The position numbers and the translations under genes are program-made. Under the pieces are notes generated by a model. That model was not told where the DNA came from. It worked only from the letters and a program-made list of their open reading frames with translations, and searched no databases. A stretch of DNA of 64,000 bases from Octopus sinensis (Eukaryota): NCBI RefSeq assembly GCF_006345805.1, contig NC_043010.1, forward strand, positions 5,890,001 through 5,954,000. Reading direction: 5' to 3'. Of this stretch, positions 1 to 64,000 are shown in pieces; the stretch's first letter is position 1; each line of letters opens with the position of its first letter.

Positions 1-2032
1 CCTTCGATTCTAATCCTTGTTTCCACACCTGAAACTTTTCCTCCAGTTCTGATAGTGACTCAGCAATTAGAGCAAGGTCATCAGCATAGAGGAGCTCCCA
101 GGGGCAACCTGTCTTGAATTCCTCCGTTATTGCCTGGAGGACTATGATAAATAGGAGGGGACTAAGGACTGAACCTTGGTGGACCCCAACCTCTACCCGG
201 AATTCTTCACTGTACTCGTTGCCAACCCTCACCTTACTAGCAGCGTCTCTGTACATGGCTTGCACAGCTCTCACCAACCATTCATCTATCCCTAGTTTCC
301 TCATTGACCACCAGATAAGGGATCGGGGGACCCTGTCAAAGGCTTTCTCCAAGTCAACAAAAGCCAGGTACAAGGGCTTATCTTTGGCTAGGTATTTCTC
401 CTGCAGCTGTCTTACCAGGAATATAGCATCAGTAGTACTTTTCCCTGGCACGAACCCAAACTGCATATCATCTAAGCTAACTCTCTCTCTAATTAGTTGG
501 GCTATAACCCTCTCCGTAACCTTCATTACCTGATCCAGCAGCTTGATGCCCCTGTAGTTATTTGTCTCTAGGGCGTCGCCTTTACCTTTGTAGCAGTTGA
601 CTATTATGCTGCTACACCAGTCATTGGGTATGACCCCCTCGTGTATCACCTGGTTAACTATACGGGTGACTAAGCTATAGCCGACACCACCAGATATTTT
701 GAGCATCTCTGCAGTAATTCCTGATGGGCCTGGGGCTTTCCCTGTTTTCATGCTTCTAATTGCCTTATCTACTAAGGAACTGTTAACTCGGATTGCTGGT
801 CCCTCTGTTGGGTCGACATTCGGCAGACTCTCTTTATCCCATTCATTTTCTTCATTCAGCAACCTATCATAGTGGCGTCTCCAAGCTTCTCTCTTTGCAT
901 CCTCATTTAGCGCAAGTGAGCCATCCTCCATGCGAACACATTTCTCTCCTACCACGTCACGATTCTCTCTCACACACTGTCTTGCAACACGAAATACCTC
1001 AAGTCTTTCATCCTCACGACGCAGGACATTGGCAAATTTTTCCTTATCTGCCTCCCCTCTGGCTAGATAGACCTGTCTCCTGGCTTCCCTTCTGGCAGAC
1101 TGATACACTTCCCTGCTACCACCGTTCTTCCAGGCCTTCCAAGCCTGTTTCTTTTGTCTAATAGCCCTGTCAACAATATTGTTCCACCACCACGTTATTT
1201 TGGGTCTTAAGGGGACTTTGCACCAGCCACAGATCTGGTCAGTGGCTTTCAGCAGGTTGTCCCTCAGAAGCGTCCAGTTGTCTTCTACCCCATGCGTAGC
1301 TATACTCCCTTCCATTTCGTCTAAGGCTTCAAATAACATATCTCTAAATCTCTGTCCATTCGCAGGGTCTTTAAGCTTCCAGACCCTTCTTCTCCATGTT
1401 GGTCGTCTTCTAGTCGCCCTCTTAGTCCTGATCCTAAAGTCACTAACTACCAGTCTATGTTGTGGGGTGCATTCTTCACCTGGGAAGGTTTTGGCATTTA
1501 TAAGCAGCCATCTTTCCCTTTTTCTGGCAAGGATGTAGTCGATTTGGCTAGTATGCCGGCCCGATCGGTAGGTGACCAGGTGGCTTGTCGGTTTCCTGAA
1601 GTTAGTGTTGCAAATCATAAGACTATTCGCATCGCAGAACTCCAGCAGCTTGGTTCCCTCCTCGTTGCGGGAACCATAACCGTAGCCTCCATGCATGCCA
1701 TGGAAGCCCCCAGCACATCGTCCAACATGCCCATTGAAGTCACCAGCCACAAAGAGAAGGTCCCTCTCGTTCGTCAATGATGTGGTCTGCAGTAGGGTGT
1801 CATAGAAACAGTCTTTCTGTCCATCAGGTAGCCCTGGCTGAGGGGCATAGGCCGATATAATAGTTGCTAAACTATGATGGAGCACTAATCTAATCTTAAT
1901 TATTCTGTCACTTACTCTGACTACCTCGATTACCTTATCTACCCATTTTTCAGCGATAAGCATGCCCACACCCCCGACTCCGTCAGTATTCCCAGCCCAG
2001 AAAATCTTGTACCTCTGTCCTTTGCCTGTGAT
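1..2032 (-). mobile_element. RTE-clade LINE, 5'-truncated, uninterrupted ORF (APE endonuclease + reverse transcriptase) running off the window edge
   Basis: Manual translation 2032->2 gives 677 codons with no stop. Motifs: ISAYAP, VAGDFNGHVG, SQIDYIL and QHRLVVSDF (endonuclease); KAPGPSG, NYRGIKLL, QFGFVPG, FVDLEKAFD, GVHQGSVLSP and LLYADD (RT). It is absent from the ORF track because it has no stop inside the window. Confidence 0.93.
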
Positions 2033-2060
2033 GTGTAATTATGTATGTATGTATGTATGT

Positions 2061-2372
2061 CATCATCATCATCATTGTTTAACGTCCGCTTTCCATACTA
2101 GCATGGGTTGGACGGTTCAACTGGGGCCTGGGAAGCCCGAAGGCTGCACCAGGGCAGTAAGATCTGGCAGTGTTTCTACAGCTGGATGCCCTTCCTAACG
2201 CCAACCACTCCGTGAGTATAGTGGGTGCTTTTTACATGCCACCGGCACAGGTGCCAGACGAGGCTGGCGAACGGCCACACTCGGATGGTGCTTTTTACAT
2301 GCCACCAGCATGGAGGCCAGTCGATGCGGTGCTGGCTACGGCCACGTTCGGATGATTCTCTTATGTGCCACA
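2061..2372 (-). mobile_element. RTE-tail/VNTR retroposon (GAT-tailed family)
   Basis: Contains ggatgcccttcctaacgccaaccactc, two ggtgctttttacatgccacc repeat units and a (CAT)n tail. The same family recurs more than 12 times in the window. Confidence 0.8.
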
Positions 2373-2484
2373 GACTGTGTGTATGTATATACATACACAC
2401 ACAAGCATAAATATACATATCTTTATCGGTCACTTTCTCTGTCTTTCTCTCTACGTTCACATGCTTTTAAATCTTTTATTTTTG

Positions 2485-2651
2485 TCTGTCATTTGACTGC
2501 GGCCATGCTGGAGCGCCACCTTAAAGGGTGTTAGTCAAAGAAATCGACCCCCACGACTTATACTAGTACTTATTTTATCACTCCCTTTGCCAAACCGCTA
2601 AGTTTCAGCATCAGCTGTCAGGCAATAGCAGTGGGGTCAAACACACACACA

Positions 2652-2687
<36 letters not shown>

Positions 2688-2828
2688 AAGCTTCTTCCAG
2701 TTTCCCTCAACCAAATACATTCACAAGGCTTTGGTCTGCCTGGGGCTATAGTAGAAGACACTTGACCAAGATAGCATGCAGTGGGACTGAACCTGGAAGC
2801 TTCTTACCACACAGCCATGCCTGCACCT
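2485..2828 (-). mobile_element. tRNA-derived SINE, degenerate copy
   Basis: 3' end gtcatttgactgcggccatgctggagc and head ...gggactgaacc...accacacagcc, as in the full copies at 4225, 39211 and 58105. Confidence 0.75.
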
Positions 2829-3899
2829 ATATATATATATATATATGTATATATATGTATATGTTCATATTTATAAATACATACTCATATACACAAATGC
2901 AAACATACATACACAAGCACATCTAGATACCTATGCATATATATCTATGAAGAGATTTTCTCTGAGCTGAAAACTGTGTATATATATATATACTATTAGT
3001 ATCATATGCAGATGTACATATATGTATGTATATATGCATATGTTTTATTTATTAATTTATTATATGACGGAATGCACACATCCATTTCTAAGTAAGATTG
3101 TTCTTGATATTAATAATGATGCGCACTCTTAACCTTTCTGTCCCCTCCCTTTCTCAGCCTTCATTCTTTCTGGTTTCCTTTTCTTCTACCTTACTGTCTC
3201 TCCCTCTCTCTCTCTCTCTCTCTCTCATTCTTTCTGGTTTCCTCACAACCATTCCCTTTCTCTTGCTCCTCCTCCTCCTCCCGTCGTTGACCCGCGACGA
3301 GAGCTCTGCTACTGCCTTTCTGGCCTGGCGTCCTTGAAGTGTGGACGGCATTTTCTGTTGCTCCTTTGCCGTTCTCAAAAATAGCGTTCGTAATACTTTT
3401 TCTCGTTCGGCTTAACAGCCCTTCTTGTCTTGTTATTCTCCTTGTCCTGTCTTTTACTGTTTATATTTTGTACTGTCGTTACTGTCCTGGTTTTGTTATC
3501 ATTTTTACCCCTCCGCAAAAAGATCTCAAATTTTATTTAACTTGATTTTCGCGGGAAGGAAAGTTTCTATCGAAGATGTGTATCGCCTTCACCTTCGAAA
3601 CGTGGAGTAGATGAAACAAAGGCGACTGAAGAAGGGGAATTTTCCTTGTGTTATTTGTCCTGTACTCTATTTTTTCATTGTTTAAGAAAAATGTCCAGTT
3701 CCTTGGTTTTGTGTTTGTTTTCATTTCTCATTGTGTTCGACGTTTTTTTGGTGTCCTGTACCCATATATGCCTGTATATATACATGTAGAGGTAGGTACA
3801 TACATATATGTATGTATATATGCATATGTTTTATTCATTTATTTATCATATATATATATATATATATTAAAAATGGGGAAGGCCAGTTTATGGGATTGC

Positions 3900-4210
3900 C
3901 TTAGTTTCCCATCCATAAAGGGTTTAGTTTTATGGTGTATCATCAGATCTCAAAAACCTGTTGGCCCATGACCCCTTAAAAATATGGAGAAGGCAATGCC
4001 CCACTACTCAGAGGTAACAATAGGTGATTTTCTCTCATTGCTATTGGCTATCATCTTCCAGCAGTGTGCGGCCCCATACTATAATGAGTCCCTAGCTGCC
4101 AGCAGATTTAGGGACTGCATCTCCTACATGCTGGAACCCAATTACCACAGAAGGAAGCACCACCAAAATATCATTTGGTTTGCCCCCCACCCCCACTTCT
4201 CCGTTAACAC
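3900..4210 (+). mobile_element. Penelope-like element relic (RT C-terminal region)
   Basis: ORF 3984-4319 contains AAPYYNESLAAS and HHQNIIWFAP, resembling the PLE segment A.PYY..AL..SG...RNIIWFNPP between the RT and GIY-YIG domains. Confidence 0.55.
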
Positions 4211-4224
4211 AAAAACACCTCTTT

Positions 4225-4624
4225 ACTCTTACTCTTACTCTTTTCAGTCATTTGACTGCGGCCATGCTGGAGCACTGCCTTTAGTCAAGCAAATCGACCC
4301 CGGGACTTATTCTTTGTAAGCCTACTACTTATTCTATCGGTCTCTTTTGCCGAACCACTAAGTGACGGGGATGTAAACACACCAGCATCGGTTGTCAAGC
4401 AATGCTAGGGGGACAAACACAAACACACACATACACATATATATATATATATACATATATACGATGGGCTTCTTTCAGTTTCCGTCTACCAAATCCACTC
4501 ACAAGGCATTGGTCGGCCAGGGGCTATAGCAGAAGACACTTGCCCAAGATGCTACGCAGTGGGACTGAACCCGGAACCATGTGGTTGGTTAGCAAGCTAC
4601 TTACCACACAGCCACTCCTGTGCC
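4225..4624 (-). mobile_element. tRNA-derived SINE, near full length
   Basis: Sense head ggcacaggagtggctgtgtggtaagtagc...ggttccgggttcagtccc has A- and B-box-like motifs, then cttgggcaagtgtcttc, a TA/CA microsatellite and an AAGAGT tail. Confidence 0.85.
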
Positions 4625-4834
4625 TGTGGGTAGAATATTCCTAAAAATTAATAGATAAGCATTTCACTCCTTTATTATTAGTCACTTGGTTAAATATCCA
4701 AATAACTAATCAATTGCTTGTTTAATTCAGATAAATGAATAATAAAGGAATGGAATTGAACCAGGGTGTGTGTTAATATTGGCATAATGACGCTCCCCAG
4801 ACACAACACAACAACATGCATATGTGTGAGTGTG

Positions 4835-4880
<46 letters not shown>

Positions 4881-4884
4881 TATA

Positions 4885-5091
4885 TACACAATATAAGAGA
4901 GTGTCCACTATGTGGTCGACTCTTGCGCTGAAAATAGATCTGCTATGGTCTCAACCACCAAGAATTGTTTCCAAGGAGAATCAGCACAACTATGAACGTA
5001 AACGGAAACAATTCTTGGTGGTTGAGACCATAGCGGATCTATTTTTAGCACAAGAGTCGACCACATAGTGGACACTCTCTTATATTGTGTA
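4885..5091. repeat. Fold-back inverted repeat (88-bp arms, 31-nt loop), MITE-like
   Basis: 4885-4972 is the reverse complement of 5004-5091 with 3 differences. Confidence 0.9.
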
Positions 5092-6348
5092 TTAATTTTT
5101 ACTGTATCCCTGGTTTTTATGCGCTAAACCACTTGGTGTTAAATTGATGGTATTATTAAATTAATATCCAATTTTTTCACCCTTATTTTTGATATGTATA
5201 TATATACATACACACACTAGCTGAGTATCCTGTCCTTGCCTGGTAGTTTCCACAACATATTTTTGGAATAACACCCATAAAAGTTGAATTTTCTTTATTT
5301 TTACAGACACTTTTCAAATTTCTTTTTCTACTACACCCTTGCAAAAGATGGTGGTGTGGGGATGAAAAATGTTTGAAAATTTATGAATTATCCTTCCCCA
5401 CTTCCAGACCAATTTTTTTTCCCTATAAACATATTTTTCTGGAATGATTATGGTATGTAAGCAACAACAAAATTAAAATTTGTAATTTAGATTTTTAATC
5501 CCTACCCTGCATCAAATGAGTCTTTGTGTGTAAGAAAAAAAACATATTTACTCACAGAAAAGAATGCTATTAAAATAAATTATCTTTAACATGCCTTTTT
5601 TTAAATCACTCTGTTGTCCTAACGAAAATTTCTTACACACATGCATACACACACACTGACAAACATGCTCACACTCAGTGTGAGAAAGTGAGAGATTGTT
5701 ATAAACATATATGTGTAGAGTGTGAAAGTTCACCATAACAAAAGCAAAAAATGAAAGAGACTGGGTGGGGGGGAGAGAGAGAGACGGACAGACAGACAGA
5801 TCTTTGCTGTTGTTGTCACGGATTTCGAAATTTTTTAATTAAGTGAAAATTTGCAAAATTTGGTATAGTGATGTACTTTTCCACACTGAATCTGAGTTGG
5901 TGATTCATTTATTCCAGAAAATCTTTTGAAAAATATTACAGAGGTTTAAAGTTTGATAAATTTTATCCAATCAGAAAAGAAGATTTGTGCATAATGGAAG
6001 TAAACATTAAAAGACATGGTTTAAACAAAGAGAGAGCAATGCTTGAGTTAATATATATACAAAGAGAGTGAGTGTCAAAGAGTACGTAGATATATACGGA
6101 TATGTTTGGTGGTGAAAGATGGAGAGTGAGAGGGTTGTTGATCTAAAAGTAATTTCATATAGTAAATTATATTTTTCATGGTTATGGACAACATTTTCTT
6201 TGGGATGCAGACTTCAAAAATCAACTTTATTTTTTCAAAGGATGCACCATTTCAGAGCCTTTCTAGGCTAAACACTCATACATAACCAAATGCACTCACC
6301 AAATTTATATAGTAGATATAAATACATATACATATGTGTGTGTGTGTG

Positions 6349-6725
6349 TTGGGCCATCTCATAATAATGCAATTTTTTTATACTTCATTTATTTTTCAAA
6401 ATTAAGATAAACAAAATACTTTTTTAATCTAAAATATATTTGCCTTCATTTTCTACAATGCTGGCACATCTATCTGGTAGACTTGCAAGGCCTCTCTTCC
6501 AAAATTCACTTGTCCGTGATGATAAATACTCCTCCAGTACAATTCTGACCTCCTCTACAGAATTCATATTTTTGCCATCCAAATGATTTTGAAGACTGCG
6601 GAATAAATGATCAGATGGGACACTATCTGGCGAACATGGTGGATGGGGCATCGTTTCCCATTCAAACTGCTGTACTCTTTCGCCACAGCTTCTCTCAACC
6701 AGTGGGGTGGCGTCCTTTGAAGGCT
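6349..6725 (-). mobile_element. mariner transposase 3' fragment with terminal inverted repeat remnant
   Basis: Translates KDATP...VQQFEWETMPHPPCSPDSVPSDHLFRSLQNHLDGK...WKRGLASLPDR, matching mariner HDNARPH and PHPPYSPDLAPSDYHLF motifs. Confidence 0.88.
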
Positions 6726-6814
6726 AAAACAATGCGAAGCGCATTGTGACCAGCGATGTGTAGCAACATCTGATAGCCTGGTCGGTCACGTGATCACATG
6801 ATATATGCGTATAT

Positions 6815-6980
6815 ATGTATGTATATATATATATATATAGACATATGTATATATATATACACACACACACATATATATATACACATATATACACACATAT
6901 ATATATATATACACACACACATATATACACACACATATATATATATACACACATATATACACACACATATATACACACAC

Positions 6981-7015
<35 letters not shown>

Positions 7016-7137
7016 TATATATATAAATGTATTATGTATATATATTTAAATGTATATATGCATAAGTATATATATGTGTGTGTATATATATACACACACA
7101 TATATGTGTGTATGTATAAATATATATATATATATAT
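6815..7137. repeat. Compound (TA)n/(CA)n microsatellite
   Basis: Direct reading. It accounts for the YIYI/THTH ORFs. Confidence 0.95.
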
Positions 7138-7140
7138 TGT

Positions 7141-7385
7141 TGTGTCTGGGCTGAGTCATTCTTTTAGAGCCTTACTATTTAACACACTCACCGGTTTAGT
7201 TTCCACTCATTTATTCATTTTTTCGAAAATTTTCGTTGTGTCTTGCAATCTTTTCAATAGGGAGAGTCAACGACTGCAAGACAATGAAAATTTTAGTAAA
7301 AAATGAAGTAAGTGAGTGGAAACTAAACCAGTGAGTGTGTTGAATAATAAGGCACTAAAAGCAAATGACTCTCCCCAGACAACAA
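7141..7385. repeat. Imperfect fold-back element (~120-bp arms); a shorter relative lies at 59185-59335
   Basis: tgtctggg..gagtcatt..aacacactcaccggtttagtttccactca pairs with tgagtggaaactaaaccagtgagtgtgtt..aatgactctccccagaca. Confidence 0.8.
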
Positions 7386-8189
7386 AATATGCTTCAACAC
7401 ACAAACTCTTGCAAACCAAATCCCAAAAGGATATATATATATATATATATATCATCATTGTAATGACCACTTTTCCATACTTGCATTGGTTGGGCAGAAT
7501 TTATTGAAGCAGGTCTTCCTGTCACCAACTCTATAGAAGACAATGAAAAGGCTTGAAATCAAGCTTCTTAACTATGGAGTCACAACTTTAAACACATCTG
7601 AATTTATATTGAATTTTAGAAAGAAAAAGTCAACATAAAAATATTCAAATTTGATATCATTTATTCATTTATAAGAATATACATTAACATACCTAAAACA
7701 AAATGAAAACAATGATAAAATAATAGTCAACATAGTTTGAAATTTGTATGACATGAAATATACATCAGATATATGAATAAAATGCTGCATTTCTTAATCA
7801 TCTTTTGTAAATAGATGATTGTGATTACATGTATGTATATGCAAAATATATATATATTGTTGTTCTTTGAGAGGATAATGCTGCCAATGAAAATATGTAC
7901 AGACTAGTAGTTCACTTTTGTATTGTTACTTATTGAATGGTTTACCAAAATTTGTCACCACCAACTCTAGACTTCATTTCTTTTTTTTAATTTGTGCATA
8001 AGTATGAGTGTAGGTCCTGGTGGCAGGGTTTGGTGTTTATGAGAAAGGACAGAATTTGTTTGTGTTTTTTTTAATCCTTTCTTTTTGTAAATACACACAC
8101 ATCTTCCCCCATCCACCCTTACACACACACACACACACGTGTTGCTGCACATCACCTGGGATAGTAAATTGTTCCATGTGGCAAACTAA

Positions 8190-10050
8190 TTTTCTAGTAC
8201 CTTGTTTTTGTGGTGATGGTGCTGTGAAGATGGCATTTATGTTTAAGTGTGCTGGTAGTGAAGGGGTTTGTTGTTACTCCACTCATGGGAGAGGATAGGA
8301 TTCGAATTCTACTTCCAGTATGTGCACTGCTTCAGTGACTTGTCTAATGCGCTGGATATTGTGGATGGACAGTGAGAATTGAATGAATTTTCATTTAGAT
8401 GTTTTTGATCCATTGTATTTATGCAGGTATATTGGTAGTGTATAGATATTAGTCTCCTTTCATTGCCTTCTCACAAAGTTCTTCAAACCTTTCATCTATA
8501 CTACAGACCATTTCTCCAATATAAATTGCACCAGCACATTTCTATACACCTCATGCAATACACTACATTGCTAGTTTTGCAGATTATCTGTGGGTTGGCT
8601 CTACACACCCTGCAGTTTTTGTTAGTAAAGCAGTTTTTCAAATAGATATGACCTACTAAATAATGGCTTCATGTATAGACTTCCTTTCTATTACTTCGCA
8701 TCTCAGCTGTTTCATGCTCTGCTTTTATGAATTCACTCCTGGGTGCAGCATCTCTAAAAATTACATTCTGAAACACCGTGGGCCTAATTAGCCTAATTCT
8801 ATTATCTATTCCTTTCTAATTCGCTCTGCTATATGGAACATATGCATATTTTATTCACATCATTGCTGAGCATAATTTCAAACATTTTCTTGGTTCTTTT
8901 GTATACTCTGAGTCAGTTCTATCCAAAGAATTGTATGTGCTATTGTACAAGCTTGCTAAGTCAGTTTATTAGGAATGCTTATTTTTATGTTATCTAACAT
9001 AGTGGAGCTCTGGTGACCAAGATACTTCAACAGATTTTGCATAATGTGAATGTGAAGATCTTTCATTTGTTCAGGTTTTCAAGCAATATTTTAATATCCA
9101 AAATGTCTTTTATTGTGGATACTGGATGGATAGTAAATGATCACCTTGATACTTTCGTGGATGGAGTTTGCTCTATGCTGAATGTTATCCATGAATATCC
9201 TTCTGGCAGAGAGTAACAAATATGGTTTGAGTCATTTTTACATATCAAAAGTACAATATTTCAGTTAAAATTCTTTGTTCAGTAGTCATATCACTTATTC
9301 CATGTCATGAAGAGTTTGGCTACAACTGATGTGAAAGCACCATTCTCTTGAATAAATAGTTCACTGCTGAATTATATTATATACAAATCTCGAGTCAATT
9401 TTAAGCCAGTACAAACAACACATCATTACATTTCATATTTGATCAGGATTCACTGAGATTTACTTCATCCCTTAATGTATATTAGAAAAGAGGTCTTTTT
9501 TTTTTTTTGGTTGAGATGTTAGTGGAAGATCTACCTTATTTCTGTCAGGTAGAGTAAAATACTATTAGGTCATGTCTGTCAAAGTAATCATTATCACATT
9601 TGAATTTTAGGAGTCTTAGCTTGTTGACATCACAAAATACCACATTGCTTTCACAAAGCCATGTACAGTAAAATCTCACTATGGAAAAATCAACATCGGT
9701 AGATTGATAGAAATATAGATAATTCACCTACACTTTTTTGGTAAGGAATTCTGTAAAGTTGCAGAAGTAGTTGAAATAATTCATCCTGCTGAATGTAGTG
9801 CATGTATTGTAACCGCCTGGACATTTTGTGAGTGTACTAATCATTGAGGAAATATGACACCTCTGTGCAGGGCCAACATCTCCAGGAACTACAAGCTAAG
9901 GTGAGTGACCAGAGTTAAATTTATGACTGTTTGTGGTGGGAATATTGATAGTGGATGGGAAGTTGTTTGCAATTTGTCTTCCCAGGGTTCAGAATACCTT
10001 TGGCAGAATAACCATCCTAAAGTATAACAGTGTCTATTTCAACACAGTTT
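8190..10050 (-). mobile_element. Heavily decayed Penelope-like retroelement (RT + GIY-YIG)
   Basis: Broken-frame peptides TSVVAKLFM and SIHESIKV (RT), CKTSNVVYCMRC..IYIGEM..ERFEE and RQVTEAVHI (GIY-YIG) appear in the expected order. Confidence 0.6.
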
Positions 10051-10434
10051 CACATCACAAAATCTTGCAAATGCAGATATGAAAAAGGCACATGTATTTT
10101 TTTTTATGTATAGATACAATTTATAGAATTACTCACACAAACATTAACTCATTCATTCACACATGCAATAGTTTGTTGTATTTCATTTTGTTTTGTTTTT
10201 TGTTAGACTAGAAAGTAAGTGTTTTGTATATGTTTATGATATAAATGTGTACAATGTAATGTGTAGTAATAAAGATATAAAATTTATACCTGTGAGTTTC
10301 ATAAGAGCCAGCCTCATTTGGGCAAATGGAACTAATCAGTTGGCGAAAAGTAAATGAATGGTCTAAATTTGATTGATTCTATTGTTTTGCAAACTCAAGT
10401 TTCATTCTCAGTGCATGTCAGGATATCTTCTTTA

Positions 10435-10632
10435 ACCATTTAATATTTAAACTGGTTATAACTGGTTCAAATAGTCTGTTTTATGTTCAAACTAGCCAGA
10501 TTTGGCTTCACATACCTATCCTACAATGTTATTCTAAAAATATACAATCACATCACCCACATTGCATAACTACTTCAAAACAATGTGAATAGATAAGCAT
10601 AACATTTGATAAACTAATCTGAATGGATTAAT
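10435..10632. mobile_element. Degenerate MITE with TTAA-type ends
   Basis: Begins ttaaccattt and ends atggattaa, resembling the TTAACCCTTT...AAAGGGTTAA element at 57934. Confidence 0.4.
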
Positions 10633-13600
10633 TGCTTGAGTATGCAACACCAGTTCAATATAGGTTCAGATTCATCTTGTGTGACAATATGAATCTTTTC
10701 TATGAAGCAGAGGTAACAGAAACTCAACCTCTTTTCCTTGTTCATTATTTTATATTTGTTTTTTCCTCCTTATCTCTATTTCTAAAATATATCTACAAAA
10801 TCACCCAACAAATGCATTATTTGCTTTTAAGCCACTGAAAGTACCTTCAACTGGAATATAAACTGGCTGCATATGTAAATAAGGAATAAGTTTTAAATCT
10901 CAATTACACACATAGAGATGTGTATGTGTGTGTGTATGTATATATGTGTGTGTATATGCGTGTATTTATATATATATGTATATATATGTGTGTGTATATA
11001 TATATATTTCACATATAAATGTGTGTGCAAGTGTTTTTTAGTTCAGGGTTATGATAGATATTACAAGATAAAATATCAAATATGTAGTCAACAATCGGCT
11101 GATAAAACAGAACAGTTTTTCTGAAATTGTCACGGTTTTGTTTGTGAACATATAAGGAATAAAAATGATGTAAAACCAATATAAATTTGATTAAAAAAAC
11201 TGTAAATGGTTATATAATTTTGATTATAAATATTTATGCTCATAAAATATTGTAAACTGTTATATAATATTCATTATAAATATTTAAATGCTTGTGAAAA
11301 ATATTGTAAATGTATATAATTTGAATTGTAAATATTTAAATGCATAGAAATAATAGGTTGGGGGTTTTCTTTTCATATTTTTGTTCAATAATCTTTTGTT
11401 AAGCAAAAATGGTAATTATAAAAACAATAGGCAAAATATTCCAAAATGGAGGCAAATTGTAAAAAAACATATGAATGCATATTTTACATTTTTTTTTTAA
11501 AGCAGAAAGCTTTTGATCAAAAAGCCAATATGATGATAAAAATATGGGGGTTGAATTTCCTCTAAGCACTCACTCTTTATTTGATTCCAGTCTGTATTCT
11601 CAATCCAAAACTGCTTAAAATATATAAACATACATTTTCACATTTACCTTTCAGTCCTGGTTTATCCACCATTAAACAGAAACAATTGAAATTTTAACTT
11701 CAATTGTATTATATATTTGATACATTTGGTAAGTTAAGCATTCAATTGCATATATATAAAAAAAGACTAATCATTCATCAAAACCTTCTGCATTCCAACT
11801 AGATCAATATATATATATATATATATATAAGGCAGGTAAAAGTCTCAAAATATAAGATCCTTAAGATGGTATGGAAATAATGGGGATAAAATTTTGGTTT
11901 TGATTAGTTCATAATGAAACAAGGATGGAAGACTTATAAGAGTTATATGCTTAGATTAAAAAAAAAAAAAACATTATGGATAGAGGAAATGAAGATAGTA
12001 ATAAAACGGTTACAAATGCAACATCATGTCCAACTTGAGATTAACTCATATGAATCAACATGAAGTTAGAGAAGACTAGTTCAAATAAAAGAAAGCGCTC
12101 TTTATAATACTCTCAAAGTAATATAGGAGATAAATACAAAACGGAATTCATATGTGTGTGTGTGTAGTAAAATTTGAAAATCCCAAAATAGAAAATGACG
12201 TGTGTAATTAATTGTTAAAGAGGTTAAGAATGCTAATGTTTGATTGTGTGAAGTTAAGGGATTTTCCAAGCTCCATTCTCTGAGGCAAGTCTTTGAGTAA
12301 CGTCAAAGTTATGTGGAATAGATAATGTATGAAATTTTGAATAATAATAACTGATTAAATATGTTTGAATACTTGATGGTTTTAGCAATAAGAAGTTAAA
12401 AGCAAAAAAAAAAATAAACGAGTTAACTGTCTGAAAGACTTCTACACACACGTGTCATACTTGGTAGGTTAATATTATTTTATAAATTTAAAAAGCAAAA
12501 AGAGTGTTTGTGTCATGACTGTTTCTCTCTTTAAATTTTAGTTTCGAGAGAAATATTTTCAAGAATATAATTAGTTTAGACCCACAACAAACATTTTAAG
12601 GGCTCGGATGGCCTTGCTAAAAGCGGGGTTAGTTTTGCTGGCTCAACACTCCTTTAATCACACTCATCTTTTGCCCATTTTGAGGCAGTGTCTTATGGGA
12701 AGATACCCATTCTGTCACCAACCCTTTTATTGGCCTCTTTTAGTAATAAGGATATGGTGTAGCTATTTTAAAACCGGGATACATGCGCTTTGGAATATTT
12801 TTTTTTTCTTAATTTCAGAAGTATAAATGACATTATTTAGTTAACACTATCATCAATGGTAATTGTAATTGCTGTAAATTTGAATCAGTTATTTGGTTGT
12901 GATGGTTTGTAACAAATAGCAGACAATTGATAGATTAAAAATGAAAAATAAATCAGAAAAATATTGAAAGACTATATTAAAAAAACCTCATTTATATTGA
13001 AATATATAACCTGAAACAGGACATCATGTACAGACTTTTACCTCTAGGAAAGCTGTTAAGTAAGATAAAATGATAAATTTTGTATTATATACTACAATAA
13101 AATGAGAGTTACTCATATAACTCCTGGTAACCTCTGCTTTAAATTAAGACTAATATCAACAGAGTAAAATATATGTTATTTTACATAGGGTAAGACTATC
13201 TTTCATCGAAGTCATGATTCATTACAAAAGCAGTATCATAAGAGAGACACAAGGCACTGGTGTAGATACAGGAGGTCTAATATAATAGACAATTGATCCA
13301 ATAATTTGCTGTGCTGAAATCCTATGTAATAGACTTGAAATAATGGTAGAAGAAATATCTTGTCTTTCTGAATGTTAGGTATTAATGATAACCATTTACT
13401 AAAAAAAACGTGTCTAAAATTACATCATCAAATTTTGCTAGCTTGCAGCTATAGCAACATTCTCCCTATATTTTTCACACTCAGATGACAGACAAGCACT
13501 TGTAGAGAAATTCGCTGAATTCAGTTAACTCTATGGATTCTGTTATACACCTCAAAGGCTTGATTTTTCTTTTCAAAACCAGAAAGTACTTCAGTCTGAA

Positions 13601-13804
13601 AAGCTATATATAACATTGTTTCATTTTGTAGTGGAGCAGTTTCTAAACACACCAGGTTAGAAAAGATTCATTCACCAACAACTCATTACAACTACAAACC
13701 CAATAACATTCTGAATTTTCTCTTTGCCCTTTCTTTGACTACAACAAATTTTGATCCTCTGACTTTGAATTTAAGATGAGAGTGAAAATTATGAGTTCAT
13801 TATC

Positions 13805-13970
13805 ACATATCACTTTCAGAGATCATCATTTATAATGTATAGGGAGTATCATGAATAACATACAGAGGGTATCACATGTAATGTACAGAGGGTATCACAT
13901 ACGGTGTAGGGAGATGATTGCATTTAACAAAGGAGTTATCACATATAATGTACAGAGATGAGCATAAAAA
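13805..13970. repeat. Degenerate ~21-23-nt minisatellite
   Basis: Units similar to aatgtacagagggtatcacat are repeated several times. Confidence 0.7.
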
Positions 13971-14866
13971 CGAACGTTACAAAGATCACTGTCAGGTCAC
14001 AAGCAACTTCTGATAATCCTTTACATGAAATGTCAACTAAATGTAGTCACAGCCAGTTACTATTTTCAAGTCTACAATAGGGATTTGAACAGCACAGCAA
14101 ATTAATGTAACCTATTTGTGGTTCAGTGTTCACAGAAGTAAATTCTGTTTACTCTGTAATAATTATTTACAGTTTGATGCGAGTGAGAGTCAACTGGTTC
14201 AGAATATACTGCTCCAGGACAGAGGCACAAATATTTGAGCTGAGAAAGTAATGATGACTTGTTAAATAGTAAAAGAAAACAGAAAGCAGAGTCGTCTTAA
14301 ACAGCATTAAAGGTCCTTGCCAGGCAAAGCAATGCATGGAGTTCACTACAGACACAATCGCAGCATAGACAGATTAGCATTAGGCTACAAGACTTTCAGA
14401 TACACATTTCCGTAGCATTGAGAGTAACCGAATTGAAATACTTTACACAATAAGTATAAATATACATGGCTGTATACTTAAGAAGCTGACTTTGAAATCA
14501 TATGGTTTCAAGTACTGCCTTACTGCATAGCACCTAGACACATGGATAACTGCTCAGTGTGCCCATACATTCAGACGGCACTGAAGGTGAACTCTTCAGT
14601 TTGGTAAAGCAGTTTGGTTACAGATAGGCAAAAAGCTTTGATACCACTTTGGTCAATTATAATAGGTTGTCAGATAAATTAATTTGTTTTTGTTTGCTAT
14701 TCTTTTTTCCTTGATTTACTTTGAGGTTTTCCAATGTTATTTGAACTAACACAAAAAATAGTTTTATCTTTTTAAGCATTTTTTCCCCCTTTTTGTAGCT
14801 CTATTCTTCCTTTACAACTTTTGTTTATCGTGTTTGTCATTTGAATAAATTTTTACCTCTTTTCAG

Positions 14867-14888
14867 ACCTACAGAATTGGAGTGCCAG
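14867..14888 (+). other. Candidate 22-nt micro-exon of an unidentified plus-strand transcript
   Basis: ttttacctcttttcAG | acctacagaattggagtgccag | GTAAGA, preceded by ~170 nt of T-rich sequence. Confidence 0.45.
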
Positions 14889-14919
14889 GTAAGAAACAAA
14901 AATATCTTCTGACAACGAT

Positions 14920-15160
14920 TGTATGGTCATTTATATATTATATGTTCATGTGAATGTGTTGTTTGGTCAATTATATATTGCATACAAATATAAGCATGTT
15001 ATTTGGTCATTTATATATTGTATGTTAATACAATTTTGTTGTTTGGTCATTTGGTTATTTAAATGATGTTAATGTAAACTCATTTGGTCATATGTTAATA
15101 TAAACGTATACTGGTCATATATATATAATGTTAATGTAAACTTATACTGGTCATTTACAT
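14920..15160. repeat. Degenerate ~40-nt tandem repeat with invariant TGGTCA
   Basis: TGGTCA occurs at 14924, 14964, 15004, 15044, 15085, 15112 and 15148. Confidence 0.8.
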
Positions 15161-16489
15161 ATTGTATGTTAATGAAAACTTAGTAATTTGCATACAAATC
15201 ATATGTTGATATAAACTTGTTGTTTGCTTCAATACATAATGAAAATGCTAATAATGCAGGGATACGTGTTTTTCTAACAAACATATCCTTCCACTACAAG
15301 TGAAAAGGAGTTTTCTTAATATACAGACATCTAACATGTCATAAAAGTGTTGAAAAAAAATTTTGTTTATAAACATGAAATTCCACAGTGCAACTATATT
15401 TCTCATAAACTTTTCACGTTCATTGATTTCCATATAACATGAAAGTCAACAGAAAAATAGGTTTTACATCACAGAATCTATTACAAGATTTCCAGATACA
15501 CATTTCCATAATACTGCGAGTACATGAATTGGAATACTTTTCACAATAGGCATAACACATACAAAGCTGTGTATAGTTAAGAAGTTCACTTTGAAACTAT
15601 GTGGTTTCAAGTCCAGCCCCACAGCATGACACCTTTGACAAATGTCTTCTACTATAACCCTGGGCCAATCTATGCTTTGTGAGCATGACCACAGTCTGAT
15701 GACTAAAATCACAAAGCACTGATCAGTCTGGAGTTATGGTAGAAGACACTTTACCCATGGTAATACACAGTAGGGTTGAACTTAAAATCACATACTTGAA
15801 AAGTGAACTTCAAAACTTACATCCATTCCTATATATGTATAGGCACACACACTGAATATATATATATATGTATAGACACACACACTGAATATATATATGT
15901 ATGTTTTTATATTTTTTTTTCTACTTTCAGTCCAAGGACTACAGCTGTGCCAAAGCACCACCATTTACTTTGCTAGACTTTCACTAAACCTCCTCTGATA
16001 TTATTTGAAAATATTCTAAGAGACATTGTTATCATATATAGCATAAGTCAAAACATCTGATAAAATCTACTAAAAGTCTAGAGTCATATCGTATACTATC
16101 CATGCAAAAGAAAAGTTTCTTCACCAATGCTACCAATTTTTATGTTGGCCAATTCAACTTCTGCCTGTCTCCGTTTGAGTAGAGCAAATATTCTTCAGTG
16201 TTATTTCCTTTCATTCTGATATAGAGTTAAATTGCCATGGTTTTCTATAATATCAGACTTGGGAGTAGCACAAATCTGAAAATAAAACAGTTAATCAAAA
16301 ATGTTAATTTCTTACTTAAAGGTTAAAAGAAGTTTATTATTACATATTAAATAGACTCAAGAAGTGTTACAAGTACATTTGTAAACCATTTCCACTTATT
16401 TCATGTCTGACACTTTTTACTAGTGTAATATACTGCCATTTGGAGACATGGCATTTAGCAGTGGAACCCACACTGAGACTAGTTTAGTG

Positions 16490-17230
16490 AGATGATGTCT
16501 AAAAGAATTTGCCCTTGTCCAAACCGCCCTTGCCCGTCTAATCAATCGCACCTCCGCCCTCAATTCTTTCCCACACCAATCCCCCTACTGCACACCCTTA
16601 CCCTTCTTTTCCACCCCTCCATTCTCCCCTTTCATAAGAGGATCCTATATGGGTTTTCCATCATCTCCAGCTAGATCACACCACCCACCCCATTTGCCCC
16701 AAACCACTCTTGCCTTCCTTTAAATGTGCCCATAACTCACTCAATCTCCTAGTCCGTAGCACCTTCCCTTCTTCCATCCCAGCCTCATCCAGATCCTTCC
16801 CTTGCTCTAGATCCCACTGTCACACCTGTCCTTTTATCACCAACACCACCTCCCTCACTGGATCCAACCAGCACACCCTCCACATTAGAAACTCCTTCTC
16901 CAGTACTTCTTCCAACCTTATCCATTGCATTAGATGTAATCTCTGCTGCAAACTCTACATTAGTCAGACGGGCCGCTGATTGACCGACTGGTTCACCAAA
17001 CATCTATGAGATGTTCATCCACATATGAACACACCTGTCGCCTGTCATTTCCTTTTGACCAACCACTCCACCTCTAATATCTTCGTTTTTGGCTTCGCCC
17101 TGCACCATGGATCCACACACTCCCGACTCCGCCTGGAACAGCGTTAAATTTTCAGTCTAAAAACACAATCTCCTTTTGAACTCAACACAGCCCCCTCTTA
17201 ACGACTGTCTCTACACCCTTCTTAAAAAAC
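16490..17230 (+). mobile_element. Penelope-like element relic, GIY-YIG endonuclease region
   Basis: ORF 16710-16979 reads CSRSHCHTCPF...SSNLIHCIRCNLCCKLYISQTGR, the PLE Cys-rich plus NxIYxIxC..C...YIGxTGR motif. Confidence 0.8.
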
Positions 17231-18054
17231 AACTTTTTATCTTATTTTATCCTTCTTATATCCACTCACTTTTTTACCCTGTGATTTTTTTTTTTTGATT
17301 TTTTTAAATTTTTTTTTGTCGAATTTAAACATTTTTTATAATTGAATTAATTTCTATTTTATCTCTTTAATTTTAATTTTTAATCTTATATCTGTTATTT
17401 ATTGTATCATTTTATTCATTAATTCTATTTTATCATCTTATACCCTTTCCCCCTTTTTTTCCCTACTTTTCATCAATCTTATTTTATTATATTTTATTTC
17501 TGTTTACATGCACACATACATATACACACATATACCTCACACACACCACAAACATACATGCACACATACATATACACACACAACCCCCCCCACATGCACA
17601 CACAAGCACATGAATGCACATATACCTCCCACACACACAATGCACAATGTGTGTACCTACACACACACATACATACACACAAAAATTTACATACCTCCAC
17701 AGACATACATTCACACACATATACATACTTCAAACTGCCAGTCAAACTCCTTTCTACTGACCATTCCTCTACATACAATGTGAAGAAACACACACCTACA
17801 CAAAAGACCACCACTCCTGTTACCATGCTGCTGAATTCTTCCTACAACATTAATAAACACTCACAACACACAATTGCTATTACACACACACACTTGCGTG
17901 CATGCACATACCCACAGCTACCCCCTTCTCTTACACTCTCCAGTCTTAAAAAGAACTTTTTCTTCACCCATTCCTTTCAGGTCATTTCAAAATGTAACTA
18001 CATGTGGATCGTTGGCAATTCTTTATATTCCATCTTCCCTTTCCTCTGTCTCCT

Positions 18055-18089
18055 GTTTCTGAAGAAGAGCTTTGCTCAAAACATAAAAC
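18055..18089 (+). ncRNA. Decayed minimal type-I hammerhead ribozyme-like motif
   Basis: gttt-CTGAAGA-A-gagc(ttt)gctc-AAAAC-ATA-aaac. Stems I and II pair; GAAAC-GTA has become AAAAC-ATA, with both changes at CpG positions. Confidence 0.45.
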
Positions 18090-18224
18090 TATCTTTCCTT
18101 CCTTCCTTCCTTAAGGGTCTGCTAATACTTTGCACGTGCCAAGTCCTCGTGTTGTTGTTTTTATCTCCCTTGATATTATATAATATGTATGTATATTTTA
18201 TATATATTGATATACATATATTCT

Positions 18225-18470
18225 TTTATTTGTTTCAGTCATGCTGAAATCGACTCCTGAACTTATTCTTTGTAAGCCTGGTACTTATTCTATCGGAATC
18301 TTTTACCAAAAAGCGATGTTACAGGGACGTAAACACACCAACAGCAGTCATCAAGCAAAGGTGTCGGGACAAACAAAGACTCGCAAATACATACATACAT
18401 ACATATATATACATACACACACACACGAATGGCTTTTTTCAGTTTCCATCTACCAAATCCACTCACAAGC
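18225..18470 (-). mobile_element. tRNA-derived SINE, partial
   Basis: Similar to the 3' two-thirds of the 4225 copy. Confidence 0.7.
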
Positions 18471-19424
18471 CTTTATATCATTCCATTTCTTTGCTGCCAT
18501 TCATGAATCAGCAACTCATTCACTCTTTCTTTCTTGAGTCAACAGCTAAGTTATTATTATTCAAATGTGACAGTCACTGAATCTAGAATCCCCCCATTTC
18601 TTCCAATATCTAATTGCCAAGGCCACATGTCATTTCATTTCAATTTCAGCCAGAATCCCACTTCCATTGCAAAGTGATTATGCGATAAATTAACAATTAA
18701 AATGTACATGTATATTACTTTAGTATTAATGTTTTAATGATAGTAATAATTATTATTATTAAATAATATGGCTTTTCTTCTGAGCCCGTCTATCTTTGTG
18801 GTGCGTAGCACTTAGTTTGCACATGGCCTATAATCAGCATCCATTTTGCACACCTATTGTGCCCTTCCACCCTTAATTTGTACATTAACAATTTCACCTG
18901 GCGACTCATATGCTTCCTCTGCAGTGTACGTGAATACATATTTTGAGTATACTCTTATACTCCCTTTTACCCTCATACAAGCGCCCTGATGTGTGTCATA
19001 TACAGTTAAATGTACCTCATACTTAAATATTTAGACTTATAGTACTTAAACTGCCCTTATTCTCATACCCACTTGTTGGCTCTTGCTCTAGATGTTGGAT
19101 GCAGTGGGGGAAACTGTGATTCATTGTAACTCATTGAATAAACTATGCACCAAAGCTCTCTGCTAGCTGCCAAGCATTTCCACAGACCTTTGTTTCAGTT
19201 GATGACAACATTTCTACAACTACCTTACTGCTATCACATCAGGCACAGGTTGACAGGCCACAATCGTGGCCCAGATAGATGCATTTAATTTAATAGTTAA
19301 TGTGTTAATAGTATTAAAGTTATTACTTTGTCACTGATAATATTGTTTTATAACTATGTTGACTAACAGAAATTATAAAATAATCAAATTATACTGAACA
19401 AAAATAATATAAATAAGTACTTAC

Positions 19425-19667
19425 CAACAGTTGTCAATCGTTTATACAGTTGTCACAGTACCATTTCAAAGTTCTGGCAGCAAAGTTATTAATATTTTAG
19501 CTGGAGTTCTGAGTAGTTTGGTATGTGATAGTGTTATGCAGTTCTATCAATTTGGTTGCGTAGTAGTTAATGTGTATTGTCGCTGATGACAAGTTGTCTA
19601 TTATTCCAATGCAAGGAAACGGAGGTACAATCTCCAGTTCATACACTTTAATGATGGGCTGACCTAC
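19425..19667 (-). promoter_or_regulatory. Unit E: decayed promoter-like core (19579-19667) plus non-coding exon 0; donor GTAAGT at 19424-19419
   Basis: Homologous to the modules at 29543, 45622, 56749 and 63597. No PCDH coding exon is found to its left within the window. Confidence 0.65.
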
Positions 19668-20167
19668 AGATTAGTTCACTTAACACCAAACATTCACACA
19701 CTAATATACATATGAGTGTATGAATGTGTGTGAAAGTAAAATGTACAAAATTAAATCACTGGAAATATTTGATGTCCAGAATATTGAGGAGGAGAAACAG
19801 ACTCTCATGGAAAATTTTAATATTAAATATGTGAGATGTTGGGTAAAAACAAAAGAAAAAATATTTTCTGCAAGTTTTGTATTGAAGAGTAACAGATTAT
19901 TTCTCGAGCCACACTTAAAAAGGAAAGCCTAAACTCTATTCCCATAAAAAATAATGCTTAAAATGTTCATAAAATGACTTAAGAAAAAAGGAAAAGATTG
20001 TTTTAGGAATTACGAAACAGTGGCTATTAATAAACAAATATTAAAGCAGGAGCGACTCGTCTTAAAAATGCATATTCATAAGAAATTCATAAAATTCGGT
20101 CGATTGTCTCAATTTTTCTTATTCCCTAAATAGCCGAAAAGAATATTTAATGCTAATTTAAGTAAAT

Positions 20168-20173
20168 TTTATT
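20168..20173 (-). terminator. Candidate polyA signal of PCDH-A (AATAAA)
   Basis: About 400 nt after the stop. The same site is conserved after B (30396-30401) and C (46472-46477). Confidence 0.45.
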
Positions 20174-20568
20174 GAAATTTTCGTGATTATTTACGGTGTG
20201 TAAATTTATGTATTGAAGGAATTGTTCAAGAGTTTTCTCCGTTAAGAATATATTTAAAAAAAAAAAAAGTTAACTATATTCAAGGGAGGTAACTGTTGAA
20301 AACTATTTTACAAAGCAATCTAATAAAAATTAGGAATTATATTATTGAACGGGCTTATATACACTCATATTTTAGAATTTGTAAGCACAAGTGTGAGTGT
20401 GTATATATATATATATACACACATACTCACAGTTGTGTTTACAAATTGTAAAATATACGGCTCTTCTTTTCTGTCGAAGATAAATCCTCAAGAATATCAT
20501 TCAATACTTTAAAATAATGGTAGTAACCGTTTCAATAATGCCTTATTGATGACAATAATATTTTAGTG

Positions 20569-20894
20569 TTAATGTAATAGTATGGTGTTGTTTGGTGTAG
20601 ATAGAACAGGTACCTGAAGTACTGAGGGTACCTTTGGTAGCGTTGTTACTTTAGGTACAGCAGGTAGAGGTGGTTTATTATTTGAAGTAAAGACACTTGT
20701 CAATGGCGTTGTAGATGGTTGTTCAGTTATATTCAAAGGTGTTTGGTCAGGATGACAGACTGTGTTAGAATCAACGTTTGGTTGGTAAGTATATCCAGGG
20801 TATTGATTGTTATTATCTCCCCTCGATCTGTCCAGTGTGTGTGGAAGCTGTTTTCTCCTGTTCCATGTACGATCACTTTGGTAACAACACAGAT
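20569..20894 (-). CDS. PCDH: Protocadherin A, terminal exon 3 (cytoplasmic; DLCCYQSDRTWNRRK...KPPLPAVPK...ILLH*)
   Basis: Acceptor ctcttttatttctAG. The phase-1 start matches the phase-1 end of exon 2. Open for 108 aa to TAA. Homologues lie at 30793, 46873 and 58758. Confidence 0.85.
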
Positions 20895-22039
20895 CTAGAA
20901 ATAAAGAGATTTATATGTAATCTGATGCAATGAACTGTTAACAGAATGGAGAACATTAAATTTTTCTAATCATGAAAGGAATTTCAGTTATATATTACAG
21001 GCAAATCTGTACAGTTAAGAAGTTCTCACTTCAATCACATGATTTTGGGTTCAATCTCAATTACTGGTACCTTGAGCAAATGTATGGCACCAGGTCAACC
21101 ACAATTTTGCATGTGGATTTTGTGAATGGAAACTAAAAGCTCATTCAATATGTGTGCAAGCATGCATGCATGCATGTATGTGCACTTTAATTTTCCATTG
21201 TCACTTCTGTCAACTAATTATTCCCTTGGTTTCAGCCTTCAAAAACATGTGAAATAAGTAATCCTTTACTTGATAAAAAAAAACACTCAAATCTTCCGAA
21301 CTTCTTTAAAAAAAAAATTAACATTATTCTTCATCATATACATTTGTAGTCTTCACAAATACCTACTACATCTAATTCTTCTTATAACCAGCTTTTCTTT
21401 CAGCTCATCTGTGCTTCATAATTCAAACACACTAACATTACACAGCATGTAGAATCTGCTTGCTGCATCTCTTTACTCCTGATTGTTCCTATGCATCAGC
21501 AATATGTGAAGTTTTTCTTCTCAGCCAGCCTACCTCTGATCTTTACATATATATAGTATATTAAATATGGCTAAAAAAAACATGAACTCAATACATGCAA
21601 TGAAGAGAATATATTTTTCCTGGGAGAACTGAAGATATAATTTTTCACAGTAAATGATTTGGTTGATCTCTGTAGATAATCAACAGATAGTTGAATGCCT
21701 CTATCCTGAGAGGAAACTAGTGATTCACTATAAGGAATTATATCTTCAACACATACTCTCTCTCTCTACATATATATATATATATATATGTGTGTGTTTG
21801 TGTGTATATATATGTATGTATATATGTGTGTGCGCATGTGTATGTATTTATATGTATGTGTGTATTTATTTATACATACATGTATTTACATATATATAAT
21901 TAAATCAAGTATATAAAATCATCTTAAAGAGATATTAGCATCTAAGTTCCCCGGTTTAATCCAGTGTACCAGTGAAAAACCAATGATGGATATGGATATA
22001 TTACCATTTTTGTATGAGAAAAAGAAAACAGAGAAACTG

Positions 22040-23575
22040 ATATATAGACAAGGTGTGTGATGTGTTCACCTTTCTACTTACTAGAACTTTGGTCTTTGCA
22101 ACATTGACTCTAAGGCCTTTCAATCCTAAACCGTGCTTCCACACCTGAAATTTCTTCTCTAGTTCTGGTAGTGATTCTGCTATGAGGGCCAGGTCATCAG
22201 CATAGGGGAAACCTGTCTTGAAATCCTCTGTTATTGCCTGGAGGACTATGATGAATAAGAGGGGCTGAGGGCTGATCCTTGGTAAACCCCTACTTCTACC
22301 CAGAATTCTTCACTATACTCATTGTCAACCCTAACCTTCCTAACGGCATCTCTGTATAGGGCCTGTACAGCCCTTATTAACCATTCGTCAATTCCCAGTT
22401 TCTGCATCACCAAGCAGATAAGGGATCAGGGGACTACCAGGTTTACAATATGGGTGACTAGGACATAGCCCACACCACCAGATGTTTTAAGCATCTCAGC
22501 AGTGATTCCTGATGAGCCGGGGGCTTTTTCTGGCTTCATACTCTTAATTGCTTTATCTACCAAGGTACTGTCTATTCGGATAGCTGGTCCCTCTATTGGT
22601 CAACATTTGGCAGGCTCTCCTCCTCCCAATCATTCTCCACATTCAGCAGTCTTTTATAATGGCTTCTCCAAGCCTCTTTCTTTTCTGAATCATTAAAAGC
22701 AAGTGCACCATCATCCATTCAAACACATTTCTCTCCTGTGACACCACAATTTTCTCTCACACACTGTCACGCAATCCAAAATACTTCAGTTCTTTGGTCC
22801 TCATGTCGCTGGACATTAGCAAACATCTTTTCTGCCTTGCCCTTGGCATTGTATACCTGTCATCCAGCCTTCCTTCTGGCTATCTGGTACAGTTCCCTGC
22901 TGCACCCACCCTTCCATGCGTTCCAGGCCTGTTTCTTTACTCTAATGGCTTTGTCTGCCATATTATTCCACCACCACATAACTATGTCTGGAAGGGACTT
23001 TGCACCATCAGCAGACTTGGTCTGTGGTACTCAGTAAGCTGTCCCATAGGAATTTCCAGCTACCTTCTATATTCGAGGTCTGTAGCTCCTCCTCCCTCTC
23101 ATCAAATTTCTTGATGAGGATATCCTTAAACCTCTGACCATATGAAGGGTTCTTCAGCTTCCAAATCCTTCTTTTCTGGATTGGTCTGCTTCTTGGCATC
23201 CTTCTAGCCTCGAGCCTAAAGTCACTAATTACTAGTCTATGCTGGGGGGGTACATCCTTCACTAGGGAGGGTCTTTGTATTTAAGAGCAGCCTTGCATCC
23301 TGCTGTCTGGTGAGAATGAAATCAATCTGGCTATCAGAGTCACCTGATTGGTAGGTTATCAGGTGGCTGTCTGTCTTCTTAAGTTAGTGTTGCGGATTAA
23401 AAGGTTACATGCATAACAGAACTCCAGTAGCCTAGTTCCCTCATCATTTCGGGAACCAATGCCGTGGCCCCCATGTGCACCAGTGAAGATACCAAAATGC
23501 TGCCCAACATACCCATTAAAATCTCCAGCCACAATGATGAGGTCATTGCCACTCATCTTTGAGGTAGCCTGTTCT
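22040..23575 (-). mobile_element. Decayed RTE-clade LINE in PCDH-A intron 2
   Basis: IVAGDFNGYVG, QHRLVISDF, RIWKLKNP and YADD-region sequence are colinear with the 1-2032 element but carry stops and deletions. Confidence 0.9.
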
Positions 23576-23632
23576 AATAAATTAATGTCTATATATCAAT
23601 TTCTCCATTTTCTTTTTCTCATACAAAAATGG

Positions 23633-23673
<41 letters not shown>

Positions 23674-23679
23674 CATCAT

Positions 23680-24050
23680 CGTGGCACTCCATCAGTTACG
23701 ACAACGAGGGTTCCAGTTGATCCGACCAATGAAACAGCCTGCTTGTGAAATTAATGTGCAAGTGGCTGAGCACTCCACAGACATGTGTACCCTTAACATA
23801 GTTCTCAGCGAGATTCAGCATGACACTGAGTGTGACAAGGCTGGCCCCTTCGAAAAACAGGTAGAACAGAAACAGAAAGAAAGAGTGAAAGTTGTGAAAG
23901 AGCACAAATCAGGGTTCACCACCACACCCTGCTGGAGCCTTAGGTGTTTTTGCTCAATAAACACCCACAACACCCAGTCTGGGAACTGAAACCATAATCC
24001 AACAACCACGAGTCCACTGTCCTAACCACTGGGCCATTGCACCTCCACAT
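23680..24050 (-). mobile_element. Second tRNA-derived SINE family
   Basis: Sense head gtggaggtgcaatggcccagtggttaggacagtggactc...ggtttcagttccc with A- and B-box-like motifs. Confidence 0.7.
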
Positions 24051-24415
24051 ATACACACACACACACTACTACTACTACTTATATTTAAGCAAATTTAGAA
24101 AAATAAATTTTCTTCGACTGTAATGCACACACATTTGTGGTGACATTCCAAATAAAAGAGATGCTTTAACAGCATAAAAAGAGGATCTCTCACTCGTAAA
24201 ATTTAGCGTTTTTTTTAAAGATATTTACACATTTTCAATCTAAAAATTTTATTACAAGTGTTTAGCTTGCAACTATAATTGTAAAAGAAACTAGATCAAA
24301 CTCAAGAATTTTAGTCAGCAATGCTAAAATACTATCTACTGAATCATGCCAGTGTCTATTATAAACATTCGCAAACTCTAATAATTTGAAGAAAAACACA
24401 ATTATTCCAACTTAC

Positions 24416-24566
24416 CTGGCAGGGTTTCATAATGTCCAGCACTACCGACACTCCAGCCATGACTCCTATCTGTGTGAGAAGACAATGTTGACATTTCGCT
24501 GGTTTCATCGGCACTGCTTAGTTCTCTGTAGCCCGGAGACATACTTTCTTCTCTTGGAACAAACAT
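24416..24566 (-). CDS. PCDH: Protocadherin A, exon 2 (MFVPREESMSPGYRELSSADETSEMSTLSSHTDRSHGWSVGSAGHYETLP)
   Basis: ttttatgtttctAG acceptor and GTAAGT donor; 151 nt, phase 0 in and phase 1 out. The length is identical in all three genes. Confidence 0.88.
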
Positions 24567-24897
24567 CTAGAAACATAAAATAGATACATTGTATGCCATA
24601 ATATTTCATCATGGTATTTCTGTTTCCACATTTCAAGTTATATTGTCGTTCATAATCTCTCATTTTACTTTTAAACTGAAATATTCTAGAAATTCTCATG
24701 TGAGTCAGTAAAGAAAATTAAAAATGTAGATTCTAAATTACTCTTTAAGAAAAGAATTAATCAAACAGAAAAATAATTTTTCTTTTATATTCTGCAAAAC
24801 AGCTTCAAAGGTTCTTGGTTAATTACAGCCTGCTTTATTATTAACTATGGAATGTTGAAAGGAGAAATATTTTGAAATTAAAAGAAAATTATCTCAC

Positions 24898-27294
24898 CTG
24901 CTGATGACGTCTTAATGTTGGGTTATCCCATCTATTACCTAGCATGGTTCTGCAGTGAATATCTTCTCTGTCTACCATTGGTTGTTGGGATTTCTTCAGA
25001 TTTCTCGACATTGTGTATGAAATGCCAGGTGGAACACAAGTAGGATCAAATATATATTTTGATTGTGTGTTTAATGCAGGTGTAACCTTGTGGTACATAT
25101 CAACACTGTTGTTATAGTTGCTGTCTGTCTGCTTCAGTCTATGAACTATACAGATCGATATAGAGATCACTATGACAACTGATACGATCACAGCTGCTAT
25201 AACAATAACAATCATCACATTCAATTGGAGACCATTACTTGATTCTGTTGTTGTCTTTGAAGGGGTCTTAAATATCTTTGATGTGGTGTTACTCACTGTT
25301 AGAGTCAAAGACAAAGTTGTTGTCGATGACAGAACTGGACTGCCACTGTCTTTCACACCTAATTCCAGTTCATAGAATCCAGCATCATTTTGGTAAAGTG
25401 AGCGAGAGAAAGATAAGACACCAGAGTGATGGTTCATTTGAAATAAGTGTTTCTCATTACCTCTGAGTATTTCATATGTGAGGAAGGCATTGTGTTGACT
25501 GTCTCTGTCGGAGGCCCTAACAACTGTGATATCATGGTCAGAGTGGGGATGGTAGTGGACATTAAGACTGAAAGGGTCAACATTAGGGAAACTGAAATAG
25601 GGAGCATTATCATTTAAATCCATAACCTCAACAACAACATTTGCTCTCTTCTCCAGTGACGGTGTTCCTTTATCTTTTACTAAAACCTTGAACTCATACA
25701 GGTTCTTTTCTTCTCTGTCTAGGGACTCAGTTGTGGAAATGAATCCCACATCAGATATCTGAAATGGTAGAATATCTTTTCCATTAGATAATAGAGAATA
25801 GGTTAATTGTCCTCCATCTCCAATATCTGGGTCTGTGGCATTGACATATCCAACAGGGAAGTCTTTGTGTTCATTTTCATAGGTGAGAAACTTAAATATG
25901 TCCTGACTAAACTGAGGTTGTACATCATTTATGTCAGTAACCAGCATAGAAAACTGTTTCTCTACTTTCAACGGAGGTAAACCATTATCTTGACATTTAA
26001 TGGTGAAATTAAAGCTCTTTTCACTCTCTCTATCTATTTCACTCTTGACAACAACTTTGTATTTCTTTTCAGACACTGAGATTAGCTGAAGGTATTTATT
26101 ATGTAAATGACAGTTCACTTGTCCATTTTTTCCACCGTCATTGTCGGTAACTTTGACATAAGCAACAAAACTGCCAATTTTAGATGCTTCTGAGATGACA
26201 GCTGTGTTTCCAGTTGACTTTAAAACAAATTTGACATCAATTTTGGGGGGATTGTTAAGGTGAGTGATACTATTTACAACAACAGTCACTACAGAAAATT
26301 TGGAAGGATTACCATTATCTCTGGCTTCAATAAACAATTTATAGACTTTTCCAAACTGAAATTCGTTTGTTATATATATTTCTCCAGAAGTTTGATTTGA
26401 AATGAATTTTTTTCGTTCAGTTTCTGAGATAACAGGGCTGAAACTATACACAATTCTTCCATTATCCCCTTCATCTAAATCTGTTGCTGTTAATTTGATA
26501 ATGGGCTTGTTCTTACTGTGTGTATCATTTACTGTTACATTATATATACTTTGAGAGAATACAGGAGCATTATCATTTTTATCTCTCACTAATATTTTTA
26601 TGTCCAATACACTTTCCTTTGATGGTGATCCTCCATCTGCTGCAATTAGTTGAAGAGCATAACTTTCCTTTTTCTCTCGGTCAAGTTTCCCACCCAATAT
26701 TAATTCAATGTTACTTTGCCTATCAGAAATACTTGAGACTGACAACTGGAATATATTTTCGTGGTTATTCCTCAGTTGATAAGAAATTTCGGAGTTCTCA
26801 ATACTGACATCTTTGTCAAAGGCATTTGGAATAATTTCTTTTATTCCCATGGGTACATTTTCATCAAATTTTAAATGAAATTCCTTGTCCGGAAACATGG
26901 GAGAATTATCATTGACATCTTCTATCATAACTTTGATTTCTAATATCTTCATAAAAGAATGGCCTTCTTGAACTGCTATTTCCAATATCCTGAAACATTC
27001 CACATCATATTGACACAGAGATTCTGCATCCAATATGGCAGCTGTGTACAGTTGTCCTCCAGGTGTAACATTAAACAATTGAACACTTCCATCAGTACTA
27101 CCCTGGAGTATTTTAAATGTCAGTTTGTCCTGTGACTGTATATTATCCAGTAAGTGTGTATCAGTAACAATATCTCCAATATAGCTGTTTATATCATTGT
27201 TCTCTTTCACATGGTAGGTATGGTCCACACACCAGCAGCTCTCGGCCATCAACATCACAATCATCAACAACACTGACAACATGACTTCAGTCAT
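24898..27294 (-). CDS. PCDH: Protocadherin A, exon 1 coding part (signal peptide, EC1-EC6, TM, proximal tail; 799 codons); full protein 957 aa
   Basis: Cadherin motifs DVNDNSP, LDRE, DKNDNAP, DINDVQP and DLNDNAP; TM ~692-717. Acceptor tttttttttttaatttcAG lies 20 nt before the ATG (exon starts 27314). Donor CAG|GTGAGA. The track ORF reads 2 codons into the intron. Confidence 0.97.
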
Positions 27295-27639
27295 TTAAGC
27301 ATTAAATCAAAAAACTGAAATTAAAAAAAAAAACCTGGGTAAGATTTTATGTAATACCAAAGATTTTCAATAATTTAGTCAATGTATTATGATTCCAGCC
27401 ATTACATAATCCTTTTCTAATTGTTAATTCTCTATCTCAGGTGTATATTCAATTTTGATTTGGACATTCTCTTTGTATTGCTTATCTCCTCAATACAATT
27501 ACTATGATTATATTAAACTGTTAATAGACTCAACTTCCTCCAACCTATTCTTATTCAAGCTACTACACTTTCATAACATCCTTTTCACTGCTAATTTGGT
27601 CACTTAGGTAACAGAAAATATTGACAACCTCTTGGAAGC

Positions 27640-28040
27640 TTCCTAGGCATTTCAGAAATTAATTCCTATGTACCCTAACTACTTATTGTTCCGGCACATC
27701 TGACACATACAAAGACGACTTTCTGTCAACCTACCTCTGAATTCACTGCACCTTTTATATGTCCATAGCTTGCACTGGGTGCAACAAATGAAGTTTCTTC
27801 CAACTCCTTTCCTACATATTATGCAAGGTCATTTACCTAATAGAAAAAGTCTTACCTATAGTCTTGCTAACAACTTTTGGCCTTTGCAAAGTTAACTTTA
27901 AGACCCTTTGATTCCATACTTGGAATTTTTTTTCCATAACCACTACAGATTCTACCATAAGAGCAAGGCCATCAATATATACTAGTTCACATGGGCATTC
28001 AGTCTTAACTTCCTCTGTTGTGGCCTGCAGGACTGCTTAG
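27640..28040 (-). mobile_element. Decayed RTE RT fragment in the PCDH-A 5' intron
   Basis: Translates VLQATTEEVKTECPCELVYIDGLALMVES, compared with VLQAITEEFKTGCPWELLYADDLALIAES in the intact copy. Absent from B and C. Confidence 0.7.
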
Positions 28041-28639
28041 TCCTATAACATCATTTGAACTCTCATCACTGAGTGGGTGAGTGGCATTGAGAGAGGTACA
28101 TAAAGTCACCTATCTCAATAGCTCTCATGCTCTCAGTTGAGGGAGTTTTGTTTTGCAAGTTAACTTGGTGACCCTTCTGGTGCAACATAAAAAGCACCCA
28201 TTGCACTCTATAAAGTGGTTGGTGTTAGGAAGGGCATCCAGCCATAGAAACAATGCCAAAGCTGGCAGTACAGCTTGCACACTCCTCTGATGTATTCACT
28301 TCTGTCAAACTGTCCAAACCATGCCAGTATTGCAATCAGATGCTAAATGATGATGATGATTGGTAATCACAGATATATGTTCATAAAAGCTAGAGATATC
28401 TCAAGAGATTTTGAAGTCATGTAGGCCTTGATGAGGTTGCACTGCTGGTAATTTTGACATATTGAAAGGGATGATTTTAAATCTGCTGTTATGGAATGAG
28501 TTAAAAAGCGATTCTGAGGACCTTGTAGTTTCTATGCCCAGAAACTGGCTTGAAACTTAGTTATACACTACAATTGGTTATTTCATAAGACAGAACAATA
28601 AAAAGCAACTTTCAATGACATTTAAAGTTCACTGATAGT

Positions 28640-28850
28640 GTAACCTTTGGCACTTTTCTATGCATTTGGTTCATAATGTGTTATGGCAGTGAGCTATGAG
28701 AAGGAAGTATGATCACTGACAAGGTTTCACATCCAAAGAATTCAGCAATAGATCACCAAACAGAAGATAGGATATTCTCAAAAGAAACAATTCATCAGTC
28801 AATGTCAGTAAGTTTATAACATAGCACCAGCTGGAGCAATCATAGTTCAC
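28640..28850 (-). pseudogene. Highly decayed PCDH exon-1 relic (EC1 region) in the 5' intron; a copy lies at ~38190-38400 in B
   Basis: LLNSLDVKPCQ versus AAILDAESLCQ. Colinear with the clearer relic in gene C. Confidence 0.45.
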
Positions 28851-29542
28851 CTGATTTTGGTTTAATACTGATATCCAAGTGGACAGAAACCAGAGAGGAA
28901 GTGTTGACTGGGCAATCAAATCTCATAAAAATCCAAATTTTTTGTAAAATTTCTTGAGGTGATTTACATCACAATATATATATAATCTGGTAGTTTTGTC
29001 TAAAGGATATTATACCACAAGCCAAAATACTGTCAGTAATCTCATTGTCATGCTAAATACATAGTCAGTAAATTTATTGTGACACTGAAAATATTAAATG
29101 CTTAAAAGGTTAAGGATAAGCAAAAGTGAAACTAAATTAAAACAATAAACTTTAGTTTGTTACAATATGTTACTTAAACCAAAACCTCTCTCATCATCAT
29201 CATTTAATGTCCGTTTTCCATGCTGGCATGGGTTGGACGGTTTGACCCAAAACTGGTAAGCTAGGGAGCTGTACCAGGTTCTAACCTGATTTGGCAAGGT
29301 TTCTACAGCTGGATGACTCAGTTTTCTTAACCTTTTGTAAACAATATTACTTTGATAATTAGTAATAAAAATTTATAATGAAATAACTGAGTATTTTATT
29401 TAAGTTTTTCATTAACTTCAATGTAACAGTATTGAAGTTATGACATTATCTCTGTTACTGATAATATTGTTTCAAGTGAAAAGATCCTTATTATAAAATA
29501 GTCAAATTATACTAAACAAAAATAATATAAATAAGTACTTAC

Positions 29543-29777
29543 CAACAGTTGTCAGATGTTCATACAGTTGTCACAGAACTGTTTCAAAGTTCTTGCAACA
29601 AAGTTGTTGTTATTGTTACAAATGGAGTTCTCAAAAGTTTGGTATGTGTTATGCAGTTCTATCAAGCTGGTTTGTATGGTAAGTGTGTTGTAGCCAATGA
29701 CAAGCTGTCTATTATTCCAATGCAAGGAAACGGAAGTACAGCCTCCAGTTCTTGCAGTAAATGATGGGCTGACTCAC
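29543..29777 (-). promoter_or_regulatory. PCDH-A promoter-like core (29690-29777) and non-coding exon 0; donor GTAAGT at 29542-29537
   Basis: 88-nt block with TGACTCA, GGAA, two CCAAT and a TGACAAGCTGTC near-palindrome, followed by a perfect donor. Exon 1 has an acceptor just before its ATG and so needs an upstream exon. Confidence 0.75.
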
Positions 29778-30792
29778 AGACTGGTTCACATAACACAACA
29801 CACTAATATACACATAAGTGTATGAATGTGTGTGTAAGTAAAATGTACAAAATTAAATCACAGGAAATATTTGACGCTCAGAAAACTGAGGTTGAGAAAT
29901 AGACTCGCATGGAAAATTTTGATATTAAATATTTGTGAGATGTTGGATGAAAACAAAAAAAAAAAATTTTTGTGCAAGTTTTGTATTAAAGAGTAATAAA
30001 CAATTTCTAAAGCCACGCTTAAAAAGGTAAGCCTAAAATGTATTCCCATAAGAATATGGAAATAAAATATGAATTAAAAATATGAATGTTTATAAAGTGA
30101 CTTTTTAAAAGAAAAAAGCATTTACGAAACAGTGGCTCTAAATAAACAAATATAAAAGTAAGAGCGACGCGCCTTAAAAAGGCATTTTCATAAGAAATTC
30201 ATAAAGTTTGGTCGATATTCAGAGTTTTTCTCTTCTCATTAAAGATATTCGTTTTATATGGAATCGTAAAGTTTATATTTAAGGTATTTAGTATAAAGAT
30301 TAGAGGTAGAAGAAATAAAAATATTCATTGAGGATATATCGAATTTAATTCCCTAAATAGCCGAAAATATATATTTAACGCTAATTTAAGTAAATTTTAT
30401 TGAAAGTTTCGGGATTATTTACGTTATCAAAATCTGTATTTTGAAGAAATTGTTGACAAATTTTCTTCGTTAAGAAAATATTTTTAAAAAAGGTAAACAA
30501 TAATCAAGGGAGGTAACTGTTAAAAACTGTTATACAAAGCAATCAGGAATGGAATTTAGGAATAATATTACTGAACGGGATTATATCTCACACACATTCC
30601 AGAATTGGTAAACACGAGTGTGTGTGTGTATATATACACACACACCTGTGTTTACAAATTGTAAAATATATGGCTCTTGTTTTCTGTCAAAGATAAATTC
30701 CCAGGAATATCATTCAATACTTTAAAATAATGGTAGTAACCGTTTCAAAAAGGTTTAAGTAATGCCTTATTGATGACAATAATATTTTAGTG

Positions 30793-31139
30793 TTAATGTA
30801 ATGCTATGGTGTTGTTTGGTGTAGATAGAACAGGTACCTGAAGTACTGAGGGTACCTTTGGTAGTGTTGTTACTTTAGGTACAGCTGGTAGAGGTGGTTT
30901 ATTATTTGAAGTAAAGACACTTGTCATTGGCGTTGTAGATGGATATTCAGTTATATTAGATGTGGTACCAGTTATATTCAAAGGTATTTGGTCAGGATGA
31001 CAGACTGTGTTAGAATCAATGTTTGGTTGGTAAGTATATCCAGGGTATTGATTGTTGTTATCTCCCCTCGATCTATCCAGTGTGTGTGGAAGCTGTTTTC
31101 TCCTGTTCCATGTATGTTCAATTTGGTAACGACACAGAT
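30793..31139 (-). CDS. PCDH: Protocadherin B, terminal exon 3 (115 aa)
   Basis: tttctAG acceptor; 347 nt, in frame to TAA; DLCRYQIEHTWNRRK...IALH*. Confidence 0.85.
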
Positions 31140-32199
31140 CTAGAAATATATAAATTTATAGGTTATCTGATGCCCCAAACTGTTAACAGAATGGAGAACA
31201 TTACATTTTCCTATCCATGAAAGGAAAGGAGTTCCCTCTGCAACCACATGGTTTCAAATTCAGTCTCACTACTTTGCACCTAAGAGGTCACCTAAAATTT
31301 TACATGTGGGTTTAGTAGACGGAAACTAAAAGAAGCCCGTTCAGTCTGTGTTCATGAATGCACGTGTATGTGTGTGTGTATGCGCATGTGCATTTATGTT
31401 CTATTGTCACTTCTGTCAATAACATTATTATTCAGTATCTACACTTACGTAGTGGTTGGCGTTAAGGAAGGGCATCCAGCCGTAGAAACACTGCCAGATA
31501 AGACTGGGCCTAATGCAGCCTTCTGGCTTCACAGACTCCAGTTGAACCGTCCAACCCATGCTATCATGGAAAACAGACGTTAAATGATGATGATGATATA
31601 TCTTTGTGGTCTTCTCATATGTCCACTATATCTCAACCAGATTTTCTTTCAGCCCATTTGTGCTTCATATTTCATCTTTATAATACTAAAACTCTAGAGA
31701 TGTTTGTGTGTACCCCAAATATCTCAGAAACAGTATATTTTATCTTAATGTTTTTTGCCTATCTCTTTTCATACTTACCTGCAGGAGTGCAGTACAAATT
31801 TTTGTGATATTTGGGACTATTTGTTAATTAGACAGAGTTTTTTTGTTATTTCTTGATGAAAAATACATCTCTGCTGTGACATCAACACACATGCAGAATA
31901 CACATACATATAATGAATGTCATGGCTTGTCAACACAAACACACGTCTACTACCTATGACATATGCACACACATAGTCTTCATACTCTCTAAGAAAAAAA
32001 AGAAAAAACCTTGACTGTTTGACGTACACAATATCTTATTCATTCAGAAATATTCTTAACTGAATGTGATTTCAAAAACAGAATATTTTGATGTTTTTTT
32101 TAATTATTTTCAAGTGAATGGCAATCTGTTGCTTATCATCCAAAGTTCATTAATTTCTGTAAAAATTTTTTATTTATTTACTTTTTTTCAAAGTGAACA

Positions 32200-32872
32200 A
32201 GAGGAGAAAGTGAAAGATGTATGTACGTGTATATGAAATGGACATATGTGTGTGAAAAAGAGAGAGAGAAAGAGAGTAAAGGGATGTGTTGTCATGTGTA
32301 CGTACATACATCAATACATATGCATACACCTTCTTCGTACGTACATGCGCATGAGAGAGTGAGTGAGTGAATGTCTGTGTTCTCATTGCGCACACAGACA
32401 AACACACACACACACACACACATCTATTTCATATACATGTTCATACATCTTTCAAATTTGCCTCTCTTTCACTTTAAAGCAAATGTAAATAAATAAAAAT
32501 GACAGTTCTGAGAGTAAAAGCGAAAGATTGCCCCAAGGGAATACCATTACAAAATATTTTTCGAGTGCATTCAATGTATCTCAGCTCCAAAGATTTCGCT
32601 GCTATTTCTAGTATGCTCTGCCAGCCCGTAACAACTATTTGCGATAAAGGACCGGAAATACCTGTTATGTGGTAGCAAGGCGTGCAAGAAATAGCAGCCG
32701 AATCTTTCCTTTTCTGGGGAAAGAAGCTGTTTACACGTGATTTTGATGTCACATTCGTTGAAAGCATGCGAAATAAACTGGAATATAAAGTAGAAAACAC
32801 GAAACAAAACTCCATTGCTGGGAATCTCAGACTTTCCGTGTGACCCAACGGGTCACAGGTAGTCTAGTACAC
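32200..32872 (+). mobile_element. Non-autonomous Helitron/Helentron-like element; a copy lies at ~48280-48950
   Basis: Ends in hairpin tgtgaccc-aac-gggtcaca followed by CTAGT; CpG-rich interior. The left boundary is approximate. Confidence 0.5.
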
Positions 32873-33772
32873 ACTAACATTGCACATGCAGTAGAGTCTG
32901 CTTGCTTAATGTTTTGCATATCATTTCGAATCTTCTAAATCCTAGTTCCACTTCTCATTTCCACAAATCAATTCACTTCCATACACAAGCATTATACACT
33001 CTTACTTCTCGCAATTAAAGGCAGTTATGTCTTCCTACTAAATGATCCTGGGTATCAGCCATATGTGAAGTCTTCCTTCTCTGCCAGCCTATCTATGATC
33101 CTTACATATATATTATACTAAGCATAGATGAAAAAAAAAAAAAGAACTCAATACATGAAATGAAGGCAATATGTTTTTCAAGAGGAATTGAAGATATAAT
33201 TCTTTCCAGAAATTGATTAGTTTGATCTTGGTATATAATCACCAGACAATTGAATGATTCTTTACTGAGAGGATTCTAGTCAGTCATTATAAGGAATTAT
33301 ATCTTCGGCACTTGTTCTCTCTCCAGAAGAGAGAAAGATTGTTGAGTAGCTTTTTCTTTTGTTTGTTCAGTCCGGTCACTGGTACATATATATTATATAT
33401 ATATATGTATATATATACAGTATATGTTAAAGAAGAAAATTGAGAGTTTTAATATACCTTTATCTTTTATTCGTTTCAGTCATTTGACTGTGGCCATGCT
33501 GGGGCACTGCCTTTAGTTGAGCAAATCGACCGCAGGACTTATTCTTTGTGAGCCTAATACTTATTCTATCGGACTCTTTTGCTAAACCACTAAGTTACAG
33601 GGATGTAAACACACCAACATCGGTTGTCAAGTGATGGTGGGGAGATAAATATGGACACAAAAACATACACACGCATATATATATATACATGAGGGGCTTC
33701 TTTCATTAATTAATGACTTTATCCTAATTATGCATTAAATTATAAATATATGTCACGTTTAGAAACATTCAG

Positions 33773-33774
<2 letters not shown>

Positions 33775-33850
<76 letters not shown>
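33775..33850. repeat. (CT)n(AT)n microsatellite; its paralogue at 49853-49943 has different lengths
   Basis: Direct reading. Confidence 0.9.
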
Positions 33851-33854
<4 letters not shown>

Positions 33855-34282
33855 TAAATACACAAACACACAGATATATTATACACATATACCCATACAA
33901 ACATGCACACACACACACACAAGTTTTTCTTTTGTAAATTTATATTTTTATATTTTGACTCACATGCACAAATTTTGGTAGTAACTCTCCAAATGAAAGA
34001 GATATTTTAACAGCAAAAAACAAGAGGATCTTCTCACTCACTGTAGTAAAGTTTTGTTCTTTTTTAAAGGCTTCCATCAACAAAATTATATTACAAGTGT
34101 TAGTTTAGCTTGAAACTACAAATGTAAGAGAAACTAGATGAAAATATTAAGCACCAGGATCAAACTCAGTATTTTAACATTGCTGACTAAAATTCTTATC
34201 TACTAAACCATTCTAGTGACTATTATTATAAACATTTGCAAACTCTAATGATCTGGAGAAAAACACAATTATTCCAACTTAC

Positions 34283-34433
34283 CTGGCAGGGTTTCATAAT
34301 GTCCAGCACTACCGACACTCCAGCCATGACTACTATCTGTGTGAGAAGACAAGATTGACATTTCACTGGTTTCGTCAGCACTGCTTAGTTCTCTGTAACC
34401 CGGAGACATACTTTCTTCTCTTGGAACAAACAT
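34283..34433 (-). CDS. PCDH: Protocadherin B, exon 2
   Basis: 151 nt, AG/GTAAGT, open phase 0 to phase 1. Confidence 0.88.
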
Positions 34434-34764
34434 CTAGAAACATAAAACAGAAAGATTGTATGCCATAATATTTCATCATGGAATCTTTGTTTCCACATTT
34501 CAAGTTATATTGTCGTTCATAATCTCTCATTTTACTTTTAAACTGAAATATTCTGGAAATCCTCATGTAAGTCAGAAAAGAAAATTAAAGAGTAATTTAG
34601 AATCTACATTTGTAAGATAAGAATTTATCAAATAGAAAAATAATTTTTCTTTTATATTCTGCAAAACAGCTTCAAAGGTTCTTGGTTAATTACAGCCTGC
34701 TTTATTATTAACTATGGAATGTTGAAAGGACAAATATTTTGAAATTAAAAGAAAATTATCTCAC

Positions 34765-37161
34765 CTGCTGATGACGTCTTAATGTTGAGTTATCCCATCT
34801 ATTACCTAGCATGGTTCTGCAGTGAATATCTTCTCTGTCTACCATTGGTTGTTGAGATTTCTTTACATTTCCCTTCAATGTGTACTGAATCCCAGGAAGA
34901 ACACAAGTGGGATCAAATATATATTTTGATTGGACGTTTAATGCAGGTGTAACCTTGTGGTACATATCAACACTGTTGTTATAGTTGCTGTCTGTCTGCT
35001 TCAGTCTATGAACTATACAGATCGATATAGAGATCACTATGACAACTGATACGATCACAGCTGCTATAACAATAACAATCATCACATTCAATTGGAGACC
35101 ATTACTTGATTCTGTTGTTGTCTTTGAAGGGGTCTTAAATATCTTTGATGTGGTGTTACTAACTGTTAGAGTCAAAGACAAAGTTGTTGTCGATGACAGA
35201 ACTGGACTGCCACTGTCTTTCACACCTAATTCCAGTTCATAGAATCCAGCATCATTTTGGTAAAGTGAGCGAGAGAAAGATAAGACACCAGAGTGATGGT
35301 TCATTTGAAATAAGTGTTTCTCATTACCTCTGAGTATTTCATATGTGAGGAAGGCATTGTGTTGACTGTCTCTGTCAGAGGCCCTAACAACTGTGATGTC
35401 ATGGTCAGAGTGGGGATGGTAGTGGACATTAAGACTGAAAGGGTCAACATTAGGGAAACTGAAATAGGGAGCATTATCATTTAAATCCATAACCTCAACA
35501 ACAACATTTGCTCTCTTCTCCAGTGATGGTGTTCCTTTATCTTTTACTAAAACCTTAAACTCATACAGGTTCTTTTCTTCTCTGTCTAGGGACTCAGTTG
35601 TGGAAATGAATCCCACATCAGATATCTGAAATGGTAGAATATCTTTTCCATTAGATAATAGAGAATAGGTTAATTGTCCTCCATCTCCAATATCTGGGTC
35701 TGTGGCATTGACATATCCAACAGGGAAGTCTTTGTGTTCATTTTCATAGGTGAGAAACTTAAATATGTCCTGACTAAACTGAGGTTGTACATCATTTATG
35801 TCAGTGACCAGCATTGAAAACTGTTTCTCGACTTTCAATGGAGGTAAACCATTATCTTGACATTTAATGGTGAAATTAAAGCTCTTCTCACTCTCTCTAT
35901 CTATTTCACTCTTGACAACAACTTTGTATTTCTTTTCAGACATTGAAATAAGCTGAAGATATCTATTTTGTAAATGACACTTCACTTGTCCATTTACTCC
36001 ATTGTCATTGTCAGTAACTTTGACAAAAGCAACAAAACTGTGAATTTGAGTTCCTTCTGAGATGACAGCTGTGTTTCCAGTTGACTTTAAGACAAATTTG
36101 ACATCAATTTTGGGAGGATTGTTAAGATGACTGATACTATTTACAACAACAGTCACTACAGAAAACTTGGAAGGATTACCATTATCTCTGGCTTCAATAA
36201 ACAATTTATAGACTTTTCCAAACTGAAATTCGTTTGTTATATATATTTCTCCAGAGGTTTGATTTGAAATGAATTTTTTTCGGTCTTTTTCTGAGATATC
36301 CTGGCTGAAACTATACACAATTCTTCCATTATCCCCTTCATCTAAATCTGTTGCTATTAATTTGATAATGGGCTTCTCTTTACTGTGTGTATCATTTACT
36401 GTTACATTATATATACTTTGAGAGAATACAGGAGCATTATCATTTTTATCCCTCACTAATATTTTTATGTCCAATACACTTTCCTTTGATGGTGATCCTC
36501 CATCTGCTGCAATTAGTTGAAGAGCATAACTTTGCTTTTTCTCTCGGTCAAGTCTCCCACCCAATATTAATTCAATGTTACTTTGCCTATCAGAAATACT
36601 CGAGACTGACAACTGGAATATATTTTCATGGTTATTCCTCAGTTGATAAGAAATTTTTGAGTTCTCAATACTGACATCTTTGTCAAAGGCATTTGGAAGT
36701 GTTTCTTTTCTTCCTTTTGTTGCACTTTCATCAAACTGTATATTAAAGTCTTTGTTGGGAAACATGGGAGAATTATCATTGACATCTTCTATTATAACTT
36801 TGATTTCCAATATCTTGATAAAAGAATGGCCATGTTGAACTGCTATTTCTAATATCCTGAAACATTCCGCATTATATTGGCACATAGTTTCTGCATCCAA
36901 TATGGCAGCTGTGTGCAGTTGTCCTCCAGGTGTAACATTAAACAATTGAACACCTCCATCAGTGCCACCCTGGAGTACGTTAAATGTCAGTTTGTCCTGT
37001 GACTGTATATTATCCAGTAAGTGTGTATCAGTGACAATATCTCCAATATAACTGTTTATATCATTGTTCTCTTTCACGTGGTAGGTATGGTCCACACAAA
37101 GGCAGCTGTTAGCCATCAACATCACAATTATCAACAACACTGACAACATGGCTTCAGTCAT
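34765..37161 (-). CDS. PCDH: Protocadherin B, exon 1 coding part (799 codons); full protein 964 aa
   Basis: Six cadherin repeats plus TM; acceptor ttttttttttttatttcAG (exon starts 37181); donor CAG|GTGAGA. Confidence 0.97.
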
Positions 37162-38638
37162 TTAAGCATTAATTCAAATAACTGAAATAAAAAAAAAAAA
37201 GTAGGTAAAATTTTATGTAATACCAACTATTTTCAATAATTTAGTCAATGTATTATGATTCCAACCATTACATAATCCTCTTCTAATTTTTAATTCTCTA
37301 TCTCAGGTGTATATTCAATTTTGATTTGGACATTCTCTTTGTATTGCTTATCTCCTCAATACAATTACTATGATTATATTAAACTGTTTGTAGACTCAAC
37401 TTCCTCCAACCTATTCTTATTCAAGCTACTCTTTTACTTGTTTCAGTCATTTGAATGAGGCCATGCTGGAGCACCACCTTTAGTCGTGCAAATCAACCCC
37501 AGGACTTACTCTTTGTAAGCCAAGTACTTGTTCTATCGGTCTATTTTGCCAAACTGCTAAGTTATGGGGACATAAACACACTAGCATTGGTTGTCAAGCG
37601 ATGTCCTATAACATCATTTGAACTCTCATCACTGAGTGGGTGAGTGGCATTGAGAGAGGTACATTAAGTCACCTATCTCAATAGCTCTCATGCTCTCAGT
37701 TGAGGGAGTTTTGTCTTGCAAGTTAACATGGTGCAACATAAAAAGCACCCATTGCACTCTATAAAGTGGTTGGTGTTAGGAAGGGCATCCAGCCATAGAA
37801 ACAATGCCAAAGCTGGCAGTACAGCTTGCACACTCCTCTGATGTATTCACTTCTGTCAAACTGTCCAAACCATGCCAGTATTGCAATCAGATGCTAAATG
37901 ATGATGATGATTGGTAATCACAGATATATGTTCATAAAAGCTAGAGATATCTCAAGAGATTTTGAAGTCATGTAGGCCTTGATGAGGTTGCACTGCTGGT
38001 AATTTTGACATATTGAAAGGGATGATCTTAAATCTGCTGTTATGGAATGAGTTAAAAAGCGATTCTGAGGACCTTGTAGTTTCTATGCCCAGAAACTGGC
38101 TTGAAACTTAGTTATACACTACAATTGGTTATTTCATAAGACAGAACAATAAAAAGCAACTTTCAATGACATTTAAAGTTCACTGATAGTGTAACCTTTG
38201 GCACTTTTCTATGCATTTGGTTCATAATGTGTTATGGCAGTGAGCTATGAGAAGGAAGTATGATCACTGACAAGGTTTCACATCCAAAGAATTCAGCAAT
38301 AGATCACCAAACAGAAGATAGGATATTCTCAAAAGAAACAATTCATCAGTCAATGTCAGTAAGTTTATAACATAGCACCAGCTGGAGCAATCATAGTTCA
38401 CCTGATTTTGGTTTAATACTGATATCCAAGTGGACAGAAACCAGAGAGGAAGTGTTGACTGGGCAATCAAATCTCATAAAAATCCAAATTTTTTGTAAAA
38501 TTTCTTGAGGTGATTTACATCACAATATATATATATAATCTGGTAGTTTTGTCTAAAGGATATTATACCACAAGCCAAAATACTGTCAGTAATCTCATTG
38601 TCATGCTAAATACATAGTCAGTAAATTTATTGTGACAC

Positions 38639-39165
38639 CCCTACCTGGGACGTAGTCAGTCCACACCTGTGCATACCTTCCTTCTTGTGACACTTGTGAA
38701 GACCTGTTGAGGCAAGTGAAAATCAAAATCAAAATCAAAATCAAATCAAATCAAAATAGATGAACATCAATGGAATTTGTATCTTTGTGGTACCAGTGCC
38801 GGTGGTATACAAGAAAACCATCCGAACGTGGCCGTAGCCAGTACCTCATCGACTGGCCTCCTTGCTGTGGGCACGTAACAAACACCATCCGATCGTGGCC
38901 GTCTGCCAGCCTCATCTGGCACCTGTGTCGGTGGCACATAAAAACACCATCCGAGCGTGGCCGTCTGCCGGCCTCATCTGGCACTGTGTCGGTGGCACAT
39001 AAAATCACCCACTACACTCTCGGAGGGGTTGGCGTTGGGAAGGGCATCCAGCTGTGGAAACACTGCCAGATCTGACTGGCCTGGTGCAGCCTTCGGGCTC
39101 CTCAGACCCCAGTTGAACCGTCCAACCCATGCTGGCATGGAAAGCGGACGTTAAATGATGATATA
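38639..39165 (+). mobile_element. RTE-tail/VNTR retroposon
   Basis: gaagacctgttgaggcaagtga leader, several ggtggcac-taaaa-accatccg units, ggaagggcatccagc body and a GAT tail. Confidence 0.8.
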
Positions 39166-39210
39166 TATGTATATAATATATATATATATGTGTGTGTATA
39201 TATATATATA

Positions 39211-39597
39211 GGCGCAGGAGTGGCTGTGTGGTAAGTAGCTTGTTTACCAACCACATGGTTCCGGGTTCAGTCCCACTGCATGGCACTTTGGGCAAGTGTC
39301 TTCTACTATAGCCTCGGGCCGACCAAAGCCCTGTGAGTGGATTTGGTAGACGGAAACTGTATATATATGTATATATATATATGTATGTGTGTGTTTGTGT
39401 GTCTGTGTTTGTCCCCCTAGCATTGCTTGACAACCGATGCTGGTGTGTTTACGTCCCCGTCACTTAGCGGTTCGGCAAAAGAGACCGATAGAATAAGCAC
39501 TGGGCTTACAAAAGAATAAGTCCTGGGGTCGAGTTGCTCGACTAAAGGCGGTGCTCCAGCATGGCCGCAGTCAAATGACTGAAACAAGTAAAAGAGT
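39211..39597 (+). mobile_element. tRNA-derived SINE, near full length
   Basis: ggcgcaggagtggctgtgtggtaag...ggttcagtccc...gactgaaacaagtaaaagag. Confidence 0.85.
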
Positions 39598-39694
39598 ATA
39601 TATATTGGGAGAGTTCACGAAAAAAACAAAAGACAAAGACAGGTGGTGTACAAAACAAATAGGTGTATTAGTATAACGCTCAGGAATAGAAAAA

Positions 39695-39736
39695 GTCTTT
39701 TACGTTTCGAGCCTACGCTCTTCTACAGAAAGGGAC
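39695..39736 (-). ncRNA. Minimal type-I hammerhead ribozyme-like motif (core variant)
   Basis: Sense cttt-CTGTAGA-A-gagc(gtag)gctc-GAAAC-GTA-aaag. The topology is exact, but the core reads CUGUAGA instead of CUGANGA. Confidence 0.45.
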
Positions 39737-40189
39737 ACAGAAAAAACAAGGAGAGAAAAAAAATATATATATATATATATATTATGTGAAATAGAAAGAT
39801 GAATAATCTTGTAGTAGATTAATCAAAAGTTTAACCGATACCTTAGTAGCAAAAATCACAGCAGTGATTTCTTCAATTCACCAATATATATATATATATA
39901 TATATACTTTATTTGAGGGAAGCGGAAGTGTGACTAAGGCTGTTGCTCAGTTTCATATTCCCGTTCGTTGTTTAAAAAAAATAAAACTGTCCGAACGGGA
40001 ACGTGAAACTTTGAGTAGCAGCTTTTGTTATGTTTCTGCTGCTTTTGAATAAAGCATATTACTCTACCTCTGGTGTTTGAGTACTCCTTTTTTCCACCTT
40101 GTTTCACATTTATGTGCTTACTCTGATATGTATATTATAAATATAAACTATACTGACTTTGTAAAGTACAACCAAGTCATATTTTTAGT

Positions 40190-40745
40190 TCATCATCATC
40201 GTCGTTTAACGTCCGCTTTCCATGCTAGCATGGGTTGGGCGGTTCAACTGGGGTCTGGGAAGCCAGGAGGCTGCACCAGGCTCCAGTCTGATCTGGCAGT
40301 GTTTCTAAAGCTGGATACCTGTCCTGACGCCGACCACTCTGTGAGTGTGGTGGGTGCTTTTTATGTGCCACCGGCACAGGGGCCAGAGGAGGCTGGCAGC
40401 GGTCGCAATTGGTTGGTGCTTTTTATGTGCCACCGGCACAAGCTAGCCAAGGCAGCGCTGGCATCTGCCATGTTCGGATGGTGCTTTTTACGTGCCAGGT
40501 GAGGCTGGCAACGGCCACGACCGGTCGGTGCTTTTTATGTGCCACCGGCACAGAAGCTAGCCAAGGTGGCGCTGGCATCTGTCACGTTCGGATGGTGCTT
40601 TTTACGTGCCACCGGCATGAGTATCACAACTACAATTCCATTTGATTTTTACTTTGATGTTGATGTATTTGACTCAGTAGGTCTCCTCAAGCACAGCAGT
40701 TCACCCCACGATCCAAGGTAAGCACTGCAGGCCGTCCTACGATCC
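40190..40745 (-). mobile_element. RTE-tail/VNTR retroposon, inverted relative to its neighbours
   Basis: Reverse complement of the family body with about 4 VNTR units. Confidence 0.8.
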
Positions 40746-41009
40746 AATGGGCTGGTTGTGTGAAGCTGGTTGTAGGATACAGCCATGAACTCACTTTGTT
40801 GGGTATATCTTAATTATTCTTTGTCTTCTCTGCAAGAGTTAATCCAAGTGAATGCAGTTGGTTGTCTCTTAGATGTGATTTGTTACTAATAACCTCTCCA
40901 CGTCTTATCTCATTCTCAGTTCATTCTAGTCTAACTCTTGCCATATCTCAGCTGCTCATATGTAGACCAAACTCAGTATCTTATTTTTTTGATATTGCAC
41001 TATCCGATT

Positions 41010-41300
41010 TCGTGGCCGTTGCCAGCGCCGCCTCGAATGGCTTCCATGTGCAGGTGGCACGTAAAAAGCATCAATCCGACCGTGGCCGATGCCAGCCTCG
41101 CCTGGCACCAGTGCAGGTGGCACGTAAAAAGCACCCACTACACTCACGGAGTGGTTGGCGTTAGGAAGGGCATCCAGCTGTAGAAACATTGCCAGATAAG
41201 ACCGGAGCCTGGTGCAGCCTTCTGGCTTTCCAGATCCCCGGTCGAACCGTCCAACCCATGCTAGCATGGAGAACGGACGCTAAACGATGATGATGATGAT
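41010..41300 (+). mobile_element. RTE-tail/VNTR retroposon
   Basis: VNTR units, body and (GAT)n tail. Confidence 0.8.
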
Positions 41301-41754
41301 GTTTGGTCAGAGGTAAATGGGAAAAACCAGTTGCCATGAATCAAGTGAAAAGAAGTTGTTCTGACATTAGGTACCTAATCCGCATGCTCGGAATAGAATA
41401 TACTCTATTAAAAGCTTTCAAAGGAAAGATGGTTGTGTTGAATCAACTGAAGGGTAAGCTTTGCCACCCTACAATGGAAGCCGTCTCTGCTGGTCTTCGA
41501 AACTTAAAGATTCTATTTAGAGAGCATAAAAATGGGCTTTTTTTTTTTCTTTTTGTTATGTCAAATATATGATATTTTCTGGCATACAAGTCAAATATTT
41601 TGAGATGAAAATTTAGAGCCAAAAAAGGTAGGTCAACCAAGAATTCTTTGGTGGATCAAAAATTCCATGTGAAATGCAGCAGGATTTGGAAAGACAGTGA
41701 CGATGTGTGAATGTTTACACCAGATACTACATCAAACTTGTAAGCCGGAAAATA

Positions 41755-42300
41755 TGGTAAAAAGCACCATCCGTTCGTGGCCGTTGCCAGTCTCGCCTGG
41801 CCCCCGTGCCGGTGGCATGTAGAAAGCTCCATCCGTTCGTGGCCGTTGCCAGCCTCGCCTGGCCCCCGTGTCAGTGGCATGTAAAAAGCACCATCCGTTC
41901 GTGGCCATTGCCAGCGCTGCCCCGACTGGCCTCCGTGCCGGTGGCACGTAAAAGCACCATCCATTCATGTCCGTTGCCAGCCTCGCCTGGTGCCGGTGAC
42001 ACGTAAAAGCACCATCCGTTCGTGTCCGTTGCCAGCCTTGCCTGGTGCCAGTGGCACGTAAAAGCACCATCCGTTCGTGGCTGTTTGCCAGCTCCGTCTG
42101 ACACCTGTGCGGGTGGCACGTAAAAAGCACCTACTACACTCGCGGAGTGGTTGGCGTTAGGAAGGGCATCCAGCCGTAGAAACACTGCCAGATCAGACTG
42201 GGCCTGATGCAGCCTTCTGGCTTCACAGACCCCAGTTGAACCGTCCAACCCATGCTAGCATGGAAAACGGACGCTAAATGATGATGATGATGATGATGAT
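41755..42300 (+). mobile_element. RTE-tail/VNTR retroposon with ~6 VNTR units
   Basis: Repeats of aaagcaccatccgttcgtggccgttgccagcctcgcctgg...gccggtggca, then body and (GAT)n tail. Confidence 0.85.
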
Positions 42301-42829
42301 GCTACTTATTGTTTTGTTCTGACTTTCCACAAGGCCAGTTTCATGAAAGCTTACTTTAGTTAACAGTTAAACTGTGCTCATGAGACACTGAAAAAGACAA
42401 TGAAACGCATAGGGAATGTTATGTGCATGATGTTTAACCCATTTGATGTCACTATGCTAAAGCAACCCTACTGCCACGCCATACTCTGGTTCTGTGATAT
42501 AAAATTTTTAGTTTTCCATCAAAATTTCATGTTAATTCGTTTCAGGCACCAACTTAATAACGACAATTACTTCACTGAATTTTTTTCATTGTTTTTCAAA
42601 ATCGATTAAAACAAAAGAGTAGGCATGGCAAAAAGTTTGCTTCTCAACCATGTGGTTTCTGGTTCAGTCTCAGTGTGTGGCACCTTAGGCAAGTGTCTAC
42701 TATAGTCCTGGGCCAACCAAAGCCTTGTCAGTGAATTTGGTGGACAGAAACTGAAAGAAGCCTGTCATATACTTGTGTGTGTGTTTTGCATTACATGATA
42801 GGGGCAGGGGCAGTTCCGCATAGCCCCTG

Positions 42830-43270
42830 CCCATTCAAAGTACCCTGGATCCCAGAACGTCCCGCTGTGCTTGAGGAGACCTGTTGAGTCAAGTACATGA
42901 ACATGAACATTGAAATAAATATCAATGGAAATAGTAGTTGTGATGCCTGTGCCGGTGGCACATAAAGAGCACCATCCGAACGTGGCCGATGCCAGCTCCG
43001 CCCCAACTGGTATCCGTGCCGCTGGCATGTTAAAAGCTCCAACCGATCGTGGCCGATGCCGGACCCCCTCTGGCACCTGTGCAGGTGGCATGTAAAAAGC
43101 ACCCACTACACTCGCGGAGTGGTTGGCATTAGGAAGTGCATCCGGCCGTGGAAGCTCTGCCAGGTCGGACTGGAGCCTGGAGCAGCCCCTGGCTTCCCAG
43201 ACCCTGGTCAAACCGTCCAACCCGTGCTGGCGCGGAAAATGGACGTTGAACGATGATGATGATGATGATA
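42830..43270 (+). mobile_element. RTE-tail/VNTR retroposon
   Basis: gctgtgcttgaggagacctgttgagtcaag leader, VNTR, body and GAT tail. Confidence 0.8.
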
Positions 43271-43549
43271 GTCGTAAATGAGTATCATCATGCAAATGAT
43301 TTCCATTTCTCGTCTTCCATGAAAACATGTCTAGTCAGTCATGTCTGGAAACAGGTGAGGATTAGCAAATTGCATCCAGCCATAGAAAATTAGCCTCAAT
43401 AAAATTCCATCTGACGCATGCAGGTATGGAAAAGTGGTTGTTAAACTGATGATGGTCATGAAATGCAGGTAACAAAAGGGTTAACCTGTAAACAGAAACC
43501 CAGACTTTCAGTGTTGTATTTATAGATTCTGCTGTGATTTCCTTTATTT

Positions 43550-43745
43550 TGTAATCATCATCATCATCATCATCATCATCGTGTAGCGTCCGTTTTCCGC
43601 GCTAGCACGGGTTGGACGGTTCGACCGGGGTCTGGGAAGCCAGGGCTGCACCAGGCTCCAGTCTGATCTGGCAGTGTTTCTGCGGCCGGATGCCCTTCCT
43701 AACGTCAACCAGGAGCCAGGGGGGGTCTGGCATCGGCCACGATCG
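43550..43745 (-). mobile_element. RTE-tail retroposon, truncated and inverted
   Basis: (CAT)n followed by the reverse-complement body. Confidence 0.75.
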
Positions 43746-44217
43746 GTAATAACAATAAATAACTAGGCAAGATTCACAAGTATATTTGCTAGAGCTGAAT
43801 CGCTGGTAGTAAGAGTGGAATTGGCATCTTGATATCGTTGGTGGTGATGAAATTGGTGTGGAGTGAATCAAGTTGTTGACTCATCAACTGAAGATTGTAC
43901 ACTTACTGTCATGTCGTTGACACCATTATGTCCTGTCTCTGATCTGTTTTAGTGCTAGCTGGAATACTGGACTGAAAAATTTGATTGGTTTGTAACCCTA
44001 AGACTGATTGATTTCACACAATATGAAAATTACACTGTAACACGATTTTGTCTTAGGGTAGCAAATGTTATTTCCTGTTTGCTTACCCTTAGAAAGTATG
44101 AAAAATGTCGAATATTTCCTTCAAACTTTGCTTTTATTACATTTATTCAAACCTCAAAGAATCCCTCCTAGCATGTGGTTATGATGCTCCCCCACTACTT
44201 CTGCTGATGATCATCTC

Positions 44218-44743
44218 TATATATATAAACAGCAAAATGTCTGTGTGTGTGCCCTTTATACAAATCCACAATTTTTCAGTTAGAGGGCTCGCACTTTCTA
44301 TGGTCATTCACAACTGTCCAAGGGTGGCTGTGCACATATTTACATTTCCCCAGTCACTCCACAAAGCCGTTAACTATATATATATAAATGGCAAAATGTC
44401 TGTGTGTGTGTGTGTCCTTTATACAAATCCACAATTTTTCAGTTAGAGGGCTCGCACTTTCTATGGTCATTCAAAACTGTCCAAGGGTGGTCGTGGCACA
44501 TCTTTACATTTCCCCAGTCATCCTGCAAAGCCATTAAAAAAATCAATAGAAGTGACATTTTTGTGAATTTTCTATCCAAAACCCAATCAAAATGCCCGAA
44601 ACTTGATACGTCAATCGAATGCCAGCTAGCTGTATGTGACTGGTCGGAGATTTGGACAGTACTCGCGTGTATGTGCACACGCACGCAGCTGTATATGCAT
44701 GCACTAGCACTATGACCCAGCATTACCGGGTCATAGTGCTAGT
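44218..44743 (+). mobile_element. Non-autonomous Helitron/Helentron-like element with an internal ~165-nt duplication
   Basis: The 5' segment is duplicated (44220-44380 and 44385-44530). The 3' end is a perfect 16-bp hairpin actagcactatgaccc/gggtcatagtgctagt ending in CTAGT. Confidence 0.65.
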
Positions 44744-44939
44744 AGATGCATATATTGTCAGCCACTAAGCAATGTGATCAAGAGCAGCTGACAAACAAAT
44801 CAGGTACTGACAGAATAATTGCTATAATAATATTTCTGCTTCAGCAACTCGGCATGGAATCCATCTGAAATGTAAACACAAAAGCAAAAGTTTGAAGGGA
44901 ATAGTAGTCATTTCCTTTGATTTCTAGATAGGGAGTAAC

Positions 44940-45162
44940 ATTTCTGCCAGCCTCGCCTGGCACCTGTGCAGGTGGCACGTAAAAAGCACCCACTACACTC
45001 ACGGAGTGGTTGGCGTTAGGAAGGGCATCCAGCTGTAGAAACATTGCCAGATAAGACTGGAGCCTGGTGCAGCCTTCTGGCTTCCCAGATCCCCAGTCGA
45101 ACCGTCCAACCCATGCTAGCATGGAGAACGGACGTTAAACGATGATGATGATGATGATGATG
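44940..45162 (+). mobile_element. RTE-tail retroposon forming the right end of the 6.5-kb insert
   Basis: Body plus (GAT)n abuts the junction. Confidence 0.85.
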
Positions 45163-45621
45163 ACTGAAAATATTAAATGCTTAAAAGGTTAAGGATAAGC
45201 AAAAGTGAAACTAAATTAAAACAATAAACTTTAGTTTGTTACAATATGTTACTTAAACCAAAACCTCTCTCATCATCATCATTTAATGTCCGTTTTCCAT
45301 GCTGGCATGGGTTGGACGGTTTGACCCAAAACTGGTAAGCTAGGGAGCTGTACCAGGTTCTAACCTGATTTGGCAAGGTTTCTACAGCTGGATGACTCAG
45401 TTTTCTTAACCTTTTGTAAACAATATTACTTTGATAATTAGCAATAGAAATTTATAATGAAATAACTGAGTATTTTATTTAAGTTTTTCATTAACTTCAG
45501 TGTAATAGTATTGAAGTTATGACATTATCTCTGTTACTGATAATATTGTTTCAACTGAAAAGATCCTTATTATAAAATAGTCAAATTATACTAAACAAAA
45601 ATAATATAAATAAGTACTTAC

Positions 45622-45856
45622 CAATAGTTGTCAGATGTTCATACAGTTGTCACAGAACTGTTTCAAAGTTCTTGCAACAAAGTTGTTGTTATTGTTACAA
45701 ATGGAGTTCTCAAAAGTTTGGTATGTGTTATGCAGTTCTATCAAGCTGGTTTGTATGGTAAGTGTGTTGTAGCCAATGACAAGCTGTCTATTATTCCAAT
45801 GCAAGGAAACGGAAGTACAGCCTCCAGTTCTTGCAGTAAATGATGGGCTGACTCAC
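45622..45856 (-). promoter_or_regulatory. PCDH-B promoter-like core (45769-45856) and non-coding exon 0; donor at 45621-45616
   Basis: The core is identical to that of A. Confidence 0.75.
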
Positions 45857-46872
45857 AGACTGGTTCACATAACACCACACACTAATATGCACATAAGTGT
45901 ATGAATGTGTGTGTAAGTAAAATGTACAAAATTAAATCACAGGAAATATTTGGCGCTCAGAAAACTGAGGTTGAGAAATAGACTCGCATGGAAAATTTTG
46001 ATATTAAATATTTGTGAGATGTTGGATAAAAACAAAAAAAATTTTTTCTGCAAGTTTTGTATTAAAGAGTAATAAACAATTTCTAAAGCCACGCTTAAAA
46101 AGGTAAGCCTAAAATGTATTCCCATAAGAATATGGAAATAAAATATGAATTAAAAATATGAATGTTTATAAAGTGACTTTTTAAAAGAAAAAAGCATTTA
46201 CGAAACAGTGGCTCTAAATAAACAAATATAAAAGTAAGAGCGACGCGCCTTAAAAAGGCATTTTCATAAGAAATTCATAAAGTTTGGTCGATATTCAGAG
46301 TTTTTCTCTTCTCATTAAAGATATTCGTTTTATATGGAATCGTAAAGTTTATATTTAAGGTATTTAGTATAAAGATTAGAGGTAGAAGAAATAAAAATAT
46401 TCATTGAGGATATATCGAATTTAATTCCCTAAATAGCCGAAAATATATATTTAACGCTAATTTAAGTAAATTTTATTGAAAGTTTCGGGATTATTTACGT
46501 TATCAAAATCTGTATTTTGAAGAAATTGTTGACAAATTTTCTTCGTTAAGAAAATATTTTTAAAAAAGGTAAACAATAATCAAGGGAGGTAACTGTTAAA
46601 AACTGTTATACAAAGCAATCAGGAATGGAATTTAGGAATAATATTACTGAACGGGATTATATCTCACACACATTCCAGAATTGGTAAACACGAGTGTGTG
46701 TGTGTATATATACACACACACCTGTGTTTACAAATTGTAAAATATATGGCTCTTGTTTTCTGTCAAAGATAAATTCCCAGGAATATCATTCAATACTTTA
46801 AAATAATGGTAGTAACCGTTTCAATAAGGTTTAATCAAGTAATGCCTTATTGATGACAATAATATTTTAGTG

Positions 46873-47219
46873 TTAATGTAATGCTATGGTGTTGTTTGGT
46901 GTAGATAGAACAGGTACCTGAAGTACTGAGGGTACCTTTGGTAGTGTTGTTACTTTAGGTACAGCTGGTAGAGGTGGTTTATTATTTGAAGTAAAGACAC
47001 TTGTCATTGGCGTTGTAGATGGTTGTTCAGTTATCTTAGATGTGGTACCAGTTATATTCAAAGGTATTTGGTCAGGATGACAGACTGTGTTAGAATCAAT
47101 GTTTGGTTGGTAAGTATATCCAGGGTATTGATTGTTGTTATCTCCCCTCGATCTATCCAGTGTGTGTGGAAGCTGTTTTCTCCTGTTCCATGTATGTTCA
47201 ATTTGGTAACGACACAGAT
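46873..47219 (-). CDS. PCDH: Protocadherin C, terminal exon 3 (115 aa)
   Basis: 347 nt, in frame, near-identical to B exon 3. Confidence 0.85.
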
Positions 47220-49849
47220 CTAGAAATATATAAATTTATAGGTTATCTGATGCCCCAAACTGTTAAAAGAATGGAGAACATTACATTTTCCTATCCATGA
47301 AAGGAAAGGAGTTCCCTCTGCAACCACATGGTTTCAAATTCAGTCTCACTACTTTGCACCTAAGAGGTCACCTAAAATTTTACATGTGGGTTTAGTAGAC
47401 GGAAACTAAAAGAAGCTTGTTCAGTCTGTGTTCATGAATGCACGTGTATGTGTGTGTGTATGCGCATGTGCATTTATGTTCTATTGTCACTTCTGTCAAT
47501 AACATTATTATTCAGTATCTACACTTACGTAGTGGTTGGCGTTAAGGAAGGGCATCCAGCCGTAGAAACACTGCCAGATAAGACTGGGCCTAATGCAGCC
47601 TTCTGGCTTCACAGACTCCAGTTGAACCGTCCAACCCATGCTATCATGGAAAACAGACGTTAAATGATGATGATATATCTTTGTGGTCTTCTCATATGTC
47701 CACTATATCTCAACCAGATTTTCTTTCAGCCCATTTGTGCTTAATATTTCATCTTTATAATACTAAAACTCTAGAGATGTTTGTGTGTACCCCAAATATC
47801 TCAGAAATAGTATATTTTATCTTAATTTTTTTTGCATTTCTATTTTCATACTTACCTGCAGGAGTGCAGTACAAATTTTTGTGATATTTGGGACTATTTG
47901 TTAATTAGACACAGTTTTTGTTTGTTATTTCTTGATGAAAAATACATCACTGCTGTGACATCAACACACATGCAGAATACACACACATATAACAATGTCA
48001 TGTCAACACAAACACACGTCAGCTACCTGTGACATATGTACACACATAGTCTTCACACTCTCTAAGGAACAAAAAAGAAAAAAACCTCAATTTTTTGATG
48101 TATACAATATCTTATTCATTTAGAAATATTCTTAAGTGAATGTGATTTCAAAAACAGAATATTTTAATGTTTTTTTTTTATTATTTTCAAGCAAATGGCA
48201 ATCTTTTGCTTATCATCCAAAGTTCATTAATTTCTGTAAAAATTTTTTATTTATTTACGTTTGTTTTAAAGTGAATGAGAGAAGAAAGTGAAAGATGTAT
48301 GTACGTGTATATGAAATGGACGTATGTGTGCATGAAAGAGAGAGAGAGAGTGAGTAAAGGGATGTGTTGTCATGTGTACGTACATACATCAATACATATG
48401 CATACACCTTCTTCGTACGTACATGCGCATGAGAGAGTGAGTGAGTGAATGTCTGTGTTCTCATTGCGCACACAGACAAACACACACACACACACACACA
48501 TCTATTTCATATACATGTTCATACATCTTTCAAATTTGCCTCTCTTTCACTTTAAAGCAAATGTAAATAAATAAAAATGACAGTTTTGAGAGTCAAAGCG
48601 AAAGATTGCCCCAAGGGAATACCATTACAAAATATTTTTCGAGTGCATTCAATGTATCTCAGCTCCAAAGATTTCGCTGCTATTTCTAGTATGCTCTGCC
48701 AGCCCGTAACAACTATTTGCGATAAAGGACCGGAAATACCTGTTATGTGGTAGCAAGGCGTGCAAGAAATAGCAGCCGAATCTTTCCTTTTCTGGGGAAA
48801 GAAGCTGTTTACACGTGATTTTGATGTCACATTCGTTGAAAGCATGCGAAATAAACTGGAATATAAAGTAGAAAACACGAAACAAAACTCCATTGCTGGG
48901 AATCTCAGACTTTCCGTGTGACCCAACGGGTCACAGGTAGTCTAGTACACACTAACATTGCACATGCAGTAGAGTCTGCTTGCTTAATGTTTTGCATATC
49001 ATTTCGAATCTTCTAAATCCTAGTTCCACTTCTCATTTCCACAAATCAATTCACTTCCATACACAAGCATTATACACTCTTACTTCTCGCAATTAAAGGC
49101 AGTTATGTCTTCCTACTAAATGATCCTGGGTATCAGCCATATGTGAAGTCTTCCTTCTCTGCCAGCCTATCTATGATCCTTACATATATATTATACTAAG
49201 CATAGATGAAAAAAAAAAAAGAACTCAATACATGAAATGAAGGCAATATGTTTTTCAAGAGGAATTGAAGATATAATTCTTTCCAGAAATTGATTAGTTT
49301 GATCTTGGTATATAATCACCAGACAATTGAATGATTCTTTACTGAGAGGATTCTAGTCAGTCATTATAAGGAATTATATCTTCGGCACTTGTTCTCTCTC
49401 CAGAAGAGAGAAAGATTGTTGAGTAGCTTTTTCTTTTGTTTGTTCAGTCCGGTCACTGGTACATATATATTATATATATATATGTATATATATACAGTAT
49501 ATGTTAAAGAAGAAAATTGAGAGTTTTAATATACCTTTATCTTTTATTCGTTTCAGTCATTTGACTGTGGCCATGCTGGGGCACTGCCTTTAGTTGAGCA
49601 AATCGACCGCAGGACTTATTCTTTGTGAGCCTAATACTTATTCTATCGGACTCTTTTGCTAAACCACTAAGTTACAGGGATGTAAACACACCAACATCGG
49701 TTGTCAAGTGATGGTGGGGAGATAAATATGGACACAAAAACATACACACGCATATATATATATATACATGAGGGGCTTCTTTCATTAATTAATGACTTTA
49801 TCCTAATTATGCATTAAATTATAAATATATGTCACGTTTAGAAACATTC

Positions 49850-49953
<104 letters not shown>

Positions 49954-50376
49954 TACACAAACACACAGATATATTATACACATATACCCATACAAACATG
50001 CACACACACACACACAAGTTTTCTTTTGTAAATTTATATTTTTATTTTTTGACTCACATGCACAAATTTTGGTAGTAACTCCCCAAATGAAAGAGATATT
50101 TTAACAGCAAAAAACAAGAGGATCTTCTCACTCACTGTAGTAAAGTTTTGTTCTTTTTCAAAGTCTCCCATCAACAAAATTATATTACAAGTGTTAGTTT
50201 AGCTTGAAACTATGAATGTAAGAGAAACCAGATGAAAATATTAAGCACCAGGACCAAACTCAATATTTTAACATTGCTGACTAAAATTCTTATCTACTAA
50301 ACCATGCCAGTGACTATTATTATAAACATTCACAAACCATAATGATTTGGAGGAAAACTTAATTATTTCAATTTAC

Positions 50377-50527
50377 CTGGCAGGGTTTCATAATGTCCAG
50401 CACTACCGACACTCCAGCCATGACTACTATCTGTGTGAGAAGACAAGATTGACATTTCGCTGGTTTCGTCAGCACTGCTTAGTTCTCTGTAACCTGGAGA
50501 CATACTTTCTTCTCTTGGAACAAACAT
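50377..50527 (-). CDS. PCDH: Protocadherin C, exon 2
   Basis: 151 nt; AG acceptor; donor GTAAAT. Confidence 0.85.
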
Positions 50528-50835
50528 CTAGAAACATAAAACAGAAAGATTGTATGCCATAATATTTCATCATGGTATTATTGTCATTCATAATCTCTCA
50601 TTTTACTTTTAAACTGAAATATTCTAGTAATCTTCATGTGAGTCAGTAAAGAAAATTAATGAGTAATTTAGAATCTACATTTTTAAGATAAGAATTAATC
50701 AAAGAGAAAAATAATTTTTCTTTTATATTTTGCAACACAGCTTCAAAGGTTCTTGGTTAATTACAGCCTGCTTTATTATTAACTATGGAATGTTGAAAGG
50801 GCAAATATTTTGAAATTAAAAGAAAATTATCTCAC

Positions 50836-53232
50836 CTGCTGATGACGTCTTAATGTTGAGTTATCCCATCCATTACCTAGCATGGTTCTGCAGTGAATAT
50901 CTTCTCTGTCTACCATTGGTTGTTGAGATTTCTTTACATTTCCCTCCAATGTGTACTGAATCCCAGGAAGAACACAAGTGGGATCAAATATATATTTTGA
51001 TTGGACGTTTAATGCAGGTGTAACCTTGTGGTACATATCAACACTGTTGTTATAGTTGCTGTCTGTCTGCTTCAGTCTATGAACTATACAGATCGATATA
51101 GAGATCACTATGACAACTGATACGATCACAGCTGCTATAACAATAACAATCATCACATTCAATTGGAGACCATTACTTGATTCTGTTGTTGTCTTTGAAG
51201 GAGTCTTAAATATCTTTGATGTGGTGTTACTAACTGTTAGAGTCAAAGACAAAGTTGTTGTCGATGACAGAACTGGACTGCCACTGTCTTTCACACCTAA
51301 TTCCAGTTCATAGAATCCAGCATCATTTTGGTAAAGTGAGCGAGAGAAAGATAAGACACCAGAGTGATGGTTCATTTGAAATAAGTGTTTCTCATTACCT
51401 CTGAGTATTTCATATGTGAGGAAGGCATTGTGTTGGCTGTCTCTGTCAGAGGCCCTAACAACTGTGATATCCTGGTCAGAGTGGGGATGGTAGTGGACAT
51501 TAAGACTGAAAGGGTCAACATTAGGGAAACTGAAATAGGGAGCATTATCATTTAAATCCATAACCTCAACAACAACATTTGCTCTCTTCTCCAGTGATGG
51601 TGTTCCTTTATCTTTTACTAAAACCTTAAACTCATACAGGTTCTTTTCTTCTCTGTCTAGGGACTCAGTTGTGGAAATGAATCCCACATCAGATATCTGA
51701 AATGGTAGAATATCTTTTCCATTAGATAATAGAGAATAGGTTAATTGTCCTCCGTCTCCAATATCTGGGTCTGTGGCATTGACATAGCCAACAGGGAAGT
51801 CTTTGTGTTCATTTTCATAGGTGAGAAACTTAAATATGTCCTGACTAAACTGAGGTTGTACATCATTTATGTCAGTGACCAGCATTGAAAACTGTTTCTC
51901 TACTTTCAATGGAGGTAAACCATTATCTTGACATTTAATGGTGAAATTAAAGCTCTTCTCACTCTCTCTATCTATTTCACTCTTGACAACAACTTTGTAT
52001 TTCTTTTCAGACATTGAAATAAGCTGAAGATATCTATTTTGTAAATGACACTTCACTTGTCCATTTACTCCATTGTCATTGTCAGTAACTTTGACAAAAG
52101 CAACAAAACTGTGAATTTGAGTTCCTTCTGAGATGACAGCTGTGTTTCCAGTTGACTTTAAGACAAATTTGACATCAATTTTGGGAGGATTGTTAAGATG
52201 ACTGATACTATTTACAACAACAGTCACTACAGAAAACTTGGAAGGATTACCATTATCTCTGGCTTCAATAAACAATTTATAGACTTTTCCAAACTGAAAT
52301 TCGTTTGTTATATATATTTCTCCAGAGGTTTGATTTGAAATGAATTTTTTTCGGTCTTTTTCTGAGATATCCTGGCTGAAACTATACACAATTCTTCCAT
52401 TATCCCCTTCATCTAAATCTGTTGCTATTAATTTGATAATGGGCTTCTCTTTACTGTGTGTATCATTTACTGTTACATTATATATACTTTGAGAGAATAC
52501 AGGAGCATTATCATTTTTATCCCTCACTAATATTTTTATGTCCAATACACTTTCCTTTGATGGTGATCCTCCATCTGTAGCAATTAGTTGAAGAGCATAA
52601 CTTTCCTTTTTCTCTCGGTCAAGTTTCCCACCCAATATTAATTCAATGTTACTTTGACTATCAGAAATAGTTGAGACTGACAACTGGAATATATTTTCGT
52701 GCTTATTCCTCAGTTGATAAGAAATTTTTGAGTTCTCAATACTGACATCTTTGTCAATGGCATTTGGAAGTGTTTCTTTTCTTCCTTTTGTTGCACTTTC
52801 ATCAAACTGTATATTAAAGTCTTTGTTGGGAAACATGGGAGAATTATCATTGACATCTTCTATTATAACTTTGATTTCCAATATCTTGATAAAAGAATGG
52901 CCATGTTGAACTGCTATTTCTAATATCCTGAAACATTCCGCATTATATTGGCACATAGTTTCTGCATCCAATATGGCAGCTGTGTGCAGTTGTCCTCCAG
53001 GTGTAACATTAAACAATTGAACACCTCCATCAGTGCCACCCTGGAGTACGTTAAATGTCAGTTTGTCCTGTGACTGTATATTATCCAGTAAGTGTGTATC
53101 AGTGACAATATCTCCAATATAACTGTTTATATCATTGTTCTCTTTCACGTGGTAGGTATGGTCCACACAAAGGCAGCTGTTAGCCATCAACATCACAATC
53201 ATCAACAACACTGACAACATGACTTCAGTCAT
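50836..53232 (-). CDS. PCDH: Protocadherin C, exon 1 coding part (799 codons); full protein 964 aa
   Basis: As for A and B; exon starts 53252. Confidence 0.97.
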
Positions 53233-54279
53233 TTAAGCATTAATTCAAATAACTGAAATAAAAAAAAAAAGTAGGTAAAATTTTATGTAATACCAACTAT
53301 TTTCAATAATTTAGTCAATGTATTATGATTCCAACCATTACATAATCCTCTTCTAATTTTTAATTCTCTATCTCAGGTGAATATTCAATTTTGATTTGGA
53401 CATTCTCTTTGTATTGCTTATCTCCTCAATACAATTACTATGATTATATTAAACTGTTTGTAGACTCAAGTTCCTCCAACCTATTCTTATTCAAGCTACT
53501 CTTTTACTTGTTTCAGTCATTTGAATGAGGCCATGCTGGAGCACCACCTTTAGTCGAGCAAATCAACCCCAGGACTTACTCTTTGTAAGCCAAGTACTTG
53601 TTCTATCGGTGTATTTTGCCAAACTGCTAAGTTATGGGGACATAAACACACTAGCATTGGTTGTCAAGCGATGTCCTATAACATCATTTGAACTCTCATC
53701 ACTGAGTGGGTGAGTGGCATTGAGAGAGGTACACAAAGTCACCTATCTCAGTAGCTCTCATGCTCTCAGTTGAGGGAGTTTTGTCTTGCAAGTTAACATG
53801 GTGCAACATAAAAAGCACCCATTGCACTATAAAGTGGTTGGTGTTAGGAAGGGCATCCAGCCATAGAAACAATGCTGGAGCTGGCAGTACAGCTTGCACA
53901 CCCCTCGGATGTATTCACTTCTGTCAAACTGTCCAAACCATGCCAGTATTGCAATCAGATGCTAAATGATGATGATGATTGGTAATCACAGATATATGTT
54001 CATAAAAGCTAGAGATATCTCAAGAGATTTTGAAGTCATGTAGGCCTTGATGAGGTTGCACTGCTGGTAATTTTGACATATTGAAAGGGATGATCTTAAA
54101 TCTGCTGTTACAGAGTGAGTTACAATGAGTTAAAAAGCGATTCTGAGGACCTTGTAGTTTCTATGCCCAGAAACTGGCTTGAAACTTAGTTATACACTAC
54201 AATTGGTTATTTCATAAGGCAGAACAATAAAAAGCAACTTTCAATGACATTTAAAGTCATTCAGTTCACTGATAGTGTA

Positions 54280-54595
54280 ACCTTTGGCACTTTTCTATGC
54301 ATTTGGTTCATAATGTGTTATGGCAGTGAGCTATGAGAAGGAAGTATGATCACTGACAAGGTTTCACATCCAAAGAATTCAGCAATAGATCACCCAAACA
54401 GAAGATAGGATATTCTCAAAAGAAACAATTCATCAGTCAAGTAAATGTCAAGTAGTTTGTAACATAGCACAAGCTGGACAAATCACACATTGTTCTCTTT
54501 CACATGGTAGATATGATCCACACACCAGCAGTTGTTAGCCACCAGCACCACAATCAACAAAACCATTGAAAACATGGCTAGTCTTCAGTAATGTT
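54280..54595 (-). pseudogene. PCDH exon-1 relic; residual ORF 54575->54483 MFSMVLLIVVLVANNCWCVDHIYHVKENNV*
   Basis: Aligns to MLSVLLMIVMLMAESCWCVDHTYHVKENND of A. The original ATG (atgactgaag) now reads attactgaag. Confidence 0.85.
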
Positions 54596-55007
54596 AGCAA
54601 CAGAGATAGTATGCGGATAACAATAATGAAGTATATCAAACAAATGTTGCACCCTCAGTTTTCTTCTGCCAACTCCTGTAAGCATGTAAATTTAGATTTC
54701 ATTAAGCAATTAGAAAATCATAAAATTTACAGATATGATATAAATACATTAATAATTCCATAAACATACAGATCCATGTCAAAATCTCTGCATTGTCGTT
54801 CATCTGTCTGTCTCAAAGCATTTTCATCAATATTATGCACTCTCTCACATCTAACAATATTATGTAATCCTAGAAATATTAAGTAAAGGCGTTTTATCAT
54901 GAGTTAAATCTTTTTGCATTAGATTCTTTTACTCTTCAACAATTTCTGAACCATAATAATCTACAGGTCTGACATTATTTAATAGATGAGGAAAAAAAAA
55001 TATTTAC

Positions 55008-55540
55008 GTAGGTGCAAGAGTGGCTGTGTGGTAAGTAGCTTGCTTACCAACCATGTGGTTCTGGGTTCAGTCCCACTGTGTGGCACCTTGGGCAAGTGTC
55101 TTCTACTATAGCTTCGGGCCGACCAAAGCTTTGTGAGTGGATTTGGTAGATGGAAACTGAAAGAAGCCCATCGTATTTATGTATGCATATATACGTTTGT
55201 GTGTGTGTATGTTTATGTATCTGTGTTTGTCCCCCCAACATCGCTTGACAACTGATGCTGGTGTGTTTACGTCTCCGTAACTTAGCAGTTCGGCAAAAGA
55301 TACCGATAGAATAAGTACTGGGCTTACAAAAGAATAAGTCTGGGGGTATCTGTGTTGTCCCCCAACATTGCTTGACAACCGATGCTGGTGTGTTTACGTC
55401 CCCGTAACTTTGCGGTTCGGCAAAAGATACCGATAGAATAAGTACTAGGCTTACAAACAATAAGTCCTGGAGAGGATTTGATTGACTAGAGGCAGTGCTC
55501 CTGCATGGCCACAGTCAAATGACTTAAACAAGTAAAAGAG
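55008..55540 (+). mobile_element. tRNA-derived SINE with an internal tandem duplication
   Basis: Intact head; the tgtgtt-gtcccccaacat...gaataagt segment occurs twice. Confidence 0.85.
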
Positions 55541-56273
55541 TATATGCAGGACTCATTTATTTCAAGTTGCCACCCATGTAAGTGGTAACTATACTCAAAT
55601 TAATTCAAACACACATGATATATACTTGAAGTTTTGACTTATAAATGAAAACTGTACAGTGCACGTGAATTTACTAAATGGAGATCATATTGTTAAGTGG
55701 ATCATCTTGAGTGTCAAGGCAGTCACAACTTTTAAATAATATACTTATAAATGCCTTGTTGTCAACTGCAAAGCTTTTGTAGTTTGAACAATAATGAATT
55801 TGGCTTTTCAACAATCTGCTGAAAATGTACGGTAGAAATCTTTAAATTTTGTAGCCACACAAGATTACCAAATTAAAAATGAAAACGCAGTTATTTAAAC
55901 TAAATGGTTTGAGTTACTGCCCTTCGATACTACCCTTGTGAAAAGAAAAAATATTTGTGATAAAACTCAGAGTCTTTGTAATTATCATATATTCATTCTA
56001 GTCACTGACAATTAACATTTTGATTGCACTTAAAATTATTTTCTAATTATAGATTCACCCTCTTACACAAGTCAAACTTTCATTAATTCTAGAATTCTCT
56101 GGAACAAAAATGATAAATTCTGAAATTTAATGAAATTATACCTTCTCTATTATTTACTATACTTGATCGTACAATTTACATTCCATTGTAAGACTTCTGG
56201 AAATCATGATGAAATACAAATATTAGAAAATTATTTTAAAATCTCACGAGAGATATTCAGCAACAGTACTTAA

Positions 56274-56588
56274 GAGTAAAGGTTGTTTGCCAACATTACA
56301 TAGCAGTCCTGGCTTAGGACAAATGTTACTGTAATTTAGCCCCAAGAGACATCGTCTCCAGCTGGCTATTCGACACAATCTGTGTCCTTATATTTTCGAA
56401 CAAGGGAATCTAGCACCCCCACTCAGCTCAAAACAACATCTCTGTATCTTGATTTCCAGGTTATTTTCCTTCATCAGCACAGATCATGTGGTATAACCAG
56501 CTGGAGGCGATGTCTCCTGGGGCTAAATTACAGCAACATTCGTCCTAAACCAGGACTGCCATGTTATGTTGGCAAACAACCTTTACTC
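56274..56588. mobile_element. MITE with ~95-bp terminal inverted repeats
   Basis: gagtaaaggttgtttgccaacat...ccagctgg pairs with ccagctgg...atgttggcaaacaacctttactc. Confidence 0.85.
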
Positions 56589-56748
56589 CAAATACAAATA
56601 TGTTTGAAAAATTCTAATGATAATAAGTAAGTAAACTATTGAATTACATCATTCTCTATGTAACGACAGATTTAACTTGTGAATAAATAAACCATTTGAA
56701 AAACATATAAAAGATTACACAAGAGAATAAGTTCTAATAAGTACTTAC

Positions 56749-56990
56749 CATCAGTTGTTAGTTGTTTGTACTGGTGCAACTGCTCTATTTGAGTGTTCTG
56801 ATTACAAAGTTATAGTAGCAGCAGCAGTTCTGAGTAGGTTGGTACGTGATAGTGCTATATAGCTCTATGAAGTTGGTCGTTAGTTAGTACGTCATGTTTG
56901 TTGTAGCCAATGACAAGCTGTCTATTAGTCCAATGCAAGGGAATGGAAATACAGCCTCCAGTTCTTGCAGTTAATAATGGTCTGACTCAC
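56749..56990 (-). promoter_or_regulatory. PCDH-C promoter-like core (56903-56990) and non-coding exon 0; donor at 56748-56743
   Basis: 81/88 identical to the A core with no gaps; the flanks are much more diverged. Confidence 0.75.
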
Positions 56991-57933
56991 AGACTAGTTC
57001 ACTTTCACCACATGCACATGTGTATGTATGTGTGTTAGAAGAATGTACACAAATGAATAAGGAAGAAAAGTTTAATATTCGGAATGGAGAGGATAGGCAA
57101 TAAATTCAATATGGAAAATATCATTTCTCAATAATTATAGCATATTTTTTTTTAAATCTGAGAAAACTGGTTTTAAAGACTAAGGTGTTACCCAATCTAA
57201 AACAGTTTTTTTTTAATAAAATGAGTATAGAATATGTTCCTTTAAAAATAAAATTCATAAGTAGTTTAAAGCAATATTATAAAATAGCTACAAAATTATG
57301 TCAAGAAACTTTTGAAAAGGCGGTGCTCCAGCATGGCCACAGTCAAAAGGCGGTGCTCCAGCATGGCCAAGTAAAAGAGTGGCTATCAATAAACAAATGT
57401 GTGCTCAATTGGAATGTGGGGAAACAGAAATGTGGAAAACCCACTATTGCTCTTTTGAAATTAAAACTGCAATTTAATAGATTTTGTTAGAATAAACAAT
57501 AATAACGAAGAATTCCTAATGAAAAGAACAGAACTATTAGAAAACAACTAACTTGTACAAGTGCTAACTACTGCAGTGGAATATGGATTAAATCTCTGAT
57601 TTCAAGAAAAACATTAACATTAGTATTCTGGGAAAATGTTGACTGAGAATATACAATATTACAAGAATATGATTGTAAGGTTTGAGAAGATTACAATTCC
57701 AAGCAGGAGATATACAGAAACATTAGAATATTGGACGAAATGTCTGCATAATTTAGTCAGATTATTTTACACTGAGTTCAAATTGCAATGTGGTTATCTT
57801 TAACATAACATTGGTAGAAAAAGATGAAATGCAAAATAGAGATCAAAAAATATAGTTGATTTAACCTCTAGCAGACAGTGGTAGGGGGAAACAATTCTAG
57901 AGTAAATGCAGAATGCTAAAGGTTAATGTTCCT

Positions 57934-58278
57934 TTAACCCTTTCATTACTGTATTTTGAGATGCTTTGTGTTTCTTTCAATTAGTCTAAATATAACAAAG
58001 AATGTAATAAAATAATTTAGTTATCATTAAGCTAGTGTTAGGGACACAAATTGTGACTAAGGTTTGGTGGAAGATTTTAATTCAAAACTTATGAAAACAA
58101 GACAATAGGCGTAGGAGTGGCTGTGTGGTAAGTAGCTTGCTAACCAACCACATGGTTCCGGGTTCAGTCCCACTGCATGGCAACTTGGGCAAGTGTCTTC
58201 TACTATAGCCTCGGGCCGACCAGAGCCTTGTGAGTGGATTTGGTAGGTGGAAACTGAAAGAAGCCCGTCGTATGTATG

Positions 58279-58325
<47 letters not shown>

Positions 58326-58591
58326 TTGTCTGTGTTTGTCCTCCTAGCATTGTTTGACAACCGATGCTGGTATGTTAATGTACCCGCTACTTAGCGGTTC
58401 GGCAAAAGACACCGATAGAATAAGTACTGGGCTTACAAAGAATAAGTCGTGGGGTCGATTTGCTCGATTGAAGGCGGTGCTCCAGCATGGCCGCAGTCAA
58501 ATGACTGAAACAAGTAAAAGAGTAAAGAGTAAGACATTTGTATTACAGAGCTAGGGCTGGTTTCAGCCGGGGTTGGTAACGAAAGGGTTAA
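57934..58591. mobile_element. piggyBac-type MITE (TTAA target, CCC...GGG ends) interrupted by a tRNA-SINE (58105-58530)
   Basis: TTAA-CCCTTTCATTAC ... GTAACGAAAGGG-TTAA. The SINE is flanked by the direct repeat AAGACA. Confidence 0.8.
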
Positions 58592-58757
58592 GACTATAAC
58601 GGGAGATGAAGAAAATTAAATCTAATAGTCACACATCATCGATAAATGTTCGATTGTGAGGAAAAAAAAACAAAACATTGCTATGACATTTTCCATACAG
58701 TGAATCTATTGCCAATGTTATGTAATAATGGTTTGTTATGTTGTTGAAATTATGCTA

Positions 58758-59081
58758 TTAGACATCTGTTGCAGATAGAGAAGGTACCTGAAGTACTGTA
58801 GGTACTTTGGTAGAGTTGTTACTTTAGGTACAGGCGGTAGAGGTGGTTTACAGTCTGAAGAAAAGTCACTTGTCATTGGTACGGTAGATGGTTGTTCACT
58901 TATGTCAGATGTGGTACCAGTTACTGTAAAAGGTATTTGGTCATGATCACAGGAAGTGTTAATATCAACGTTAGGCTGGTAATGGTATCCATTGTGATTA
59001 TCTCCCTTGATCTGTTCAATGTGTTTGAAAAATTGGGATTTCTCCTATTCCATGTACGGTCACATTGATAGCGGCACAGAT
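58758..59081 (-). pseudogene. Unit D: PCDH terminal exon 3 with two 1-nt deletions; no exon 1 or 2 upstream
   Basis: DLCRYQCDRTWNRRN..., tttctAG acceptor. One G is missing at ~59005 and one at ~58805 relative to its paralogues. Confidence 0.75.
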
Positions 59082-59623
59082 CTAGAAATATCCAGATGTG
59101 AATGAAGTTAAAACGCAAGAAGAAAAAAAAAATAACCCTTACATCTGTTTTATACACAAAATAATTAAACATCTATGTAGTATTCTATTGTGTCTGGGGA
59201 GAGTCATTTTCTTTTTGTGCCTTATTGTGTAACACACTCACCGGTAAAATTGTCCTAAATAATAAGGCACAAAAAGAAAATGACTCTCTCCAGGCACAGT
59301 AGAGTATGCTTCAACGCACGAACTCATAAAGAATCTTGCAAAGCAAATCCAAAAACGAAATCTATGTAGTACTTGTATTGCTAATCAAAGATTTGATATA
59401 ATGACCTACCATGAAGAAAGAATTATATTCCTGTGAATGCGATTTATTAAGATTTTTTCTCTTGGTTATAGTCAGATTCAGGAAAAGATTTTGGAAGTAA
59501 AATCTATTGCAACAGACTGATAGAACATTTCAGGTAACAGCCTTGATGACAAAGGACAGAGGTATGGAAAACATTGCTGAAATCAAGAAGACCACCACAA
59601 TCCAATTGATATCTTAAAACCAA

Positions 59624-61350
59624 GGTGCCACGTAAAAAGCATTGCTGCTAGGGCAACACAAAAAGCATTGGTGCTGGTGCCACATAAAAAATTACTGGTG
59701 CCACGTAAAATGCACTGGTGTGGTGCCACATAAAAATGTACTGGTGCCACCAAAGTGCAATGGTGCTGGTGCCCACATAAAAATTACTGGTGCCACGTAA
59801 AATGCACTGGTGCTGGTGCCACATAAATGTACTGGTGCCACAAAGTGCACTGGTTGGGTGCCACATAAAAAATTACTGGTGCCACGTAAAATGCACTGGT
59901 GCTGGTGCCACATGAAATGTACTGGTGCCACAAAGTGCACTGGTGCTGGTGCCACATAAAAATTACTGGTGCCACGTAAAATGCACTGGTGCTGGTGCCA
60001 CATGAAAATTACTGGTGCCACGTAAAATGCACTGGTGCTGGTGCCACATAAAAAATTACTGGTGCCACGTAAAATGCACTGGTGCTGGTGCCACATATAA
60101 AATGTACTGGTGCCACAAAGTGCACTGGTGCTGGTGCCACATGAAAAGTACTGGTGCCATGTAAAAATTACTGGTGCCACGTAAAATGCACTGGTGCTGG
60201 TGCCACATAAAAATTACTGGTGCACGTAAAATGCACTGGTGCTGGTGCACATAAAATGTACTGGTGCAAAAGTGACTGGTGCTGGTGCCACATAAAAATT
60301 ACTGGTGCCAGTAAATGCACTGGTGCTGGTGCCACATAAAATGTACTGGTGCCACAAAGTGCATGGTGTGGTGCCACATAAAAATTACTGGTGCCACGTA
60401 AATGCATGGTGCTGGTGCCACATAAATTTACTGGTGCCACAAAGTGCATGGTGCGGTGCAACAGAAAAATTACTGGTGCAAGTAAAATGCACTGGTGGCT
60501 GGTGCCACATAAAAATTACTGGTGCCACGAAATGCACTGGGGCTGGTGCCCATAAAAAATTACTGGGCCACGTTAAAATGCATGGTGCTGTGCCACATAA
60601 AAATGTACTGGTGCCACAAGTGCACTGGGATGGTGCCACATGAAAAGTACTGGGTGCCATGTAAAAAAAATTCTGGTGCCACGTAAAATGCACTGGTGCT
60701 GGTTGCCACATAAAAATACTGGTGCCACGTAAATGCACTGGTGCTGGTGCCACATAAAATGTACTGGTGCCACAAAGTGCACTGGTGCTGGTGCCACATA
60801 AAAATTACTGGTGCCACGTAAAATGCACTGGTGCTGGTGCCACATAAAAATATGGTGCCACGTAAAATTGCACTGGTGCTGGTGCCACATAAAATTACTG
60901 GTGCCCACGTAAAATGCACTGGTGCTGGTGCCACATTTAAAATGTACTGGTGCCACAAAGTGCATGGTGCTGGTGCCACATGAAAAGTACTGGTGCCATG
61001 TAAAATTACTGGTGCCCACGTAAAATGCACTGGGTGCTGGTGCCACAAAAAATTACTGGTGCCACGTAAATGCACTGGTGCTGGTGCCAATAAAAATTAT
61101 GTGCCACAAAGTGCACTGGTGCTGGTGCCACATGAAAAGTACTGGTGCCACGTAAAAAGTACTGGTGCTGGGCCACGTAAAAAGTAATGAGTCCACTCTG
61201 GGGGTGGTTGCGACCGTGTTAGGAAGAGCAAACAGGCATTAAATCCTTTACAAAAAGAGACCCAGCAGCCTTGGTAGGTTTTTTACTGGCTCCCGTCACC
61301 CTGTCCTACATGAAGTGGAAGATGGACCATTAAACGATGGATGATGATGA
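59624..61350 (+). repeat. ~1.5-kb tandem array (44-46-nt units) embedded in an RTE-tail retroposon
   Basis: Units GCACTGGTGCTGGTGCCACATAAAAATTACTGGTGCCACGTAAAAT and ...TGTACTGGTGCCACAAAGT, followed by a degenerate family body and GAT tail. Confidence 0.9.
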
Positions 61351-61949
61351 ATTTTAAACAGGTGGAAAAAAACTGTGGCTATGTATTTTTGCCTACAAGG
61401 TCAGCAGTTCTGTCTGCTCACTTTTCATTAATTTAGAAAATAATAAAAGGTAATTTAATCAGGATTCAAACACTTTATATGAAGCAATATGTTCAATACA
61501 AAATGATATCTCTGTACTAAACGTAGACATATCATATTTTGATGAATATTATCAGAGTAGGGCTGTATGGTTGAGATGCATGCCTCACAATTCACAGTTT
61601 GGGTTCAGTTCTGCATTGTGGCCCTGAGTAAGTGCCTTCATACTGGTATATACCAAGTAATGCACTGTGAACGGATTGATAGGAGAAACTATACGAAAGA
61701 AAACAATGTTTATGTGAGTGTGACACTGCTTACATTCGCACTGAGGTGCTTTAGAGTGCCAGTTGTTGAATATCTTTCTATAACAACTTTGGCAAGTTCT
61801 GTACTCACGAAGGACAGAGGAAGGCAATTCCCTTATATGACAAAGTGGGTTGTAGTATTAATGTAAGGTACAAAGGTCAAATTAAAAACAATTCCCAATG
61901 CCACATAGATAGTACTGTAGTGAGGTCATTTGTTTTTTTAAAAAGCCCC

Positions 61950-62700
61950 TTGCTGATGCCACGTAAAAAGCTCACTGCACAGTTGCCACCATAAAGAGCA
62001 CCTGTGCTTGATGCCATGTACAATAGCACCTGTGCCGTGCCATGGAAAAAAAAGCACTTAGGCAAGTGCTATGTGAAAGCACCTGTCCTGTGCTGCAAAA
62101 ATACATGTGCCGGGTTTTGCCACATAGAAAGCCCCCTGTGAGGCAGGACTGTACTTTTAACCAAAAAGTACCTGCGCTGGTGCACACCACAAAAAAGGCA
62201 CCTGTGCCAGTGCCACAAAAAAAAAAGCCCTGGTGCTGGTGTCCCACAAAAAAGGCACTGTGCAGTGCACAAAAAAAAGCCCCTGTTCTGGTGTCACCAC
62301 AAAAAAGGCACTGTGCCGGTGCACAAAAAAAAGACCCTGTGCTGTGTGCCACAAAAAAGGCATACTGTGCCAGTGCCCACTCAAAAAACCAAAACACCCT
62401 GTGCCAGTACCATGTATATAGCCCCTTGTCCGTGTGTGCCACATAAAAACCACATATGCTGATCTCCACATAGAAAACAGCTTTACGAGTGGTGTCATGT
62501 AAAAGTACATTACTGCACTGCCATGTGAAACAGCACCCAGTACACACATTAAGTGGTTAGCATTAGAAAGGGCCGCAGCTGTAGAAACCAAGCCGAAAAC
62601 ACATGACTGGAAACTGGTGCAGCTCTCCAGTTTCTAGCCACAAACCATCAAACCATGCCAGCATGCAAAACATATGGTGTTTATTATCGCCAACACATGA
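61950..62700 (+). mobile_element. Degenerate or noisy RTE-tail/VNTR retroposon
   Basis: gccac-aaaa-gcac units with irregular A runs, then gtggttagcattagaaagggc body and ccatgccagcatg. Confidence 0.65.
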
Positions 62701-63596
62701 ACTACAATGGAAAAAAGTTCGACACAATTAAAAAGACCTGAACGATTATATATATTATATATATATGTATATATCTGCACGCGTACACGCACATACACAG
62801 CAAATTTCTTTCGGTTTTTGTCAACAAAATCCAAACACAAGGATTTGGTCACCCCAGTACTATAGTAGAAGACACTTGCCTATAGTGCCACAGAGTGGTA
62901 CTAAACCTGGAACCATGCGGTTAGAAAGCAAACCTCTTACTTACACCTTAAAAAAAAATGCTCAACAGTCTTGAATTTTGGAAAGACACAACCGCCACCC
63001 ACCCCGAGGTGATGAAGTGGTTTTGTTTGTTGCAGCATACCAAGTTTCTCTTTGTAGCCCTGAGGAGGGACTGCAAAGGATATGATCATTACTCCAACTA
63101 TCCTAATGAGTAGCGTAAAATAAAAAGAAAGCGTTACTTCACGTAATCAGAGTTATTGCCCTTGGATACTGACCTAGAAGAAATAAAACTATTTTTAAAA
63201 AAAGTACGAAAATATTTTCTTCTTCTCACATTCTAATTACTAATTAATAAACCTATACCTAACATTAGTTTCTAATTAAACATTAATTATTCTATTCATA
63301 GATCAACTTTCCATAATTCTGAAATTGTTTGTAACAGTGAAAAATAATGTTTTTGAAATTATATCAGTTTCTACACTTGAAAAGCTTTGATGAATATTAT
63401 CTTCATTTCTGATTAGATTTCTGGAAATCACAATGAGAGAGTAATATCTGTGGAAAATTCTAGCAATAGTAAGTGAATTGTTGTATCACATCCTCTATCT
63501 AACAAAGGGAAGAACTTGCGAATAAATAAACCATTTAAAAAAATACATAAATATTTACATATTAGATTATCAAAATGACTTTTAATAAGTACTTAC

Positions 63597-63825
63597 CAAC
63601 AGTTGTCAGTTGTTTGTTCTGTTGTTGCTGTGCTGTTTCAGTGTTCTGATAACAAAGTTGTAGTAGTAGCAGAAGTTTGGTAAGTGATAGTGTTATACAG
63701 TTCTATGGAGTTGGTTGTGTAGTGTGTAATGTGTGTTGTAGCCAATGACAAGCTGTCTTTTATTCCAATGCAAGGAAACGGAAATACAGCCTCCAACTTT
63801 TGCAGTTAATGATGGGCTGACTCAC
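63597..63825 (-). promoter_or_regulatory. Unit D promoter-like core (63738-63825) and non-coding exon 0; donor at 63596-63591
   Basis: 82/88 identical to the A core with no gaps. Confidence 0.72.
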
Positions 63826-64000
63826 ATACAGTATCACTTAGGCCCACATACACTTGTGTGTGTGTGTGTGTGTTAGTAGAGTGTACATAAATGAACAAGG
63901 AAGAAATGTCTAATATCTAAAATGGAAAGGATAGGCAATAAATTCAGTATGGAAAATGTTATTTCTAAATAATGATTATATAGTTTATAAATAGTATAAG

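Follow-up and report, generated by a model that had tools for sequence, protein, structure and literature searches.

A conserved non-coding block and leader exon as a putative shared promoter module of octopod protocadherin genes

Protocadherins have expanded to about 160-170 genes in octopods, and the tandem units of one Octopus sinensis cluster raise the question of what the short non-coding element that recurs between them does. An earlier note, written from the DNA alone, described this element as an 88-nt promoter-like block repeated before every protocadherin unit and offered it as a cephalopod counterpart of the vertebrate Pcdh conserved sequence element (CSE). Here we analyzed the window, a 64,000-nt stretch in which position p corresponds to p + 5,890,000 on CM016872.1 (GCA_006345805.1; 20793-47161 matches at 100%), together with related octopod loci. 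Our preferred reading is that each copy is probably a shared RNA polymerase II proximal promoter, with AP-1, ETS and NF-Y-type sites, attached to a non-coding leader exon. In the searchable literature, a scope outside which the 2015 genome paper falls, we found no earlier description of a shared promoter element for octopod protocadherins.

Gene array and element copies in the window

The minus strand of the window carries three intact 801-codon ORFs (24889-27294, 34756-37161 and 50827-53232), each with Pfam matches to Cadherin_2 and to Cadherin five times. Searches by tblastn with the NCBI protein P0001 identify these ORFs as exon 1 of three protocadherin genes, G1 to G3, which are arranged head to tail and have their exons 2 and 3 within the next 6.4 kb. 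A polypyrimidine tract and TTTCAG precede the ATG of each gene by 20 nt. The layout of the genes is as follows:

27295..27316, minus strand: G1 acceptor (AG 27316-27315) and 20-nt exon 1 leader; polypyrimidine tract and TTTCAG, with the ATG 20 nt on
24895..27294, minus strand: G1 exon 1, protocadherin ectodomain and TM, aa 1-800 (tblastn with P0001; Pfam Cadherin x5 and Cadherin_2)
24396-24566 and 20572-20895, minus strand: G1 exon 2 and exon 3 (tblastn with P0001)
34762..37183, minus strand: G2 acceptor (AG 37183-37182), leader and exon 1 (ATG 37161); this is NCBI protein P0001
34263-34433 and 30796-31140, minus strand: G2 exon 2 and exon 3 (tblastn with P0001)
50833..53254, minus strand: G3 acceptor (AG 53254-53253), leader and exon 1 (ATG 53232)
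50378-50527 and 46876-47220, minus strand: G3 exon 2 and exon 3 (tblastn with P0001)
54489-54578: truncated exon-1 fragment between element copy D and G3 exon 1

The element copies, labeled A to E, comprise a conserved core, a leader region that we call exon 0, and a splice donor:

19572..19679, minus strand: copy A core, the most degenerate copy; exon 0 19425-19571, donor 19419-19424
29683..29789, minus strand: copy B core, 107 nt, containing the 88-mer 29690-29777 (nhmmer E=8e-37); putative proximal promoter of G1
29543..29682, minus strand: copy B exon 0 region from core end to donor, non-coding leader (alignment; stops near the donor in all frames; only 1 ATG)
29537..29542, minus strand: copy B exon 0 donor GTAAGT; the homologous O. 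vulgaris donor is joined to the next leader in protein model P0016
45762..45868, minus strand: copy C core, identical to B; exon 0 45622-45761, donor 45616-45621; putative G2 promoter
56896..57002, minus strand: copy D core; exon 0 56749-56895, donor 56743-56748; putative G3 promoter
63731..63836, minus strand: copy E core, intact; exon 0 63597-63730, donor 63591-63596

Every copy that the earlier note had placed (at 19579, 29690, 45769, 56903 and 63738, our A to E) is present, and all share the minus strand with the genes. Searches with nhmmer returned exactly these five (E ~1e-25 to 1e-35; 1e-25 to 1e-30 with the 88-mer profile) and no weaker copies elsewhere in the 64-kb window, and the 12-mer GACAGCTTGTCA occurs five times in the window versus 0.35 expected. 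The ungapped identities given for the 88-mer proved exact (B and C agree at 88/88 and match D at 81/88 and E at 82/88); copy A carries a 1-nt indel. A GTAAGT donor follows every element at 141-154 nt, and the motif positions within the 88-mer were reproduced, with TGAGTCA at 2, TTCC at 43 and 49, ATTGG at 57 and 80 (23 nt apart) and GACAGCTTGTCA at 69. The conserved length had to be revised: the block spans 107 nt rather than 88, from ~12 nt upstream of the 88-mer to 7 nt past it, and similarity runs beyond this core through exon 0 to TTG/GTAAGTA (slashes mark splice junctions throughout). Copy B has only 2 differences from the subfamily consensus. A 9.3-kb segment is present twice in the window at 97.4% identity (29084-38393 and 45163-54485), and because B and C fall within this one duplication they are not independent copies.

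The idea that the element stands ahead of every protocadherin unit held in part. Wherever the upstream DNA was long enough, a subfamily exon 1 has one copy (12 of 12), but only three of the five window copies precede an intact gene. Downstream of copy E, tblastn found no exon 1 in the window; that interval holds a minisatellite with a 20-nt unit (59624-61189) and an exon-3-like remnant (58770-59100). The O. vulgaris orthologue of copy E, at 7824 in locus L004, has a gene 2 kb downstream. Downstream of copy A the window extends for another 19.4 kb, in which tblastn found no protocadherin exon. This copy has 16 differences over 107 positions, the most of any copy, several of them at columns that are invariant in the other 15 copies, and its changes hit both the AP-1 and the CCAAT motifs (TGAGTCA to TAGGTCA, and CATTGGCT to CATCAGCG). 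A promoter that had lost its gene, and with it part of its constraint, would be expected to decay in this way.

Occurrence and conservation across octopods

We fetched further genomic loci with the protein as query and searched them with the element profile. This search yielded 12 further full-length copies, bringing the subfamily to 17 copies in four species:

O. bimaculoides, locus L002: 3 copies
O. vulgaris, locus L004: 2 copies
O. sinensis, 60 kb further up the same cluster, locus L008: 3 copies
Argonauta hians, locus L003: 4 copies

All 17 subfamily copies lie on the gene strand, and the 12 further copies always fall between protocadherin genes. The order in every subfamily locus is strictly element, exon 1, exon 3, element, and the element is spaced 0.6-2.1 kb past the previous last coding exon and 1.5-8.6 kb ahead of the next ATG. 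Outside the subfamily, two divergent homologous copies adjoin paralogues of ~50% protein identity:

Locus L007, 4974-5088: divergent copy, 4.9 kb upstream of the ATG, with its own GTAAGT donor
Locus L006, 49357-49467: divergent copy

Five more distant protocadherin genes (L006's own gene and those of L009, L010, L011 and L012) showed no detectable copy in the 10 kb ahead of them. In all five, a strong acceptor precedes the ATG by 25-57 nt, so the first exon is presumably either more remote or diverged. For a genome-wide search, the earlier note had predicted about one copy per protocadherin gene, with presence in other octopods and rarity elsewhere. Across ~0.4 Mb of fetched loci, the profile search found copies in other octopods and one for each subfamily exon 1 with sufficient upstream sequence, and none within 10 kb of the five distant genes. 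A 24-mer of the core had no match in a metagenome scan. Among transcripts, a Logan contig (L005) from a 52%-identical paralogue begins with an unrelated 182-nt 5′ UTR that has no element, and is uninformative here; a Logan query with the first 200 residues returned no RNA-seq contigs spanning exon 0 and exon 1, while the full-length query did return matches.

Identities between Octopus and Argonauta were as follows:

Core, 107 nt: mean identity 85.5% (range 76-91%)
200 nt upstream of the core: 54.5%
Exon 0: 62%
First 200 nt of the intron: 58%
Shuffle baselines for these comparisons: 50-55%
Coding exon 1, same comparisons: 77-79%
Third codon positions, same comparisons: 68-71%

The core is thus a conserved island, with flanks that are at shuffle level and cannot be aligned between Octopus and Argonauta. 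Since core identity exceeds that of coding exon 1, this non-coding block evolves more slowly than the adjacent coding exon. Across 15 copies (copy A left out), 70 of the 107 core columns are invariant.

Among the outcomes that the earlier note had named as speaking against it were an element no more conserved than its flanks and a dispersed repeat unlinked to protocadherins. The first is at odds with a core at 85.5% between flanks at shuffle level. As to the second, no extra copies were found on either strand in the ~0.4 Mb of octopod loci, long introns and TE-rich stretches included. A repeat or transposon fragment, or neutral likeness left by recent duplication or gene conversion, would nevertheless account for some features of the data: B and C are identical only through the 97.4% segmental duplication, and the second halves of paralogue exon 1s are homogenised within a species, which together indicate that gene conversion operates in the cluster. 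Gene conversion can explain likeness within a species but cannot explain likeness between two families, and the core is conserved across two octopod families while its immediate flanks are at shuffle level. Its conservation also exceeds that of third codon positions, its copies occur once per intergenic interval and always on the gene strand, and its divergent homologues adjoin paralogues that share only about half of their protein sequence. We regard an origin as a repeat or as neutral likeness as highly improbable. A shared promoter among tandem duplicates is expected; what is notable, and useful, is that a 107-nt block has stayed better conserved than coding sequence in two octopod families and in several protocadherin subfamilies.

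Core motifs and the leader exon

The core contains TGAGTCA(GC), an AP-1 or CNC-bZIP type site, and ACTTCCG, a high-affinity ETS core on the other strand, both by consensus match. It also contains CATTGGCTAC, which reads AGCCAATGAC on the other strand and satisfies the whole NF-Y consensus RRCCAATSRS. The 17-mer around this CCAAT box, ACAGCTTGTCATTGGCT, is unchanged in 15 of 17 subfamily copies, and the distant L006 copy has it too. In the distant paralogues the bZIP-type site reads TGACTCA instead of the subfamily TGAGTCA; the central base differs but the palindrome TGASTCA is kept, which suggests that the site is recognized in double-stranded form. The TGASTCA, ACTTCCG and RRCCAATSRS matches are present and conserved, as consensus matches.

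Two further features of the earlier reading did not survive the wider comparison. The first ATTGG of its proposed CCAAT pair is not conserved, as Argonauta and both distant paralogues carry CATGGGAAC or CTTGGGAAC there; judging from these copies, that ATTGG is not ancestral. In the proposed paired TALE half-sites, the left half-site varies (GACAG, CACAG, AACAG). Neither the CCAAT pair nor the paired TALE sites are therefore supported.

The element has no canonical TATA box. A candidate initiator (TCAGAAC; CTCAGAAC) lies ~65 nt after the CCAAT box and is deleted in copy E, so the transcription start cannot be placed from the motifs. Several other assignments were considered and dropped. EBF/COE, RFX and STAT sites for the CATGGGAAC block, as well as a TATA-like YATAAC paired with a TCAGAAC initiator, were rejected as imperfect or not conserved in all copies, and a scan for bacterial-type promoters and terminators was set aside because the locus is eukaryotic. 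Argonauta and the distant paralogues have CCATGG inside the core.

Exon 0 is 134-147 nt long in the window and ends at an invariant GTAAGT donor. Its description as non-coding was upheld: lengths differ by 6, 7 and 13 nt, and stops occur near the donor in all three frames. A coding exon 0 was rejected, with stops 3-10 codons from the donor in most copies and an exon 1 leader that is stopped in all frames. The exon is A/C-rich and G-poor and contains 9 ATGs versus 27 expected, with flanks at expectation; because the copies are related the test overstates significance, and we take this depletion as supportive rather than significant. The last 25 nt of exon 0 are conserved. Intron 0 measures ~2.2 kb in G1, ~8.4 kb in G2 and ~3.5 kb in G3, and in every protocadherin locus examined a strong acceptor lies 7-104 nt upstream of the ATG.

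Use of the exon 0 donor is indicated by the O. vulgaris RefSeq protein P0016, which ends ...LPNRLSIPE/NTETAQQQQNKQLTTVG/QSKGISPHNK and a stop. Its path on locus L004 can be followed in four steps: exon 3 of one gene ends GAG/GTACCT; an internal acceptor, TTATCAG/AAC, is used in the next unit's exon 0; exon 0 then ends at its donor, GTTG/GTAAGT; and the last acceptor, TTTTCAG/GAC, lies 104 nt upstream of the next gene's ATG. These end residues have no protein homology that could guide a predictor, so we infer that the junctions derive from transcript evidence and that the exon 0 donor is used and joined to the leader of the following exon 1. P0016 is a read-through product from the upstream gene, and as such shows donor use, not initiation at the element. 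Other annotated models are fused as well, at 1091 aa (P0005, which joins two units), 1906 aa and 6653 aa. In L006, gene model P0018 uses an acceptor inside the core (TTTGCAG/CAAGAATCTAA), so part of the core can be exonic. Read-through PCDH transcripts and resulting gene fusions have been reported in O. vulgaris (PMC9712504), and the earlier suggestion that exon 0 could be spliced across units fits both these transcripts and the conjoined models.

Such products raise the alternative that the element acts at the RNA level, as a transcribed "bridge" or leader exon in read-through splicing, or in splicing or translational control, and does not initiate transcription. Conjoined models are common (P0016, P0005, the 6653-aa and 1906-aa fusions, and P0018, which ends inside the L006 core), read-through is documented in O. 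vulgaris (PMC9712504), the 3′ end of exon 0 is conserved, and the core is ATG-poor like the exon. Set against this, the subfamily read-through transcript enters downstream of the core, so that the most conserved part lies outside that RNA, and the G/C swap in TGASTCA keeps a double-stranded palindrome with no obvious meaning in RNA. The CCATGG of the Argonauta and distant-paralogue cores would also be a strong upstream start codon if transcribed. The core shows neither a stable nor a covarying structure: z is -0.13 versus shuffles, compensation affects 3 of 22 pairs, and the covariation term is -0.31 kcal/mol. These values, together with an Rfam search of the element that gave no match at E <= 1, do not support a structured non-coding RNA. 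We consider an RNA-level role unlikely.

The position of the copies suggests a second alternative, in which the element acts on the upstream gene, as a terminator, pause site or insulator that isolates the transcription of adjacent protocadherin genes, and is not a promoter of the downstream one. It follows each stop codon at a fairly constant 0.6-2.1 kb, and read-through is evidently a problem in these clusters (PMC9712504; fused models). The spacing between element and exon 0 donor, however, is far more uniform (134-147 nt in Octopus and at most 179 in Argonauta) than that between element and upstream stop, and the CCAAT, ETS and AP-1 content is typical of promoters. The G/C swap that keeps the TGASTCA palindrome likewise favors a promoter. 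No element contains a CTCF-type consensus: with CCASYAGRKGGCRSY and at most 2 mismatches, the window has 5 matches versus 2.4 expected, none in an element, and the nearest (62884-62898) lies in the intron after copy E, ~0.7 kb downstream of its donor. In addition, the copy at 835 in L003 sits 1.5 kb before a protocadherin ATG and has no protocadherin coding exon in the preceding 835 nt. A boundary function appears quite unlikely on this evidence. The 835 nt ahead of that L003 copy hold only the last 66 nt of a 143-aa gene call.

Promoter reading and comparison with known systems

The promoter reading draws on the position and orientation of the copies, the constraint between Octopus and Argonauta, the TGASTCA signature, the splicing, the acceptors and the ATG-poor exon 0, along with the decay of the gene-less copy A in its AP-1 and CCAAT motifs and the negative searches for RNA structure, for an Rfam family and for dispersed copies in the ~0.4 Mb of loci and the metagenome scan. 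The conserved non-coding block lies directly upstream of exon 0, whose sequence and donor appear in P0016. A conserved island attached to a non-coding exon, with flanks that cannot be aligned between Octopus and Argonauta, agrees with the promoter-like nature originally proposed.

In the mechanism that we favor, TGAGTCA(GC), ACTTCCG and the full CCAAT box, held at fixed spacing in the 107-nt core, would be the candidate factor sites. Transcription would start ~40-80 nt downstream of the CCAAT box, in the first half of exon 0. The A/C-rich, ATG-poor leader would end at the invariant TTG/GTAAGT donor, which would be spliced over a 2.2-8.4 kb intron to the TTTCAG acceptor 20 nt before the ATG of the ectodomain exon. 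By sharing this module, the paralogues may receive a common, probably neuronal, regulatory input.

Several observations run against the promoter reading. P0016 enters exon 0 through an internal acceptor from the upstream gene, an acceptor lies inside the L006 core, there is no canonical TATA box, and the initiator is deleted in copy E. Copy E is also intact though no exon 1 comes after it.

Also to be weighed against it, the element lies ~1 kb downstream of each preceding gene, a placement that by itself would suit a 3′ boundary function as well as a promoter.

A more ambitious proposal is that the module serves as the common "address" of a convergent isoform choice, in which many near-equivalent promoters would compete for a limiting input and an activated promoter, given a non-coding exon 0 and frequent read-through, could also be spliced to a downstream exon 1. 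We judge this rather unlikely. If true, it would amount to a route to neuronal protocadherin diversity, through promoter choice and cross-unit splicing, that evolved independently of the vertebrate CTCF/CSE system. Single-cell data describe ~19 PCDHs per cell, some ubiquitous and some enriched in or restricted to cell types (PMC9712504). The module offers a direct way to ask whether octopus protocadherins use promoter competition as in vertebrates. It also offers experiments a concrete handle that can be mutated at the TGASTCA site, the ETS site or the 17-mer around the CCAAT box, and its profile is a means to annotate true 5′ ends and to separate fused gene models.

The vertebrate clustered Pcdh CSE goes back to Wu et al. 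2001 and its binding by CTCF and cohesin to Kehayova et al. 2011, both as summarized in PMC4978886. The octopus and vertebrate protocadherin expansions are independent (PMC4978886, PMC9712504). In both systems one short, conserved stretch of non-coding DNA recurs per tandem protocadherin unit, in gene orientation, at a fixed distance from the transcript start and common to subfamilies of a lineage-specific expansion. The proposed counterpart relationship nevertheless fails, as the octopus element is without a CGCT box, a CTCF consensus, proximity to the ATG or shared constant exons. CGCT is absent from the 88-mer and from the 107-nt consensus, there is no sequence similarity, and the octopus candidate factors are of the AP-1, ETS and NF-Y types. 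While the vertebrate CSE lies ~200 bp from the ATG and is contiguous with its variable exon, the octopus element is 2.4-8.6 kb away (2.4, 8.6 and 3.7 kb for the three window genes), with a non-coding exon and a 2.2-8.4 kb intron in between. Vertebrate variable exons are spliced to shared constant exons, whereas exons 2 and 3 are separate for each of the three genes in the window. The octopus element is analogous to the vertebrate CSE and not a member of the CSE family; the likeness is one of organization only, not of sequence or CTCF mechanism.

The closest structural analogue is the mammalian odorant-receptor gene. In that family a 5′ exon without coding sequence and an intron of several kb precede the only coding exon, and the promoters share O/E and homeodomain sites. 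Like the octopus genes, odorant-receptor genes form a large tandem family in which one large exon carries the coding sequence, a short non-coding leader is spliced to an acceptor immediately before the ATG, and a set of motifs common to the family lies directly ahead of that leader. The motifs differ, those of odorant receptors being short and loosely placed, whereas the octopus core is a rigid 107-nt block with its 70 invariant columns. Expression of one gene per cell is established for odorant receptors, in contrast to the ~19 PCDHs per cell reported in octopus (PMC9712504).

Chelicerate sDscam genes, with their 5′ cassette arrays and alternative promoters (Yue 2016, Cao 2018; as cited in PMC6339937), are another invertebrate array of neuronal recognition receptors built from tandem units, each of which is thought to own a promoter. 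The sDscam cassettes are spliced to shared constant exons, whereas the octopus units are complete genes in which cross-unit splicing appears only as read-through models.

Non-coding first exons and models that cross unit boundaries

A strong polypyrimidine tract with a CAG acceptor lies 7-104 nt upstream of the ATG in every octopod protocadherin examined, in O. bimaculoides (L002), Argonauta hians (L003), O. vulgaris (L004), the O. sinensis locus 60 kb further up the cluster (L008) and the more distant paralogues (L006, L007, L009-L012). This acceptor is present also in octopod protocadherins that carry no detectable copy of the element, the conserved 107-nt non-coding block that precedes exon 0. 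Since it was found in all genes examined, octopod protocadherins in general appear, from these splice-site signatures, to have a spliced non-coding first exon.

Several annotated gene models extend across the boundary between neighboring units:

L003 17838-23929, boundary-crossing model
L004 6880-9931, boundary-crossing model
L006 49380-49403, boundary-crossing model
L008 1-5498, boundary-crossing model

The O. vulgaris RefSeq protein P0016 passes from exon 3 into the exon 0 of the next unit and on into the next leader, and P0018, from L006, ends three codons past an acceptor sited within the core element of the following unit. In P0005 (1091 aa) two cytoplasmic tails are joined, and the annotations hold further fused models of 6653 and 1906 aa. 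Such models agree with the read-through transcripts that have been reported (PMC9712504).

The models of more distant protocadherins span 19-39 kb each:

L006 10001-49403, distant protocadherin model
L007 10001-43291, distant protocadherin model
L009 10001-28738, distant protocadherin model
L011 10001-29046, distant protocadherin model

A distance of 20-30 kb separates exon 1 from the small 3' exons in these models; in L006, for example, exons 2 and 3 occupy 32657-32839 and 41375-41452. No second exon 1 was found between exon 1 and the distal 3' exons in any of these four models.

Uneven divergence of exon 1

Exon 1, which encodes the ectodomain and TM, was compared among the intact genes of the window and those of L008, L004 and L002:

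24895-27294, exon 1
34762-37161, exon 1
50833-53232, exon 1

Paralogues are nearly identical in the second half, from about ...VKCHLQNRYLQLIS... on, which corresponds roughly to EC4 to TM. Between G1 of the window and the L008 gene, identity is 73% in the first half and 95% in the second. This pattern suggests gene conversion or strong constraint acting on the membrane-proximal part, with EC1-3 diversifying, and is reminiscent of the vertebrate clustered Pcdhs.

Segmental duplication and repeats in the window

29084-38393 and 45163-54485, 9.3-kb segmental duplication, 97.4% identity
54489-54578, exon 1 remnant of 90 nt covering its start (aa 4-33, identity 70%)
38800-45160 (also 2060-2373), stretch of higher GC content (0.40-0.47 G+C)
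42765-43328, ORF of 187 codons within the former stretch
3-1762 and 22119-23544, two GC-richer segments, mutually 73-79% similar
23008-23262, minus strand, short ORF resembling a retroelement protein fragment
59624-61189, 1.5-kb minisatellite, unit roughly 20 nt (CTGGTGCCACATAAAATGCA)
62163-62380, related array, 54-nt period

One complete gene lies in the duplication, together with the element and exon 0 of the following unit. Just beyond its upstream edge lies the 90-nt remnant, apparently left when the duplication truncated an older exon 1.

The stretch at 38800-45160 is built of copies of a single repeat, each about 300 nt long and in direct or inverted orientation, and is probably a transposon-derived array; because it sits within intron 0 of G2, that intron reaches 8.4 kb. 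The two mutually similar segments, one of which lies in the G1 intron that separates exon 2 from exon 3, are probably LINE remnants.

The minisatellite and the 54-nt-period array fill the expected exon 1 site of the unit headed by the element copy at 63738. Long ORFs in these two arrays are artefacts of the repeats.
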